A program made the translations under genes and the position numbers. From an uncultured delta proteobacterium (GTDB taxonomy: Bacteria; Desulfobacterota; Binatia; Binatales; Binataceae), in contig CAVVGR010000007.1 of NCBI GenBank assembly GCA_963747845.1, positions 194,025 through 258,024 of the forward strand: 64,000 bases of DNA. Direction: 5' to 3'. This document shows positions 1 through 64,000 of this stretch, one piece after another. The notes beneath the pieces were generated by a model that saw nothing but the letters and a program-made list of their open reading frames with translations, searched no databases and had not been told where the DNA came from. The number at the start of each line of letters is the position of its first letter. Position 1 is the first letter of the stretch.

Positions 1-2169
1 TTTTCCCGGCCAGCAGGCGTGCTTCGAGAATCGGCCGGGCGCAATCGAGCTGCCCGACCATTTTGTGATCGACGAAACGATTCGCGAATGCCTCGAGGAG
101 TCGACCGACCTGCCGCGCACGGTGCGGATGCTCGAAGGAATCGAGAGCGGCGCGATTCGCACAGTGGCGGTGGACGCGAATAGCGCCGTCGGTGTTTGCG
201 CATCGGCTGCTGCTCGCGTGGGACTACTCGTTCCTCGACGACGGCGAACGCGCCAATCGCCGCTCGCGCACCGTCACGATGAATCGCGGGATGGCCGAGG
301 ACGTGTTCCGCAAAGAGGACCTTTCCGATTTGCTCTCGGCCGATGCCGTCGACAGCGTCGTCGCGGAAGTGACCGGGCGCGCTGCGGGACGCAGGCCGCG
401 CTCGCGCGACGAGCTGTACGAACTGATTCGGGCGCACGGCTCGTTGACGCAGGCCGAGGTCGAAGAACGCGTGGGCGAGGGCGCGCGCGCGATGCTTGCG
501 GAGTTGGACGCGGAGGCGCGAATCGCGCGCATCAGCCTGAGCGGCGATTTGCCCGAAAGAATCATCGCCAGCGAGGACAGGGCTCTCTTCGCTGCTGCCT
601 ATTCTAGCGGCGAGGGCGTCGACGCGGACACTGCGCGCGCCGAGCTCGTACGTCGAGCACTCAAGACCTGCGGACCGACGACTGCCGCTGACGTTGCGGC
701 GCGGTTACATCTCAAAGAATCGACAATCGAGCAGAACCTGGCGGCGTTGGAAGCGCAGGGCGCGATTTTTCGCGGTCACTTCACCCGCGCCGACGTGACG
801 CAATGGTGCGACCGCTACAACCTCGAGCGGATACATCGGATGACGCTGGCGCGCGTGCGCGCTGAAATCGAACCGTGCGCGGACCACGAATACGCGGCGT
901 TTCGGCTGCGATGGATGCATGTCGGCGGCGCTGAACTTGCCGCCGATCAAACTGGTGTCGCGGCGGTGCTCGATCAGCTTTCCGGAATCGCGGCGACGCC
1001 CGAGATTTGGGAGCATGCGATCCTGCCGGCGCGAATCGCCGGCTATCGGCCCGAGATGCTCGACCTCGTTTGCATGAGCGGGCAGATGAAGTGGGTCGCG
1101 GTGCCGGCAGAAACCGCTCGAAGGTGCGCGTCCCGCGAGCACGCCGTCGCGGGTTACGTTCGTTGCGCGCAAAGCCAGCCTGTTTGTTCCGCGCGAAGAG
1201 ATTGAGCCTGAAGACGCGAAAGAACGCGCGGTGCTGGAGGCTCTGGGAGCCGCCGGTGCGCAGTATCTCGACGAGGTTGCCGAGCGCGCGAATATTTCCG
1301 AGCGCGACGCGTTGTCCGCGCTGTGGCGGATGGCGGCAGCGGGGCGCGTCAGCAACGACAACTTCGCGCCGCTCAGGATGTTTGCCGACGATCGCGCCGC
1401 CGAGCGCGCGCTCGAGTCGGTTGCGCGACGACCCACGACGCGTCACGACGCCGCAGTACGTGCGCGGCTGAAGTCGAGCCTCGCTGGCCGCTGGTCGTTG
1501 ATCCGCGCGGCCGAAGCGCCCGCGGTCGGCGCCGACGATACGCGGGAGCTTGCGCTCAAACTGCTCGAGCGTCATGGAGTTCTCGCGCGCGAGATGCTTG
1601 GTATCGAATCGACGCATATCTCGTGGAGCGAAATTTCATTCGCGCTGCGCCGTCTGGAATATGGCGGCATGATTCGGCGCGGATGGTTCGTGCGGTCGCT
1701 ATCGGGCGAGCAGTACGCGCTGCCCGAAGCGGTCGAGATGCTTCACGCGGCGCGCAATCTCGTCCCGGCGCGCGAGAAGCCGCTCGCGCTGAGCGCGATC
1801 GATCCAGCCAATCCGTACGGCGCGGTGATTCCCGGATGCGGAATCGCGCGCGAGGCCGGCAACGTGGTCGTCCTTCGCGCAGGGCGCGTAATTGCAGGCT
1901 TGCAGGGACGCGCCATGATCAGCGGAGATGTAGACGGCGGCGGCGCGGTGGATGACGAGAGTTTTGGCGCGGCGGTCGCGGCGCTGATGACGTTGAAGCC
2001 GCGAATCACGATCGATTCAATCGACGGCGTCGCGGCGCTCGAGTCGCCGCGCGTGGGAATCCTGGCCGCGATGCGATTCCATTCTGACGGCCGCTCGCTG
2101 GTGTTCGACGGCTTGCATGGCCCGGCGCCGGCTCGCTCTATTTCGCCTCGGCAGGTAAACTTAAAGTGA
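1..2169 (+). CDS. lhr: Lhr-family ATP-dependent helicase, C-terminal portion (5' end outside the window; reading frame broken at least twice)
   Basis: Frame 2 from nt 2 reads FPGQQACFENRPGAIELPDHFVIDETIRECLEE...GAIRTVAVD. Frame 3 (ORF 192-1205) continues PSVFAHRLLLAWDYSFLDDGERANRR, the block typical of the DEAD/H-associated domain of Lhr. Frame 1 (ORF 1231-2169, extendable back to about 1090) continues VTFVARKASLFVPREE...LEALGAAGAQYLDEV. Frame switches lie near 185 and 1110-1135. Confidence 0.7.
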
Positions 2170-2652
2170 CACATGAAGAAAACGCCGCGGACCTTGGGGG
2201 CCTGCAGGCGATAATCGATCGCAGCACGAAGACCGCAACGCCGTCGGTCGCGGATTCCGTCGCGTATCCCGCACGCCAGATGACCGCGGCGGAGTTCGTC
2301 GAGTTCTGGAGCAGCGTCAGGCTGGTCGCGATGGCCACGGTCGGCGCCAAGGGGCAACCACACCTGGCGCCGGTGCATGCGCAGATCGCGGGGACGTCGC
2401 TCAAGCTGGTGATTTACGACAATACAGTGCGTCGCGACCGACCTCGCGCGCAATCCGCGCGTCGGCTTCACGACCTGGAATGACGAAGGCGCGGCCGTGA
2501 TCGTCTATGGAAAGGCGCGCGAAGTGCCGGACTCGATTCGCGACGCGCGCTCGGGGCAGAGCGGCAAGCCGCGCCGGGTGATCGGAATCGAAGTGGCGAT
2601 TTCGCGAATCTACGCGATGCGCGCGCCGCAACGATCGCCCGCCGCAAGTTAG
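2166..2652 (+). CDS. pyridoxamine 5'-phosphate oxidase (PPOX/F420-type) family protein, one apparent frameshift
   Basis: ORF 2166-2483 (AEFVEFWSSVRLVAMATVGAKGQPHLAPVHAQIAG) continues after a shift near 2425 as VATDLARNPRVGFTTWNDEGAAVIVYGKAREV...AAS, ending at TAG 2650-2652. The GTG start overlaps the lhr stop (GTGA). Confidence 0.55.
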
Positions 2653-2784
2653 CCGGTTGCGTGAAGTCGCGCGCGCGCTATTCTGAACGCATAGAAAATC
2701 GAATCGAATTGGAATGCACGCGGGATTTGGACTCGCGTACAACGTCACTCTCCACTCTCGCAGAATGAAGGGCAGGCTCGATCA

Positions 2785-5548
2785 ATGGCGACTAACAGTT
2801 TCGGTGCACGTTCGACGCTGACGGTTGACGGCAAAAGCTACACGATTTACAAGCTCGAGGCGCTCGAGAAGCACGGTTTCTCGCTCGCGCGGATGCCGTA
2901 TTCGATCAAGGTGATGATCGAGAACGTGCTCCGGCGCGAGGATGGCGTCATCGTCACTACCGGGCAGATCGAAGCGCTGGCCCGCTGGAGCGGCAAGGGC
3001 GGAGAGCGCGAAGTCTCGTTCATGCCGGCGCGCGTGCTGTTGCAGGACTTCACCGGCGTGCCGGTGGTCGCTGATCTGGCGGTGATGCGCGATGCGATCA
3101 AGAAGCTCGGCGGCGATCCCGACAAGATCAGCCCGCTGCAGCCGGTTGATTTGGTGATCGATCATTCGGTGCAGGTCGATTCATTCGGCAGCGCTGGCGC
3201 GTTCGCGGCCAATGCGGAGCTGGAATTCGATCGCAACCAGGAGCGCTATCTCTTTCTGCGCTGGGGGCAGGGCGCCTTCGACAATTTCCGCGTCGTGCCG
3301 CCCGACACCGGCATCGTTCACCAGGTAAATCTCGAATATCTCGCGCCGGTGGTCTTCTCGTCGGACAAGGGCGAGGCGTATCCCGACACCGTGATCGGCA
3401 CGGACTCGCACACGACGATGATCAACGGGCTCGGCGTCGTCGGCTGGGGCGTCGGCGGAATCGAGGCCGAAGCTGCGATGCTCGGGCGCTCGATGCCGAT
3501 GCTGATTCCCGAAGTGATCGGATTTCGTCTTGCGGGCAGCCTGCGTCCGGGCGCGACTGCTACCGACCTCGTGCTGACCGTCACGCAGATGCTGCGCAAG
3601 AAAGGCGTCGTCGGCAAGTTCGTCGAGTACTTCGGGCCGGGGCTCGCGTCGCTGCCGGTGGCCGATCGCGCGACGCTCGGCAACATGTCGCCCGAGTATG
3701 GCGCGACGATGGGATTTTTCCCGGTCGACGATCAGACGCTCACGTACCTGCGGCTGACCGGGCGCAGCGACAGCCAGATCAGATTGATCGAGGCCTACTG
3801 CAAGGCGCAAGGATTGTTCAACTCTCCCGACGCGCCCGAGCCTCACTATTCCGACACGCTCGAGCTCGATCTTGGCACCGTGGTGCCGAGCATGGCCGGG
3901 CCGCGCCGTCCGCAGGATCGAGTTGCGCTGACGGCGGCCAAGGGCGACTTCCGTCGCGAGCTGGCCAAGGAATTCGAGGGACATCCGAGCGTCGATCCCG
4001 CGGAGCTGGCGAAGTGGGTGGCCGAAGGCGGCAACGGCGCGACGGCGGTCGAAAGCACGGTTCTCGAAACGAAGCTCGGGCATATCGCGCACAAGGTCGA
4101 AGTGCATTCCGAGGAAGGGCACTTCCCGTTGACGCATGGCTCGATCGTGATCGCGGCGATAACCAGCTGCACCAACACCTCGAATCCGTCGGTGATGCTC
4201 GCGGCAGGAATTTTGGCGAAGAAGGCGGTCGAGCGCGGGCTGACGGTCAAGCCGTGGGTGAAGACCAGCCTCGCCCCGGGCTCGAAGGTCGTTACGCAAT
4301 ATCTCAAGCGCGCGGGTCTGACGGAGTCGCTCGAAAAGCTGCGCTTCAACCTGGTCGGCTACGGCTGCACGACGTGTATCGGCAATAGCGGGCCGGTTGC
4401 CGAGGCCATCGCTGGCGCGGTGAAGCAGGGCAACCTGGTGGCATGCTCGATACTGAGCGGCAATCGCAATTTCGAAGGCCGCATCAATCCCGTGGTGCGA
4501 TTCAACTACCTCGCGTCGCCGCCGCTGGTGGTCGCGTACGCGATTGCGGGCACGATGGATATCGACGTCGAGAATCAGCCGCTCGGCACGGGCTCCGACG
4601 GACGTCCGGTATTTCTGCGCGACATCTGGCCATCGCAGGAGGAAGTCGCGGCCGCGGTCACCGGTTCGGTTCACGCCTCGATGTTCAAGAGCGAGTACGG
4701 CCAGGTGTTCGAGGGCGACGAGCGATGGAAAAGCCTGAAGGTTCCGGAGGGCAACCTGTTTCGCTGGGAAGAGGATTCGCTGTACGTGAAGGCGCCGCCG
4801 TTTTTCGACGGTGTGACCGCCAAGGTCGGCGAGTTCACCGACATCAGCGGAGCGCGCGCGCTGGCGGTGCTCGGCGACAGCGTGACGACCGATCATATTT
4901 CGCCGGCCGGCTCGATCGGTGCGGACAGTCCCGGCGGGAAAATATCTGATCGAGCACGGCGTCCAGCCCAAGGATTTCAACTCGTACGGCGCGCGGCGCG
5001 GAAATCATGAAGTGATGATGCGCGGCACGCTCGCGAATATCCGGCTGAAGAATCTGATGGTGCCCGGCGTCGAAGGCGGCTTCACGGTGCATCTGCCGGA
5101 CGGTGAGAAGACGACGATTTTCGACGCGTCGGAGCGTTACCGCAAAGACGGCGTGCCGCTGATCGTGATCGCCGGCAAGGAATACGGCACCGGTTCGTCG
5201 CGCGATTGGGCCGCCAAGGGCGTGCAACTGCTCGGCGTGCGCGCGGTAATCGCCGAGAATTTCGAACGGATCCATCGCAGCAACCTGATTGGAATGGGCG
5301 TGCTCGCGCTCGAGTTCAAGCCGGGCGAAAATCGGCAGAAGCTGGGGCTGACCGGGCAGGAAGTATTTTCGATCACCGGACTGAAGGCGGGAATCAAGCC
5401 GCGCCAGACGCTGAAGGTGCGCGCGGAATCGAGCGGCAAGACGATCGAGTTCGAGGTGACGTTGCGCGCGGATACGCCGGAGGAGATCGAGTACATCCGC
5501 CACGGCGGAATTCTGCCGTTCGTGCTGCGCGAATTGATTCGCGCGTAG
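2785..5548 (+). CDS. acnA: aconitate hydratase A, one apparent frameshift
   Basis: ORF 2785-5010 plus ORF 4919-5548. Aconitase signatures are [26 protein letters not shown] and [17 protein letters not shown]. The expected junction DSPAGKYL is broken by one extra G at about 4933-4934 (agtcccGgcgggaaaatat). Confidence 0.95.
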
Positions 5549-5564
5549 CGGCGCGGCGTTAGCT

Positions 5565-5858
5565 TTACTGCGTGTGGCTGACAGCGCCGGGCGTGGTCGC
5601 TGCGTTTGGCGCAGCGGCCGGAGGTTTCAGCGCGGTGTCGTAGCTCGCGATGCATTTGTAAAACGATGGCATCTTCTTCAATTGCGCCTTGCACCTGGCT
5701 TCGGAATCAAGCTTCTTCAGCGTGAGCCATTGTGACAGCGGCGCCGCACTGTTCACCTGGTAATTGCCCGACGCGTCTTTCACCGGCGGCATAACCGGCG
5801 GCGGCAGCATCAGGTACCATGCAGTCAAGACCAAGGCGGTTGCATAACACTTTCGCAT
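5565..5858 (-). CDS. small hypothetical protein with a hydrophobic N-terminus (probably exported)
   Basis: 97-aa ORF with N-terminus MRKCYATALVLTAWYLML, two Cys and a Pro/Ala-rich tail. Codon usage looks normal. I recognise no family. Confidence 0.45.
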   Translation of the reverse strand: MRKCYATALVLTAWYLMLPPPVMPPVKDASGNYQVNSAAPLSQWLTLKKLDSEARCKAQLKKMPSFYKCIASYDTALKPPAAAPNAATTPGAVSHTQ

Positions 5859-5909
5859 CCCCGATCAGTTACCGATTTTCCCAGGCGAATGCGATAGGCC
5901 AGGCGAGAC

Positions 5910-7052
5910 TCAAGCCGGCTGCGGCGCCGGCGCATCGAGGCGTACTGCCGCGCCGCTTTTGCGGGTGGCGTAACGGCTCAGCAGCCTGACCACCGCGGGC
6001 GTGACTTCTTCGATCGCCTCGCGGCGGAAGCCAACCGCTTCGGGACCGCGCGCGCGCATCATCCCTAGCATCGAGAGCCGCAGCAGCGCCGCGACCGCCT
6101 GGCAGTAGCGGAACCGCTCGAACTCCATCGGCGCCATCGCATGGTAGAGCGGCATGTACAGCGCCGCGAAGCTCGCGCGCAGGCTGTTGCCGACGAGGTT
6201 GTCGCGCATCCATCGCGGCTTCTCCAGCGCCGACGACGACAGGATCACCGCCGTCATCGCGGCGTCGAGATGCCGATCGCCGACGTCGGTATTCACCCAA
6301 TCGATCACGCCGGTCACGCGCAGGCCGTCCACCATCACGTTTTGCGGGTGATAGTCCATGTGCACGAGCGAGTCCGGGCTGCGGCGAAATTTCGGCGCGC
6401 GCTCGGTGACGAGATTCAGCGCCTCGCGCAGGCCGGGCAGCGGGCCGGTCTCGACCCGATTGGCGATGATGGCGAGAATGCGATCGAGCAGAGGCGATTC
6501 AGCGCTGGCGTCGCCGATCGGCGCATACGCGCGCGGAATCTCGCGCAGACCCGCGCTCGTCGGATCGAATTTGTGCAGCCGCGACTGCGCGCGCACGAAA
6601 GAAAAAAATGCCAGCGAAAAAGTTTTGAACGCGCTCGGAAAATTTCGCACCGCGAACAGCGGACCGCCGGCGAGCCGCTGCATGATCAGAAAGGGCGCGC
6701 CCAAAGCGCGGTGATCGAGCCTCAAAGGCGTAGGGCCGCGGGACCGGAAAGCCGGCGGCGAACAGCCGATCGATGGTGGTATTTTCGCGCGCACCTTTGG
6801 CGTCGGCGAGCGAGCCTTGATAGAAGCGCAGAACCATCGGCACCCCGGCCTGGATTGCGCCGAACGTCTTCGACGGCGCCCGAGCGTGAACTCGAAGACC
6901 GTGGTCTCCCAGCCGCTGGCGAGGATGCTCAAGCGCGCAACCGGCGCGCCAAGGTAAGCCGACAGGCGTTGCTCAATATCGCGAGGGTCGAGCATTGGAT
7001 GGGCGCGGGCGGAAAAATCCGCGCGAACCGCAGCGTAATACACGCGGGCCAA
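5910..7052 (-). CDS. phosphotransferase (aminoglycoside/choline kinase-like, APH fold) family protein, two compensating frameshifts
   Basis: Kinase motifs LVHMDYHPQNVM (HxDxxxxN) and GVIDWVNTD. The central part lies in another frame (ORF 6499-6843: PMVLRFYQGSLADAKGARENTTIDRLFAAGFPVPRPYAFE), which implies shifts near 6860 and 6720. The start is uncertain (TTG 7052 or ATG 6995). Confidence 0.7.
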   Translation of the reverse strand: MARVYYAAVRADFSARAHPMLDPRDIEQRLSAYLGAPVARLSILASGWETTVFEFTLGRRRRRSAQSRPGCRWFCASIKARSPTPKVRAKIPPSIGCSPPAFRSRGPTPLRLDHRALGAPFLIMQRLAGGPLFAVRNFPSAFKTFSLAFFSFVRAQSRLHKFDPTSAGLREIPRAYAPIGDASAESPLLDRILAIIANRVETGPLPGLREALNLVTERAPKFRRSPDSLVHMDYHPQNVMVDGLRVTGVIDWVNTDVGDRHLDAAMTAVILSSSALEKPRWMRDNLVGNSLRASFAALYMPLYHAMAPMEFERFRYCQAVAALLRLSMLGMMRARGPEAVGFRREAIEEVTPAVVRLLSRYATRKSGAAVRLDAPAPQPA

Positions 7053-7055
7053 ACG

Positions 7056-7091
7056 CGCAATTGACCTGACACGCGTGTCAGGTCAATTGCG
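7056..7091. repeat. perfect 36-bp palindrome (operator or hairpin terminator candidate)
   Basis: cgcaattgacctgacacg/cgtgtcaggtcaattgcg reads identically on both strands. It lies 76 nt downstream of the HlyD-like gene and just upstream of the kinase-like gene. Confidence 0.9.
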
Positions 7092-7095
7092 GGCG

Positions 7096-7159
7096 GAGAC
7101 TCTGCTTGATTCGCAGAACCCTCACCTAACCTCTCCCGTAAAATAACGGGCGAGGGATC
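7096..7159 (-). repeat. REP-like dispersed element, family C (hairpin cccgt-aaaata-acggg plus ccctcacctaacc arm)
   Basis: gagactctgcttgattcgcagaaccctcacctaacctctcccgtaaaataacgggcgaggg recurs at 48408-48485 (inverted, with an 18-nt insertion) and 48500-48542. Confidence 0.85.
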
Positions 7160-7166
7160 AGAAAGG

Positions 7167-8336
7167 TCAGTGCTGCTGCAGCGGACTGATGAAATGTTGT
7201 TGCGTTCCGGTGTCGGGCGGCGTTTCGGCCGGCGCCGGCTGTAGCGACTCGTTGGGCAGAGTCTCGCCGTCTTCTTTCTGGTAATGCTGCTGCACCATCG
7301 AGGACAGCAGCGGGCCGCTGCGATCGCTGAGATCGATCGCGACTTCCACTGACAGCCCGAGACGCAGCGGCTTGTCGTCGGGGACCTTACCGTCGATTAC
7401 AATCTTGACCGGCACGCGCTGCACGACCTTGACCCAGTTGCCGGTCGCGTTCTCGGGCGGCAGCAGCGAGAAGGCCGCGCCGGTGCCCATACTGATCGAG
7501 TCGACGTGTCCCTGGTAGGTGTAACCGGGATAGATGTCGGCAACGATCTCCGCCTTTTGCCCGACGCGCACGTCGGTGAGCTGCGTCTCCTTGAAATTCG
7601 CGGTCACGTAGAGCTTGCGCAGCGGGACGATCGCGAGCAGTGGTTCTCCGACCTGCACGCGGTTGCCGACGTGCGCGGTTTTGTGAGTGACGACGCCGGT
7701 GAACGGCGCGGTGATTTTAGTGTAGCCCAGGTCGAGCTTGGCGGCTTCCAGAGCCGCCTCGGCCTGCCTGACTACCGGGCGGTCGTAGCGCGAATGGTCG
7801 TTGTTCTCGTTGCCCAGCGCCGCCTGGGCTTGCGTCAATTGATGCTCCGCCAGGGCTTCGTCGGCTCTCGCGATTCGCAGGCCAGTGTCGGCTTGATCGT
7901 ATTGCTCAGCCGAGACGATGCCTTGATCCTTCAGCGACTTGTACCGATCGTAGTCGATTTTCGCCTGCTTGAGCTGCGACTCGACCAGCGCTACGCCCGA
8001 CCGCGCCGCATCGACCCCCGCGTAGAGCTCATCGACCGACTGCTTGGCGCGATCGAGTTGCGCCTGCGCCTGATCGACCCTGACGTCGTAGTCGCGCGAG
8101 TCGAGCGTCAACAGCAACTGACCTTCCTTAACTGTCCAGTTGTCCTCGACATAAACGTTGGTGACGGATCCGGCGATGCGCGACGAAACCAGCGCGACGG
8201 TGCCGTCGACGTAAGCGTCATCGGTGTCGACGTGGCTTTCGAGGTATCGGTAATAATGAAAGCCGGGAACGACAGCGATGGCGATCGCGATGATCACCAC
8301 TACCAACAGGACCCGGCGTACGAGCTGCGAATTCAT
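7167..8336 (-). CDS. HlyD/EmrA-type membrane fusion (periplasmic adaptor) protein
   Basis: N-terminal TM VLLVVVIIAIAIAVV, lipoyl-like motif SSRIAGSVTNVYVEDNWTVKEGQLLLTLD, a long coiled coil (QAQAQLDRAKQ...) and a beta-barrel C-terminus. No transporter gene is adjacent. Confidence 0.85.
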   Translation of the reverse strand: MNSQLVRRVLLVVVIIAIAIAVVPGFHYYRYLESHVDTDDAYVDGTVALVSSRIAGSVTNVYVEDNWTVKEGQLLLTLDSRDYDVRVDQAQAQLDRAKQSVDELYAGVDAARSGVALVESQLKQAKIDYDRYKSLKDQGIVSAEQYDQADTGLRIARADEALAEHQLTQAQAALGNENNDHSRYDRPVVRQAEAALEAAKLDLGYTKITAPFTGVVTHKTAHVGNRVQVGEPLLAIVPLRKLYVTANFKETQLTDVRVGQKAEIVADIYPGYTYQGHVDSISMGTGAAFSLLPPENATGNWVKVVQRVPVKIVIDGKVPDDKPLRLGLSVEVAIDLSDRSGPLLSSMVQQHYQKEDGETLPNESLQPAPAETPPDTGTQQHFISPLQQH

Positions 8337-8493
8337 AGAATGATTTCAGAGGCGGGAAGATTCAGGTGCGTTTCTCGAATCGCTGACTTGCCACAGAGGC
8401 TAAGTATGACGAAAGAGGCAGGCTGTCAAACGGACCGCGGCAATCGGCGAATCGCGCCCATACTGCACGCGCTGACTCAACGCGCCGCACCGG

Positions 8494-9187
8494 TCAGGGC
8501 TCGCGAATCGTCGCGTTCGGTCCCTTGGTAACCTTGGCCACAACCTGGCCGGCGAGCGTCATGTTGAGAGTGAAAGTGCCGAAGTCATTGCTGCCGTAAA
8601 ACGTTGCGTCAACCTTGCCGTCCGGCTGATCGAACAAAATCAAAGTCGGCGCGCGCGCGTCGATCACAAAGCCGGTGTTAATGTCCTCGACCAGTGCGGT
8701 GTAGTTCTTGTTGAGCGGACCCGAGGCGAAAATCCGCAGGTCCGGATCAGCCGGCGGCGGAAGCGGGTCCAGGCGTCCCTCCCGCCTGCGTCGAGACAGT
8801 ACCAAAGGGCGCGCTGGTGGACTGCAGGTCGGCGACGCGGTTTGCGAGGATTATTTCGAGACTCAGCAGGTTGCTGTTGCTGGTGGTTTTGGTCGCGACG
8901 ATTCGGTTCGGCTGGAGGTTGTTGATGATTACGATGTAGAGCGGGACGTTGCCCTGGAGCGTCCAGGACGATCGCGAATCCGAGACGGTCGCGGTAAACG
9001 GCGTGCCGACGTCACCGAAAATGTTGTACGACGTCAGCTTCGGCGCATTGGGCGTACTGCCGACGCTGCCGGAAAATCCAGTCTGGTTGTTGCACCCCGC
9101 AATTGACAAGGCGAGCGCGAAACTCATAGCGCTCATCGCCAGTACCCGCACGGGATTCCACATCTTCCGGATCGTCACTGCGTGCAT
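8494..9187 (-). CDS. lipoprotein of unknown function (two similar beta-rich halves), one apparent frameshift
   Basis: Signal peptide plus lipobox MSAMSFALALSIAGC within ORF 8747-9670. The C-terminal half is in ORF 8494-8805 (LRIFASGPLNKNYTALVEDINTGFVIDAR...), with a shift near 8750-8790. Its ATG overlaps the stop of the upstream gene (TGATG at 9189-9185). Confidence 0.6.
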
Positions 9188-11337
9188 CACAGACTCGGCG
9201 CGGGAACGTTGTTGCAGATACCCGGGCATTGGCCATTGGGGTAAGAGCAGGTGGTCGGGCAATTGATAGCCGGCGTCGGCGTCGGACTCCCGCCACCGGC
9301 CGGCGGCGGAAACGGTATCGTCACGCTGATCGGACTGCCGACAGCTTCCGGCGTCGGGATCGCCTCCGGCGTCATCGAGGGTACCGGTGTCGGCAGCAGC
9401 TCGACCCGCTGCACCTGGTATGGCGCCGTATCGGCCGGCGCGCAGAAGCTGTAGTTGCTGGTCGGGGTCAAATTCCCCACGTCGGGCTGATTCCGCACGA
9501 CAGAACTCGTTATCTGGACCTCGTTGTCGCCCACCGGACCGTCGGGATCGAGCTTCTCGAGCACGACCGAAGTGCCCAGGTCCGGATTGGTCACGGTCCC
9601 GGTGATACTGCCGTGACCCGTGCAGTCGATCGTCTGATCGGGAGGCGTCGGTGCGGTAACCGTCGCACACGCGGAAGGCGCGGGAACGTCGCTCACCGTG
9701 ACGATGTTGTGCCCCTGGTAGGGATCGGTAACCCCCTGGTAGAGATCGATCGTAGTCGCGAACAGATCGAAGGCTGGCACATTCGGCGGAACATTCAACG
9801 TGTAGTTCACGACTTCATTGTTCGAGTGCGTGACGGTAATCGGCATCGGCAGCGCGCTCTCGATATTGTTGGTGTCGTGATCCTCGGCAAACACCTGCAC
9901 CAGTGTGGTCTGCCCGGACACTGGAGGTGTTATCTGGAAGGCACCCGTCACATATCCCTTCGTCAGCTGTAGATCACACGTGGTGAAGGTGCCGCTGCCG
10001 CTTTGGTCGGGGCTGCAGGTGCCGGCGACTTTGCCCTGAGTTCCCGGCTTGACGCGAACAAACAATGTCTGGTAGCCGGGCGCCGAGATCTCCATAACAT
10101 AGCTCGAGGAATTCGGAGCCACGGGCACGTTTTGGAACTGCGACGGGATCGTAACTGTTCCAGGCAACGGGAAGTCGCCCGCATTGTCGGTATTCGCGAC
10201 CGCCACCGTGATGCATTGAGCGGTTTGAGAAGGAGGGCCGAAACAGTAGCCCTCCGGCGGGTTGGAGATGGTATCGGGTGGAAGCAGCAATTGCAGCGTT
10301 GCACCGACCACGGGTTTGGTAGCTTCGCATCCGTCGCTGATAGTGCCCGTGATATTGCCAAGCGTCTCGCTTCCGGTCGGCTTGAAGTCGGCTTCGAGCT
10401 GCTGCCCGGGGTACAACGGCGGCATCCGCAAGGCCTGGTAGCTATCCGCTCCTCCCGAGACCGCGATGTCATAGAGCGAACCAAATCCGGGCGCTGCCGG
10501 CCCGCCCGCCGCCGGGAGCACGAGCGTATAGGAGTTATTGTGCACCACGGCGGTCGCGATCGTGTTGCTCGTTCCGACCGCCAGTGCGCTCACCGCCAAC
10601 TTACGAACTTTAACACCCGTGGTACTGGTGCCGGTGCCGGGGTTCGGGTTTGATTGGACATTTATCGTGCCCGTGATCACTCCGGTCGAGGGATTGGTGG
10701 GCGCGATCGGATCAACCGACACCGTGAACGCATCGCCGGGCGCGGTAGGCACCGCCATTATCGTGAAGCCCAATTGAATGATCAGCGCCGAGGTCTTCCC
10801 GTTCGACGGCGCGGTCAAATTGATCGGCACGCTCAGAACGTTGTCAGTCACCGTGATAGGAACTGCTACGCATCCGTCACTGTTGAAGCCGCCGGAAGGA
10901 ACGCTTGGCGCATTGGGACAGTTGGGAATCAGGTAACCGGGAATGTTCGGGTCCAGTCTAATCTCGGCAACTTTGTAGGTATCGGCCCGCACTGCGGCCG
11001 TGTTGAATAGCTGCGGGATGTTCTGGGACGCGTTGAGATCGATCTGCAGCTCCGCAAAACGTCCCGACCCTCCGATTCCTGGGGGCGCCGGAATGTGTGA
11101 CCATTTGCCACTGCCGGGTCCCGCATTCGCTTTGGGATTGATGCGAACCGTTTGAATATTGAGCAGAACACCCTGGAAGTACTGCGAGTTGGTCGCCAGG
11201 AAGCCCTTGAATCCAATTTCCACCTTCCCCTTCTTGGCCGCCTGCGCCGACCCGAAACCGGCCAGCAGCACGCAAAAAACGATGACGAAGGGTAATATCA
11301 GGCCGCGAACACACCGGTGCACAAAAAAATCTTTCAC
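9187..11337 (-). CDS. large secreted DUF4382-like protein with beta-sandwich repeats and a Cys-rich tail
   Basis: ORF 9187-11481. The likely start is GTG 11337, ahead of signal peptide GLILPFVIVFCVLLAGFGSAQA. The block VEIGFKGFLATNSQYFQGVLLNIQTVRINP...GKWSHIPAP...FAELQIDLNASQNIPQLFNTAAVRADTYKVAEIRLDP resembles DUF4382. The rest is T/P/G/V-rich with paired Cys and the tail CPTTCSYPNGQCPGICNN. Confidence 0.65.
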   Translation of the reverse strand: MKDFFVHRCVRGLILPFVIVFCVLLAGFGSAQAAKKGKVEIGFKGFLATNSQYFQGVLLNIQTVRINPKANAGPGSGKWSHIPAPPGIGGSGRFAELQIDLNASQNIPQLFNTAAVRADTYKVAEIRLDPNIPGYLIPNCPNAPSVPSGGFNSDGCVAVPITVTDNVLSVPINLTAPSNGKTSALIIQLGFTIMAVPTAPGDAFTVSVDPIAPTNPSTGVITGTINVQSNPNPGTGTSTTGVKVRKLAVSALAVGTSNTIATAVVHNNSYTLVLPAAGGPAAPGFGSLYDIAVSGGADSYQALRMPPLYPGQQLEADFKPTGSETLGNITGTISDGCEATKPVVGATLQLLLPPDTISNPPEGYCFGPPSQTAQCITVAVANTDNAGDFPLPGTVTIPSQFQNVPVAPNSSSYVMEISAPGYQTLFVRVKPGTQGKVAGTCSPDQSGSGTFTTCDLQLTKGYVTGAFQITPPVSGQTTLVQVFAEDHDTNNIESALPMPITVTHSNNEVVNYTLNVPPNVPAFDLFATTIDLYQGVTDPYQGHNIVTVSDVPAPSACATVTAPTPPDQTIDCTGHGSITGTVTNPDLGTSVVLEKLDPDGPVGDNEVQITSSVVRNQPDVGNLTPTSNYSFCAPADTAPYQVQRVELLPTPVPSMTPEAIPTPEAVGSPISVTIPFPPPAGGGSPTPTPAINCPTTCSYPNGQCPGICNNVPAPSL

Positions 11338-11450
11338 TCGGAATCCATTGAAGGAGAATTCGGTCAGCGTTTGGGATAACCTAACCGGTGTGCGAAGGCA
11401 AGAATACAATCGCCCGCATAAACGTCCAATTGAACACGGAGCTTGACTGA

Positions 11451-13133
11451 TTGCCTCCACGATCCGGAGAATCATTGCCATCGATGCACTCCTCGAGCCG
11501 AAACTTCCGCCGCTGTCTGTTTACGATTTTTCTTCTGCTTGGTTTCGCGTTTCGAGTCACCGCTGCCCGCGCCAGCCTGAAAATCACTACCGGCAATCCG
11601 GGCCTCGAGCACTTCGATACTGACGGCGGCGTGCAACTCGACTTCGGTCTGACCGACGAAAATGGCAACCCGGTCGGTAATCTTCGTCCTGACAATGTGA
11701 AAGTTTTCGAGGACGGCAAGGAAGCCAAGATCATCGACTTCCGCGGCGTCGGCCAAGGCCGCCCGGTCGATATCGTCTTCGTGCTCGACGTCACCGAATC
11801 GATGCAGCCCTATATCGACGCGGTCAAGGCCAACGTCATCGAGTTTGCGCAGGACCTGCAATCCAACAGCCGCGATTACCGGCTCGGACTGGTGACCTTC
11901 GAGGACTACGTCGTCTCGTCATATCCCGACTGCAACTGCGCCTATCGCGACTCGTTTACTTCGGACGTGAAGCAATTCACCGACTGGGTCGGCACCCTCA
12001 ACGCCGGCGGCGGCGGCGACATCCCCGAGGATCAGCTCGACGCGCTCGCCTATGCCGCGAAGTTTCCGTTCCGCCCCGAGGCTGAAGGCATTATCATCAT
12101 CGTCACCGACGCGCCGCCTCATCACGACGGCGACGGTTCGGCCGACTCGGCCCATGACCAGGCCTTCTGGGACCATCACACTCGCGGCGTGCAGGTAACC
12201 GATGAGACCGGCACCAAGGTCGCCGACCTGCTCAAGAAAAACGGGCTCACGCTGTATGCGGTCGTGCCGCCGCCGTTCATCGCGCCCGAGTACCAGGAAA
12301 TCGTCGATGCGACCCACGGCCGTTCGTACAACATCATCACCGAGGAGGGCCGCTTCCCGTCGCTGGTGCGCGAGATTGGCCATTCGATCGCGACCGAGTA
12401 TTCGCTGACCTATCGCACGCCGCGGCCGATTGAAGACGGCACCAACCGCAGCGTCGAGCTGAAAATCGACTACAACGGCAATTCGGGCGACGCCGACACT
12501 TCGTACCAGGTGCGCGGCGTCGGTGGCGCGGCTATCAACGTGCCCGAGGACGGAGGCACGGCCGGCTCAAATGAAACCGGCACTGGACTCAAGCAACTAT
12601 CCTTCAACTGGTGGAACGGCGCAGTACCTTTAATCGCGATCCTCGGGCTGTTCGGGCTGTCGCGAATGAGATTCGGGATGCCGGCCGATGAGCTCAAGGC
12701 CATCGTCGAGGCGCAGGGTGCGCCGTCGCTGCGAATGTCGGCGCCACCGTCGGCGTCAGCGCCGCGTCCGGTCCAGCGCGCGCCCGCCCGGCCGCCGCAA
12801 TCATCCCCGGTAACCGCGCCGCGCGGCGTGGGACAGACCACGGGCGCGCGGCTGGTCGCCGTCGATCGCATCGATCCGGTGCCGGCTGAGTACTCGCTGA
12901 TGAAGGACGAGATTTCCATCGGCCGCGGCGAGGACAACGACGTCGTTATCCCGCACGCCAGCGTATCGCGGCAGCACGCGCGCCTGATGCGCCGCGATGG
13001 CGGCTTCGAGCTGATGGATCTGAATTCGACCAACGGCAGCTACGTGGACGATCGCCAAATCCATGGCTCGAGCTTTCTGAGCGCGGGCAGCCAGCTCCGC
13101 CTCGGCGACATCAGGTTCGTGCTGCAGCTCTAA
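11451..13133 (+). CDS. membrane protein with periplasmic vWA domain and cytoplasmic FHA domain
   Basis: Signal peptide MHSSSRNFRRCLFTIFLLLGFAFRVTAARA (probable start ATG 11484). vWA MIDAS DIVFVLDVTESM and IIIIVTDAPPHHDGD. TM WWNGAVPLIAILGLFGLS, then a Pro-rich linker. FHA motifs ISIGRGEDNDVVIPHASVSRQHARL...DLNSTNGSYVD. Confidence 0.85.
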   Translation: MPPRSGESLPSMHSSSRNFRRCLFTIFLLLGFAFRVTAARASLKITTGNPGLEHFDTDGGVQLDFGLTDENGNPVGNLRPDNVKVFEDGKEAKIIDFRGVGQGRPVDIVFVLDVTESMQPYIDAVKANVIEFAQDLQSNSRDYRLGLVTFEDYVVSSYPDCNCAYRDSFTSDVKQFTDWVGTLNAGGGGDIPEDQLDALAYAAKFPFRPEAEGIIIIVTDAPPHHDGDGSADSAHDQAFWDHHTRGVQVTDETGTKVADLLKKNGLTLYAVVPPPFIAPEYQEIVDATHGRSYNIITEEGRFPSLVREIGHSIATEYSLTYRTPRPIEDGTNRSVELKIDYNGNSGDADTSYQVRGVGGAAINVPEDGGTAGSNETGTGLKQLSFNWWNGAVPLIAILGLFGLSRMRFGMPADELKAIVEAQGAPSLRMSAPPSASAPRPVQRAPARPPQSSPVTAPRGVGQTTGARLVAVDRIDPVPAEYSLMKDEISIGRGEDNDVVIPHASVSRQHARLMRRDGGFELMDLNSTNGSYVDDRQIHGSSFLSAGSQLRLGDIRFVLQL

Positions 13134-13149
13134 ACGCGGCCCTCGCCGA

Positions 13150-14496
13150 TCAGTGACCCTCTCTCGCCAGCGCCGACGGCGCCAGGAAGGAGTTGTCCAC
13201 CGTTCCCATGTCGATGTACCAGCATTCGCGATCGGGCGCGGTCTTGCCGGGCATATAGACGACCGAGCTGTAGCCGGTGGTGAGATCTTCATCGACCAGC
13301 CCGATCTGGAACATCCGCTTGTATGGATAAATCGCGACCCTCGCGTCAGGCACGGGCCGGTCGCGATAGGTATTGAAGGTTGCGATCGTCTTCCACAGCT
13401 TGCCTTCGCGATCGTACTGATCCGACGCCGTCACGAACCATCCTTCCGAATCGATGTAGAGAATCCGCTTCGGTATCGTCGTGCCAAGACCCTTCTTCAC
13501 GGTGGCTTCGATCACGTACAGATTGCGCATTTCCCAGTCTTCGGGGCATATCGTCTTGCCGCCATCGAAGGGGCATTGCGGCGCCGGCGAATGCTCCGCT
13601 TCCACCGACGCGAGCATCTCCCTTTCGCCCAGGAACCGGTACGTGAAATCCTCGATCTTCGCCGAGAAGCCGAAGTACGAATCAGGATCGAGCGTGTTGG
13701 CGTAGGACGGCGCCCCGCTGACGCCGCCCAGGCCGCCGCTGATGCTGCCGCCACCGCCCCCGCCGCCGAATCCCGGCAGTGCCCCGGTGCTGTCTGCCAT
13801 CAGCCCCGCCGATTCACGTCGCAGCTTGCGCGTGCCGGGACTGTACACCCAGACGTTGTCCTCTCTTTTGATCGATGTACCGTTCGCGCGTCATCCCATA
13901 GCCGCGCAACGCGGTCGGCTCTAGGAACGGAAAGAAGCCGAAGCGGTAGCGCAGGCCGCTGTCAAGGCGTCGGGATCGGTCGGTATCGGCGGCACTTCGA
14001 TGCGCCCGATATTGTTGTAGAACGCAAAATGCCCGACCGTGTAGTAGCTCAGCGGGGTGCCGTTGGCATACTTGCCGAACGTGGCGACCTCCGGAAAGCG
14101 CATGTCGATATCGTCGCTGTAAAGCGGCCGGTAGCTGTAATTCCACATCACCTTCATCGCCACTTCCGGGTCGTTGGGATCGACCAGCGGAAACGGTTGC
14201 CCAGCCGTATAGCCATGCAGGCTTCCGTCGGGCATCAGCTGGACCTGCGGCGAATAGCGCTCGGTCGCGTTCTTGAACGGCGGCGGCCAATCGAGCTTGT
14301 CGGTCGGCACGATCCTCAGCTGCATCCCCTGCTGAACCAGGACGTAATTGCCGGGGCTCAGCAGCGCGGCCACTTTGTAGGCATTGTCCGGGGTGATTAC
14401 ATCGCCTGGCTTGACCCCGGCCTGCGCCGGCGCCATCGAGCACAATGCCGCGGCCAGCAAGGTACCGGCTACGATTCCTAACGATGACAGTCGCAT
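13150..14496 (-). CDS. DUF1329-type (LolA-like fold) outer-membrane lipoprotein-sorting family protein, two apparent frameshifts
   Basis: ORF 13921-14496 (signal peptide LGIVAGTLLAAALCSMAPAQA; ITPDNAYKVAALLSPGNYVLVQQGMQLRIVPT...GQPFPLVDPNDPEVAMKVMWNY), a piece in ORF 13814-14443 (GLRYRFGFFPFLEPTALRGYGMT) and ORF 13150-13848 (VYSPGTRKLRR...YVIEATVKK...RILYIDSEGWF). It contains a Gly run GFGGGGGGGS. Confidence 0.6.
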
Positions 14497-14639
14497 AAGT
14501 CTCCTTTGCGGTGCGTCCGCGCCGGTTCGGGCGCGCCGCCGGCTATCTTACAGCAGACAGCCCCCTATCAAAATCACCTGCTTGATCGTCTGACGCCGCC
14601 CTCCCTATGATTTGAACAGAGCAGCGAGTATGCACTCCC

Positions 14640-15086
14640 ATGAAAAAAATAATTTCCCGCATCAGTGCGTTCGCGATCGTGATCTCGTTGATCGTATTCA
14701 CCGCCGCCCGCGCCGAGGCCCAGTTGCGCGGCATGATGGTCCCGCTGGCCACCACGGTGGTCATCTCCAAGCCCGGCCCCGACCAGATCTACGGCAACCG
14801 GCAGGTCATCACGATGGGCGTGGGCACCAAGACCTACAAGTTCCTGCTGAACGACGCCTACGTGGACGACCCCCGCGGCGTCATCCGATGGCCCGACGTC
14901 TGGCAGGCGATCCGTCAATACCGGCCCAACTTCAACGTGGCCGGCCTCGGCGAAGACACCTTCGAGAAAATGCAACCCGGCCAGACCATGACGGTGCGCG
15001 GCATGTTCTCGCCCAACAATCAGACCTTCGAAGTAATGAGCGCAGAACCAGGCGCCGGCAACTCCGAACCAGCCCAGCACTATTAG
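14640..15086 (+). CDS. hypothetical secreted protein
   Basis: 148-aa ORF with signal peptide MKKIISRISAFAIVISLIVFTAARAEA. A strong hairpin (gtggaaccc-gcggt-gggttccgc) follows 20 nt after the stop. No family recognised. Confidence 0.5.
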   Translation: MKKIISRISAFAIVISLIVFTAARAEAQLRGMMVPLATTVVISKPGPDQIYGNRQVITMGVGTKTYKFLLNDAYVDDPRGVIRWPDVWQAIRQYRPNFNVAGLGEDTFEKMQPGQTMTVRGMFSPNNQTFEVMSAEPGAGNSEPAQHY

Positions 15087-15353
15087 GAAGAAGAACTTGA
15101 TTAAACGTGGAACCCGCGGTGGGTTCCGCACTTCCTTCGGCAGGGGTGACCCCTGCACCCAGTATTCAGAAAAGAAGATGCGGGACTCGTCCCTGTGAGA
15201 GTTCTTTCCGTGTGAGCTCTAAGGCGGCAGGTCGTCGATCCCGCCGCTGCTTCCGGAGCAGGGAATGGCGGGTGTAGCCGCCGGCAGATAGGGTTCTGCA
15301 ACCCAAGCAGAGTTTTCCTAAATCCAGTCCCCTTCCAACGCAGAATTTTTCTC

Positions 15354-15397
15354 ATCCGGTTCCCCTTCCACCAGGGGAAGGGGTTAGGGGTTAGGTT
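15354..15397 (+). repeat. REP-like element family A, left copy of a perfect 44-bp inverted pair
   Basis: atccggttccccttccaccaggggaaggggttaggggttaggtt equals the reverse complement of 17850-17893. It holds an internal hairpin ccccttcc-accagg-ggaagggg and overlaps the last codons and stop of the SRPBCC gene. Confidence 0.95.
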
Positions 15398-15857
15398 TTC
15401 CCCTCGCCATCACCGCCGCCAACTCCTTCTCCCGATAATCGAAAATCTGCGCGAGACTCCGCGCCACGAACAGCCGATACGCAATCTCGCCCAGCACCCC
15501 CAGCGGCATCGCATACTCGACGCGATCCTTCATCTCGGTCGCTCCGCCGCCAACGTTCCTGAAGCTATGGCTATGACGCCACAATGCGTACGGCCCTTTC
15601 TCCTGCACATCGACAAACCGGTTCGGCGCCTCGACCACTTCTATCCGCGTCCGCCAATGCACCGGCACGCCGTACAGCTGAATCTGGTAGTCGATAACAG
15701 TCCCGGGATGAACTTCCGCCGGCGGCGGCGCCAGAAATTTAAAATTCAGAAACGCCGGCGTAAGCCGCTCGAGATTGCGCGGGTCAGAGAAAAATCGAAA
15801 GGTCTCAGCAAGCGGCCGCCGCACAATCTGCGTACGTTCAAGCACACGAACTTTCAT
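15384..15857 (-). CDS. SRPBCC (START/polyketide-cyclase-like) ligand-binding family protein
   Basis: 157-aa ORF with FRFFSDPRNLERLTPAFLNFKF...IDYQIQLYGVPVHWRTRIEVVEAPNRFVDVQEKGPYALWRHSHSF, typical of the SRPBCC family. The last five codons (KPNP, stop) come from the repeat. Confidence 0.7.
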   Translation of the reverse strand: MKVRVLERTQIVRRPLAETFRFFSDPRNLERLTPAFLNFKFLAPPPAEVHPGTVIDYQIQLYGVPVHWRTRIEVVEAPNRFVDVQEKGPYALWRHSHSFRNVGGGATEMKDRVEYAMPLGVLGEIAYRLFVARSLAQIFDYREKELAAVMARGKPNP

Positions 15858-15985
15858 CCAGCCGATGGTACGGCATCCGCATCAACGAAACACCCAAATT
15901 CACCGTTTTCACACGCCGGCAAAGCGGAAGTTGTGCCGCTATCTGCAGGTAGTGTAACTTTGAAGGCTCAACTCAGAGGAAGAAT

Positions 15986-17702
15986 TTGCAAGAAAATCGC
16001 GAGATGAAAAAACTTACCGGAGCACAAATCATCATCGAGAGCCTCATTGCCGAAGGCGTCGATGTAATCTTCGGCTATCCCGGCGGCGCCATCCTCCCGA
16101 CCTACGACGCGCTCCTCGACTCGAAGATCAAGCACGTCCTCGTCCGCCATGAACAGGGCGCGACCCACATGGCCGAGGGCTATGCCCGCGTCAGCGGACG
16201 CCCCGGCGTCGTGCTCGTCACCTCCGGCCCCGGCGCCACCAACACCGTCACCGGAATCGTCGACGCCTACATGGATTCCACTCCGATGGTCGTCCTGTCG
16301 GGCCAGGTTCCGACCACGATGATCGGCAACGACGCTTTCCAGGAAGCGGACTTCGTCGGCATCACGCGCCCGTGCACCAAGCACAATTTCCTCGTCAAGA
16401 ACGTCAAGGACATCTCGCGCATCATCAAGGAAGCGTTTTACATCGCCGGCAGCGGGCGCCCCGGCCCGGTCGTCGTCGATCTGCCCAAGGACGTGCAGCA
16501 GGCCGAGCATACTCTTGCACCTGTCCGAGCGCGTCGACCTGCGCGGCTACAAGCCGACGATTCGCGGCAACCCGCGTCAGATAGAACGCGCCATCGAGGC
16601 GATCGAAAAGAGCTCGACGCCGCTGTTCTACGTCGGCGGCGGCGTCCAATGGTCCGGCGCCGCGCCCGAGCTGCGCGAGCTGGTCAAAGGACTCGGCATC
16701 CCGGTTACCGAAACGCTGATGGGACTGGGATCGTACCCGGCCTCCGATTCGCTGCGGCTCGGGATGCTCGGGATGCATGGCTCGTACGGCACCAACACCG
16801 CGGTCTGCAACACCGACTGCCTGATCGCAGTCGGCGCGCGCTTCGACGATCGCGTCACCGGCAAGATTTCAGAATTCGCGCCGAAGGCCGAGACGATCAT
16901 CCATATCGACATCGACCCGTCGTCGATTTCGAAGAACGTCAAGGTCGATATTCCGATCGTCGGCGACATCAAGTCGGTCCTCACCGACATGCTCACCACG
17001 ATCAAGGGCCGCGAGAGTATCGCCAAGCGCCACGCCGACTGGGCGAAATGGCATCAGCAGATCCTCCAGTGGCAGAAGGAGAAGCCGCTCTACGAGAACA
17101 TCAGCCGTGGCGAGAGCGTCTCGCCGTTCGACGTCATTACCGAGATGCACAACATCACCAAGGGCGACTGCATCGTCGCCACCGACGTCGGCCAGCATCA
17201 GATGTGGATGGCGCAGATGTTCCCGTTCGAGCATCCGCGCTCGTGGCTGACCTCGGGCGGACTGGGCACGATGGGCTACGGGCTGCCGGCCGGAATCGGC
17301 GCGACCTTCGCGGCGCCCGACAAGAAAGTGGTGGTGGTCTCGGGCGACGGCTCGATCCAGATGAACATCCAGGAGCTGGGCACCGCAGTCCAGTACAACG
17401 TCGACATCAAAGTGATCATCCTGAACAACTACTACCTCGGGATGGTTCGCCAGTGGCAGGAGAAGTTCTACGCCGAGCGCTATTCGTACTCCGCGATGTC
17501 GGTGCCGAACTTCGTCAAGCTCGCCGACGCCTACGGCGCGCGCGGCTTCAGGATCGAAAAGGCGAAAGACCTGGTAGCGACGATGAAAGAAGCATTCGCC
17601 ACGCCCGGCCCGGTGCTGATCGACGTAGTGATCCCGAAGGAAGAAGCGGTGATGCCGATGATTCCGCCCGGCGGCGCAATGTCAGAAATGCTATTCGCCT
17701 GA
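15986..17702 (+). CDS. ilvB: acetolactate synthase (acetohydroxy-acid synthase) large subunit, one apparent frameshift
   Basis: ORF 15986-17737 N-terminal part (probable start ATG 16004, [14 protein letters not shown]...GYPGGAILP...[32 protein letters not shown]) joins ORF 16515-17702 ([28 protein letters not shown]). The shift is near 16505-16515. No ilvN or ilvC follows. Confidence 0.93.
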
Positions 17703-17711
17703 GATTCTGTC

Positions 17712-17787
17712 TCCTCTCCCTGCAAGGGAGAGGATGAAGGTGAGGGTCCTTATACAGCGCGCATCCTTTGCGCGCGATTCAAGATTC
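17712..17787 (+). repeat. REP/terminator-like element family B, copy 1 (directly after the ilvB stop)
   Basis: tcctctccctgcaagggagaggatgaaggtgagggtccttatacagcgcgcatcctttgcgcgcgattcaagattc is nearly identical to 31320-31392 and degenerate at 53551-53655. It has two hairpins (ctctccc/gggagag and gcgcgc/gcgcgc). Confidence 0.9.
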
Positions 17788-17849
17788 TGCCAATGCCAAA
17801 TTGATGCGAGTGTCGGGACTTAGACCTCCGCGCAACGAATGAGGCAAGC

Positions 17850-17893
17850 AACCTAACCCCTAACCCCTTCCCCTGGTGGAAGGGGAACCGGAT
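17850..17893 (-). repeat. REP-like element family A, right copy of the 44-bp inverted pair
   Basis: aacctaacccctaaccccttcccctggtggaaggggaaccggat is the exact reverse complement of 15354-15397. Confidence 0.95.
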
Positions 17894-17910
17894 TGAAGAG
17901 AGGTGCACCA

Positions 17911-18456
17911 ATGGCGCCGCGCGTACCTTACCTGAATCGCGAAGACCTTCCCGAAGCCGACCGCGAGATCTTCGACAACCTCGCCGCCGAGCGCGGCGGC
18001 ACCGTCGGCAACATTTTCAAAGCGCTCGCGCATACGCCGAACCTGCTGCGCCGCTTCTGCCAGATAGGCAGCGAGCTCCGCAACAAAACCGCGCTCGATC
18101 CAAAGCTGCGCGAGCTCGCCATCTGCACCGTCGGCCGGCTCACCGATGCGCAATACGAGTTCGTGCATCATTGGAACCTCGCGCGCCGCACCGGCGTCAC
18201 CCGCGATCAGCTCGAAGCTCTCGCCGACTGGGAGAAATCCCCGAAGTTCAGCGACCACGAGCGCGCCGTGATTCGTTACGCCGTCGAGGCGACCAACAAC
18301 GTGCGCGTCACCGACGCCACCTGGAACGCGCTCAAGACCTTCCTCGACACCCGCCGCCTGATGGAACTGGTGCAGAACGTCGCCTTCTACAACATGGTAG
18401 TCCGCGTGCTGGTCCCGGTCGGCGTCGAGCTGGAACCCGGCACCGTGAAGCAGTAA
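17911..18456 (+). CDS. carboxymuconolactone decarboxylase (AhpD-like) family protein
   Basis: ORF 17893-18456. ATG 17911 is preceded by agagagg. Sequence PRVPYLNREDLPEADREIFDNL...ALAHTPNLLRRF...LRELAICTVGRLTDAQYEFVHH fits the CMD/AhpD fold family. Confidence 0.75.
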   Translation: MAPRVPYLNREDLPEADREIFDNLAAERGGTVGNIFKALAHTPNLLRRFCQIGSELRNKTALDPKLRELAICTVGRLTDAQYEFVHHWNLARRTGVTRDQLEALADWEKSPKFSDHERAVIRYAVEATNNVRVTDATWNALKTFLDTRRLMELVQNVAFYNMVVRVLVPVGVELEPGTVKQ

Positions 18457-18547
18457 CAGGCTTGATTCCATTGACAACGGCGGCCCGCCGGTGCGACTTT
18501 CCAGAAGTTCGCTAATTCGACGTATCAGCTAATCGGAGGGTTGAGCC

Positions 18548-20248
18548 ATGGCTGAGTTCGACCTCGTCATTCGCGATGGAATCGTCGTGGACGGTACCCG
18601 GATGCCGCGCTTTCGTGGCGATGTCGGCATCAAGGACGGCCTCATCTCGAAAATAGGGCGGCTGCGCTCGACCGACGCCGCGGAGACGATCGACGCTTCG
18701 GGCCTGATCGTCGCGCCCGGCTTCGTCGATCTGCATACCCACTACGACGCGCAACTTTTCTGGGATCCTTACTGCTCGATCTCGAGCTGGCACGGCGTCA
18801 CCTCGGTCGTGATCGGCAACTGCGGCTTCGGCTTCGCGCCGGTGCATCCTGAAAGCCGCGAGCGCGCGATGCTCACGATGACGCGGGTCGAAGCGATTCC
18901 GTACGCCTCGATGAAAGCCGGGATGCCGTGGGACTGGAGCACCTTTCCGGAATTTCTCGACAGCGTCGCGCGCCATCCCAAGGCGGTGAACATTCTGCCC
19001 TACGTTCCGGTCTCGCCGCTGCTGACGTGGGTGATGGGTCTCGAAGCCGCCAAGACGCGGCCGCCCACCGAGTGGGAAACGCGCGAGATTTGCCGGCTGC
19101 TCGACGAGGCGATGGACGCGGGCGCATGCGGATGGTCGGCGCAACGGCTCGATCCGAACGGTCCCGCATGCGTGCAGCGCGACTTCGACGGCACGCCGAT
19201 GGTCTCCGACCTGATGGCTGACGAAACCTGCCTCGCGCTCGCGCGCGTGCTCGGCCGGCGCAACGAGGGCTTCATCCAGATGACGCTGGTGAGCGCCGAT
19301 CCAATGCACGACCTCAAGCATTTCGAGCAGCTGGCCGAACTCAGCGGGCGGCCGGTGCTCTACAACGTCGTGCAGCCGCGCGATTCGCATCCATATGTGC
19401 ATCGCGGACAAATCCAATGGCTCGAGAGCTGCCGCCAGCGCGGAATACCCGTCTACGGGCAAGCCGTCACGAGCGACACCGGGATGGCGTTCACGTTTGT
19501 CGATTGGAATCTGTTCGACGAATGCCAGGCGTGGTGCGACGCCACCACTGGCACCGCCGCGGAACGCATGGCGAAGCTAGCAGACCCCGCGCGGCGCGAG
19601 GCTTTGCGCAATCGTCTGCCGCGCGTCATCACGGAAGAGTTCGATCAGATCTTCGTGACGCAGGTCGCGCGCGACGACATGAAGGAATACGAAGGGCTCA
19701 CACTGCGCGAGTTCGGCGAACGCACCGGCAAGCATCCGGTGGATGCGATGCTCGATCTCGCGGTCGCCGACGACCTGCGCACCGAGTTCTACGCGCCCGG
19801 ACCCAATCAGAACATGGAATATATGAAGGAGATGATCGACTATCCGTACCTGATTCCGGGCGTATCGGACGGCGGCGCGCATACGAAGTTCTTCACCGGC
19901 GGGCAGTATCCGACCGAATTTCTCGCGGGCCTCGTGCGCGACCGCAAGATGTTGAGCCTCGAGGATGCGCATTGGCGGCTGAGCGCGCTGCCCGCGCTGT
20001 GCGCGGGATTCAGTGACCGCGGATTCCTGCGCGAAGGCGCGCCGGCCGATGTTGTCATTTACGATTACGACAAGCTCGCGGTGCGGCCGATGGAAATCGC
20101 GCGCGACTTGCCGGGCGGCGAATGGCGCCGCATTCGCAAGGCCGACGGCTATCGATGCATCATGGTCAACGGCGAGATAACGATGCGCGACGGCGAGCAG
20201 ACCGGCGCAACTACAGGACGGCTGCTGCGCCATGGCAGAGGCGCCTGA
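18548..20248 (+). CDS. N-acyl-D-amino-acid deacylase (D-aminoacylase) family amidohydrolase
   Basis: 566-aa intact ORF with FDLVIRDGIVVDGT...IKDGLISKIG...IDASGLIVAPGFVDLHTHYD (HxH metal motif) and WHGVTSVVIGNCGFGFAP. Confidence 0.85.
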   Translation: MAEFDLVIRDGIVVDGTRMPRFRGDVGIKDGLISKIGRLRSTDAAETIDASGLIVAPGFVDLHTHYDAQLFWDPYCSISSWHGVTSVVIGNCGFGFAPVHPESRERAMLTMTRVEAIPYASMKAGMPWDWSTFPEFLDSVARHPKAVNILPYVPVSPLLTWVMGLEAAKTRPPTEWETREICRLLDEAMDAGACGWSAQRLDPNGPACVQRDFDGTPMVSDLMADETCLALARVLGRRNEGFIQMTLVSADPMHDLKHFEQLAELSGRPVLYNVVQPRDSHPYVHRGQIQWLESCRQRGIPVYGQAVTSDTGMAFTFVDWNLFDECQAWCDATTGTAAERMAKLADPARREALRNRLPRVITEEFDQIFVTQVARDDMKEYEGLTLREFGERTGKHPVDAMLDLAVADDLRTEFYAPGPNQNMEYMKEMIDYPYLIPGVSDGGAHTKFFTGGQYPTEFLAGLVRDRKMLSLEDAHWRLSALPALCAGFSDRGFLREGAPADVVIYDYDKLAVRPMEIARDLPGGEWRRIRKADGYRCIMVNGEITMRDGEQTGATTGRLLRHGRGA

Positions 20249-20266
20249 GGCAAGCGCATCAAGCAG

Positions 20267-20932
20267 ATGGTCAAGGCGTTCAACTTCTTCAAGCGCAAGC
20301 CCGGACTCAGCGTCGAGGATTTTCGCAGCTACTGGTTGAACGAACACGCCGCCATCATCCGCAAAATACCAGAGCTGCGAAAATACATCGCGTCGATCAC
20401 GCTGCCGTCCGCCTACCGCAATCGCGAACCGCTGTACGACGGAATCTCGGAAGCCTGGTTCGACGACGAAGACGCGCTTCGCAGCAATGCTGACACAGCG
20501 CCGCGGCGCGCGGCGTCGGCCGACGACGCGAAGTTTGTCGATATGTCGACGACCGGCTCGATAGTCGTCGATGAGATCATCCAGAAAGAGGGCACGACCG
20601 GCGCCGACGCAGTGAAAGTGTTGTCGCTGCTGACACGCAAGCCGGGCAGTGAGGTCGCGGCATTCCAGCAGTACTGGCGCGAGCATCATGGACCGCTGGC
20701 GGCGAAAATTCCGCAAGCGCGGCGTTACCTGCAATGCCACGTGCGGCCGTCTGGCTATGCGGATGGTCGCGCGCCGCGCTACGACGGCGTCGCCGAAATG
20801 TGGTTTGAAGATTTTCAGGCAGTGCGAGACTCCGGCAATACCGACGAGTATCGCGCGGTGCGCCTCGACGAGCCGAAATTCCTCGCGATTCCGTTCCCGT
20901 TCTTAATCGCGTCCGAACACCGAATCGTGTGA
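20267..20932 (+). CDS. tandem EthD-domain protein
   Basis: Two similar halves (KAFNFFKRKPGLSVEDFRSYWLNEHAAIIRKIPELRKY and KVLSLLTRKPGSEVAAFQQYWREHHGPLAAKIPQARRY), the EthD pattern. Confidence 0.7.
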   Translation: MVKAFNFFKRKPGLSVEDFRSYWLNEHAAIIRKIPELRKYIASITLPSAYRNREPLYDGISEAWFDDEDALRSNADTAPRRAASADDAKFVDMSTTGSIVVDEIIQKEGTTGADAVKVLSLLTRKPGSEVAAFQQYWREHHGPLAAKIPQARRYLQCHVRPSGYADGRAPRYDGVAEMWFEDFQAVRDSGNTDEYRAVRLDEPKFLAIPFPFLIASEHRIV

Positions 20933-21300
20933 CGCATTCGCGCACAGATTTCTACGAGCAGGGAATCGAACTCTTCAACGAGGGGCGGTTCTTCGAATGC
21001 CATGAAGCGTGGGAGGAAATCTGGAAGCGCTCCGACGGCGCGGAAAAACTTTTCTACCAGGGATTGATCCAGGCCGCCGTCGCAATCCTGCACGCGCAGC
21101 GCGGAAACCTCGATGGCGCCCGATCGCTCTACGAGAAAGCCTCGGCCAAGCTCGATCCGATTCCGCCCGAACACATGGGCCTCGCAATCGCCGAGCTGCG
21201 CGAGGCACTGAGCCGCTTCATCGAAGTAGCAATCCGCGCCAACGGCAGCCCGCTCCCAGAGCCGCCGCGACTGCGGCGGCTCTCAAACTCGAACAGTTGA
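20929..21300 (+). CDS. DUF309 domain protein
   Basis: FYEQGIELFNEGRFFECHEAWEEIWKR...FYQGLIQAAVAILHAQRGNLDGARSLYEKA. The start overlaps the EthD gene stop. Confidence 0.75.
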   Translation: MTHSRTDFYEQGIELFNEGRFFECHEAWEEIWKRSDGAEKLFYQGLIQAAVAILHAQRGNLDGARSLYEKASAKLDPIPPEHMGLAIAELREALSRFIEVAIRANGSPLPEPPRLRRLSNSNS

Positions 21301-21314
21301 ATTCAAACTATCGT

Positions 21315-21583
21315 TCAGGCGCTCGCCCTGATCTTTCCGAGTTCCTTGCGCAGAATGGAGCGGACTTCCGCGCCCACCTGCTTGGCAAGATCGGGGCGTT
21401 CGATGTGTTCGCGGAGCGCTTCATTGATCAAGGTTTGATAGTTTCCGCGATGCGCCGTTCGAACGATCTCGCGAAGTGATCCACGATGTCCCGGTCTAGC
21501 CGTATGGTGATGCGCACCTTCTCGGGCGGCAGGCGAACGACTGGCCCTCGTCTACCTTTGCTCAGATCGTACTCACGTTTCAT
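21315..21583 (-). CDS. brnA: BrnA-type (CopG/RHH-like) antitoxin, one apparent frameshift
   Basis: The minus strand reads MKREYDLSKGRRGPVVRLPPEKVRITIRLDRDIVDHF... then, after loss of one G in a G run (gcggaaac), GNYQTLINEALREHIERPDLAK...IRASA stop. Length 269 nt is not a multiple of 3. Confidence 0.7.
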
Positions 21584-21712
21584 ATTCGCTTATCCTCGTA
21601 CTGCGCTCGCTCGCGCGAGGTCGCTTTCGAGCCGAGTAACCGCCGATATGTCTGTGTACACTGTACACACGGAGAAATACTCTTGGAACCGCAGCGCGGT
21701 GCGAAACTCGCC
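21580..21712 (-). pseudogene. brnT: truncated, frameshifted remnant of a BrnT-type toxin gene
   Basis: The minus strand ends ...SARK(A)TSRERAQYEDKRI, with TGA overlapping the brnA ATG (ATGA). One nt is missing at aag(g)cg, and an in-frame TAG at 21715-21713 removes the N-terminal half. No start codon. Confidence 0.5.
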
Positions 21713-21773
21713 CTACGTTGTCATGGTCCGCTCCAGAGCCGCCGCGGCTGCGGCGGATTGGTTGAGCTTGGTT

Positions 21774-21962
21774 TCAACGGCGGCGCGAAAATCGAATGAC
21801 TATGATGCCCACGACTGCGGTGGCTGCGCCGTACCAGATCCATGCGGGCTGATTGTCCATTACGGGATTGCGCGGCCATGGAAAGTATCCCGTGCCTTGG
21901 CCGATCCAATGTACTCCCAGCAGAAGAAGCAGCACGCCAAAGATCGTAAGCAGGAGCTTCAT
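21774..21962 (-). CDS. small two-TM membrane protein, unknown function
   Basis: 62-aa ORF MKLLLTIFGVLLLLLGVHWIGQGTGYFPWPRNPVMDNQPAWIWYGAATAVVGIIVIRFSRRR. Confidence 0.5.
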   Translation of the reverse strand: MKLLLTIFGVLLLLLGVHWIGQGTGYFPWPRNPVMDNQPAWIWYGAATAVVGIIVIRFSRRR

Positions 21963-22092
21963 GGCAGTCCCCCTCCGTCGCTTTCTCGCCGCGACGTCCG
22001 CTCGACCAATTCCGACGCGGACGATAGCCGATCCGTCAATGGACCGGCTATCGCCGTCGTGCGGCGGGAGCTGAGGGAGGGTCTGGATACTT

Positions 22093-22665
22093 TCAGGATG
22101 GGAAACGTTTTCCCCATTGCTCCAGCGGTGCCTGAGCTCCGTTCGCGACGAAACTTATCGTGTGATACCAGCCGGCCAAAACGATCAGCTCGAGCAGCTG
22201 CTCGGGCGACCATCGTGCGGCCATCGAGGTCCACAAGTCGTCGGTCAGACGGCCGGAGTCGTGGAGTTCATCGACCATCCGGATCAGCAGACGTTCCGCG
22301 TCCGTCCAGCATTGCGCGTCGTGGCCGTCGGCGACCGTCGCCGCGAGTTGCGCGTCGTCGAGAGCCGCCGCACCGCCGAATATGCGGGCGTGAACGCCCC
22401 ATTCATACTCGCAACCGCATCGCGCACATACACGGTCGATGACGATTTCGCGGTCGCGAACCTTCAGCGACGAGCCGCCGCCGAGAAAGTAGTGGCCAAG
22501 CGGATACATCGCGTGCGCCAGCGGCAGGTGGCGCACGAGTGTGCGGAAGAGCGCGAGCGGGGCGAAGTCGCCCGGCTGCCATCGCGCGAGTTCATCCGCG
22601 GCTTCCGCTGTAAACGGTGGCTCGATGGGAGTGATTCGCGGTCGAAGAGGGCTTTCTGTTTTCAT
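22093..22665 (-). CDS. carboxymuconolactone decarboxylase (AhpD-like) family protein
   Basis: 190-aa ORF with LFRTLVRHLPLAHAM...VRDREIVIDRVCARCGCEYEWGVH. It is divergent from an HxlR regulator, a classic pairing. Confidence 0.7.
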   Translation of the reverse strand: MKTESPLRPRITPIEPPFTAEAADELARWQPGDFAPLALFRTLVRHLPLAHAMYPLGHYFLGGGSSLKVRDREIVIDRVCARCGCEYEWGVHARIFGGAAALDDAQLAATVADGHDAQCWTDAERLLIRMVDELHDSGRLTDDLWTSMAARWSPEQLLELIVLAGWYHTISFVANGAQAPLEQWGKRFPS

Positions 22666-22739
22666 GAGTGCTTCCTCGTGTACTACGGTTTTCGTAGTAT
22701 ATTGCTATCACTTCGATATTCGTAGTACAAGCATCGATC

Positions 22740-23084
22740 ATGATTCCTAAACCCGGAAGGCCGGCTCGCGGATCGCGCACCGGCCGCCCGTTGATGGCGC
22801 TGCTCGATTTGCTCGGGCGGCGATGGACTCTGCGGGTGCTATGGGAACTGCGCCGCGGGCCGCTCACGTTCGCCGAGTTGCAGCGGCGATGCGACGCGAT
22901 GTCGCCGAGCGTGCTGAATCAGCGTATCAGCGAGCTGCGCGAGGCGCGTATCATTCTGCATACGCAAGGCGGCTACCGCTTGACGGCGGAGGGCAAAAAG
23001 CTGCTCGAGTCGATCTCCCCGCTCACCGAATGGGCCAGGCGATGGGCTCGCAGCGTCACTTCTCGCGAAGGAAAAAGCGGGTGA
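22740..23084 (+). CDS. HxlR-family winged-helix transcriptional regulator
   Basis: LDLLGRRWTLRVLWELRRGPLTFAELQRRCDAMSPSVLNQRISELREARII...GYRLTAEGKKL. Confidence 0.85.
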   Translation: MIPKPGRPARGSRTGRPLMALLDLLGRRWTLRVLWELRRGPLTFAELQRRCDAMSPSVLNQRISELREARIILHTQGGYRLTAEGKKLLESISPLTEWARRWARSVTSREGKSG

Positions 23085-23142
23085 GGAACATCAATGGTAA
23101 GCCGAGCGCTTCGAGTCGCGTCTCTTTATCAAAGGAGAGCCG

Positions 23143-23601
23143 TCACCGACCTCGTTTGGTTCGCGCACTTCGCGCGCGCGATGTTGCTTTTCGTTGCTGC
23201 GGCTTCGATATGCTCGGCGCGAAGCGGTTCAGCGAGGACTGCACCATATAGGCCGAACGCGTCATGCCCGCTTTGTTCGCGAGGCGGTCGATTGCTTCGA
23301 TTTGGCTCTCACGCGCCGTGATATTGATGCGCAAGGTCTTTTCGGGCGCTGGCTCAACGCTGACCAGGAACGCCACGGCGCCTTTCCTGTTCGGATCGCT
23401 CGCCAACGCGTCCAGGTTTGAAGGGCTGGGCACCACGTCACCATCTTCGATCATGCCGCCGATATGCAGTGCGAGAGCTTCGGCTGCCATCCGGCGTGCT
23501 TGATCGAGCGTTTTTCCTGCCGTCACGCATCCCGGAAAGTCCGGAAAGCTGACGCCGAAATCGGAATCTCGGTCCTTATGCAGATAGGCAATGTAATCCA
23601 T
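23143..23601 (-). CDS. hicB: HicB-family antitoxin with C-terminal RHH domain
   Basis: MDYIAYLHKDRDSDFGVSFPDFPGCVTAGKTLDQARRMAAEALALHI... and RINITARESQIEAIDRLANKAGMTRSAYMV. It lies 13 nt downstream of hicA. Confidence 0.85.
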   Translation of the reverse strand: MDYIAYLHKDRDSDFGVSFPDFPGCVTAGKTLDQARRMAAEALALHIGGMIEDGDVVPSPSNLDALASDPNRKGAVAFLVSVEPAPEKTLRINITARESQIEAIDRLANKAGMTRSAYMVQSSLNRFAPSISKPQQRKATSRARSARTKRGR

Positions 23602-23614
23602 CTCGTTCTCCGAA

Positions 23615-23803
23615 TCAGTTGAGTCTTATGCCAGCCTGTTTTTCTATGCTTTTCAGGGTTCCGACCGGTATGTCTCTGCTCGGGTGAGGCACGGTTACGC
23701 GGCCTTTCTTCGTGGCGTGTTTGAATTGTTTATGACTGCCGACCTGATTGACTTCGTACCAGCCATCTTTCTTCAGTGCCGCGATCACGTCCCGGCTGTT
23801 CAT
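23615..23803 (-). CDS. hicA: HicA-family mRNA interferase toxin
   Basis: 62 aa: MNSRDVIAALKKDGWYEVNQVGSHKQFKHATKKGRVTVPHPSRDIPVGTLKSIEKQAGI. Confidence 0.9.
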   Translation of the reverse strand: MNSRDVIAALKKDGWYEVNQVGSHKQFKHATKKGRVTVPHPSRDIPVGTLKSIEKQAGIRLN

Positions 23804-23940
23804 CGGTTACCTGTATACGAAGCGATGATACACACTATCTACACATCGCTCAATCTTTTGATACGCACTGGATGCGCATCACTTTCGGCATGTTCGAGTC
23901 ACGACTCTTATCCGTATAAGATGCGCGCTGACTGGAGAGG

Positions 23941-24946
23941 GTGCAGCTTGTGACTAGACGGGGATTCCTTGCGATGGCGGCGCGGCTGGGCGCGATCGTC
24001 TCGATGACCACGGGCAAAGCGCTCGCGTCGATCGCGCGCACTGGCGGGATGCAGTATCGGACGCTTGGCCGCACCGGCGCGAAAGTCTCGCTCATCGGAG
24101 TCGGCGGCTACCATATCGGAGAGCCGCCGGACCCGGCCGTCGGCATCGCGATTATCCGCACCGCAATCGACAATGGCGTGACCTTCATGGACAACGCCTG
24201 GGACTACCACCAGGGCGAGAGCGAACGGCGCATGGGGCAGGCGCTGCGCGACGGCTACCGGCAGAAAGTTTTCCTGATGACCAAGGTCGACGGACGCACG
24301 CGCTCGACCGTCGAATGGCAGCTTGACGAATCGTTGAAGCGGCTGCAGACCGACCACGTCGACTTGCTGCAGATTCATGAAGTGATTCGCGACAACGATC
24401 CGGACCGCGTATTCGGGCGCGACGGTGCGATCGAAGCGCTGATCGCCGCGAAAAAATCGGGCAAGATTCGCTTTTTCGGATTCACCGGACACAAGACGCC
24501 CGCGATGCTGCTCAAGATGATCCGCCTCGCCGATCAATACGGCGTCATCTTCGACACGGTGCAGATGCCGCTCAACGTGATGGACGCGCATTACGACAGC
24601 TTCCAGCAGCAGGTACTGCCGGTCGCGCTGGCAAAGAACATGGGCGTGATCGGGATGAAGGCATTCGGCGACAATTTCATCCTGCAGAGCAAGACCGTCA
24701 CGCCGATGGAGGCGCTGCATTACACGATGAATCTGCCGATCAGCACCCTGGTCACCGGATGCGACTGGATGGTCTTTCTGCAGCAGGCGCTCGAGGCGGT
24801 GCGGACATTTCGGCCGCTGAGCGAGACGCAGGTCGCCGGCGATCCTCGCGAAGACCGCGGAGGCCGCGAAGGGCGGCCAGTTCGAATACTACAAGACGCG
24901 CGACACGTTCGACGGAACGGCCCGAAACCTCAGATGGCTCGGCTGA
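23941..24946 (+). CDS. aldo/keto reductase with Tat-type signal, one apparent frameshift near the 3' end
   Basis: TRRGFLAMAARLGA twin-arginine N-terminus, then MQYRTLGRTGAKVSLIGVGGYH...FMDNAWDYHQGESERRMG. After SETQVA the frame is restored by removing one G (gccGgcg at about 24838), giving AILAKTAEAAKGGQFEYYKTRDTFDGTARNLRWLG and stop TGA 24944-24946. Confidence 0.8.
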
Positions 24947-24955
24947 AGCGAATAG

Positions 24956-26711
24956 TCAATGACTATTGGCGTGCGGCGGAAATGATATCGCAGTGAGGTG
25001 ACTGACTATTGGCGAGGGCGAAGGGTTTGTACCCTTGAATACACCTTGCAGCGCATAGTATCCCGCCCGCGGCGTCAGGATGTCGGCGCCGCCGTTCAGC
25101 GATCGCTCGCCGTCACTGATTTTGAGTACGGGATCTGAGGCACGACGTCCGGGATTTGGCGCAACTGACATCAGACCGAACCATTCTTCGTCCCAGTAGG
25201 ACGAGAAGCCGCCGCGCCCAGGCTCGCCGAACGGAAATGTGCTCGTGAGTATCGTCGTGTCGTGCGACGACCAGGTTGCCGGCCGGCGCTGCGCTTCCTT
25301 CCACCATTCGTCCTGAAATTCGAACAGGTAGCCGCCCGACAGAATGCCGCCGCCGGCCGTGGAGAGGGTCGAATGAGGCCCGTACATGTCGGTTGCGATT
25401 TCTTCAATCAGCCTGGCCGCGCGATATCCGGCTGCGCCGTGAAATTCGCCTCTCACAGAAGGGCTTGCGCTTACCCATTGCGGGTTCGGCGGCGCGGGCG
25501 GCTGTCCCTCGCGGGTTCGAATCGAGGCCGGCGCGCCCCATTCCGTAAAAATCATCGGCTTGGGCGCGGGATTGGGAGCTTCGCGGTCCTTCTCGGTACC
25601 GCTCGTATAGTAGCCATCGACTATCCAACGCTTGAACTGCGCCGCTTCCTCGGTCTCGGGGCTCCGATAGGCGTTGAAGCCCCAGACGTCGAGCGCATAG
25701 ATGTCGGCGGGGTACGCTCGACGCCGATGCGCAGACGTGCAATCAACGCCCACGTGAGCGCCGTTCGGATCGACGCAGAGCGGAACGGTTTGACCGCCAA
25801 TGTGGGCATCAGCGGCATCCTTGAAAGCGACCAGCGGCTTGACGAGCATCGGCTTCTCGGAAGTAGGGTAGTCCGCGAACGCCGACATAGTCAGTTTGCC
25901 GGGTGCGTAGTGCTTTACGATGGCGCCCAGCCGATTGAGATACTGCCAATAGTCAATGTACCTGTCGGTGCCCTGCGCGAGCGGAAGATTTGTTTCGTTG
26001 CCAATAGCAAATCCAAGTACCGCAGGATGATAGCCATAACGCTGCGCCAGCCACTGAGTAGTGCGCTCGATAAACATTCGCTCGTTATGCATCAGCGTGG
26101 AATCGGAATTGGCGCCCGGAAAGCTGTACCAGGGATCGATCGAAATACCGATGACTACGTAAATTGGATGGACGCCATGATTCCAGCATAGATCCAGGAA
26201 TTGGTCGCCGCCGTCATGCGCCGGCCACGCCGCGAATCCGGCAGGCGCCGCGCTCGCGCCGTAGCGTACCCTTGGCGTTACGCTCCAATCGAGCGTGTTC
26301 CACTTCGCATAGTCGGCCGGCACCATCGGAACCCATTTCCACCAGGCGTACGTGCGAATGCTGTTTGCGCCGAGCTGGCGGACGAGCCCGTCGGGAAGGT
26401 TGACGCGTGCATCGTTGTAGGTCGCGCCCCAGAGGTCGCGCTGCCAGATTGGACCGTAGGTAAGATGAGCAGGATCTCCCCAGAAGTAGTCGGTGCCGGG
26501 AAACGTCATCGCGGCGTCGTTGATCGGGCGCGGGGAATAATCGACGCCCTTGATTATGAACGGTTTGGGTGTGCTGCCGTCGACCGAGAGCAGGATCGTT
26601 TTGCGATCGCCGGCGACCGACCACCGCGTAGTCGACGAAGCAGGCGGCAGCAGCGTAGTCGAGTAAGCGGCGGACGCGTTCAGCGCGATCGCGAGCGCGA
26701 CGACCGCAAGC
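24956..26711 (-). CDS. secreted glycoside hydrolase, clan GH-A TIM-barrel type (family not assigned); start codon unresolved
   Basis: ORF 24956-26509 has acid/base LGFAIGNETN and nucleophile IFTEWG. The same frame extends upstream as LAVVALAIALNASAAYS...KPFIIKGVDYSPRPIN (signal peptide) but is preceded directly by TAG (26714-26712), with no start codon in frame. Confidence 0.6.
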
Positions 26712-26784
26712 TAAAATTCGCGCGAACCTTCCTGTAGACAGGCAGGCGGCAAAGGTGGTTGCAGGCTGGATCAATTCAGGCGGA

Positions 26785-27249
26785 TTAAAACGGGATATCT
26801 TCGTCGTCCATCGGCGCGACATCGTCAGACACGCCGCCGCCGCCCATCGGTGCGCGGCCGCGAGATGCACCACCGCCGAACTCGCCCGCATCATCGCCCA
26901 TCGGCGCGCCGCCGCGCGAGTTCAGGAACTGCACCCGCATCGCGACAATTTCGGTCACCTTGCGCTTGCCGGTGCCGTCCTTCGCCTCGTACTCGCGGTA
27001 GGAGATTCGCCCCTCGACGTAGACCGAGCTGCCCTTCTTCAGATACTGCGCGCACGCCTCGCCCTGTTTGCCCCACACTATAATGTTGTGCCAGTCGGTG
27101 CGGTCCTGCCGCGTGCCGCTCTTGTCGGCGAACGATTCCTTGGTCGCGATCGAGAAGTTGGTGACCGAGGAGCCCGAGTTGGTGAAGCGCGTTTCCGGAT
27201 CGCGCCCCAGGTTGCCGATTAGAATTACCTTGTTTACCGACGCCGCCAT
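26785..27249 (-). CDS. ssb: single-stranded DNA-binding protein
   Basis: MAASVNKVILIGNLGRDPETRFT...WHNIIVWGKQGEACAQYLKKGSSVYVEGRISYREY, a Gly-rich linker and the acidic tip DDEDIPF. The ORF extends to 27270. Confidence 0.95.
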   Translation of the reverse strand: MAASVNKVILIGNLGRDPETRFTNSGSSVTNFSIATKESFADKSGTRQDRTDWHNIIVWGKQGEACAQYLKKGSSVYVEGRISYREYEAKDGTGKRKVTEIVAMRVQFLNSRGGAPMGDDAGEFGGGASRGRAPMGGGGVSDDVAPMDDEDIPF

Positions 27250-27368
27250 CTGCTCCACCTCGTCATCCAAAAAAGCTAGTCTCGCCCCGTTCTCAAGGCA
27301 AGGCGGGTTCGCGACCTCCGTAAACAGCGGCTTTCACGGCCCAACTATCACCGATATAATCCGCCTCG

Positions 27369-29060
27369 GTGCGGAGGCAGGATAGGGCGATGGCGGCAAG
27401 CACTTCCACGACCGCGCCGGTCCGCATCGTGGCCCTCGGCGGGCTGGGCGAGATCGGTCTGAATCTGATGGCGATCGAATGCGCGGGGCGCGCGATCGTA
27501 ATCGATTGCGGCGTGATGTTCCCCGACGAGCCCGCGCTCGGACTCGGCACCTTCATCCCCGAAATGGCATGGCTCGAGCGCAGCCGCGTCGCGGTCGAGG
27601 CCGTCGTTCTCACGCACGCGCACGAGGATCATATCGGCGCGCTGCCCCATCTGCTGCGCCGCTTCAATGTTCCCGTTTATGGCACCGACATTACCCTCGC
27701 CTTCACTCGGCGGCGGCTTGCCGATTCAGAGTTTGACGATCCGGTCGATCTGCGGACGATAACGCCGCGTACTGCTTTCGAGGCCGGCCCGTTCACCATC
27801 GAGCCGATTCGCGTCACCCATTCGACGCCCAACGCGATCGCACTCGCGATTCGAACTCCCGCGGGCATCATTGTGCATAGCGGCGACTTCAAGATTGACG
27901 ACGCTCCCGTTGACGGCGCGCTGTTCGATCGCGAACGCTTCGCCGAGCTTGGCGCGGAAGGCGTCGCTCTGTTGCTCTCGGATTCGACCAACGTCGAGCG
28001 CCCCGGCCGCTCGGGCTCGGAAAGTTCGCTCAAGCCCGTGCTGCGCGAGCTCACCTCGCGCACGCGCGGCAGATTTTTCCTGTCGGCCTTCTCGTCGCAT
28101 CTGCATCGGATTCGCCAGGTGGCCGAGGTCTCGCGCGAGTTCGGCCGCCGCGTCGTTCCGCTCGGACGCGCGATGGCGGAGAGCGTGCGGCTCGGTCTCG
28201 AGACCGGCCAGCTGCCGTTCGGGCGCGCGATGTTCGTCGACCCGGGCGAGGCGGAGTTTATCGACGGCAACCGGCTGAGCTATCTCACCAGCGGCAGCCA
28301 GGGCGAACCGCTGTCTGCGCTGGCGAAACTCGCCACCGACGCGCACCCGCGCGTGCGTATCGAGCATGGCGACGTGGTCGTGCTGTCGTCGCGATTCATC
28401 CCCGGCAACGAGCGCACGATCAACACGCTCGTGAATCGTCTCTACCGCCAGGGCGCCGACGTCGTGTACGACGCCGTCGCTCCGGTGCACGTGTCGGGGC
28501 ACGCCAGCCAGGACGAGCTGGCCGAGCTGATCACGCTCACGCGTCCGCGGCACTTCGTCCCGATTCATGGCGAGTATCGTCATCTGAGCCGTCACGTCGC
28601 GCTTGCGATCGCGGCCGGAATTCCTGAACACGACTGCTTTCTGCTCGAGGACGGCGATTCGCTCGTGCTCAACGGTGGCGAGGCGCGTCGCGGAACAACA
28701 GTCGAGGCAGGCCGCGTGATGCTCGAAGGAGTTGACGGTGGCGATCCCGCGATAGTCAGCGAGCGGCGCGTGCTCGCGCGCGACGGCACGGTGACGGCGA
28801 TCGTAGTGCTCTCAGCGAAAACCGGGCGCATCGTCGCCGGACCCGATCTGCTTTCGCGCGGGCTCGTGAGCGGCGACGGAACTTCGGATCACATGCGCCG
28901 CGCGAAAGAGGAATTGAGCCGCCGGCTGGGCGCGCTCGGCGGCTCGCTGCATGCCAACGATCCTCGCGTCAAGGAAGAAATCGTGCGCGCGATTCGTCGC
29001 TACTTCAGCGACGAGCTGGGCAAGCGGCCGCTGGTGATTCCTTACGTGACGGAGGTGTGA
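27369..29060 (+). CDS. rnj: ribonuclease J
   Basis: Intact 563 aa with VRIVALGGLGEIGLNLMAIE, metallo-beta-lactamase motif LTHAHEDHIGALP, and the beta-CASP and C-terminal domains. An alternative start is ATG 27390. Confidence 0.9.
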   Translation: MRRQDRAMAASTSTTAPVRIVALGGLGEIGLNLMAIECAGRAIVIDCGVMFPDEPALGLGTFIPEMAWLERSRVAVEAVVLTHAHEDHIGALPHLLRRFNVPVYGTDITLAFTRRRLADSEFDDPVDLRTITPRTAFEAGPFTIEPIRVTHSTPNAIALAIRTPAGIIVHSGDFKIDDAPVDGALFDRERFAELGAEGVALLLSDSTNVERPGRSGSESSLKPVLRELTSRTRGRFFLSAFSSHLHRIRQVAEVSREFGRRVVPLGRAMAESVRLGLETGQLPFGRAMFVDPGEAEFIDGNRLSYLTSGSQGEPLSALAKLATDAHPRVRIEHGDVVVLSSRFIPGNERTINTLVNRLYRQGADVVYDAVAPVHVSGHASQDELAELITLTRPRHFVPIHGEYRHLSRHVALAIAAGIPEHDCFLLEDGDSLVLNGGEARRGTTVEAGRVMLEGVDGGDPAIVSERRVLARDGTVTAIVVLSAKTGRIVAGPDLLSRGLVSGDGTSDHMRRAKEELSRRLGALGGSLHANDPRVKEEIVRAIRRYFSDELGKRPLVIPYVTEV

Positions 29061-31304
29061 CCCTCATCGCGCGCAAGGAAAAAACGCCGGTCGAGCTTCC
29101 GCCTTCGCCTCCAGTCGAGGAAGTTTCGCTCGCGCCCGGCCCGGGCATCCGCATCGCGCGCGAACTATGCGCACTTGCGCTGCTCGCGTTCGCGGCGTTC
29201 GGCACCGTCAGCCTCATCAGCGTCGACCTCGGTCGTAGCCTCAACCTCGGCGGCCCGGTCGGAGCGGCGATCGCGGCGACTCTCGGCGGCCTGATTGGTT
29301 ACGAGTCGTACACCGCGATGATTCTCGTCGCGTGGCTGGCGCAGCGCGTATGGACGGGCGCAGGAGTCGTCACTATCGCGCGTGAGATCGGCGGCGGTGC
29401 GCTGCTAATTCTCGCGCTCGCGACCGCTGGCGCGCTCTGGGATCTGCACGACCCGCGGATGGGCGGTCAAATCGGCGCGAATGTCGCGCATTCAACTCAG
29501 CGATTCGCTCAACGTCGCCGGCGGCTTGATTGCGGTTGCGCTTGGATTGATCTGCGGGCTGGCCCTGATGCTCAAGCGGGCGCCGACCGAGCTGGTCGCA
29601 GGAGTCGCCGGCAAGATTCGGCCGCGTTCGCGCCGCGAAGTCTTCGAACTTACAGGTGGCGAATCGCATTCGCCGTTCGCTTTAGGCGCGGGCGACGAAG
29701 TCGATGTCGATACCGACACCGCGAATGGTCGGCCCACGCCCTTGAAAGTCAGGCTGCTCGATATTCGCGAGAAGCGCGACAAGATTGCCGCCGCGAAGCC
29801 GCGCCAGAAAGGCGCATTCAAGCTTCCGCCGCAGTCGCTGCTGGATTTGCCGCCCGCCGAGCATGCGCAGGTCGACGAGAGCCAGCTCGAGCGCAGCGCG
29901 CGCGTGCTCGAGCAGAAGCTCGCGGACTTCGGCGTCGAGGGGCGCGTCGTCGAAGTGCAGCCGGGGCCCGTCGTCACGATGTACAAGTTCGAGCCGGGCT
30001 CCGGAATCAAGGTCAGCCAGATTGTAAATCTCGCCGACGATCTCTCGATGGCTCTGCGAGCCGCCGCGGTCAGAATCCAGGCGCCCGTGCCCGGCGAGGC
30101 CGTAGTCGGAATCGAGGTGCCGAACAAGAAGCGCGAACGCGTTTTCCTGCGCGAGATTCTCGAGGCCGACGAATTTTCGTCCGCGCAAAGCCAGCTCACT
30201 ATCGCGCTCGGCAAGGATATCGCGGGCCGTCCGGTCGCCGCCGATCTCGCCAAGATGCCTCATCTGCTGATCGCGGGCGCGACCGGAACCGGCAAATCGG
30301 TTTCGCTCCACACCATGATCGCGTCGATCCTGTTCAACGCGACCGCCGACGACGTGCGCCTGATTCTCGTCGATCCGAAGATGCTCGAGTTGTCGGTTTA
30401 CGAAAATATTCCGCATCTGCTGGTGCCCGTCGTCGTCGATCCGCAGAAGGCCGCGTCCGCGCTGCTGTGGGCGACGCAGGAGATGGAGAGCCGTTACCTC
30501 AAGATGCGCGAGCTGGGCGTGCGCAATATCGACGGCTACAACCAGGCGCTCGCGTCGGGCGTGTCGATCACGCAGCTCAAGATGGCGGGACAGAGCGTGC
30601 CGGCGTCGGACGATCCGAATCAGCCGGCGGTCGGCGCGATCGAGCATCGCAAGCTGCCGAAGATCGTCATCATCATCGACGAGCTCGCCGACTTGCTGCT
30701 GAGCGAGGGCAAGACCGTCGAGCGCGACATCACGCGCCTCGCGCAAAAGGCGCGCGCCGCGGGCATTCATCTCATCCTGGCGACGCAGCGCCCGTCGGTC
30801 GACGTGATCACCGGCCTTATCAAGGCGAACCTGCCCGCGCGCATCTCACTGCAGGTGACCTCGCGCGTCGATTCGCGCACGATTCTCGACTCGATCGGCG
30901 CCGAGCGCCTGCTGGGCGCGGGCGATATGCTGTTCATGCCGCCCGGCAGCGCCAAGCTTCGCCGCCTGCATGGGCCGTTCGTCGGCGAGCATGAGATTCG
31001 CAAGCTCACCGATTTCCTGCGCGAGCAGGGCGCGCCCGAGTACCGCATGGAAATCCTCGACACCAAGCCGCCCGGCGACGAAGACGGTGACGGACTCGGC
31101 GCCGACATGCAGGACGAGATGTATGATGAAGCGGTGCGGATCGTGATGGAGACCAACCAGGCGTCGATCTCGATGATCCAGCGGCGGCTTCGAATCGGCT
31201 ACAATCGCGCGGCGCGGATGGTCGAGCAGATGGAACGCGAAGGAATCGTGATGCCCGCAGACGGCGCCAAGCCGCGCGAAGTCCGCCTGCGCAGCGTCCG
31301 ATGA
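29057..31304 (+). CDS. ftsK: DNA translocase FtsK/SpoIIIE, one apparent frameshift in the membrane domain
   Basis: The N-terminal TM part is in ORF 29057-30994 up to GGQIGANVA, continued in ORF 29481-31304 (QLSDSLNVAGGLIAVALGLICGLALML). Walker A LIAGATGTGKSVSL, Walker B IVIIIDELADL, and gamma domain SISMIQRRLRIGYNRAARMVEQME. The GTG start overlaps the rnj stop. Confidence 0.93.
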
Positions 31305-31319
31305 ACCCGCACGTCTGTT

Positions 31320-31392
31320 TCCTCTCCCTGTAAGGGAGAGGATGAAGGTGAGGGTCCTTTTACAGCGCGCTAATGCGCGCGATTCAAGATTC
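31320..31392 (+). repeat. REP/terminator-like element family B, copy 2 (directly after the ftsK stop)
   Basis: tcctctccctgtaagggagaggatgaaggtgagggtccttttacagcgcgctaatgcgcgcgattcaagattc has the same orientation and post-stop position as copy 1. Confidence 0.9.
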
Positions 31393-32083
31393 GCCTCTAT
31401 TCACCAAATACGTGGAGAGCAATCTTCCGGCAATCGTGATACTGCTGGCCGCCACTGCGCCCGCCCATGCTGAGACGATGGCGCCCGCGGGCACGTCCAG
31501 CAAGGATTTGAAGCAGGTGCTCGATCGCCTGCAGCGGCATTACCACGACACCAATTCATTCACGGCAAAATTCAGCGAAGAGATCTCGACCGCCGGCGCG
31601 CCCAAGCGCACGCGCAAGGGCACGGTTTCATTTCGCAAGCCCGGCCGTATGCGCTGGGAGTTCGAGGAGCCCGACAAAGAAACGATCGTCAGCGACGGCG
31701 AGACCCTCTTCAGCTACGATCCCGACCTCAACCAGGTGCTCGAGACTCCGCTGCGGCAGGCGCTCAAATCGAGCAGCGCGACCTCGTTCCTGCTCGGTAT
31801 CGGCAATATCAACCGCGACTTCAAGGCCGCATTCGCGAGTCCGCCGGCGCCGACCGGTCTTATCGATTTGAACCTCGACGCGAAGACCGGCGGCTACAAA
31901 ATCGAAGTCGGGCTCGATCCGAAGACCTACGACCTCATGACGTTGACGCTCACCGACCAGCTCGGCGACGTGACCAAGATCGACTTCACCGAGGTTCGTG
32001 ATAACGTGCAAATGCCCGACTCGACTTTCGCGTTCAAAGCGCCGCCGGGCGCCGACATCGTCACGGCACCTGCCTCGCCGTGA
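31373..32083 (+). CDS. lolA: outer-membrane lipoprotein carrier protein LolA
   Basis: LKQVLDRLQRHYHDTNSFTAKFSEEI...RKGTVSFRKPGRMRWEFEEPDKETIVSDGETLFSYDP, in classic ftsK-lolA synteny. The true start is probably GTG 31412, ahead of signal peptide NLPAIVILLAATAPAHA, because 31373 lies inside the repeat. Confidence 0.85.
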   Translation: MRAIQDSPLFTKYVESNLPAIVILLAATAPAHAETMAPAGTSSKDLKQVLDRLQRHYHDTNSFTAKFSEEISTAGAPKRTRKGTVSFRKPGRMRWEFEEPDKETIVSDGETLFSYDPDLNQVLETPLRQALKSSSATSFLLGIGNINRDFKAAFASPPAPTGLIDLNLDAKTGGYKIEVGLDPKTYDLMTLTLTDQLGDVTKIDFTEVRDNVQMPDSTFAFKAPPGADIVTAPASP

Positions 32084-32193
32084 CTTTCTGATACACTGAA
32101 TATTGAGTTTGACGCGCTGAAACTTCGGACCGCGATTGCCTCGCGGGTATGCGACAGGTATTTTTAAAAGCCCCGTAGTTTTTCCGGTTCGCA

Positions 32194-33534
32194 ATGGAAA
32201 AAGTTCATCTACTCACGCTTGGGTGTCCCAAGAATCTCGCCGACAGCGAGCTGATGCTTGGCGCGCTGACCTCGGCCGGTTTCGAGATCACGCTCGATCC
32301 CGAAGAGGCGCAAGTGCTGCTGGTGAACACCTGCGCGTTTATCGAGGCGGCGAAGAAGGAGTCGCTCGACGCGATCCTCGACGCGGTGGAGGTCAAGAAG
32401 CGCGGTTTCGGCAAGCGGCTGGTGGTCGCGGGATGTTTGTCGCAGCGCTACGCCACCGAGCTTGCGGCGACGATGCCCGAGGTCGATGTATTCGTCGGCA
32501 CCGGCAACTTCCTCGACCTGCCCGAGCTGCTGCGCCGCACCGAGGCGCCCGAGTCGCGGCCGATTCCCTACGCCGGCGCGGCGCATCTGCTGCCGACCTC
32601 GGCAATCCCGCGCGTCAAGACCGGAGATTTCTTCACGTCTTACTTGAAGATTTCGGAAGGCTGCAATCACAAGTGCGCCTTCTGCATTATCCCGAAAATT
32701 CGCGGCCTGCATGAGAGCCGTCCGCTCGCCGACCTCGTCGCCGAGGCGCGCAACCTCGCCGCCGGCGGCGTGCGCGAGCTCAACCTCATCGCGCAGGACC
32801 TGACCGCCTACGGCCGCGACCTCGACCAGCCGTCTTCGCTGGCCGCGCTGCTGCGCGAACTCTCGACCATCGACGATCTGCGCTGGATACGGCTGCTCTA
32901 CTGCTATCCGAATTTCGTGACCGCCGAGCTGCTCGACGCAATCGCCGATCTGCCGAAGGTCGTGAAGTATATCGACATGCCGCTGCAGCATGCGGACGAC
33001 GCGATGCTGCGCGCGATGCGCCGCGAGCGCTCCGGCGCGGCGCTGGTCAAGCTGCTCGAGCGCGTGCGCGAGCGAATCCCCGGCGTGGTGCTGCGCACCT
33101 CGTTCATCGTGGGCTTCCCCGGCGAGACCGACGCCGCCTTCGAGCGCCTGGTGGATTTTGTTCGCAATGAGCAGTTCGATCGCGTCGGCGTGTTCACTTA
33201 CTCGCGCGAAGAAAACACTGCCGCGTACGATTTGCCCGACCAGGTGCCCGAGCGCGTCAAGCGTGCACGGCGGGCGCGCCTGATGGCGACGCAGTCGGAG
33301 ATTTCGCTGGCGAAGAATCGCGGACTTGTCGGACGCGAAGTCGAAGTGCTGGTCGAAGGGCCGATGCCGGGACGCTCGACCCGGCTGCGCGCGCGAACCT
33401 CGGGCCAGGCGCCTGAAATCGACGGCTCGGTATTTCTTGCGGGCGACGCCGAGCCTGGCGAGTTCGTCCGCGCGCGAATCGACAAGGCGCTCAGTTACGA
33501 CTTGCACGCAACGGTCGCCGGCGCGGCCGCGTAG
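32194..33534 (+). CDS. rimO: ribosomal protein S12 methylthiotransferase RimO
   Basis: Intact 446 aa with VHLLTLGCPKNLADSE, LVNTCAFI, radical-SAM ISEGCNHKCAFCIIP and a C-terminal TRAM domain. Confidence 0.9.
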   Translation: MEKVHLLTLGCPKNLADSELMLGALTSAGFEITLDPEEAQVLLVNTCAFIEAAKKESLDAILDAVEVKKRGFGKRLVVAGCLSQRYATELAATMPEVDVFVGTGNFLDLPELLRRTEAPESRPIPYAGAAHLLPTSAIPRVKTGDFFTSYLKISEGCNHKCAFCIIPKIRGLHESRPLADLVAEARNLAAGGVRELNLIAQDLTAYGRDLDQPSSLAALLRELSTIDDLRWIRLLYCYPNFVTAELLDAIADLPKVVKYIDMPLQHADDAMLRAMRRERSGAALVKLLERVRERIPGVVLRTSFIVGFPGETDAAFERLVDFVRNEQFDRVGVFTYSREENTAAYDLPDQVPERVKRARRARLMATQSEISLAKNRGLVGREVEVLVEGPMPGRSTRLRARTSGQAPEIDGSVFLAGDAEPGEFVRARIDKALSYDLHATVAGAAA

Positions 33535-33556
33535 TATATTGGGAGTCGGAAATTCA

Positions 33557-34009
33557 ATGACCAAGAAACCAGTTGCCGCGAACCGCAATAAGTTCCTTGT
33601 CAAAGCGCGCGAACAACTGCTCGAAACGAAGAACAAACTGCTCGGCGAGATCGACTCCGAGCTGCGCGCCGAACGCGAGGGCAACAAGGACGAGGGCATG
33701 GACACCTACGACCTTGCGTCCGAGGAGCGCGATCGCGAGATCAACGTCATCCTGTCGGACCGCGAACGCGTCAAGCTCAAGCAAATCGACGACGCGCTCG
33801 CGCGGCTCGACGACGGCAGCTACGGCGTGTGCGAGTCATGCGGACTGGAGATTGCCGAGGAGCGGCTCGAAGCGATGCCGTTTTCGCGCCTGTGCCGCGA
33901 TTGTCAGCAGGACCAGGAGCGCGAGGCGAAATCGCAGCGGCGTTTCGACGACGAGCCCAATACCTACCGCAAAGTAGGCTCGACCGACGCCGACGATGAC
34001 AGCGCCTAG
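33557..34009 (+). CDS. DksA/TraR-family C4 zinc-finger regulator
   Basis: ATG 33557 preceded by gggag. Coiled-coil N-terminus and YGVCESCGLEIAEERLEAMPFSRLCRDC four-Cys finger. Confidence 0.8.
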   Translation: MTKKPVAANRNKFLVKAREQLLETKNKLLGEIDSELRAEREGNKDEGMDTYDLASEERDREINVILSDRERVKLKQIDDALARLDDGSYGVCESCGLEIAEERLEAMPFSRLCRDCQQDQEREAKSQRRFDDEPNTYRKVGSTDADDDSA

Positions 34010-34134
34010 CGTGGAACGGCGTAGATTGTTTACCGTGCCCCGCAAACCAGTCATGCTATTCATTCCATCTGCGCCCCTTGCAGTCCTTAACGACTGTTAG
34101 GTTAGGCGCGGTAAGGATTTCAGCAACTGGCCCT

Positions 34135-35082
34135 ATGAGGATATTTGCCGATATTGAAGACGGTGCGTCCGCCGCGCCGTCCGTCGACATGGCAGCGTTA
34201 CGCGAGCGGATTCGCGCCAACCTTGCCGGCGTCGGCGCGACTATCGCTATCGCAAGCGCGCGCGGCGGAGTCGGCAAGAGCATGCTCGCGGTGAATATCG
34301 CGGCAGCGTTGGCGATGAAAGGCCGCAAGGTCGCGATCGTCGACGCTGACCTCAATTCGCCGAGCGTAGCCGCGATGCTCGCGATGAAACCGCAGCGGCG
34401 CCTGCCGATGATCGAAGGAATCGAGCCGGCTGCCGGACCGCACGGCCTGCGCGTGGTGTCGAGCGATCAGCTTCCCGGCGGCGAGCCGCCTCCGATGAGC
34501 TTTGTACAGGACTACGATCAAAGCGACGGCCACAATGGCGACGAGCCGGTTCCGCCCGCTCCAGCGCGTCCGGTCGAGCTGAGTCATCGCGACGCGCTGA
34601 GCCGAATCCTGGCGCAGTCGCAGTTCGGCAACGTGGATTTGTTGCTGATCGATCTCGCGACCGGCCTCGATCGATTGCACTCGCTGGCCGGCATGGTCGC
34701 GCTCGACGGCGTCATGCTGCTGAGTCATCCTTCCGCGCAGGACACCAGCGCCGCGCGCCAGGCGATGAAGATTGGCCACGCGCTCGGCGTGCCGATCGTC
34801 GGCATCGTCGAGAACATGGTTGGCTTCAACTGCGACGGATGCCGTTCGGTGCGGCCGCTCTTTCCGGAGGGCGACCTCCACGGGATCGCGCGCGAGGCTG
34901 CGGTGCCTATCCTGGCCCGGCTCGCGTTCGAACCGCGGCTGGCGGACAGCAGCGATCGCGGCGTGCCGTTCGTGCGCGAGTACGCGTCCACGCCCACCGG
35001 CAAAGCGCTCGCCGAAATCGCAAACCAGCTCGATGCGATGATCGCGGCGCGCGCTCGTGCAGCCGACGTACCGCCTGCCTAA
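34135..35082 (+). CDS. mrp: Mrp/NBP35 (ApbC)-family P-loop ATPase
   Basis: Deviant Walker A IASARGGVGKS, VAIVDADLNSPS and GIVENMVGFNCDGCRSVRPLF (CxxC). The ORF opens at 34078 (TTG) and the first ATG is 34135. Confidence 0.75.
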   Translation: MRIFADIEDGASAAPSVDMAALRERIRANLAGVGATIAIASARGGVGKSMLAVNIAAALAMKGRKVAIVDADLNSPSVAAMLAMKPQRRLPMIEGIEPAAGPHGLRVVSSDQLPGGEPPPMSFVQDYDQSDGHNGDEPVPPAPARPVELSHRDALSRILAQSQFGNVDLLLIDLATGLDRLHSLAGMVALDGVMLLSHPSAQDTSAARQAMKIGHALGVPIVGIVENMVGFNCDGCRSVRPLFPEGDLHGIAREAAVPILARLAFEPRLADSSDRGVPFVREYASTPTGKALAEIANQLDAMIAARARAADVPPA

Positions 35083-35085
35083 GTC

Positions 35086-36879
35086 TCAATCGCTATCGGA
35101 ATCTTCGCTGTCGTCCGTCGCGGTCAGCACCGAGTCGGCGACGCGCGAATATTCGAACATCCCGGCTCCGCGATGAGCGCCGATGCGGAAACTCGCGAAG
35201 CCGAGTGACGTGTAGATGCGCGACTGCTCGGGCCCCGGCCGCGACAGCGGAATGAAGCACTCGACATCGCCTTCGATCTCGCACAACGATCCGTCCGCGC
35301 GTTTCAAACACGCCAAAATACGATGCGGCGGCTCCTCGACCGATGGCGTTTCGATCGTCAGGTCACCCAACTCGCACGGCGACCAGCCGCCGGCGCCCAG
35401 AATCCTGGCGCTCTGATTTGCCGGCGCGTCTGCGGTCGCGACAGCGCGCGCTTCGAGCGCACGCGGCGCTTCTTCGTCGTCGAAAGAAGCCCAGATCATT
35501 CTGCGCGTGGTGAATTTCTGCGGCCCCAGTCCGGTGAACGACATCCCGGCGCGCGCAAATCCCCGCACCGTCCGGGTCGCGCCGTCCAGGCGAACCTGTC
35601 CCGCAATTCGGCCGAACGCGGCGCTAGAAGACGGCGCATCCTGCGGCGCGCCTGACGAAGCGAGTATCCGGTCGAAGTCGAATTCGCCGCCCGCGCGATC
35701 AATCTCAAATCGCACGTCGACTTCGGCGGCGCAATCCAGCCGTCCCGACGCCAGCGCGCGTTCGATGCTCAGATATGCGGTGGCGTCCGGCACAATGACG
35801 GCAGGGCCATGGAATGCGAGCACAATCGAGTCGCCATCGCGCGTCAACGAGAGCGGGCCGTGGGTGACGGCGCTCGCGGAACGCGCCGGCCGGCCTTCGG
35901 CGGTGAACAATGCCGCGCGATGTCCATCGAACAGCATCATGATTCGCGCGCCCATGCCCGCGCCGCCGACGTCGAAGCTCGCCATCGCGCCGAACCGCGC
36001 CGCAGGGTCGTAAAATTCGATGCCGACGCGGCCGGGCGCCGCAACCGTCGCGGCTGCGCCGATTTCGGATTTGGCCACCGCCGGGCGCGGTGCACGATTC
36101 ACGACGATCGGCGCGCGAGCGGCGTGCGGCTCCGCGCCGTCGGCCGAGAAGACCTCGGCGATCGCGTCTTCGCATCGCGCGCGCAGGTCGCCGGGCATCC
36201 TGAGTGCGACCGAGAGTTCCAGTTGGGCCGCGTCGACGACACCGCGCATCGAAATTTCGGAGATCGATCTCAGCGGCGCGTTCGGACTCTCGCGATGACG
36301 TGCGGTGAATGCCTGCAACAGATTCTGCAAGCCGCCGCCCGGGTATCGCATGCCGTAAGTCGGCTTGATCCCGTGGCGACGCAGGCGTTCAGCCAGTCCG
36401 GCGAGCGGGCCGTTGATAAAGTCGTCGCACGCCGAGACGCATGCGGAGCCGGGCGGCCGCAGCTCGCCACCGGCGCTTCGTAGTCCCAGTCCGAAATCGA
36501 GGCGCGGCTCGATAATGTTCCAGCCGTGGATGAGCAGCACCGTGACGTGGCCATGGCGTGCGACGATTGCGTCGACGCGCTCCGCGATCATCTCGAGCAG
36601 CCACGGCGCACGCTCGATTATTTGCGAGACGCGGTTGCAGTCGAGCCGGTTGCGATCCATCGCGACGTTGATCAGCGCCGACGCGCCGAGCCGCGCCGCA
36701 AGTCCGCGCGTGATGTCGGCCGTGTGCAGGTCGTTGACCTTGGGATTCAGCAGCGAGCGCGTGCGCGGCTCAGCGCGTCCGCCGTGCGGCGCAATCAGCA
36801 GCAGCGGAGAATCGCAATCGATCACCTCGAGCCATGACTCGGAGGCGGCGTTCGCGGTATGAAGCCCGGACGCCGGCAT
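35086..36879 (-). CDS. two-domain protein: N-terminal N-formylglutamate-amidohydrolase-like (FGase-like) fold plus ~350-aa C-terminal domain of unknown function
   Basis: LLLIAPHGGRAEPRTR...NDLHTADITRGLAARLGASALINVAMDRNRLDCNR...VLLIHGW resembles the FGase family pattern. I do not recognise the C-terminal part (...GMFEYSRVADS, acidic tail DDSEDSDSD). The ATG directly abuts the pcs stop (TGAATG). Confidence 0.45.
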   Translation of the reverse strand: MPASGLHTANAASESWLEVIDCDSPLLLIAPHGGRAEPRTRSLLNPKVNDLHTADITRGLAARLGASALINVAMDRNRLDCNRVSQIIERAPWLLEMIAERVDAIVARHGHVTVLLIHGWNIIEPRLDFGLGLRSAGGELRPPGSACVSACDDFINGPLAGLAERLRRHGIKPTYGMRYPGGGLQNLLQAFTARHRESPNAPLRSISEISMRGVVDAAQLELSVALRMPGDLRARCEDAIAEVFSADGAEPHAARAPIVVNRAPRPAVAKSEIGAAATVAAPGRVGIEFYDPAARFGAMASFDVGGAGMGARIMMLFDGHRAALFTAEGRPARSASAVTHGPLSLTRDGDSIVLAFHGPAVIVPDATAYLSIERALASGRLDCAAEVDVRFEIDRAGGEFDFDRILASSGAPQDAPSSSAAFGRIAGQVRLDGATRTVRGFARAGMSFTGLGPQKFTTRRMIWASFDDEEAPRALEARAVATADAPANQSARILGAGGWSPCELGDLTIETPSVEEPPHRILACLKRADGSLCEIEGDVECFIPLSRPGPEQSRIYTSLGFASFRIGAHRGAGMFEYSRVADSVLTATDDSEDSDSD

Positions 36880-37647
36880 TCAGATCGACGCAGCCCGATG
36901 AAGCTTGAGCGCGGCACGCGCCTGCAGCACGAACGACGCGATGAAGTAGTACGCGATGTAACTCAGCCCGGCCCACAACATGACGCGGTTCACCTCCGGC
37001 AGCATCAGCAGCGACGCGACCGTCAAAAAGCCCCAGATGATTCCGAGCGTGAGCGTGATCGGGCGCAGCGGGACGGTTCGATTTGGATAGATGTATTTGA
37101 GCGGCAGAAACACCATCACGCCGAGCAGCATCAGGATCGCGACGTTGAAGACGGTGCTGGCGCCGAGACAGTAAAGATAAAACGCGACGAGATTCCAGTA
37201 ATTCGGGAAGCCGAGGAAGTAGTGGTCCGGCGTTTTGGCTTCGGTGTGGCAGAACCCGTACACGCTCGCGAGCATTACGAAACACGCCAGCGCCAGGCCC
37301 CATCGCGAATCCGGGATGATGCCGGCCTCGAGCATCAGGAACACCGGCGCCACGGTGTAGGTCAGGTAGTCGACGATGTTGTCGAGCAGCGCGCCGTCGA
37401 AGGTCGGCACCCGAGTCTTGACCATCAGCCAGCGCGCAAGCGGACCGTCGCTGCAATCGATGATGGTCGCCGCGCCCATCGCCAGGAACGACTCGCGGTA
37501 GTCGCCGCGCGAGGCGAAAAATATCGCGAGCAGGCCGAGCGCCGCGCCCAGCGCGGTATATAGATGTACGCCCCACGCGCAGGCCGTGAGAAATTTCTGC
37601 CTCGGCAAGAGTCGCGGCAGATTTGCGGCTGCGCCTGATGAGGTCAA
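36880..37647 (-). CDS. pcs: phosphatidylcholine synthase (CDP-diacylglycerol--choline O-phosphatidyltransferase)
   Basis: Eight-TM protein with CDP-alcohol motif DCSDGPLARWLMVKTRVPTFDGALLDNIVDYLTY. Pcs-specific blocks are WGVHLYTALGA, HYFLGFPNYWNLVAFYLY and FLPLKYIYPNRTVPLRP, which closely parallel rhizobial Pcs as I remember it. TTG start. Confidence 0.85.
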   Translation of the reverse strand: MTSSGAAANLPRLLPRQKFLTACAWGVHLYTALGAALGLLAIFFASRGDYRESFLAMGAATIIDCSDGPLARWLMVKTRVPTFDGALLDNIVDYLTYTVAPVFLMLEAGIIPDSRWGLALACFVMLASVYGFCHTEAKTPDHYFLGFPNYWNLVAFYLYCLGASTVFNVAILMLLGVMVFLPLKYIYPNRTVPLRPITLTLGIIWGFLTVASLLMLPEVNRVMLWAGLSYIAYYFIASFVLQARAALKLHRAASI

Positions 37648-37648
37648 G

Positions 37649-38185
37649 TCATTTGTCCGGCTTGAAATCGCGCGGCCCGAAGTATTCTTCGAGCACGGTC
37701 ATGAACGGTCCGCATGCGCGATGCTGTTTCACGAGCTTCATCGCCTCTTCGAGAGACATTTGCCGATATGCACGCAGGAACGCAATCGCCAGCGTCGGCG
37801 CGCGATTCATCCCCGCGTTGCAATGCAGGTAGACGCGCGAGCCGTCGCCGACCAGGTCGCGCAGGTCGTGCAGCGCAACCTCGAGCCGCTCGGCCATCGC
37901 GTCCGCGCTGCCATCCTGAATCGGCGTGCGCACGTAGTCGATCCCGTGCGCGTCGTATTCGGCACTCAGCTCGCGGTTATCCAACCCGTTCATCCGCAGG
38001 TCGTCGTCGTCCTGCAGATTGTGAACCGCGGTGATTCCGTAGGTGTCCTTGAGCCAGCCGATATCGGCCTGGCTGGGATACTCGCCGACCAACAACTCGT
38101 CCGAGATAACGCTGACCGACGGCCGCCGGTCGCCGCGACTGGGCCGCGCGCCGTTGTCAGGCCGTTTGCTGAACCAATCAACCAT
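37649..38185 (-). CDS. dual-specificity (CX5R) phosphatase-fold protein
   Basis: Active-site loop VYLHCNAGMNRAPT (HCxxGxxR) in a 178-aa, DSP-sized protein. Confidence 0.75.
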   Translation of the reverse strand: MVDWFSKRPDNGARPSRGDRRPSVSVISDELLVGEYPSQADIGWLKDTYGITAVHNLQDDDDLRMNGLDNRELSAEYDAHGIDYVRTPIQDGSADAMAERLEVALHDLRDLVGDGSRVYLHCNAGMNRAPTLAIAFLRAYRQMSLEEAMKLVKQHRACGPFMTVLEEYFGPRDFKPDK

Positions 38186-38251
38186 TACCCAAATGTAACC
38201 ATCCGGCGGGTAAGTATTCCAGCGTCAGCTTGACGCCGCGACGCCGAGCCA

Positions 38252-41200
38252 TCACGCCTTGGCGTGGCCGCGCGGCAGCTCCGGCGAACGATCGCTCCGC
38301 GAGCGCGCGTGCTTGACCGGTTCGACGCCGTTGGAAGCTTGCGTCGATTGCGTCGAGGCACGAGGCAGGCGTGAGCGCGATCCGGATAGCGCGATGACCG
38401 CCGCGCGCATCATGTCGGAAATCTTGCGATACGCACCGGCGCCTTCGGAACTCGCCGCCAGCTCGCGCAGCTCGTCCGCCGTAATCGCGCGACCGATGCG
38501 GACTTCCACCGGATGGCGCCGCGGGATGAGACTGCCCTTGCCCATCACGTCATGCGTGCCGCGAATCAGCACCGGCAGCACGTCGCATCGGCTGCGCAGC
38601 GCCAGGAATCCCGCGCCGCTCTTGAACTCGTGGATCTCGCCGTCGGCCGAGCGCGTGCCCTCGGGGAACATCAGCACGCTGCGCCCCTGCGCAAGCTCGG
38701 CCAGCGCGTCTTCGAGCGATTCGAGTTGTGCGCGTTCGCGATCGAACGGCATCAGCGAGGTGAAGTTCGACGCGAGAAACCGCCGCGCCGGCGTGTTGAA
38801 GAAATAATCCCTGGCGGCGAGCACGCGGATGTCGTCGCCGATTGCGCCGAGCGCATGACCGACCAGGCTGAAGTCGAGATGACTCGAATGATTCGCGACG
38901 ACGATGAAGTTGCGATTGACCGGGATGTTGCCGCGCCCCAGAACCTTCGGCTTCAGCCATCCGTCGAAAATCGCGCGCTCTGCTCCTCGGACAGCGAAGC
39001 GGCCGAGCCACTTCAACGGCGCCGGCAGGTGCACGGTATAAGGCTCGGCGAACTTTGCGTACGACGGCATCCGCGGACGAGCGTTGCCGCCCGGCTGCGC
39101 GGCGAGAAGTTGCAGATCGCCGACGGTGCGCACGTCGGAAATTTCCTCCAGCGCTATCTCGCGGCTCGCGCGCTCGCCAATCAGCTCGCCGATTTCCGCA
39201 AGCGCGAGCGAGTCGAGACCCAGGTCCTCGATCAAGCGGGTCGCCGGCGTGATGTTGACCGGCTCGGTGGCGATCAGCGCGAGCGCCTCGGCCAGCCACG
39301 TCTCGACTTCGGAGTTGGCGCTATCGGCGTCGGCGTCGCTCGCGCGAACGTCGAGCATCCGGCGCAGCGTCGCGGCCACGTCGGCGCGTTTGATCTTGCG
39401 GGTGCGCGTGCGCGGCAGTTCGGCGTCGGTGAAGCGCAGGATGCGGATGCGCTTGTGCACGCTGAGTTCGCGCGCGACCTTGTCGAAGTCGCTGCGCAGC
39501 CGATCCTCGACGGCTCGCCGGCTCTCGCCGCGCGCGTACGCGGGCACGACCATCGCCGCAACCTGCTCGCCCTGGCCGACCTTCAAGCCGACCACCGCCA
39601 TCTCCTTGACGTACTGCGAACGGCCGTAAATTTCTTCGAGCTCTTCGATATAGATGTTGTTGCCGCCGGAATCGACGATGACTTCCTTGGCGCGGCCGAC
39701 GATGTACAAACGCCCGTCGTCGTCGAAGCGCCCGAGGTCGCCCGTGTGAAGCCATCCGTCGACGAGAACTTCGGCGGTCGCGGCTTCGTTGCGATAGTAA
39801 CCCGCCATCACGTTGGGCCCGTGCGCTACTATCTCGCCAATCGATCCGGTCGCGGGCGCGAGTTTGATCTCGACGCCGTTCAGCGGTCTTCCCACCGCGC
39901 CGACTTGCAGCGGTTCGTCGGGCCGCGCGACCGCGAGCACCGGCGCACCTTCAGTCAGACCGTAGCCTTCGAGCAGCGGGATGCCGATGTCGTTGAAAAA
40001 CTCGGCGACGCGATGGGGCAGGGCGGATCCGCCGCTGACGGCAAGCCGCAGCCGTCCGCCCAGTGCGGAATGAACCTGGCGGAAAACGATCGAGCCGAAG
40101 TTGAGGCCCGAGTTCGCGTCGAGCCGGCGATTGAGGTCGCGCAGGTTGTCGAAGGCGGCGTGAAAAAACGGACCGCGCGCTTCGACTTCGTCCACGATGC
40201 GCCGATGGACCGCCTCCCACACCGCGGGCACTCCGATCAGCGCGGTCGGGCGCACGTCGGCGAGCGTGCGCGAGAGCGTCTTCGCATCGACTTCGAGCGG
40301 ATAGACGATCGTCGCGCCGCTGGCGAGCGGCAGCAGCATCCCGCAAGTGAACTCGAACGCGTGATGCAGCGGGAGCAGCGACAGGACCACGTCGTCAGCG
40401 CCGAGAATAAAGACGCGCGACAGCATCGCCACTTCGGCGGCGAAGTTGCCGTGCGACAGCATCACGCCCTTGGGCGTGCCGGTGCTGCCGGACGTGAAGA
40501 GGATCGAGGCCAGCGCTTTTCGCTCAGGCGGCGCGGGCGGAGTCTTCGCGTCGCCGCGCAGGATGAACGGACGCGCGAGCTCGGCGAGATCGAGCTCGAT
40601 GAGTTTCGGATAAGCGTCGGCAAGCCCCGCGCCGAGGCGTTGGTGGACCGCGCTCGAGCGCAGCGCAGCCGTGGGCTCGGCGATTTTGCAAAGTGGCGCG
40701 AGCTCTTCGGCGGAAATCAACTGATCGAGCGGCACGGCAATCGCGCCCGCGCACAGAATTGCGAAGTAGCCGAGCACCCAATCGGGCGAGTTCTCGCCTA
40801 TCAGCAGCACGCGGTCGCCAGGCTTGATGCCGCGCGTCGCCAGTAGCAAGGCCGCGCGATGCGCACGGTCGCGCAGCTCGCGATAAGTGGTCGGCGTCTG
40901 CTCGCCCGACGGCCGGCGCGCGATCATCGCAACGCGCGAGCCGTAGCGGTCGGCGGCGCGATCGAGCATGTCGACCAGGCTGCGATGACGCGGCAGCGAC
41001 TTGGCCCGGCCGCGCGTGTGGAGATCGAGCTGCGGGAAGATGTGCCGACGCAGGCCCGGCAAGTGAATGTTGATCCAGTAGTCGCGCCAGTCGATCAAGT
41101 CGGGGCGAAACGGATGATGCTCGGCGTCGGCCGGCTTGAGGCTCGCGTACAGCTCGCGAATATTGGCGCCGTGAAAAGTATAGATGAGCTTCTGGATGTA

Positions 41201-42576
41201 GGGGCGATAGACCTCGACCAGGTCGCGCGCGAGGTCGGTGTTCTCCTTGAATTTGTCGATTGCGCCTTCGATTTTCTTCGCGCGCTGATTTTCTTCGCCG
41301 ACAACGCTGCGCGCGAACGCCGCCGCCTGCTTGAGAATCTGCGGAACCCTGTTGCTGGCGAGGTCGTAAGTGTTCTGAGAGACGACGACCGCTTCCAGAT
41401 GAGGCCCCAACCAGCGCATCGTGCCGCCGTCCTTGCGATGCTCGCGGCGATTGCTGAGCGCAGTCAGCTCGACCAGCCGGCGCATCGGCAGCGGATTCCG
41501 ATCCGAAGTGCAGAGCTGGTAGATGGGCTTGTGCTTGCGTGTGAGCAGCGCGCCGAGAATCGGAATCATCGCATGCGCCGCGAGATCGACCGGGATCACG
41601 TCGAGCACGAGCTCCGCTTTCGCGGGATAGAACCGGTAGCCGCGCCCCGCGAGATAAGTCAGCGGCGCGCTGGTGTTGACGCCCTGGTTCCATCCGGGAA
41701 ACGGATCGCGCAGCGCGCTTTCAATAATTGCCGGACGGACGACCGTGACGTTGAGCGTGTCGCGATGCGCGAGCACGAGCTGCTCGCCGAGGCTCTTGGT
41801 GTAGCTGTACGTGTTGGGCCATCCCCAGGTCTGCGCGCGCTCGCGCCCAACTTCCTTGAGCCGCTCCTCGACCCATTGCTTGCGCCGATGCTCGACCGAC
41901 GACTCGCGCGGCGCGTCAGCGTCGCCGTCGTCGCCACGAAACTCCGCGTGACGAAGCTGATCGCGCGACTCGGCCTGCACGCGCTCGATCGCAGCCAGCG
42001 CGTCGCGAATCTCGCGCTCAAGGCGGAACGACTTGCGCCCGTCCGGGACTCCAGTCCTGCGGGATGTCGTCTTCGTAGCGATGGCCGTCGGCCGCGCCCG
42101 CGACGTAGCACGTCGACACATGCACCATCGCGGCTCCCAGCTTGCGGCAAAACTCGATCACGTTGGCGACGCCGGTCGTGTTGACCTCGATGGCCTTTTC
42201 GAGCGACGCCTCGAAGTTCACGAGGCCCGCGCTATGCACGACGGCGTCGAGAGCTGCCCGGCTTGAACGGCGTCGCATCATCGGCGAGCAGGCCGTTGTT
42301 GGTGATGTCGCCGGGCACGATGACGATCTTTTCTTCGATGTAGCGATCGAACCTGTCGCCGAGATGTTCGCGCAGCGGGCCGAACACCGGCGAGTCGAGA
42401 ATCTCGCGCCGAAAGCGGCCGTTGCTGCTGCGCCGGTCGCCGCGAATCAGCAGGTAGACGCGGTCGAGCTCGGGATGCCATCGCAGGAGGACCGCGAGGA
42501 ACACTTTGCCGAGAAAGCCGGTCGCGCCGGTGAGCAGGATGCGCCGGCCTTTGAAGATCTGCTCGAGCGGCGGCAT
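38252..42576 (-). CDS. multidomain lipid megasynthase: fatty-acyl reductase (SDR-e) - acyl-AMP ligase - acyl carrier domain - 1-acylglycerol-3-phosphate-type acyltransferase (ElbD-like domain set); two apparent frameshifts in the reductase domain
   Basis: ORFs 42232-42738 (start ATG 42576: MPPLEQIFKGRRILLTGATGFLGKV), 42018-42281 (VHSAGLVNFEASL...VHVSTCYVAG) and 38252-42121. Motifs are YSYTKSLGE, FTSGSTGTPKGV, GYGLTEGAP, HTGDLGRFDDDGRLYIVGRAKE, PRTRTRKIKR, LGLDSLALAE, VVANHSSHLD and MFPEGTRS. Confidence 0.85.
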
Positions 42577-42620
42577 TCGTTGACGCGGTGCGCGCCGCCG
42601 CGCTGTTTCGTTTGCCGTTG

Positions 42621-44262
42621 CTACTCGACATCGGCGATCACCAGCGGCGGCAGATGCAGGTAGGTTATCGAGGCCGAGCGTCCCAGCTCCGAAGTCGCCA
42701 TCGCAATTGCCTCGTCGAGCGTGTCGGCCGCTTCCCATCCCAGCCGCGCCGCCACCTCAGGCTCCTCGCATCCCGCCGCGATCACGCGCCCGACATGCTG
42801 GCGCGCCGGCTCGCCCCAGTACCACATGTAGAACGGATGCACGCCGTGGTACGCGTTGCCGTAGCGGTACATGTGGATATAGGTCGGGTTGCGCGCGAAC
42901 TCGCGCTCGAAAGTTTTCTCGAGCTCGACGGCGTCGGTCGTCTCGGCGAGGCATCGATGGAAAAACTCGATGTAGCTCGGATGATGCTCGGGATGAAACT
43001 CGTCGCGCAGCGGATGACAGATGATCATCGTACCGCCTTCACGCACCAGCGGCTTGTTGCGATACATGTTGAACAGGTAGCCGAGCCCGGTGCATTGCAC
43101 GAGCACGGGGTTCATTATCGAGTTCACGTTGTACGGACAGACGTACGGAACACCGACGATTAGTATGTCGGCCTGTCCTTTCACCGGCACCGCATACTGC
43201 TGGAACACGCGCGCGAGCGCCTTCTGATGCACCGTCTCGGTATCGCCCGCCCACACGCCGATCATCCCGTACGGCGCCGCGTAGTTGTGGAGCATCGTGC
43301 GGCGCATCTCGTTCGACATGTTCCGCATCGTCCACTGGAAGCCTTTCAGGCGCGTGCGATCCCAATCGGTGAAGTGGTCCTCGTTCTTGTGCAGGAAGTC
43401 GAGCATCCCGCCGTACATCCGCGTGTTCACCGCAGTTTCGATCTGAAAAATCTTGACCGACTTGTGAATCAGCTTGCCCATCCGGTCCGACGATCGATGC
43501 AGCGCCGAGCGCGTCGGGTCCATGTACGAGTGCGAATCGCGCAGCGTGCCGACGTTGTGGTGATGACGCAGGCTCTGGTACGGCGCGAGGCCGACGGCGA
43601 CCGACTTGTGCCCGCCGTCCATCGGCACCAGGTTGATGTTCAAATAAATGAGCAGGTCCGACTCCGCCGCGCGCCGCGACAGCCACACTTCCTCGCCATG
43701 CTCGGTCTTGCCGAGCATCGCCAGCTCGGCGCGATTCTCCGCGTCGAAGTTGTAGAGCCGGTCCGGCCAGTACTGCTTGAATGCGCGCTCGCCGACCACG
43801 CGGCGAATCTCGGCTTCCGTCATCCGCCGATGCAGCGAGGTCGCGATCACGAGATGCACGTCGTCGACGCCGTAGTCGGCCAGCGTCTGCAGCACCTGGT
43901 TAAGCAGGCGCTCGCGAATGTCGGGCCGGCGCATCTGCGGCAGCGGCAGGCTGATGTCGTCGATCGCGATCGTCACGCGCATGTTGGGGCTGAGCTGCGC
44001 GAACAGCGGGTCCTGATTTTCGGGATGGAGCAGGGCGTAGCGAACGGCCTGGTCGGGGTCGGCCAGCGGATCCATCGGCGGCGGCGGATAGATGACGCGG
44101 GTGCCGACCGGCAATTTCTCGAACAGAAATTCCTCGCCGTACGGGAATGATGCGGCGCTCGGAGCGTCGATTGACCCTGACGACCAGGTCGCTGCGCGCG
44201 CCGACCTCGTGCCGCAGCTCGGCGGTTTTCAGTTCCTTGAGTTTTCCTTCAGGCCGCGCCAT
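42621..44262 (-). CDS. LarA-like (lactate racemase N-terminal domain / DUF2088) protein, one apparent frameshift
   Basis: ORF 42621-44114 with [12 protein letters not shown] and [28 protein letters not shown]. The N-terminus in ORF 43900-44262 ([40 protein letters not shown]) joins [20 protein letters not shown] after removal of one base at about 44140. Confidence 0.65.
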
Positions 44263-45070
44263 TCGAGCCTCGCGTCGATTGTTCGCTGTCGTGGTTGAGT
44301 TCCAGGTGGCTGTCGAAATCGCCGGCCTGCGCCGAGTCCGCGGCTTTCTCGAAATGGATGACCGGCCATTGCCGGCTGAGCGCCGCGGCGCGCAACCTGC
44401 GGTCGGGATTGACGGCGACGGGATGGCCGAGCGCGGCGAGAAACGCGGTGTCGTAATGCGAGTCGGCGTAACCCCAGCAATCCGCCAGTTTCATATCGTG
44501 CGCGGCGGCGTAGTCCGCGCACCAGACCGCTTTCTCGTCGCCTGCCATCACGGGTTCAGCGAGCCGGCCCGTCGCGCGGCCGCGGCTGAAGACAAAACGG
44601 TTGGCGGCGAAATCCGCAATCCCAAGATGACGCGCCAGCGGCGCGACGACGAAATCCGGCGATCCGGTTACGAGCACCGGATCGATCCCGGCCTCGCGAT
44701 TCGCCTCGATCAACTCGACTGCGCGCGGAAACAGATGGCCGATGAGGACGCGATCGCAATATTCCTCGCCGAGCGAGAACAGCCGATCGCGCGACACGCC
44801 CTTGAACGCCTCGAACAGCACCGTGTTCAGCAGCCGGCGGTCGCGCTGTTCGGCGATATACAAGCGGGGGATACGCGCGGCGAAACCGAGCAGGTACGAC
44901 ACGCGCCCGGACCATTCGCCGACGTTGGCGAGGGTGAAAACAGCCGCGTGCACGAGATTGGTATCGACCAGCGTCCCGTCCAGATCGTAAAAGGCCACGC
45001 GGCGCCTGGAGGCCTTCAAACCCTTGTGGGCGTGGCCATTTGTGGCTTTTTTGGTAGCGTAAACTGACAT
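44249..45070 (-). CDS. HAD-IB subfamily hydrolase (SerB-like phosphatase fold)
   Basis: Motif I AFYDLDGTLVD, motif II VLVTGSPDF and motif IV GYADSHYDTAFL. ATG lies 1 nt after the tetR stop, and the 3' end overlaps the next gene by 14 nt. Confidence 0.8.
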   Translation of the reverse strand: MSVYATKKATNGHAHKGLKASRRRVAFYDLDGTLVDTNLVHAAVFTLANVGEWSGRVSYLLGFAARIPRLYIAEQRDRRLLNTVLFEAFKGVSRDRLFSLGEEYCDRVLIGHLFPRAVELIEANREAGIDPVLVTGSPDFVVAPLARHLGIADFAANRFVFSRGRATGRLAEPVMAGDEKAVWCADYAAAHDMKLADCWGYADSHYDTAFLAALGHPVAVNPDRRLRAAALSRQWPVIHFEKAADSAQAGDFDSHLELNHDSEQSTRGSNGAA

Positions 45071-45071
45071 G

Positions 45072-45740
45072 TCAGTCTAGTTTTGTCACAAAAAAAGACT
45101 CGTTCGCGGATGCCGCTTTGCCTGCTGCCGGTGCCAGTTGCGGCACGAACTTGAACAGCTCGGGACGCGCGACGCCGCTGAGACCGAACTGCAGGATTTC
45201 TTCGACCAGCGCCGAGATGTCGGTCTCGTTGCTGCGCGAAAGCATCCCGATCACTTCCTTGATTCCGCCCAGGATTGCGTAGGAGACCGCGCGCGTATCC
45301 GAGTTGCGCACCAGGCTCATCTCGATCCCGAGATCGAGCGAGCGTTTGATCAGCGCCGCGATGCGGTCGTAGAAATCCTGGATCTTGTCGTCGAGCTCGT
45401 GGTCGAAGCCGGTCGAATGGTTGAGCAGGATGTCGGTGAGCTCGCGCTCGGCGAGCACGTAGCTCAGCACCCGCGTCAGGTTCGCGCGCAACTGATCGAC
45501 GGGATCCGCTTCGCCCGGTCCGACCCGCAGCCGCTGAACGCGCTGGGTCAACTCGTTGACGACCTGCTCGAGCAACTCCTCGAACAGGTCTTTCTTGTTC
45601 TGGAAATAGAGATAGAACGTGCCACGCGCGATGCGCGCGCGCGCAATGATGTCCGCGACATTGGTCCTGTGATATCCCTTGCGGGCAAAGATGCGCTTGG
45701 CGTGGCGCAGCACTTGGGCGCGTCGGGCTTGGCGTTCCAT
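45072..45740 (-). CDS. TetR/AcrR-family transcriptional regulator (first gene of the operon)
   Basis: HTH AKRIFARKGYHRTNVADIIARARIARGTFYLYFQNKKDLF in a 222-aa protein. Confidence 0.9.
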   Translation of the reverse strand: MERQARRAQVLRHAKRIFARKGYHRTNVADIIARARIARGTFYLYFQNKKDLFEELLEQVVNELTQRVQRLRVGPGEADPVDQLRANLTRVLSYVLAERELTDILLNHSTGFDHELDDKIQDFYDRIAALIKRSLDLGIEMSLVRNSDTRAVSYAILGGIKEVIGMLSRSNETDISALVEEILQFGLSGVARPELFKFVPQLAPAAGKAASANESFFVTKLD

Positions 45741-45801
45741 CGGGATCTCGGTGCGCGGTTTTCTCCGTGCGGAGGTCCCAAGCTAGTCGGGGTTTTCCAC
45801 A

Positions 45802-45819
45802 GTGTCAAACATGTTACAC
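45802..45819. promoter_or_regulatory. imperfect palindrome, candidate TetR operator
   Basis: gtgtcaaaCATGttacac lies in the 108-bp tetR / PPOX-gene divergent region. The arms match except for one extra base. Confidence 0.25.
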
Positions 45820-45848
45820 GGATACTACGAAACGGCGGAGGCATTCAG

Positions 45849-46301
45849 ATGAGCGACTCAAAATTCTGGGACAAGGTTCACGCGGCGGCAGCAAAGGCGA
45901 CGTGGGCATATCTCGCGACTGCAGATGGCGCGCAGCCCAAGGTCCGCGTCGTGCATCCTGCATTTGAAGGCGAGCGCGTGTGGGTCGCGACCGGGCGCGC
46001 GTCGGCTAAGGCTCGGCACGTCGACAAGAATCCCAAGGTCGAGCTCTTCTACCAGATTGGCGACGGAATGGTTCATCTCACGGTTACAGGCAAGGCAAAA
46101 TTCGTGGAGGACGCTACTGAAAAAAAGCGAATCTGGGACGGCAAAGTCTTCGACTACGATCTGTCGCAGTTCTGGCCCGGTGGCGCGGCGTCGAAGGATT
46201 TCGGGCTGATGCTGATAACGCCGGATCGGGTCGAGCTGACGTCGCTGCCGGAGATGACGACGGGCAAGAAGCCGGAGGTGTGGCGGGCGTCGCGGAAGTA
46301 G
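45849..46301 (+). CDS. pyridoxamine 5'-phosphate oxidase-like (general stress protein 26-like) FMN-binding protein
   Basis: MSDSKFWDKVHAAAAKATWAYLATADGAQPKVRVVHPAFEGERVWVATGRASAKARHVDKNPKVELFY...KKRIWDG, the 3' part of ORF 45138-46301. Confidence 0.7.
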   Translation: MSDSKFWDKVHAAAAKATWAYLATADGAQPKVRVVHPAFEGERVWVATGRASAKARHVDKNPKVELFYQIGDGMVHLTVTGKAKFVEDATEKKRIWDGKVFDYDLSQFWPGGAASKDFGLMLITPDRVELTSLPEMTTGKKPEVWRASRK

Positions 46302-46448
46302 GGCGACCTTCCTGAATTGCCTCGCCCCAAGAGGAGGAGAGGCCGACATGCGTCCTAGCGTGGCGGGTGAGGGACAAAATTTTCTGAGGTTCCGATAGAA
46401 TGTGCGGCGCGACGGACAATCGCGCCGCACAATGGTCCTCCACCCTAA

Positions 46449-46472
46449 CCCTCCTCCCATCTGGGAGGAGGG
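46449..46472. repeat. REP-like hairpin ccctcctccc-atct-gggaggaggg preceded by caccctaac
   Basis: 10-bp perfect stem with the same architecture (ccctaac-type arm plus GC hairpin) as the other repeat families. An 11-bp hairpin gtgcggcgcga/tcgcgccgcac lies at 46402-46430. Confidence 0.7.
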
Positions 46473-46517
46473 AATTCGGAGCAGGAGAGGTTAACGATAA
46501 ATTATTAAACCGAATGG

Positions 46518-46546
46518 TTGACAATCGCGCTTGTCAGATGTAATTA
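46518..46546 (+). promoter_or_regulatory. sigma-70-type promoter of the arsR-like operon with an overlapping inverted repeat
   Basis: TTGACA (46518-46523), a 17-nt spacer, then TAATTA (46541-46546). The spacer contains tgacaa-tcgcgc-ttgtca. The ATG at 46556 is only 10 nt from the -10 element. Confidence 0.5.
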
Positions 46547-46555
46547 TTCAACCTG

Positions 46556-46921
46556 ATGGTTGAACAACATTCCGCGCAGCTTGATTCCGTGTTCCACGCG
46601 CTGGCTGATTCGACGCGTCGGCAGATGCTGCGGAGCCTGGCCGGCGGCGAACTCAGTATCGGCGAATTGGCCGCGCCGTTTCGGATGTCGTTTGCGGGCG
46701 CCTCCAAGCACGTCAAGGCGCTCGAACGGGCCGGCCTCGTGCGCAGGACGGTGCTCGGCAGGCAGCACTTCTGCCGGCTGGACGCCGACCGCCTGGCCGA
46801 GGCCGACGAATGGCTCCGCTACTACGAGCGTTTCTGGAAGAGCCGCCTCGACGCGCTCGAGGCCGAGCTGCGCAAACCTGAAAACCTAACAGCGAAAAAT
46901 CGAAGGAGGAAAAAGCGATGA
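46556..46921 (+). CDS. ArsR/SmtB-family transcriptional regulator
   Basis: FHALADSTRRQMLRSLAGGELSIGELAAPFRMSFAGASKHVKALERAGLV. It overlaps the downstream Aha1-like gene by 4 nt. Confidence 0.9.
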   Translation: MVEQHSAQLDSVFHALADSTRRQMLRSLAGGELSIGELAAPFRMSFAGASKHVKALERAGLVRRTVLGRQHFCRLDADRLAEADEWLRYYERFWKSRLDALEAELRKPENLTAKNRRRKKR

Positions 46922-47449
46922 ACGAATACGGCGTTGTCACGGAACCCCGGACTGTATACTTCGAACGCCTGTTGCCGGGTCCTATCGAGCGCGTGTGGGC
47001 GTACATCACCGAGTCGGAGAAGCGTGGAAAGTGGCTGGCGACAGGCGAAATGGAGCTCCGCGTGGGCGGCCGCGTCGATCTGAAATTTCAACAACGAAGA
47101 TCTGTCCCCAAAATTCGAGCCGACGCCCGAGCGCTTCAAGCAGCGCAAGGGTGCGCAGATGGTCGGACGCGTCACGCGATGCGAGCCGCCGCGCCTGCTG
47201 AGCTGGATCTGGGATGTCTCGAGCGGATCCGAGGTCACTTTCGAGCTGACGCCGCGCGGCGCCGACGTGATGCTCGCTCTGACGCATCGCGGGCTCCGCG
47301 ATCGGAACGCGATGCTGAGTGTCGGCCCGGGATGGCATGCGCATCTTGGTGTGCTGATCGACAATCTGAACGGCCGCGAGCCAGAGCCGTTCTGGTCGAC
47401 GTTCGTTCCGCTCGAGGCAGAATACGCGAAGCGGATTCCGCCGGACTGA
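46918..47449 (+). CDS. SRPBCC/Aha1-domain protein, one apparent frameshift
   Basis: ORF 46918-47478 N-terminal part (RTVYFERLLPGPIERVWAYITESEKRGKWLATGEMELRVGGRVDLKF) joins ORF 47159-47449 (extendable to NNEDLSPKFEPTPE...GRVTRCEPPRLLSWIW) if one T is removed from the ttt run at about 47088. Confidence 0.75.
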
Positions 47450-47474
47450 CGAGAGTTCGCGACGGGGCGAGAAT

Positions 47475-48367
47475 CTAGGTCGCGAAGAATGCGAGCAGTT
47501 CTTCGGTGAGCGCGTCCGGGGCTTCCTCGGGGATGAAGTGGCCGCATTCGAGGCCTTTGCCGCGAATGTCGGTCGCCCAGTTCTTCCAGACTTCCAGGAT
47601 TGCCGCGCCGCGATTCGGCCGGCGCAGCGCGCCCCACAACGCGAGCATCGGCAGCGCGATCTTCCGTCCCGCGGCGCGATCGGCCTCGTCGAACTTGCAA
47701 TCGCAGGTGATACCGGCGCGGTAGTCTTCGCAGGTCGCGTGAATCACTTCGGGATTGCGGAACGCCTCGTGATACGCGGCAAGAGCCTCGGGAGTGAACG
47801 CGCCCGAGTTGCCGCTCCAGCTTCCGAGCTCATGCTCGAGAAAGTAGTCGGGGTCCTTGCCGATGAGGGTTTCGGGAAATGGCGCCGGCTGCGTCAGAAA
47901 ATACCAATGATAGATCGTGCGCGACGCCGAAACGATCGACGCGTTCGAACTGCTCGATCGTCGGGATGATATCGAGCACCGCCGCGCGCCGCACGCGGTC
48001 GGGATGATCGAGCGCGAGCCGATAAGTGACGCGTGCGCCGCGATCATGGCCGGCGACATCGAAGCGATCGAAGCCGAGCGCGCGCATCAGCTCGACCATA
48101 TCCAGCGCCATCGCGCGCTTGGAGTAGGGCAGATGCTCCTTGTCAGTGGCGGGCTTGCTGCTGGCGCCGTAACCGCGGAGGTCGGGGATGACGAGTGTGA
48201 AGCGTTCAGCGAGACGCGGCGCAACTTTGTGCCAGATGACGTGAGTCTGCGGATAGCCGTGAATCAGCAGCAATGGAGGTCCGCTGCCGCCTTGGACCAC
48301 CGCGATCTCGGCGCCCGAGGTGGCGATGCGTTTCGATGTGAAAGCCGTCGAACATGGTGAAATTCAT
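47475..48367 (-). CDS. alpha/beta hydrolase (haloacetate dehalogenase / epoxide hydrolase-like), two apparent frameshifts
   Basis: MNFTMFDGFHIET (48367) ... GGSGPPLLLIHGYPQTHVIWHKVAPRLAERFTLVIPDLRGYGAS...FDVAGHDRGARVTYRLALDHPDRV (ORF 47830-48300) ... YHWYFLTQPAPFPETLIG...ECGHFIPEEAP (ORF 47475-48059). Confidence 0.8.
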
Positions 48368-48407
48368 TTGAGCGATCCAGGCGGCGTGTCTCAAGGGCGG
48401 CGGTCTA

Positions 48408-48485
48408 CCTCGCCCGTTATTTTACGGGAGAGGCGGCCGGACGCAGCCGGCAGGTGAGGGTGCTGCGAATCGAGCAGGGACTCTG
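48408..48485 (+). repeat. REP-like element family C, inverted copy with an 18-nt hairpin insertion
   Basis: cctcgcccgttattttacgggagagg-cggccggacgcagccggc-aggtgagggtgctgcgaatcgagcagggactctg is the reverse complement of the 7096-7159 element apart from the insertion. Confidence 0.85.
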
Positions 48486-48499
48486 GTGCTGGGGCCCGG

Positions 48500-48542
48500 A
48501 ACCCTCACCTAACCTCTCCCGTGAAATAACGGGCGAGGGATC
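48500..48542 (-). repeat. REP-like element family C, partial copy
   Basis: aaccctcacctaacctctcccgtgaaataacgggcgagggatc differs from 7117-7159 at one position. Confidence 0.85.
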
Positions 48543-48572
48543 GGAAAAGAACGGGCGACGGGAATCAGAGAC

Positions 48573-49073
48573 TTAGCCGCGGACGCGCTCTCTCGCGAAG
48601 ATTGCTCGCTCTTCTGCTGTCATCTTTTCGCGGATGCGCGAGCCTTTGCCGAGGTGCCGATATTCTCCCCCTTCGGAGAAGTACTCCTCGTAGGGTTGCG
48701 CTGGGATTGGCTCTGGGGGCGGCGTGTCGGTGATTTTCACATCCAGCACCTGCTCGACCAGGTTGCTGTCGTACATCCTGACTGCGTCGTAGTCCGTCAG
48801 CAGCGCGCATACTTCGACGCAGATGTAGCACCCGATGCATTCCTGGAAGCGGTCCTGCACCGGCTGCACCCCGCGGCCCGGCACCGACCCCGGCGACAGG
48901 TACTCGATGCATTGCACCGGGCAGAACTCCGGGCATTTGCCGCATGGGAAGCACAGGTTCACGTCCATGAACGCGACCTCGCGCGGGCGCTTCTTCTTTT
49001 GGCCGACTTCTTCGGGCGTCTCGGGGATACGGTCTTCCTTGAGACGGCGCTTGATGATCTCGATTGCGCTCAT
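48573..49073 (-). CDS. 4Fe-4S dicluster ferredoxin-domain protein
   Basis: CFPCGKCPEFCP and CIGCYICVEVCA (two CxxCxxCxxxC motifs), flanked by a basic N-terminal and a charged C-terminal extension. Confidence 0.8.
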   Translation of the reverse strand: MSAIEIIKRRLKEDRIPETPEEVGQKKKRPREVAFMDVNLCFPCGKCPEFCPVQCIEYLSPGSVPGRGVQPVQDRFQECIGCYICVEVCALLTDYDAVRMYDSNLVEQVLDVKITDTPPPEPIPAQPYEEYFSEGGEYRHLGKGSRIREKMTAEERAIFARERVRG

Positions 49074-49133
49074 GCTTCTATTGTCACGCCAACTGACGGC
49101 GTCCGGTCAAGCGCCCGACAGGATTTCTGTCAG

Positions 49134-50403
49134 CTAGGGCTGATCGCCGGAGGGTCCGGGCGAAGTTGGCAGTATTCCGTTGATCAGTTGCAGGATCTGC
49201 GAAGCTATCCTTGCGACGTCGACGAGCGGCTTCTGTCCAGGGTCATTGGCTGCGTTAGCCAGGACGAAAACGCCGGTGCTAGTCGACGGCGCAAAATCTA
49301 TCTGCGTGGTGAAGCCGGGGACCGAGCCGTTTTTAGAAATGAACGTGAGGTTATTCGAGCCGCGCAGTGTTCCGATAAACCATCCAAGCCCGATGTGCTC
49401 GCCCGCTCCGGTCGTTACGTCGGTGGACGGTGAATGCAGCACCGTCAGCAGCGCGTTGAGCGGCGTATCGAGCAATCCCAGTTGGTATTCCAGGTAAAGC
49501 AGCATGTCGGCCGGCGTCGATACGATTCCGCCCGCGCCGATGAACGCCGGCCATGAAGTGTTGTAGCCCAGGGCGACGTCGATTTTGCCCGATGCCTCGC
49601 GCCGATAGGCCTTGGGCAGCAGCGGCGGGTCGCTGACGGGATTGAAGGCGTGAGTTGAATTCATCCCGAGTGGAGTGAGCACGATCGTCCCGACCAGCTC
49701 TTCCCACTGCGCCAGCAGCGTCAGCGGGTCGGTGGCCATTGAGCCGTTGAGGACCGGCTCGGCCAGCGCCAGCAACGCGAACCCGAGGTCGGAGTAAAGA
49801 TAGGAGGTGCCGGGCGCGAACTGCAGCGTGGTGAAAGTCGGGTCTGCAAGCTGCTCGAACAGCAGAGTGAAATCATAACAGTCATCGATCGTGCCGCCGC
49901 TGAAGGTGCATGACGCGCTGCCGTTGCCGCGATTGCTGTCAGGCAGTCCCGAGGTGTAGTTGGCGAGGTCGCCGATAGTGGCGGCTTCCATGCCCATGCC
50001 GAACGTCGGCGTACCGTAGAAAAAATACTGTTGATAGAAGTGTCGAGCAGCCCCGGCTGGCTTTGGAGGAGCGACGCCAACACCGTGGCTGTAAAAGTCT
50101 TGGTCACTGAACCGATTTCGAATTCCGTATTTTCGTTCAACGCCAGGCGGTTGCCGTTCTGATCGATCAACCTGCCGAAGAGAAAGATGTGGTTGGTAAC
50201 TCGCCGAAGCCCTTGGCTCCGGGTCCCACCACGCCAATTGCGACCCCGATTTTCAGCCTCTGATGCTTGTCCAGCTGGGGGCGAACGATTTGCGAGATTA
50301 AATACTGGAGCGAATTGGTCGTCGTGCTCGACGAACTGCTGCCACCGCCGCAGCCCGCAATCAATCCCAGCATCAATATCAGCAGCGCGAGTCTCTTCAT
50401 CAT
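49134..50403 (-). CDS. serine hydrolase (beta-lactamase / PBP4*-like) lipoprotein, two apparent frameshifts
   Basis: Lipobox MMKRLALLILMLGLIAGC (ORF 50167-50403), SxxK nucleophile EIGSVTKTFTATVLASL (frame of ORF 49721-50419), and YLYSDLGFALLA plus the remainder in ORF 49134-50237. Confidence 0.75.
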
Positions 50404-50524
50404 CGGCTCCCCGCTTCACGTCGCAAAAAGAATGCGCGGGCTAACGTATATGAGAGCGCCAGTCACGATCAAATGAAGGGCGGATCAGGCGTTGATGAAG
50501 GAGCTGACGGAGCGCCAATCAGCC

Positions 50525-52113
50525 TTATCTGACGGCGAAGATGCGACCGGTCGAGGTCCCGACGTACAGCGTCCCCGAGGCTGACGTTGCCGCCGTCGTG
50601 ATCTTGCCGAAGCTGCGCGACGTCCAGGCGTAACTGCCGTCGCCATGATCACCGCGCCTACATCGCCGGTCGCCGCGTCGAATACGCTGTCGTAGCCGAG
50701 CGCGAAGATTCCGGCGTCGCCCGGCTTCAGCGTCGAATCTTTCCAGCGCAGCTGGCCGTCGGCCGAGACGCCGTAAACCGCGTCGGAGCCGGCGAAGATC
50801 GTTCCCGACGGCGCCACCGCCGGGCCGGTCGTAATCGCCGTGCGCCGGGTTGCCATGCCACAGCACGTTGCCGCTGCGCACATCGATCGCATACACGCCG
50901 CCGCTGGCCGAGCCCGCGTAAACGACGTCGTCGGCGTACGCTACCGATCCCGAAAATCCGCCGTCGGGCTCGATGCGTCCAGACCACGGCGCCGTCCGAT
51001 CCGATCGCAGTGACCGCGCCGCCCGCCGTCCCCACGACGATTCCGTCCGGCGTCGTCGCCGCCGAGGCGACGGATCCGACGCCTACCCGCCAGTTGAGCG
51101 TCCCGGCGGTGCTGACGGACACGAGGTCGCCGCCGGCCGATGCGTAAATCGCCTGATCGCTGGCGGCCAGCGGTCCCGCGCTCGCGCCGATTTCAAGATT
51201 CCACTGGAGCGCGCCGTCGGGCGTGAGTCGCCATCAGCTCCGACTTCGACGACATCGCAACCACGGTTCCGTCGGGCAGGACCACCGGCGACGAGCCGTC
51301 CGCTTGCTGCCGCATGATTTCCTTGCCCTCGGAATTCAGCCCATGCAGCACGCCGTCGCGCGTGATGAAGTAGATCGAGCCGTCAGCGCCGGTCGCGATT
51401 CGCCCGCTCAACTCGGCGCCGGAATTGAAGGTCCACAGCAGAACTCCGGCACTGCGCGCCGCCGGCTCAGGCGTGCTCGCCGCCGCCGGCTGGTCGCCAG
51501 CCTTCGGCGTCGCCGTGGCAGTAGCCACTGGAGTCGGGCATTCCGGGCACGAGTCGAAGGGGACTCCGACGCCGACAACGACGTACTGGCTGCTCACGCC
51601 GGAGCTGCTCGCGAGAATACAGACGCATCCCGCGACTCCGGTCGTGTAGTTGCCGCCGTTATCGCCGGGCTCGGGCGCCTGCAGAATCGTGTTGTCGCTC
51701 GAGGTCCACAATGTCTGCGACGACGTGGTCAGGTCCCTCCACTTGATCCGGTTAAACAGTTGGAGCGTTCCGATCACGTTGAACTGCACCGGAGTCGGAG
51801 CTCCGGTCGGCGCGGTGGTCGGCACATAAGTGGGGCTCGCCGAGGGCCGCGGGGTCAAGGTCGGCGACTTCGTCGGGGTCGGCTTGGTAGTAGGCTTCGG
51901 TTTCGCGGAGGAGGTCGGAGTCGACGAGGGGGTGAAGGTCGGCGTCGGCGGCGGGCCGTTCGCAATCACCAGCTGACTAAGCGAAAAGCCGGGAGCGGGG
52001 GTCGAGGTGCTGGTACTGCTGGTGCTGCCGGTGCAACTGAGCATGATTGCTCCGAAGACGAACAACAGAACCGGCGCAATCACCAGCCATCTGAGCCACC
52101 GCGACAACATCAA
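50525..52113 (-). CDS. exported protein with Pro/Thr-rich linker, Big_2-like Ig domain and PQQ-like beta-propeller repeats; at least four apparent frameshifts
   Basis: ORF 51193-52113 (TM/signal LRWLVIAPVLLFVFGAIML, P/T linker, QTLWTSSDNTILQAPEPG...ILASSSGVSSQYVVVGV, then SIYFITRDGVLHGLNSEGK). Continuations are in ORFs 50727-51122, 50525-50896 and 50485-50892 (GGVYAIDVRSGNVLW, DAVYGVSADGQLRW, GTLYVGTSTGRIFAVR). Confidence 0.65.
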
Positions 52114-52214
52114 GCCATGAGCTATGACTGATGCCGGCGCGCGCTGTCAAGATTGCACATTTGCTCGCGCGGAAATTTGCGGCTTGATCTCGGGCAGCGT
52201 GAATGCATCGCACC

Positions 52215-52263
52215 AAAAAAATGGCGGGCATGTGAAGAGGGGGGGGACTCTCCAATGCCCGCC
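52215..52263 (-). terminator. rho-independent terminator (9-bp GC stem extended by GGAGAG/CUCUUC, C8 loop, U7 tail)
   Basis: Plus strand: aaaaaaa-t-ggcgggcat...gggggggg...atgcccgcc. A 7-nt A/T run is rare in this sequence, and no minus-strand CDS lies upstream of it. Confidence 0.6.
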
Positions 52264-52378
52264 TGTTCGTAGCGGCCGTCCGCGTACGCTGCGGACGGAA
52301 TCCGGTTGGTCGGGAGGAATCAAACCAACCGGAGGGTGCCAGAGCCGTTTGCACCCACAATTATTGAGACGATTCATT
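52215..52378 (-). ncRNA. candidate ~160-nt small RNA: four stem-loops, two C-rich / anti-Shine-Dalgarno loops, intrinsic terminator
   Basis: The minus-strand RNA reads GGGUGC-11nt-GCACCC, CCGGUUGGU-UUGAUUCCUCCCG-ACCAACCGG, CCGUCCGC-AGCGUAC-GCGGACGG, then GGCGGGCAU...UCCCCCCCC...AUGCCCGCC followed by AUUUUUUU. It lies in a 350-bp divergent intergenic region. The 5' end is estimated from a weak TTGAAA / AATAAT promoter at 52415-52385. Confidence 0.4.
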
Positions 52379-52463
52379 TTCATGATTATTCAAAGTCGAG
52401 AAATTTTGATTTCAACCAACCGCCGCTCGGACTAGAATCGCTCACGGAGGATACGAAAAGACT

Positions 52464-53477
52464 ATGGAATATCGGCGATTAGGCGGCACCGGGCTCAAAG
52501 TTTCGGAGCTTTGCCTCGGCTGCATGACGTTTGGACGCGAAACTGATGAGAAAACTGCGGGAAAAATCCTCGACCGCTTCATCGAAGTTGGCGGCAATTT
52601 CCTCGATACCGCCAACGTCTATGCGGCGGGCGCGTCGGAAGAAATTCTCGGCCGAATTGTTGGCGAGCGGCGAAAAGATCTAATTGTCGCGACCAAAGTT
52701 CGCTTCAATGCGAATATTTTCCTCGGCAAGACGGTCAAGCCGAATCAGATCGGCCTCTCGCGCGGGCATATCATGTCGGAAGTCGAGGCCAGTCTGCAGC
52801 GGCTCAAAACCGACTATATCGATCTCTACCAGGTGCATTCGTGGGACTTCGAGACGCCGATTGAAGAGACGATGCGTGCGCTCGACGACCTCGTGCGTCA
52901 CGGCAAGGTCAGATATATCGGCGCGTCAAATTTTACCGCGTGGCAGCTGACGAAAAGTCTGTGGGTGAGCGATAAGCATGACTTCGCGCGTTTTGACTGC
53001 TTGCAGCCGCAATACAGCCTGATTTCGCGCGACATCGAGCGCGAGATTCTGCCGCTGTGCCGTTATGAAAGCGTCGGCGTCATTCCATGGAGTCCGCTCG
53101 GCGGTGGATTCCTGACCGGCAAGTACCGTTCGGGTCAGCGACCGCCCGAAGACAGTCGCCTCGCAGACCCCAAGCGGGATTTGTGGAACCGGCTCGCCGA
53201 CCAGCGCAACTACTCGACGCTCGAAGCGGTCGAGCAGGTCGCGAAAGAGCGCGGTCGTCCAATCTCGCAGGTAGCGCTGGCATGGGTGAATCAGCAGCCC
53301 GGCGTCAGCTCGGTAATTTACGGCGCGCGCACCGAAGAGCAGAACGAGCAGAATCTCGGCGCGATCGGATTTCACCTCGAAGCAGCCGAGCTGGAAGCGC
53401 TGAACAAGGCAAGCGCATTGCCCGCCGAGTATCCCAGCTCGATGCAGGCGCGCCTGCCGGGCTACCCGCGCCAGTAA
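52464..53477 (+). CDS. aldo/keto reductase
   Basis: Intact 337 aa with MEYRRLGGTGLKVSELCLGCMTFG, FLDTANVYAAGASEEILG and IDLYQVHSWD. Confidence 0.9.
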   Translation: MEYRRLGGTGLKVSELCLGCMTFGRETDEKTAGKILDRFIEVGGNFLDTANVYAAGASEEILGRIVGERRKDLIVATKVRFNANIFLGKTVKPNQIGLSRGHIMSEVEASLQRLKTDYIDLYQVHSWDFETPIEETMRALDDLVRHGKVRYIGASNFTAWQLTKSLWVSDKHDFARFDCLQPQYSLISRDIEREILPLCRYESVGVIPWSPLGGGFLTGKYRSGQRPPEDSRLADPKRDLWNRLADQRNYSTLEAVEQVAKERGRPISQVALAWVNQQPGVSSVIYGARTEEQNEQNLGAIGFHLEAAELEALNKASALPAEYPSSMQARLPGYPRQ

Positions 53478-53550
53478 GGCTCAAGAAATACTCTCTCGAC
53501 GAGGCGCGTCCACGGGTGAGGGCGCTGGTATCACTGAATGCCGGCCCTCT

Positions 53551-53655
53551 CTCCTCTCCCTTAAGAAGCCTTCACCCTGGTCAGTTCTCTCTCCTCTCCC
53601 TTACTCAAGAAGGGGGTCCTTATGCAGACGCGCTACTGCGCGCGATTCGATACTG
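53551..53655 (+). repeat. REP/terminator-like element family B, degenerate copy 3 (after the aldo/keto reductase stop)
   Basis: ctcctctcccttaa occurs twice 40 nt apart, followed by gggtccttatgcagacgcgctactgcgcgcgattcgatac, which resembles the 3' half of copies 1 and 2. Confidence 0.6.
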
Positions 53656-53694
53656 CGCCTGCTCCGAAGCCGCGCCCTCACCAACCGTCACTTC

Positions 53695-54525
53695 TCAAAC
53701 GACGGGCCCATGTAGCCCGGCGTGATCGTGCTGCGGAGTCGCAGCTGTATTCGGCGAGTACTGCGCGCCGATCGTCATCCCGCCATCGACCACCATGGCC
53801 TGCCCGGTAACGAATTCCGAATCGTCGCTGGCCAGATACAGTGCCATGCCGGCGATGTCGTCGGGATGGCCGGCGCGTGGAATCGGCTGCGACTTCGCCA
53901 GCCATTGTTCCATCGCCTCTTTCACGCCGGGTTGATTACGATGCAGTATCGGCGTGTTGATGCCACCGGGGCAGATACAGTTGACGCGGATTTTGTCCTT
54001 GCCGAACTCCAGCGCCGCCGACCGCGTCAGGTTCACCACGCCCGCTTTCGCCGCGCAGTAGGCATGCAGTCCGTTGAAGCCGCGGATGCCCGCGATCGAC
54101 GCCGTCGAGATTATCGAGCCGCCGCCCACTTTGCGCATCTCGGGGACGGCATGCTTCATCCCAAGGAATACGCCGCGCAGCAACACCGCCTGGCTACGGT
54201 CCCAGTCTTCGACTGAAATATTCTCGAGCGGCCCGATCGCACCGCCGATGCCGGCGTTGTTGTAGATGATGTCGAGCCGGCCGAACTCCTTGATCGCGCG
54301 TGCGACCAGCGCCTTGATTTCAGCTTCGGCGGAGACGTCGGTCTTCTGGAACACCGCTCGCCCGGCGTTCTCCTTGCAGTCGCGGACCGCGGCTTCGCCG
54401 CCTTCGACGTTAAGGTCCGCGATGACGACGGCCGCGCCTTCGCCTGCAAATTTGATCGCAGTCGCGCGCCCCATGCCGCTCGCCGCGCCGGTGATCACTG
54501 CCACTTTGCCCTTGAGCCTGTCCAT
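53695..54525 (-). CDS. short-chain dehydrogenase/reductase (SDR) family oxidoreductase
   Basis: VAVITGAASGMGRA (TGxxxGxG), NNAGIGG and catalytic YCAAK. It is a paralogue of 57280-58104. Confidence 0.9.
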   Translation of the reverse strand: MDRLKGKVAVITGAASGMGRATAIKFAGEGAAVVIADLNVEGGEAAVRDCKENAGRAVFQKTDVSAEAEIKALVARAIKEFGRLDIIYNNAGIGGAIGPLENISVEDWDRSQAVLLRGVFLGMKHAVPEMRKVGGGSIISTASIAGIRGFNGLHAYCAAKAGVVNLTRSAALEFGKDKIRVNCICPGGINTPILHRNQPGVKEAMEQWLAKSQPIPRAGHPDDIAGMALYLASDDSEFVTGQAMVVDGGMTIGAQYSPNTAATPQHDHAGLHGPVV

Positions 54526-54636
54526 TTCAGATTCCCTCTCGCTTAAAAGTTTTCAATGCCACGCGACCCGCGTGTTCCCTAATCGACGTAAGTAGCAGAC
54601 CGCGTCCCGGAGCGGGTAACGCCCGCGGTCTGCACC

Positions 54637-54663
54637 GAAACTTTTCGCGCTCTCGCCCGTCTA
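54637..54663 (+). promoter_or_regulatory. ECF-sigma-type promoter (GAAAC-N16-CGTCTA) upstream of the cpxP-like/sigma/anti-sigma operon
   Basis: gaaac (54637-54641), a 16-nt spacer, then cgtcta (54658-54663), about 40 nt upstream of the first plausible ATG. It is preceded by a 10-bp hairpin gcagaccgcg/cgcggtctgc (54595-54633). Confidence 0.45.
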
Positions 54664-54704
54664 GCGTGCAAGAAGATGCGGCAAAAACCGGCGAGGATAT
54701 GACC

Positions 54705-55241
54705 ATGTGGAAATCCAGCTTCTCGATTCTGATTGCGGCGGCGATTGTGGGCAGTTGCATGAGCGCGGGCGTCGCGCGCGCGCAGGGTATGATGGGTCCG
54801 CCTCCCGGAGGTCCGCTGGGCGGACCTCCGCCTGGTGGGATGATGGGCGGGCCGCCGTCCGTTCCGCCTCCCCTGATGATGGCGCTGCGCGCAGCGGCCC
54901 TGACTCCCGCGCAGCAGAAGCAAATCCACGACATCATGGAGGCGAGCAGAGCGAGCAGCGCGCCGCAGATGGAGCAGATGCACTCGATTCGCGACCAGAT
55001 AGCAGACAAGCTGCTCTCATCGGGCAGCGTGAGCGCCTCGGACCTCGCGCCTTTGCTGGCGCAGCAGACGGCGCTCCAGCAGCAACTCGACAATCAGATG
55101 GTATCGACGGCGATTCAGATTCGTGGCGTGCTGACTCCCGATCAGTTGGCCAAGGTGGCGGCGGTGCACGAGAAGCTCAAGCAAATTCGTACGCAAATCG
55201 ACTCCATCCTCGGACCACCGGATGCGCCGCCGCTCCCTTAA
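54705..55241 (+). CDS. periplasmic Spy/CpxP-family (LTxxQ motif) protein
   Basis: Signal peptide MWKSSFSILIAAAIVGSCMSAGVARA, a Gly/Pro/Met-rich repeat GMMGPPPGGPLGGPPPGGMMGGPP, and two LTxxQ motifs (LTPAQQKQI, LTPDQLAKV). The ORF opens at 54666. Confidence 0.7.
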   Translation: MWKSSFSILIAAAIVGSCMSAGVARAQGMMGPPPGGPLGGPPPGGMMGGPPSVPPPLMMALRAAALTPAQQKQIHDIMEASRASSAPQMEQMHSIRDQIADKLLSSGSVSASDLAPLLAQQTALQQQLDNQMVSTAIQIRGVLTPDQLAKVAAVHEKLKQIRTQIDSILGPPDAPPLP

Positions 55242-55248
55242 CCTTGCG

Positions 55249-55800
55249 ATGCGTCGCGAGCCCGCGCCGGACCTCACCGCCACGGTCGAGAAGGCGCGCG
55301 CCGGAGACCAGGCGGCCATGCGCGCGCTGATCGAACTTTACCAGGGCCGCGTCGGCCGCTTCGTGCGCTCGATGCTTGGCGATGACAGCGAATGGGAAGA
55401 CGTGGTGCAGGCGACCTTCGTGAAGATGATGCTGGCGATCGATCGACTGCAGGGCGTCGATATTTTCGAGTCGTGGCTGTTCAAAATCGCGCGCAATGCC
55501 AGCCTCGATCATCTGCGGCGCCGGCGATGGCGCCGGCTGTTCACGCCTTGGCAACCGTGGCATGGCGAAGTCGCGGCCAACGCGCACGACTACGAAGACA
55601 GCCGCCTTGCTCAAGTCGAAAGCGCGCTGACCCAGCTGCCGGTCGATCAGCGCGAAATCATTCTGTTGATGCGCGAAAACGATTGGAGCTACGGCGACCT
55701 GGCGCGTATCACTGGCGCGACTCCGGCCGCCGTCAAGTCGCGGCTGTTCCGCGCCCGCAGCCGCCTGCGCGCGCTCATGCGCAATGGAGACGAACTATGA
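55249..55800 (+). CDS. ECF-subfamily RNA polymerase sigma-70 factor
   Basis: Region 2 DVVQATFVKMMLAIDRLQGVDIFESWLFKIARNASLDHLRRR and region 4 LPVDQREIILLMRENDWSYGDLARITGATPAAVKSRLFRARSRL. The ORF opens at 55222. Confidence 0.88.
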   Translation: MRREPAPDLTATVEKARAGDQAAMRALIELYQGRVGRFVRSMLGDDSEWEDVVQATFVKMMLAIDRLQGVDIFESWLFKIARNASLDHLRRRRWRRLFTPWQPWHGEVAANAHDYEDSRLAQVESALTQLPVDQREIILLMRENDWSYGDLARITGATPAAVKSRLFRARSRLRALMRNGDEL

Positions 55801-56204
55801 AGGATGAAGGATTTCCCTGGACGCAATTCGGACCGGGCCCGGAGCCGCGCCTGCCGGCGGATTTCGCATCGCGCGTGATCGCACAGGCGCAAACGACCCG
55901 TGCACGCGGACGTCGCGTAAAGATAGAGCTCGGCGCGGCGGCAGGACTCGCCGCAATGATCGCGATCTTCCTCTCGACGCGCTCGACGATGCCGACTCAG
56001 CAGCAGGCCTCGCAAGTCGCCGCAACCAGCTCGACCACCGACCTCGACACCGTCACCTTGAACACCGAATCGAACGATGTCGCCACGACGCTGATGCCCA
56101 ACGCTCGGCAGGTCGAGAACTTCGACTCGTACTACGGAGCCGGCAGCTGGGACACCTACGTCAGCTGGGATTCCGATTCCTACGAAGCCTCGCGAATCCG
56201 TTGA
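55797..56204 (+). CDS. putative single-pass anti-sigma factor
   Basis: The ATG overlaps the sigma gene stop (ATGA). It has a short cytoplasmic N-terminus, TM LGAAAGLAAMIAIFL and a Ser/Thr/Asp-rich periplasmic tail (3' part of ORF 55392-56204). Confidence 0.55.
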   Translation: MKDEGFPWTQFGPGPEPRLPADFASRVIAQAQTTRARGRRVKIELGAAAGLAAMIAIFLSTRSTMPTQQQASQVAATSSTTDLDTVTLNTESNDVATTLMPNARQVENFDSYYGAGSWDTYVSWDSDSYEASRIR

Positions 56205-56336
56205 TCACCTCGATTGGACAGTTTCGGCTTTCGCAGGCACGATTCGAGAGCAGCTGCCTTGTCAGCCTGGATATTGCCCGCCATTGTAGCAGGCGAGGGG
56301 CACGGAAAAGATATTGCTTTGGAAGGCGCACCGGAT

Positions 56337-56816
56337 ATGAGCGAACAGTTCTCAACTCTCGAGTTGATTCGGAATGTTCGCAAGGGCGAGCGCGATTCAT
56401 CCGGCATTTACAAAACCGAAAGACCATTCCTTGATTTTGTCGTCGACGGCGTTTCTCTTCACGAAGCTATCGCACGTGAACGCGACTTCGCCTCCGTGTT
56501 GTGGATTGACCCTCCAGTGCCGGCTGAGATCGAGAAGTGTCTGCGCCGCCTTCTACTGCTCGATCCCGCCGATCTTCCCGATGGCCGCGTCTCGCTTTAT
56601 ATTTGCCCCGAATGCGGCGACTTGGGCTGCGGCGTCATCTCGGTCGACATCAAGCTTCGCGGCGACGCGATCGTTTGGAGCAAATTCGGATATCACTATG
56701 ATCTCAAAGAGAGCCCATACACAGATTCATTTCAGCAGATAGGCCCATATCAGTTCGAGTTGAGCGCCTATCGTGCCGTCCTGCTCTCGGCTCTGCCCGC
56801 CAACCGAGATCACTGA
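56337..56816 (+). CDS. hypothetical protein with CPECGDLGCG motif
   Basis: ATG 56337 follows ggaagg. 159 aa (MSEQFSTLELIRNVRKGERDSSGIYKTERPFLDFVVDGVSLHEAI...LYICPECGDLGCGVISVD...). GC is visibly lower than the surroundings, and I recognise no family. Confidence 0.5.
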   Translation: MSEQFSTLELIRNVRKGERDSSGIYKTERPFLDFVVDGVSLHEAIARERDFASVLWIDPPVPAEIEKCLRRLLLLDPADLPDGRVSLYICPECGDLGCGVISVDIKLRGDAIVWSKFGYHYDLKESPYTDSFQQIGPYQFELSAYRAVLLSALPANRDH

Positions 56817-56849
56817 GCCTCCAAACCGATACTTGCAGCGTTGGCTGCA

Positions 56850-57290
56850 TCAATCCTGAATTGCGCCATCGCGCCGTTGGCCGATGTGCCAAAGCACCCC
56901 CGATGGATCGAAGACATATGCGATCCGCAGGCCCCACGGCTGCATGGCCGGCGCGCGCGGAGGCTGAACCTTGAATTTCGCCGGCAGATCAAGCCCCTCA
57001 ATATGCGCCCACCACGCGTCAAGATCATCGACCATGAGCTGCATCATGAAGTTTTCAGCCCACTCCTTTTGATATTGCCGCTGAAGTATGAAACCGCCCG
57101 AACCGGCGCTGAAAATCGCCACGTCTCCATCAAGAAGTTTTTCGAAGCCGATTGCCTCGTAGAATTTCTTCGACAGATCAAAGTCCTTCGCAGGCATGAA
57201 CGGACGCGCGAGTTCGGTTCCGCTCGGAATTTGCTTCATCGCTTGATCCTTCAGGTGCGCCGGACCCTCGCTTAAAAGCTCACTGCTCAA
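56850..57290 (-). CDS. glyoxalase/bleomycin-resistance (VOC) family protein
   Basis: FMPAKDFDLSKKFYEAIGFEKLLDGDVAIFSAGSGGFILQ...MQLMVDDLDAWWAHI...PWGLRIAYVFDPSGVLWHI. The likely start is ATG 57239. Confidence 0.75.
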   Translation of the reverse strand: MSSELLSEGPAHLKDQAMKQIPSGTELARPFMPAKDFDLSKKFYEAIGFEKLLDGDVAIFSAGSGGFILQRQYQKEWAENFMMQLMVDDLDAWWAHIEGLDLPAKFKVQPPRAPAMQPWGLRIAYVFDPSGVLWHIGQRRDGAIQD

Positions 57291-58104
57291 ACGACGGCCC
57301 GGAGAAGCCGCTATCCGGCAGTGCTGCCGCGCGAAAGCGCGCGTTGCCCGTGTTCATCCCGCCGTCGACCACCATCGCAGTGCCTGTTATCCAGTCCGCT
57401 TCGTCGCTGGCCAGGAACAGCGCCATAGTCGCGATGTCGTCAGGCCGGCCCGCACGCGGTATCGGCTGCATTCGCGCCATGCTCTTCTCGGCCGCTTCTT
57501 CGGCGCCGGGCTTCCTGCCGCGCACCAGCGGCGTATTCACTCCTCCGGGGCAGATGCAGTTGACGCGGATCCGATCGTGGCCCACTTCGATTGCCACTGC
57601 CTGCGTCAGATTCACAACCGCCGCCTTTGCAGCGCTGTATGCCGCCAGATAGCCGGCCGCGCGCAATCCCGCCACCGATGCGGTCGAGATGATCGATCCG
57701 CCGCCCCCCTTGCGCATCTCGGGTATCGAGTACTTCATGCCGAGGAACACCGCGCGCAGCAATATTGCCATGGTGCGATCCCAGTCGCCGGATGCGACTT
57801 TCTCGATCGGACCCATCGCGCCGCCCACGCCGGCGTTGTTGAACATGATGTCGAGGCGCCCGTATTCCTTGACCGCGCGATCGACTGCCGCCTTGATATC
57901 CGCTTCGCTGGTGACGTCGGTGCGCTGAAAGACCGCGCGTCCGCCCGCCGCCGCGCATTCCGCGACCGCGGTCTCTCCTCCCTGCGAGTTCAAATCTGTC
58001 AGCACTACGCTCGCGCCTTCTTTCGCGAAACGGAGCGCTGTGGCGCGGCCCATCCCGCTCGCGGCGCCGGTGATCACTGCGACTTTTCCCTGAATTCTGC
58101 CCAT
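57280..58104 (-). CDS. short-chain dehydrogenase/reductase (SDR) family oxidoreductase
   Basis: MGRIQGKVAVITGAASGMGRA, NNAGVGG and YSAAK. By eye it is roughly two-thirds identical to the SDR at 53695-54525. The ORF opens at 58155. Confidence 0.9.
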   Translation of the reverse strand: MGRIQGKVAVITGAASGMGRATALRFAKEGASVVLTDLNSQGGETAVAECAAAGGRAVFQRTDVTSEADIKAAVDRAVKEYGRLDIMFNNAGVGGAMGPIEKVASGDWDRTMAILLRAVFLGMKYSIPEMRKGGGGSIISTASVAGLRAAGYLAAYSAAKAAVVNLTQAVAIEVGHDRIRVNCICPGGVNTPLVRGRKPGAEEAAEKSMARMQPIPRAGRPDDIATMALFLASDEADWITGTAMVVDGGMNTGNARFRAAALPDSGFSGPSFEQ

Positions 58105-58241
58105 TGCACTTCTCCTGCGCGCATTTGTCGCGCGGCGTTTTTGCGTGAATCGCAAATCCTCAATAGCAATGATTTGGGCGAGTCGGGTAGCGCGCGAGCA
58201 ACAACCGAAACTCGCGCCGCGATGATATAATACCCGCGGCC

Positions 58242-60343
58242 ATGCCCCCCGAAGACGAAAACGAAAAGCGTGCCGACCGGCCGCCTCAACCGACCGGCCC
58301 GGATTACGGCTCGCTGATCGAATATCCGGAAGAGGCGCCGCCGCCGGGCGCTCCTGTCGCCGAGCCGCTGGTCCTCGAAGACGAATCCGCGTCGATCGAT
58401 CAAAAATTGGCCGCCACTTCGACCGACCCCGGCATCTACCTGCTGCGCGATCGCGCCGGCAAGGTGCTCTACGTCGGCAAGGCGAAATCGCTGCGCGCGC
58501 GCGTGCGTTCCTACTTCCGTGACGGCGGCGACGGACGCTTCCAGGTGCGTTTCCTGATGCGCCGCGTACGCGACTTCGACACTATCGTCACTGCCAGCGA
58601 GAAGGAGGCGCTGATTCTCGAGAACAACCTGATCAAGCAGTACAAGCCCAGGTACAATATCCGGCTCAAGGACGACAAATCGTACCTGAGCGCGAAAGTC
58701 ACCAATCACGCCTGGCCGCGCATCACCGTCACCCGCAAAATCGTCAAGGACGGCGGTCACTACTTCGGCCCGTTCGGCTCGGCCGACGGTCTGCGCGAGA
58801 CCATCGACGTCATCCGCAAAGTCTTTCCGCTGCGCACCTGTACCGACGCGGTGTTCCGCAACCGCTCGCGCCCGTGCCTCGAATATCAGATCAAGCGATG
58901 CCTCGGGCCGTGCTGCCTGCCTGTCGATCGCGACGAATATGGACGCCACCTGCACGCGGCGCAGATGCTGCTCGAAGGCAAGAATCTCGAACTGCTGCGC
59001 GAGATGCGCGAGCTGATGAAGGATCACGCGTCACGCCTCGAGTTCGAGCAGGCCGCGCGCATCCGCGACCGCGTTCGCGCCATCGAAAAAACCGTCGAGC
59101 GGCAGACCGTGCTGCATCACTGGGGAATCGACGAGGACGTGTTCGGAATTTACCGCGAGGGCGGCTACATCGAGGCGATCGTGCTGATCGTGCGCGGCGG
59201 CAAGCTGACCAGCACGCAGGGCTGGAGCTTCCAGGACCTCGAATTTCCAGTGCACGAAATTCTCTCCGACCTGCTGACCCAGTACTACTCGGGACCGCGC
59301 AATATCCCCGACGAAGTGATCGTGCCGGTCGAGCTCGAGGATGCGACCGTGCGCGCGGAGCTGCTCTCAGAGCGGCGCGGAAAGAAGTGCGAAGTGTTCC
59401 AGCCGCAGCGCGGCGAGAAGCTGCGCCTGCTCGAGATGGCGATGGACAACGCGCGCCAGAGCTTCGCCTCGCGCCGTGACAACGAGAAGACGCGCGAAAA
59501 GATGCTCGAGGATCTGCGCGTCAAGCTCGGTCTGCGCAACTCGCCCAAGCGGATGGAATGCTACGACATCTCGAATCTGCAGGGCTCGATGGTCGTCGGT
59601 TCGCAGGTGACCTTCGACGAAGGCGAGCCGCAGAAGAATCTCTACCGCCGTTACCGGATTCGCAGCTTCGAGGGCCAGGACGATTTCGCCAGCATGTATG
59701 AAGTCCTCAAGCGCCGGGTCGAGCGCGCCGTGCGCGAAAACATTACCCTGATCTCTGGGTCATCGACGGCGGCAAGGGTCAGCTCAACGTCGCGCTCGAA
59801 GTGCTGCGCGAGTTTCGCCTGCTCGATCAGATCGACTGCGTCTCGCTGGCCAAGCAGCATGTGCTGAACGACCGGCGCGACAAGGAAGTCACGAAATCCG
59901 AGGAGCGCGTCTTCGTTCCGCGGCGCAAGGATCCGATCGTGCTGCCGAAAAATTCAACGGCGCTATTCCTGCTCGTGAGGATTCGCGACGAGGCGCATCG
60001 CTTCGCGATCACCTACAACCGCGAGCTGCGGCGGCGCGCGCGGTTGCGCTCGGTGCTCGACGACATCGAAGGCATCGGCCCGGTCCGCCGGCGCGCGCTG
60101 CTGCGCCATTTCGGCAGTCTCAAGCGAATTCGCGAAGCGACGACCGAGGAGATCGCCGCGGTCAAGGGCGTCAACCTCGAACTCGCCGCCGAGATTCGCC
60201 GCCACCTCGACGAAATGACGGCGCTCCTCGACGTCGAAGAATCCGCCGATCCTGCCGATCAACTCGCGCTTCCGCTCGATCCGCCCTCGATTCCTGCCGA
60301 AAGCGACGGCACGCGAGTCAATGACACGCCTGTGCGCGACTGA
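58242..60343 (+). CDS. uvrC: excinuclease ABC subunit C, one apparent frameshift
   Basis: GIY-YIG PGIYLLRDRAGKVLYVGKAKSLRARV and the UVR domain in ORF 58242-59867. After ...VRENI the sequence continues in ORF 59801-60343 frame (PDLWVIDGGKGQLNVALEVL...; HhH LDDIEGIGPVRRRALLRHFGS). The shift is near 59740. Confidence 0.93.
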
Positions 60344-60537
60344 CGCAAAAGTTCTTTAGAGCACACTTATTCAGTCGCGCTAGCTGCTTGTGTTGGCGCA
60401 TAATCTTTTAGTCAACCGTTGCCGCACGCCGTCATTGACGCGCAAAGGAGTGCGTACCTATCGCTGCGGGAGCCCTTTCCGTAAAACGCGCCGCCTCGCG
60501 ACCGACCAGGCTGGAGTCGCTCAAGTCCCGCGCCGTC

Positions 60538-63111
60538 TTGCCGCCGATCCCGGCTGTCAGCCGCATCGATCGCATTCCGGCAATCTACGCGGTCGCAATT
60601 GCGGTGGTCGGCCGGCGACGCGCTCGGCAATTTTCACTTCACGATTTCACCCTGGCTTGCAGTGTCGGTCGCCGCGATTGGCGCTCGGCGCATTGCTCGC
60701 ATCGCGCCGGACGCTCGGGCTCGCAGTCGACTTACGTAGCAATCGCGCTTGCCGCGAACGTGGCGGTTGCGAATGTGCTCGAGCCGCCGCACGACTCGCG
60801 CAGTATCGCGTCTTTCGTCGACGGTTCGCGCGTCGCGATCGAAGGCCGCGTCTATCGTGAGACCGAGCATGAAGCTTACGGAGACCGAATTTACGTCGCC
60901 GTCGATCGCGCCGCCGAGCAGGGTGCGGCGATGTCGCAATCGAGCGGCAATGTCAGAGTCGCGGTGCTCGGGGGCGGGAGTTTCAAGCTGGGCGACGAAA
61001 TCAGGCTGACTGCGCGCATCCATTTTCCGCGCAACTACGGCAATCCCGGCGAGTTCGATTACGTGGGACTGATGGCGCGCGACGGCATCGCCGCGACGAT
61101 GACTGCGGCTGGCAAGTCGCTCGGTTCGCCGGTCTTTCAAATCATCGGGCATCGTTCGAGCTTCCCCGCAAGCCAGATTGAATCGATACGGGCGCACATC
61201 GGCGAGTTCTTCGATCGCAATCTTGCTTATCCTGAAAACGCCGAGATGCGCGCGCTGGTGATCGGCGACCAGGGCGAAATCGGAGATCCGCTGCGGCAAA
61301 CTTTCGCGCGCACCGGCATGGCGCATCTGCTGGTTATATCGGGACTGCACTTGAGCATCGTCGCAGCGGTGATGTTCGCCGCCGCGCGGCTCGCGATGAT
61401 GCTGGCGCCGGGGCTCGCAAGCCGCGGTTATGCGAACAAGGTCGCCGCGCTCGCCGCGATGATAGCGGTATGCGTCGTATGCGTCGATCGCGGGGCATCA
61501 CGTGTCGACGATACGCGCGCTGGTGATGGTGCTCGCGTACATGCTGGCCGTCGCGATCGACCGTCCGCGCGAAGCGATCGCGTCGCTGGCTCTGGCAGCC
61601 ATCGTGATTTGCATCGCGCTTCCCGGCTCGACCGCCGATATCGGGTTTCAACTCTCCTTCGCGTCGGTGATCGCGATCGTGCTCGGGATGCGCCGGTTTG
61701 CCGCATGGTTCACGCGCCGCAAACGCCTCGGCACGCCTGCGCGGTGAACCGTCCTCGCCTCGCTGGCGATTTATCGAAGCGCCGGTCGGCTACCTCGCGG
61801 TGTCATTCTGGGCGATGGTCGCGACGGCGCCGCTCACCGCGTATCACTTCAACCAGTTCGCGGTCGTCGGTCTGATCGCCAACGCCGTCGTGGTCCCAAT
61901 CATGGCGTTAGGCGCGACGGTCAGCGGACTGGTTGCGGCCGCGTTGAGTTTCTTCTCGGAGTCGGCCGCGCGCCCGATATTGCTGTTCGGCGCGCAACGC
62001 GCTCGCCGCCGGCAACTGGCTGGCGGCATGGTTCGTCGCCTGGCCGTTCGCGTGGTTCCGAATCTTCACGCCGACAATTCTCGAACTCGCAATCGCTTAC
62101 GCCTTCCTGATGCTGTGGCTGCTCGCGCCGCTGGCCGTCGCGATAACCGGCAAGCCGCTCGCGCGACGAGGTTCCCAACGCCGCGGCCAAGCGTGCCCGG
62201 ATTCGGCTGGCGTGCGCGATGCGCGATGGTTCTGGTAGTTGTGCTGACCGTCGACGCCGCATCGTGGACCTACGACCGCTTCTTCAATCCCGATCTCCGC
62301 GTAACGTTCCTGTCGGTGGGGGAGGGCGACGGCGCGGTGGTGCGATTTCCCGGCTCGCGCGTGATGGTGATCGATGGCGGCGGCTCCTACGGCGGGTTCG
62401 ACGCGGGCGAGCGAATCGTCGCGCCGTATTTATGGTCGCAGAAGATCATGCGCGTCGATTATATCGCGCTGAGTCATCCCGACCTCGACCATTTCGGCGG
62501 CCTCGACTTTATCGCGATGAACTTCGCGCCGCGCGCGTTCTGGACCACCGGCATGCTGAGCCTCGACGTCAGCTACTCGCGCCTGATGGAAGATCTCGCG
62601 CGCGCCAGAATTCCGATGATGCAGGTGCGCGATGCGGCGCCGGTCTCGCCGATCGGCGGCGTCGCGATTTCCTCGCTCAACGGCAACGGTAGTGTCGCCA
62701 AAACGCATAACAACAGCTCGATGGTCTTGCGATTCAGTTTCGGCAACTCATCATTGCTGTTCACCGGTGATATCGAGTCCGCCGGCGAGCACGCGATGCT
62801 CACGAGCCGCGAAGATCTTCGCGCGACGATACTCAAGGTACCGCATCACGGCAGCGCGACATCCTCGACGGCGGCATTCATAGCGGCGGTGCATCCGGCG
62901 GCGGCGGTCATCTCGGACGGCTATCTGAATAATTTTCATTTCCCGGCGGACGCGGTCGTCGAGCGTTACCATGAAGCGGGCGCCATCCTGATGCGCACCG
63001 ATCTCGATGGCGCCGTGATGGTTGACGCAACGCCGAACCGAATGAGCCGTGCGAACGTTCCGAGCGCGCGGCAGTACGCTTGGCATCGTACCGACAGTTG
63101 CTCCGCACTAG
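60538..63111 (+). CDS. comEC: DNA internalization competence protein ComEC/Rec2, heavily fragmented (at least seven frame changes); ends uncertain
   Basis: Competence-domain motif RTGMAHLLVISGLHLSIV (ORF 60538-61875). TM pieces in ORF 61502-61747 and in an unlisted frame 61995-62230 (NALAAGNWLAAWFVAWPFAWFRIFTPTILELAIAYAFLMLWLL). Metallo-beta-lactamase domain VTFLSVGEGDGAVV...ALSHPDLDHFGGL...KVPHHGS (ORF 61698-63590). Confidence 0.8.
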
Positions 63112-63214
63112 CACTCGAAGCGCCGAATCAGAACGCTTGTTCAAAGCGCGATGTAAAATCGCCGCTCGTTTCTATCGACCGCGCCCATCACTGTGAGCTA
63201 CCTTATGAATCGAG

Positions 63215-64000
63215 ATGGATCTCGAACTTACTGAAGGGCAGCGCGGCGCTCGCGACGTTGCCCGCCGCTTTGCGCGCGAGAAGCTGGGGCCGATCGGCGT
63301 CGAGGCCGACCGCTCGCATCGCTATCCCGCCGAGGCGATCGACGAACTCGCGCGGCTCGGGATGCTCGGCATCTTCCTCCCCGAGCAGTACGGCGGCGCC
63401 GGCCTCGATCACGTCGCCTATTCGCTCGTGCTCGAAGAACTCGCCGTCGAATGCGCGTCCACCGCAGTCATCATGTCGGCGCATTGCTCGCTCGCGTCGT
63501 GGCCGATTCTCGGACTCGGCAGCGCGAAGCAGAAGAGTCATTTTCTGCCGAAGATGGCGACCGGCAGCTGGCTCGGATGCTTTGCCTTGACCGAGCCGCA
63601 GGCCGGGTCCGACGCCGCGGGTCAGAAAACGCGCGCGGTGCGCGACGGCGATTCGTACGTGATCAACGGCACCAAGAATTTTATCACCAACGCGCCGCAG
63701 TCGAAGGTGGCGATAGTCTTTGCGATGACGCAGCCCGACAAGGGGCATCATGGGATCAGCGCGTTTGCGGTCGAGACCAGCACGCCGGGATGGGCGGTCA
63801 CGCGGGTCGAAGACAAAATGGGAATTCACGGCGCGCATTCCGCGCAGTTGAGCTTTTCCGATATGCGCGTGCCGCGCGAAAATCTGCTGCTCGAAGAAGG
63901 GCAGGGCTTCAAGGTCGCGATGAAGACGCTCGACGGCGGCCGGATCGGAATCGCGTCGCAGGCGCTCGGAATCGCGCGCGCGTCACTCGAAGCGTCGTTG
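63215..64000 (+). CDS. acyl-CoA dehydrogenase (short/medium-chain type), 3' end outside the window
   Basis: Frame 2 from ATG 63215 reads MDLELTEGQRGARDVARRFAREKLGP...GCFALTEPQAGSDAAG...YVINGTKNFITNA...GFKVAMKTLDGGRIGIASQALGIA. It is open to the window end and therefore absent from the ORF track. Confidence 0.9.
   Translation, partial: MDLELTEGQRGARDVARRFAREKLGPIGVEADRSHRYPAEAIDELARLGMLGIFLPEQYGGAGLDHVAYSLVLEELAVECASTAVIMSAHCSLASWPILGLGSAKQKSHFLPKMATGSWLGCFALTEPQAGSDAAGQKTRAVRDGDSYVINGTKNFITNAPQSKVAIVFAMTQPDKGHHGISAFAVETSTPGWAVTRVEDKMGIHGAHSAQLSFSDMRVPRENLLLEEGQGFKVAMKTLDGGRIGIASQALGIARASLEASL

Follow-up and report, generated by a model that had tools for sequence, protein, structure and literature searches.

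Gene content and layout of the locus

The window, i.e., the whole 64-kb stretch of DNA that was analyzed, comes from Candidatus Binatus (Binataceae), an uncultured soil bacterium. Annotation with Pfam and NCBIfam profiles revealed seven co-directional minus-strand genes between positions 35086 and 45740, in the order TetR, HAD-IB, LarA-like, megasynthase, CX5R phosphatase, Pcs-like and X597. The features are as follows:

45780..45808, minus strand, promoter-like motif TTGACA-N17-TAGCTT, read from the sequence
45072..45740, minus strand, TetR-family regulator, 222 aa (Pfam TetR_N, 58 bits, and TetR_C_24)
44249..45070, minus strand, HAD-IB phosphatase, 273 aa, elbB position (TIGR01490, 112 bits, cut-off 98.3; Pfam HAD, 100 bits)
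42621..44262, minus strand, LarA homologue LarAH14/15/16, 546 aa when repaired, elbC position (NF052592, 819 bits)
38252..42631, minus strand, ElbD-type megasynthase, 1440-1457 aa when repaired, elbD position (alternative start ATG 42576)
41036..42576, minus strand, fatty-acyl reductase domain of the megasynthase (NAD_binding_4 and Sterile, Pfam matches in both fragments)
39395..40966, minus strand, adenylation (acyl-AMP ligase) domain (AMP-binding, 270 bits, and AMP-binding_C)
39113..39295, minus strand, carrier-protein domain (PP-binding, 22.4 bits, cut-off 20.8)
38564..38947, minus strand, PlsC/AGPAT-type acyltransferase domain (Acyltransferase, 84.6 bits)
38186..38251, minus strand, inter-module spacer, 66 nt (GCGTCA-N3-TGACGC hairpin and A/T-rich TACATT box)
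37649..38185, minus strand, dual-specificity-fold (CX5R) phosphatase, 178 aa (DSPc, 62 bits)
36880..37647, minus strand, Pcs-like CDP-alcohol phosphatidyltransferase, 255 aa, TTG start (NCBIfam Pcs models)
35086..36879, minus strand, X597, two-domain protein, 597 aa (N-terminal FGase-like, C-terminal AttH/CrtC-like double beta-barrel, DUF7064)

The original prediction had described the same seven genes, which proved to be real, and all seven of its family assignments were borne out by the profiles. The junctions that it quoted were found again when re-read from the letters: the tetR stop and HAD start read TGAcATG (45074-45068), the HAD and LarA-like genes overlap by 14 nt (LarA-like ATG at 44262, HAD stop at 44249-44251), a 66-nt gap precedes the phosphatase, the phosphatase stop and pcs start read TGAcTTG, and the pcs stop and X597 start read TGAATG (36882-36877). 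The tight, operon-like packing of the genes is thereby supported. What did not stand was the description of the LarA-like and megasynthase genes as continuous open reading frames.

Frameshifts in the LarA-like and megasynthase genes

In the window, the LarA-like gene is broken and the megasynthase, claimed as one open reading frame of about 1440 aa, requires three reading frames; all four frameshifts had been overlooked. Comparison with L002, a 96%-identical relative, revealed a single-base insertion near 44142 in the LarA-like gene and three in the megasynthase, near 42577, 42252, and 42047. The insertion at 42577 lies immediately ahead of the ATG at 42576 that had been taken as the start; without it, the reading frame reaches ATG 42631 and overlaps the LarA-like stop codon (42621-42623) by 11 nt, and in both L002 and L003 the gene is called from the equivalent start with the same overlap. 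The 44-nt gap reported ahead of the megasynthase may therefore not exist. Removing a single base at each of 42252 and 42047 restored a 1440-aa megasynthase, and the repaired protein was 98% identical to an intact homologue of 1457 aa (P0001).

At first sight, four frame-breaking 1-nt insertions inside 2.1 kb could point to ongoing decay of the cluster in this strain, the frameshifts being real mutations and the pathway dead. We consider this highly improbable, since equivalent insertions (13 frameshifting 1-nt insertions, about 1 per 2 kb) are spread over the whole 24 kb common to the window and L002, where ftsK also carries one, and ComEC, DUF1329, and Lhr are likewise split outside that stretch. 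Furthermore, the sister assembly L001 has its breaks at other sites in these genes, L002 has none, and comparison with relatives revealed no stop-gain substitutions in the cluster's frame segments, every one of which retains 97-100% amino-acid identity. Given the density of the insertions, their presence in housekeeping genes, and the intact 96%-identical relatives, the frameshifts in the two genes are assembly errors and not pseudogenisation.

The HAD, LarA-like, and megasynthase proteins

The HAD-IB phosphatase contains the DLDGT motif. For the LarA homologue, the score of 819 bits (cut-off 740) was reached by a 497-aa open reading frame fragment. Equivalents of LarA His108, Lys184, and His200 are retained in it, whereas the His174 position is occupied by Val, and the closest solved structures, 9q2u and 9q3j, are single-histidine LarA-like enzymes. 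The protein at the elbC position is a nickel-pincer enzyme of the LarAH14/15/16 type that keeps the cofactor-binding residues and is missing the second catalytic histidine. None of the NPN-cofactor genes larB, larC, and larE was detected among the scanned open reading frames of the window.

The reductase/adenylase/ACP/acyltransferase architecture proposed for the megasynthase was corroborated by both domains and motifs: the repaired reductase domain contains GATGFLG and YSYTK, the adenylation domain TSGSTGTPKG, GYGLTE, and GRAKE, the carrier domain the LGLDSL serine motif, and the acyltransferase domain NHSSHLD (HX4D) and FPEGTR. About 2300 homologues were found, the closest of which are intact proteins of 1438-1460 aa from Candidatus Binatus/Binataceae.

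Comparison with elb clusters

Among 83 loci, a HAD homologue is located immediately upstream of LarAH in nearly all, and the HAD-LarAH-megasynthase triad (module 1) occurs in the same order in 66 of them, distributed over five phyla (loci from Binataceae, Acidobacteriota, Myxococcota, Planctomycetota, and Gemmatimonadales). In Myxococcus and Acidobacteria, elbB-elbC-elbD is the orthologous counterpart of module 1, with matching gene content and order; e.g., a Myxococcaceae locus (L061) encodes HAD, NF052592 LarAH, an NAD_binding_4-AMP-PP-Acyltransferase protein and an NAD-epimerase, which is the published elbB-C-D-E order (PMC9131029, PMC13012113). The original prediction, sound as to families, ElbD architecture, packing, and conservation, had also stated that no described operon combines these functions, a claim that does not hold: the HAD, LarA-like, and megasynthase genes represent the core of the published elbABCDE operon of M. 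xanthus (PMC9131029, PMC13012113). Likewise, Table S1 of Desguin et al. 2020 had already tied LarAH groups 14-16 to COG0204, COG0560, COG1022, COG3320, and COG0451, i.e., to AGPAT, HAD, acyl-CoA-synthetase, thioester-reductase, and NDP-sugar-epimerase genes.

A reading in which no ether lipids are made would assign the megasynthase either to Aas-like fatty-acid salvage and lysophospholipid re-acylation or to the formation of fatty aldehyde, alcohol, or wax, with the LarA homologue and HAD enzyme processing an unrelated substrate, such as a phosphorylated hydroxy-acid or sugar. Its adenylation and acyltransferase domains do match models of Aas (acyl-[ACP]-phospholipid O-acyltransferase), though far under the cut-off, and the HAD-LarAH pair can work without ElbD, as 17 of the 83 loci show no megasynthase nearby. 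Moreover, 2-hydroxy acids are the substrates of all characterized LarA homologues (PMC7583248, PMC11770544); LarAH14, however, was inactive in all seven hydroxy-acid assays tried. Neither acyltransferase nor alcohol-forming reductase activity of M. xanthus ElbD was detected in vitro, yet that species loses its alkyl and vinyl ether lipids when elbD is disrupted or deleted (PMC9131029). Non-isoprenoid alkyl glycerol ethers have also been reported from two groups of triad carriers, Myxococcota and Acidobacteria subdivision 4. We therefore regard a pathway devoid of ether lipids as quite improbable.

The Binataceae loci (known here from MAGs only) differ from the other clusters in what surrounds module 1. 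TetR, the phosphatase (DSP), Pcs, and X597 accompany it in 13 of the 14 Binataceae loci that were informative and in none of 66 non-Binataceae loci, the TetR homologue being found at the head of the cluster only in Binataceae among the 83 loci. The order TetR-HAD-LarAH-megasynthase-(PLC)-DSP-Pcs-X597 holds where the proteins share only 50-60% identity, the junctions ranging from -14 to +66 nt, and such retention in divergent loci is more than chance; the neighborhood has thus survived in related genomes, the test by which the original prediction proposed to be refuted. On the other hand, neither the cluster nor the rest of the 64-kb window contains elbE, a gene whose inactivation reduces ether lipids in M. 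xanthus. In each of the 37 non-Binataceae loci in which an elbE-type reductase was located, it comes after elbD. Specific to this lineage are only the TetR head, the missing elbE, and the DSP-Pcs-X597 tail (module 2); a secreted Zn-phospholipase C (PLC) is a further Binataceae feature, limited to some relatives.

The downstream module

The phosphatase carries the motif HCNAGMNR and has no signal peptide; its best solved relatives are the plant glucan phosphatases LSF2 (E 3e-18) and SEX4, while PTPMT1 gave E 1.5e-3. The Pcs-like protein, named merely 'CDP-alcohol phosphatidyltransferase family protein' at NCBI, matched all five NCBIfam Pcs models best and over its full length (E 1e-37 to 1e-57), with 129-192 bits being below their cut-offs of 300-440, and PssA was the next family (8e-9). 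Its sequence DGPLARWLMVKTRVPTFDGALLDNIVD fits exactly the Pcs motif DGX2ARX8PX3GX3DX3D (PMC7867332). X597 gave only weak Pfam matches. In Foldseek searches with its AlphaFold models (pLDDT 73 and 76), the C-terminal half resembled CghA, Fsa2, 25-phosphosteroid lyase, AttH, and kievitone hydratase (E 5e-9 to 1e-6), and the N-terminal domain the FGase-family structures 2odf, 2q7s, and YndL (E 1e-5, TM about 0.5). There were 559 homologues at E <= 1e-5, and every named one among the 120 matches listed was from Binatus/Binataceae.

It is conceivable, though rather unlikely, that the two modules are independent and merely share a transcription unit or neighborhood, so that no dedicated ether-PC is formed: elbBCD would yield an ether or neutral lipid, e.g., an alkylglycerol, and DSP-Pcs-X597, with or without PLC, would serve general choline/PC metabolism on ordinary CDP-diacylglycerol. 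For instance, PLC would free phosphocholine from environmental PC, the phosphatase would free choline, and Pcs would form diacyl-PC. Such a logic of PLC, phosphocholine phosphatase, and Pcs is known in Pseudomonas. The modules are indeed separable, as shown by a single Binataceae locus, L011, in which module 1 is followed by a sulfatase where module 2 is expected, and outside Binataceae head-group genes of this kind never accompany module 1. The sole sizeable gap of the operon, the 66-nt spacer, divides the modules, is conserved upstream of DSP across Binataceae loci, and could carry its own promoter. In five relatives (L003, L006, L008, L010, and L071), the PLC gene is inserted between the megasynthase and this spacer, and the encoded protein bears a signal peptide and, once mature, starts with Trp, like secreted Zn-PLCs, in which Trp1 has a role. 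Several observations speak against independence: (i) the modules are adjacent and co-directional in the 13 of 14 loci despite deep divergence, (ii) module 2 sits exactly where other phyla have elbE, (iii) the phosphatase is without a signal peptide, whereas phosphocholine release would be extracytoplasmic, and (iv) the scheme gives X597 no role.

Proposed pathway and its control

In NCBIfam, the TetR protein was matched best, and over the full length, by the Bacillus-type fatty-acid regulator FadR (65.7 bits, below the cut-off of 200); the protein probably senses a long-chain acyl ligand. The promoter-like motif is located 40-68 nt ahead of the tetR start codon (ATG), within the 108-nt divergent region common to tetR and a PNPOx-like gene, and its TTGACA/TTGACT box and a downstream (C/T)TAG(C/G) box align in at least 12 Binataceae loci. 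A generic promoter scan, which did not perform above chance, did not list it; the motif may nevertheless function as a promoter.

Gene linkage makes an alkyl-ether and/or choline glycerolipid a plausible product. The identities of the genes, the intactness of their catalytic motifs, and the synteny with its taxonomic distribution were read directly, and from them we infer all substrates and products in this organism, the ligand of the regulator and the link between modules 1 and 2. The carrier domain would receive a long-chain fatty acid from the adenylation domain, the reductase domain would convert the carrier-bound acyl group to a fatty aldehyde or alcohol, and the PlsC-type domain would acylate a glycerol-phosphate-derived acceptor. 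The LarA homologue, with its single catalytic histidine, may carry out hydride transfer at the glycerol backbone and the HAD enzyme may remove phosphate, so that module 1 would deliver a 1-O-alkyl glycerolipid precursor. Module 2, taking the place of the elbE reductase in Binataceae only, would install or service the choline head group by converting CDP-(alkyl)acylglycerol and choline to a choline phospholipid; the pathway assumes that the Pcs-like enzyme prefers an ether-linked CDP-lipid. With an alkyl precursor from module 1 and a choline head group from module 2, the end product would likely be an alkyl-acyl (plasmanyl-type) phosphatidylcholine. The PLC gene inserted between the modules in five relatives points to phospholipid head-group chemistry. 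Acidobacteria subdivision 4, which has elbD homologues, is reported to make alkyl ether lipids whose head group is phosphocholine (preprint 10.64898/2026.06.23.733905).

On balance, we lean slightly toward the hypothesis that the cluster is the Binataceae version of the elb gene cluster, i.e., one TetR-controlled, two-module operon for an alkyl-acyl choline lipid. Judged by its genes, it would provide regulated synthesis of alkyl-ether glycerolipids, probably ones that bear choline as the head group. As a lineage-specific variant of the known elb pathway, it predicts ether-linked choline lipids in these bacteria.

Gene content and reading frames of the operon

On the minus strand of the window, positions 35086-45740 hold seven co-directional genes, which are listed here in the direction of transcription.

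45072-45740, minus strand: TetR regulator (profile search)
44249-45070, minus strand: HAD-IB hydrolase (TIGR01490, 112.1 bits versus a cut-off of 98.3; DLDGT, the DxDxT nucleophile, is present)
Next in order, minus strand: LarA homolog (NF052592, "LarAH14/15/16," 819 bits, cut-off 740)
Next in order, minus strand: megasynthase (Pfam NAD_binding_4/Sterile, AMP-binding, PP-binding, and PlsC Acyltransferase domains)
37649-38185, minus strand: DSPc (CX5R) phosphatase, hereafter DSP (DSPc, 62 bits versus 33.5)
36880-37647, minus strand: CDP-alcohol phosphatidyltransferase (the best matches are five NCBIfam phosphatidylcholine-synthase models)
35086-36879, minus strand: X597, a protein of 597 aa (weak FGase and DUF7064 matches)

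The junctions measure -14, -11 (or +44), +66, +1, +1, and 0 nt, and the genes are spaced alike in two loci from relatives, L002 and L003. In L002, the junctions read in order +1, -14, -11, +66, +1, and 0 nt, and the seven genes were called with products of 222 (TetR), 273 (HAD), 546 (LarAH), 1457 (megasynthase), 178 (DSP), 255 (Pcs-like), and 597 aa (X597). Every junction quoted in the original prediction was confirmed exactly on reading the sequence. Co-directional and with short or overlapping junctions kept across relatives, the seven genes are predicted to form an operon. Scanning the entire window against Rfam and for tRNAs gave no matches.

The LarA-like and megasynthase genes had at first been taken for continuous open reading frames (ORFs), which proved incorrect, as both are frame-broken in the window. 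The LarA-like gene shifts frame near 44142, and the megasynthase is spread over three frames from 42631 to 42040. Two ENA contigs, L001 and L002, share 96% DNA identity with the window, and a base-by-base comparison with L002 showed that the window carries a 1-nt insertion at about each of 44142, 42577, 42252, and 42047. Deletion of one base at 42252 and one at 42047 yields a 1440-aa protein that is 98% identical to the intact 1457-aa homolog P0001. The insertion at 42577 immediately precedes the start codon chosen originally; without it, the megasynthase frame runs to an ATG at 42631, overlapping the LarA stop by 11 nt, and a start of this type is the gene call in both L002 and the 73%-identical L003. 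The 24 kb common to the window and L002 contain 13 frame-breaking 1-nt insertions, including in ftsK. L001, which comes from the same study, has other breaks, located in the tetR, HAD, and LarA genes; L002 is intact. We conclude from these comparisons that long-read assembly introduced the frameshifts and that the organism should have functional genes, because the breaks are window-wide, differ in L001, and are absent from L002. A pseudogene reading was rejected, as the insertions occur throughout the window, are absent from L002, and leave 97-100% protein identity in each frame segment; programmed frameshifting was likewise discarded since the shifts are missing in relatives.

The window as a whole resembles an unpolished long-read assembly. 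Between 28167 and 52618, a single-base insertion relative to L002 turns up roughly every 2 kb, breaking up housekeeping genes (positions include 29489, 31305, 47091, 47924, 48338, 50503, 50842, 50976, and 51230), and ftsK appears as overlapping ORFs at 29057-30994 and 29481-31304. Split-looking genes also lie at 13150-14496, 60538-63590, 192-2169, and 15986-17737; DUF1329 is found in two pieces, ComEC as two overlapping ORFs, and Lhr as winged-helix fragments, and a TPP-enzyme ORF was called without its N-terminal domain. Further split genes outside the stretch comparable with L002 are probably due to the same type of error. The low-complexity tail beyond the acyltransferase domain of the megasynthase is variable, with a 1-nt and a 2-nt insertion relative to L002 at 38338-38353 that are net in frame. 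As the window is insertion-prone, ORF-based readings of it need frameshift tolerance.

An elbBCD core shared across phyla

The elbABCDE operon of Myxococcus xanthus corresponds to MXAN_1531-1527 (Lorenzen et al. 2014, as cited in PMC9131029 and PMC13012113). ElbA and ElbE are NAD-epimerase-family proteins, ElbB is a HAD phosphohydrolase, and ElbD has the architecture FAR-ACS-ACP-AT (PMC9131029, PMC13012113), while ElbC was still a "protein of unknown function" in a 2022 myxobacterial review (PMC9131029). In M. xanthus, disruption or deletion of elbD leads to the absence of alkyl and vinyl ether lipids, and inactivation of elbE leads to fewer ether lipids (PMC9131029, PMC13012113). Fatty-acid activation and loading by M. 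xanthus ElbD were demonstrated in vitro, and an ElbD-dependent i15:0 aldehyde was reported.

The LarA-like protein was used as the query in a representative search, and an alignment of 14 LarAH sequences as the query in a scan of GTDB in which each species is represented by one genome. The scan retrieved at least 595 LarAH relatives, of which the best 80 loci were used; they belong to Binataceae, Pyrinomonadaceae and other Acidobacteriota, Myxococcota, Planctomycetota, and Gemmatimonadales. In tblastn searches with the window proteins, the order HAD, LarAH, FAR/A/ACP-AT was recovered in 66 of the 83 loci compared. A locus from a Myxococcaceae MAG (L061) encodes, in succession, a HAD protein, a LarAH protein (NF052592, 821 bits), a protein with NAD_binding_4, AMP-binding, PP, and Acyltransferase domains, and an NAD-epimerase. 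This order is that of elbB-C-D-E, and the HAD, LarA-like, and megasynthase genes are therefore elbB, elbC, and elbD, a core that was already described; it contradicts the initial view that no described operon combines these functions, and the core of the cluster is not categorically new. Judging from the profile matches, the elbC position is filled by a LarA-family gene, and the core in the window is very probably an orthologous set of elbBCD. In the window, elbB (HAD) and elbC lie directly upstream of the elbD-type gene, as in an elb operon, and the LarAH gene associations in Desguin et al. match the elb pattern.

The megasynthase carries a reductase, an acyl-AMP ligase, a carrier, and an AGPAT/GNPAT-like acyltransferase on one polypeptide (Pfam; in the window after repair of three insertions), and the proteins of L061 and of an Acidobacteriota locus (L019) have an identical domain order. 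The repaired protein retains intact motifs, namely GxxGxxG, YxxxK, the A-domain cores, the DSL serine, HX4D, and FPEGTR. Over all three of its segments, it is 35-43% identical to orthologs from Myxococcota MAGs found in elbB-C-D-E order, which served as a proxy for ElbD (Q1DC43). In the comparison with the M. xanthus operon, the identity to Myxococcota orthologs was put at 38-43% for the megasynthase and 54-57% for LarAH. By analogy with M. xanthus genetics (PMC9131029), this megasynthase would be required for ether lipids. Compared with the eukaryotic or MXAN_1676-type route (FAR, GNPAT, AGPS), the cluster has the same fatty-acyl reductase and GNPAT/AGPAT-like acyltransferase functions, but AGPS (alkyl-DHAP synthase) is missing from it.

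A HAD-LarAH pair without a nearby megasynthase was seen in 17 of the 83 loci. L017, L020, L030, L036, L051, L054, L057, and L076 hold a HAD-LarAH14/15/16 pair with no ElbD-type gene within 10 kb; one such ElbD-less pair is that of Minicystis rosea (CP016211, 10504186-10525742), and in L036 the pair has a SWIB-domain gene upstream and an SBF transporter gene downstream. As such pairs exist, the HAD-LarAH pair may work independently of ElbD.

The LarA homolog at the elbC position

The assignment to NF052592 was reached even with a 497-aa fragment (819 bits versus 740), and orthologs in other phyla score 811-842 bits. The closest solved structures are the single-histidine LarA-like proteins 9q2u and 9q3j (E about 3e-28), LarA itself matching at E 5e-6. 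In the alignment with 9q2u, the equivalents of LarA His108, Lys184 (the covalent cofactor tether), and His200 (a nickel ligand) are present. The position of the second catalytic histidine, His174 of Lactobacillus plantarum LarA, is occupied by Val (by Thr/Ser in two loci), and the residue pair of the two-base racemase/epimerase mechanism is thus incomplete. Across the 83 locus proteins, H144, K219, and H234/H235 are invariant except for an H234 to N replacement in L067; these proteins, close family members that are mostly linked to elbD, all retain the counterparts of His108, Lys184, and His200. The His/Lys/His set is kept in only about 40% of more distant representatives (45 sequences, 50%-identity clusters; alignment A2), and many distant LarAH14/15/16-like proteins may be unable to bind the nickel-pincer nucleotide cofactor.

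The LarAH14 and LarAH15 groups were reported to have no His174 (preprint 10.1101/2025.08.19.671153), in agreement with the Val found here. A Frankia LarAH14 protein showed no activity in any of seven hydroxy-acid assays, and Desguin et al. considered that such LarA homologs might catalyze another hydride-mediated reaction. The protein thus shares with the LarA lactate racemase superfamily an above-cut-off NF052592 match, the Lar_N domain, and the cofactor residues, but it is about 120 aa longer, has no His174 equivalent, and is surrounded by lipid genes rather than hydroxy-acid genes. A Pfam survey of 20 further ORFs across the window yielded no larB, larC, or larE gene, nor any cdsA, AGPS, or choline-transport gene. 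In the literature searched, nothing was found that joins "nickel-pincer" with "ether lipid" or "plasmalogen."

Binataceae-specific arrangement of the cluster

Among the 83 loci, a TetR gene heads the cluster in Binataceae only. With the ElbE-like protein of L019 as tblastn query, 37 non-Binataceae loci gave a match, mostly right after the megasynthase gene, and neither the window nor any of the Binataceae loci did (E <= 1e-5); the window cluster has no flanking elbE or elbA. The place of elbE is taken by the DSP, Pcs-like, and X597 genes in 12 distinct Binataceae contigs, with one more contig ending after DSP. No homologs of Pcs, DSP, X597, or Zn-dependent phospholipase C (PLC) were found near elbBCD in any of the 66 non-Binataceae loci. 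L003 has the gene order of the window plus a Zn-dependent PLC gene between the megasynthase and phosphatase genes. This Zn-PLC/P1-nuclease-fold gene (L003:14356-15279) also occurs in L006, L008, L010, and L071, that is, in five relatives, and the L003 protein has a predicted signal peptide ending in AFA, cleaved before a Trp that is the mature N-terminus. One Binataceae locus, L011, is without DSP, Pcs-like, and X597 genes; in this MAG contig (DATFSZ010000091.1), the TetR, HAD, LarAH, and megasynthase genes are present and followed by an 818-aa sulfatase-family gene (16085-18541). Head-group modules may be exchangeable.

By architecture and synteny, the cluster is of the elb kind, one that is devoid of elbE and has a TetR gene at its head and a putative head-group module. 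In comparison with M. xanthus elbABCDE, the elbB-elbC-elbD gene order and the megasynthase domain order are the same, but elbA and elbE are missing, TetR stands at the head, DSP, Pcs-like, and X597 genes (with Zn-PLC in some relatives) come after the core, and the host phylum is Binatota. In the elbD clusters of Acidobacteriota subdivision 4 and sponge symbionts, elbB and elbD homologs likewise form the conserved core, and in some of these clades phospholipid genes adjoin the cluster, but these are G3P acyltransferases and DAG kinases, with pcs not mentioned (preprint 10.64898/2026.06.23.733905). The same preprint notes alkyl ethers with phosphocholine head groups in Acidobacteria subdivision 4. 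In the Pyrinomonadaceae loci examined, elbE is present, and genes for Pcs, DSP, and X597 are missing. The literature searched contained no description of the present cluster and no link of any Binat* taxon to ether lipids.

The closest homologs of the cluster proteins come from Candidatus Binatus and Binataceae MAGs. The flanks are syntenic housekeeping genes: a PNPOx-like gene divergent from tetR, then Mrp/ParA, DksA, MiaB, LolA, and FtsK downstream. An origin by horizontal transfer or from a mobile element finds no support, as the GC content is unremarkable and the flanking synteny is kept in relatives. Elsewhere in the window, two minus-strand ORFs of 764 and 517 aa with coding-like GC3 (9187-11481 and 24956-26509) had no Pfam match at E <= 1e-5.

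Proteins of the putative head-group module

The 255-aa Pcs-like protein contains DGPLARWLMVKTRVPTFDGALLDNIVD, matching DGX2ARX8PX3GX3DX3D, the motif given for Legionella Pcs (PMC7867332). Five Pcs HMMs rank first over the full length (E 1e-37 to 1e-57), followed by PssA (8e-9), yet none reaches its equivalog cut-off (best 191.8 bits versus 440; the others 129-147 versus 300-400). Homologs are named "phosphatidylcholine synthase" by JGI and "CDP-alcohol phosphatidyltransferase family protein" by NCBI, and searches with either this protein or X597 retrieved almost solely Binataceae proteins. As a putative Pcs, it would condense CDP-diacylglycerol with free choline. It resembles the Pcs of Sinorhizobium, Legionella, Pseudomonas, and Borrelia in the exact motif, the length of 255 aa, and the top HMM matches, but differs from bacterial Pcs in falling under the equivalog cut-offs and in being encoded inside an ether-lipid-type operon beside a phosphatase; its lipid substrate may be ether-linked.

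The DSP phosphatase has the HCX5R loop HCNAGMNR and a candidate general-acid Asp in PIQDG. Its best solved relative is LSF2 (E 3e-18), along with SEX4, both of them glucan phosphatases from plants, and PTPMT1 is detectable (E 1.5e-3). As it is closest to LSF2 and SEX4, it was grouped with dual-specificity-fold enzymes acting on non-protein phosphates; it shares the CX5R fold with LSF2, SEX4, and PTPMT1 but is devoid of a carbohydrate-binding module. The DSP gene abuts the CDP-alcohol transferase gene, which resembles the pairing of PGP synthase with PGP phosphatase, the latter being the activity of PTPMT1.

X597 has 559 homologs at E <= 1e-5, and the named ones among the matches listed are all from Binataceae. 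Its AlphaFold models have pLDDT values of 73 and 76. The N-terminal model (pLDDT 76) matches 2odf, 2q7s, and YndL with E 1e-5 to 8e-5 and probability 1.0, at TM scores of just 0.41-0.52, and PF05013 covers residues 24-85 only, at 18 bits, under the gathering score of 28.9. FGase-family structures are thus the best N-terminal matches, if modest ones; the description "FGase-like two-domain protein" in the original prediction was a fair one. The C-terminal half, a predicted double beta-barrel, matches CghA, Fsa2, 25-phosphosteroid lyase, AttH, and kievitone hydratase (Foldseek E 5e-9 to 1e-6). X597 shares this predicted fold with the lipocalin-like hydratases and lyases of the AttH/CrtC type, which include the carotenoid 1,2-hydratase family and the Diels-Alderases CghA and Fsa2 and whose relatives listed act on hydrophobic substrates, but is only 9-14% identical to them and fused to an FGase-like domain. 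As a lead only, the models suggest that it could be an AttH/CrtC-type hydratase or lyase acting on lipid.

Regulatory region

The best named relative of the TetR protein is the Bacillus-type fatty-acid regulator FadR, at a score far under the cut-off, and its ligand may be acyl. A motif resembling TTGACA-N17-TAGCTT upstream of tetR aligns across Binataceae loci, and the 66-nt spacer before DSP is conserved as well. A generic scan gave 1 promoter-like and 12 terminator-like sites, no more than expected from shuffled sequence, and none at the operon ends; an inverted-repeat search upstream of tetR for a TetR operator was empty. The half-palindrome GTGTAACATGTTTGACAC, noticed by eye, was dismissed as an operator, as it is not kept in relatives, and the TGGAATAC box of the 66-nt spacer was rejected as a sigma-54 element because its spacing is unsuitable. 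The PNPOx-like gene (split-barrel flavin/F420-type; 45741-46301, plus strand, ATG near 45849) is divergent from tetR with a 108-nt region between them, and this pairing is seen in most Binataceae loci (L001-L003, L005-L007, L009, and L013). Being so widely kept beside tetR, the PNPOx-like gene may share its regulon.

Discussion

The HAD phosphatase, LarAH enzyme, and ElbD-type megasynthase (module 1) would, like the elb genes of M. xanthus, supply a precursor of the alkyl-ether glycerolipid type. Judging from its domains, the megasynthase would convert a fatty acyl group into an aldehyde or alcohol through its reductase and acylate through its PlsC domain; the LarAH enzyme would perform a hydride transfer and the HAD protein a dephosphorylation. 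We consider it likely, if by no means assured, that the cluster makes ether lipids in this organism. The simplest role for DSP, the Pcs-like enzyme, and X597 taken together (module 2) would be to add or service a choline head group, with the Pcs-like enzyme using a CDP-lipid and choline. What joins the two modules is the conserved operon structure alone. The main rival explanation is that they act independently, module 2 serving general choline and phosphatidylcholine metabolism, and we regard it as rather unlikely. The evidence tips, if lightly, toward the combined statement that module 1 provides an ether lipid and module 2 a choline head group; that the end product is specifically ether-linked phosphatidylcholine is a more tentative proposal, about which we are doubtful.

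The ether-forming step by which aerobic bacteria obtain non-isoprenoid alkyl glycerol ethers without AGPS has been a question since ElbD was described (PMC9131029). Across phyla, ElbD is constantly accompanied by a HAD phosphatase and by a nickel-pincer LarA homolog with a single catalytic histidine, which makes the latter a concrete candidate for the missing chemistry. A speculative reading, which we hold to be quite improbable, is that LarAH14/15/16 (ElbC) is itself the ether-bond-forming enzyme of this aerobic bacterial route. In such a reaction, (i) the nickel-pincer cofactor would transiently oxidize the C2 hydroxyl of a glycerol-3-phosphate-based intermediate to a DHAP-like ketone, (ii) the ketone state would activate C1, which could then undergo exchange or condensation with the alcohol or aldehyde that the ElbD reductase domain makes from the fatty acyl group, and (iii) LarAH would hand the hydride back, either on the same face or, in a "hydride-borrowing" step, to the carbon that came from the aldehyde. 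Such a mechanism would account for the retention of the cofactor residues and one histidine alongside the loss of the second histidine, because the second serves inversion only. If true, the ether product in Binataceae would be channeled straight into ether-linked phosphatidylcholine, and the abundant Binataceae of soil and peat would contribute to the alkyl glycerol ether lipids of the environment.

The Binataceae variant, with no elbE and with a Pcs-like head-group module and an FGase/AttH-like protein in the operon, is a natural experiment that can help to assign the roles of elbE and to reveal the routing of ether cores toward their head groups. The predicted phenotype, alkyl-acyl phosphocholine lipids in an uncultured soil and peat lineage, would bear on the sources of ether-lipid biomarkers.
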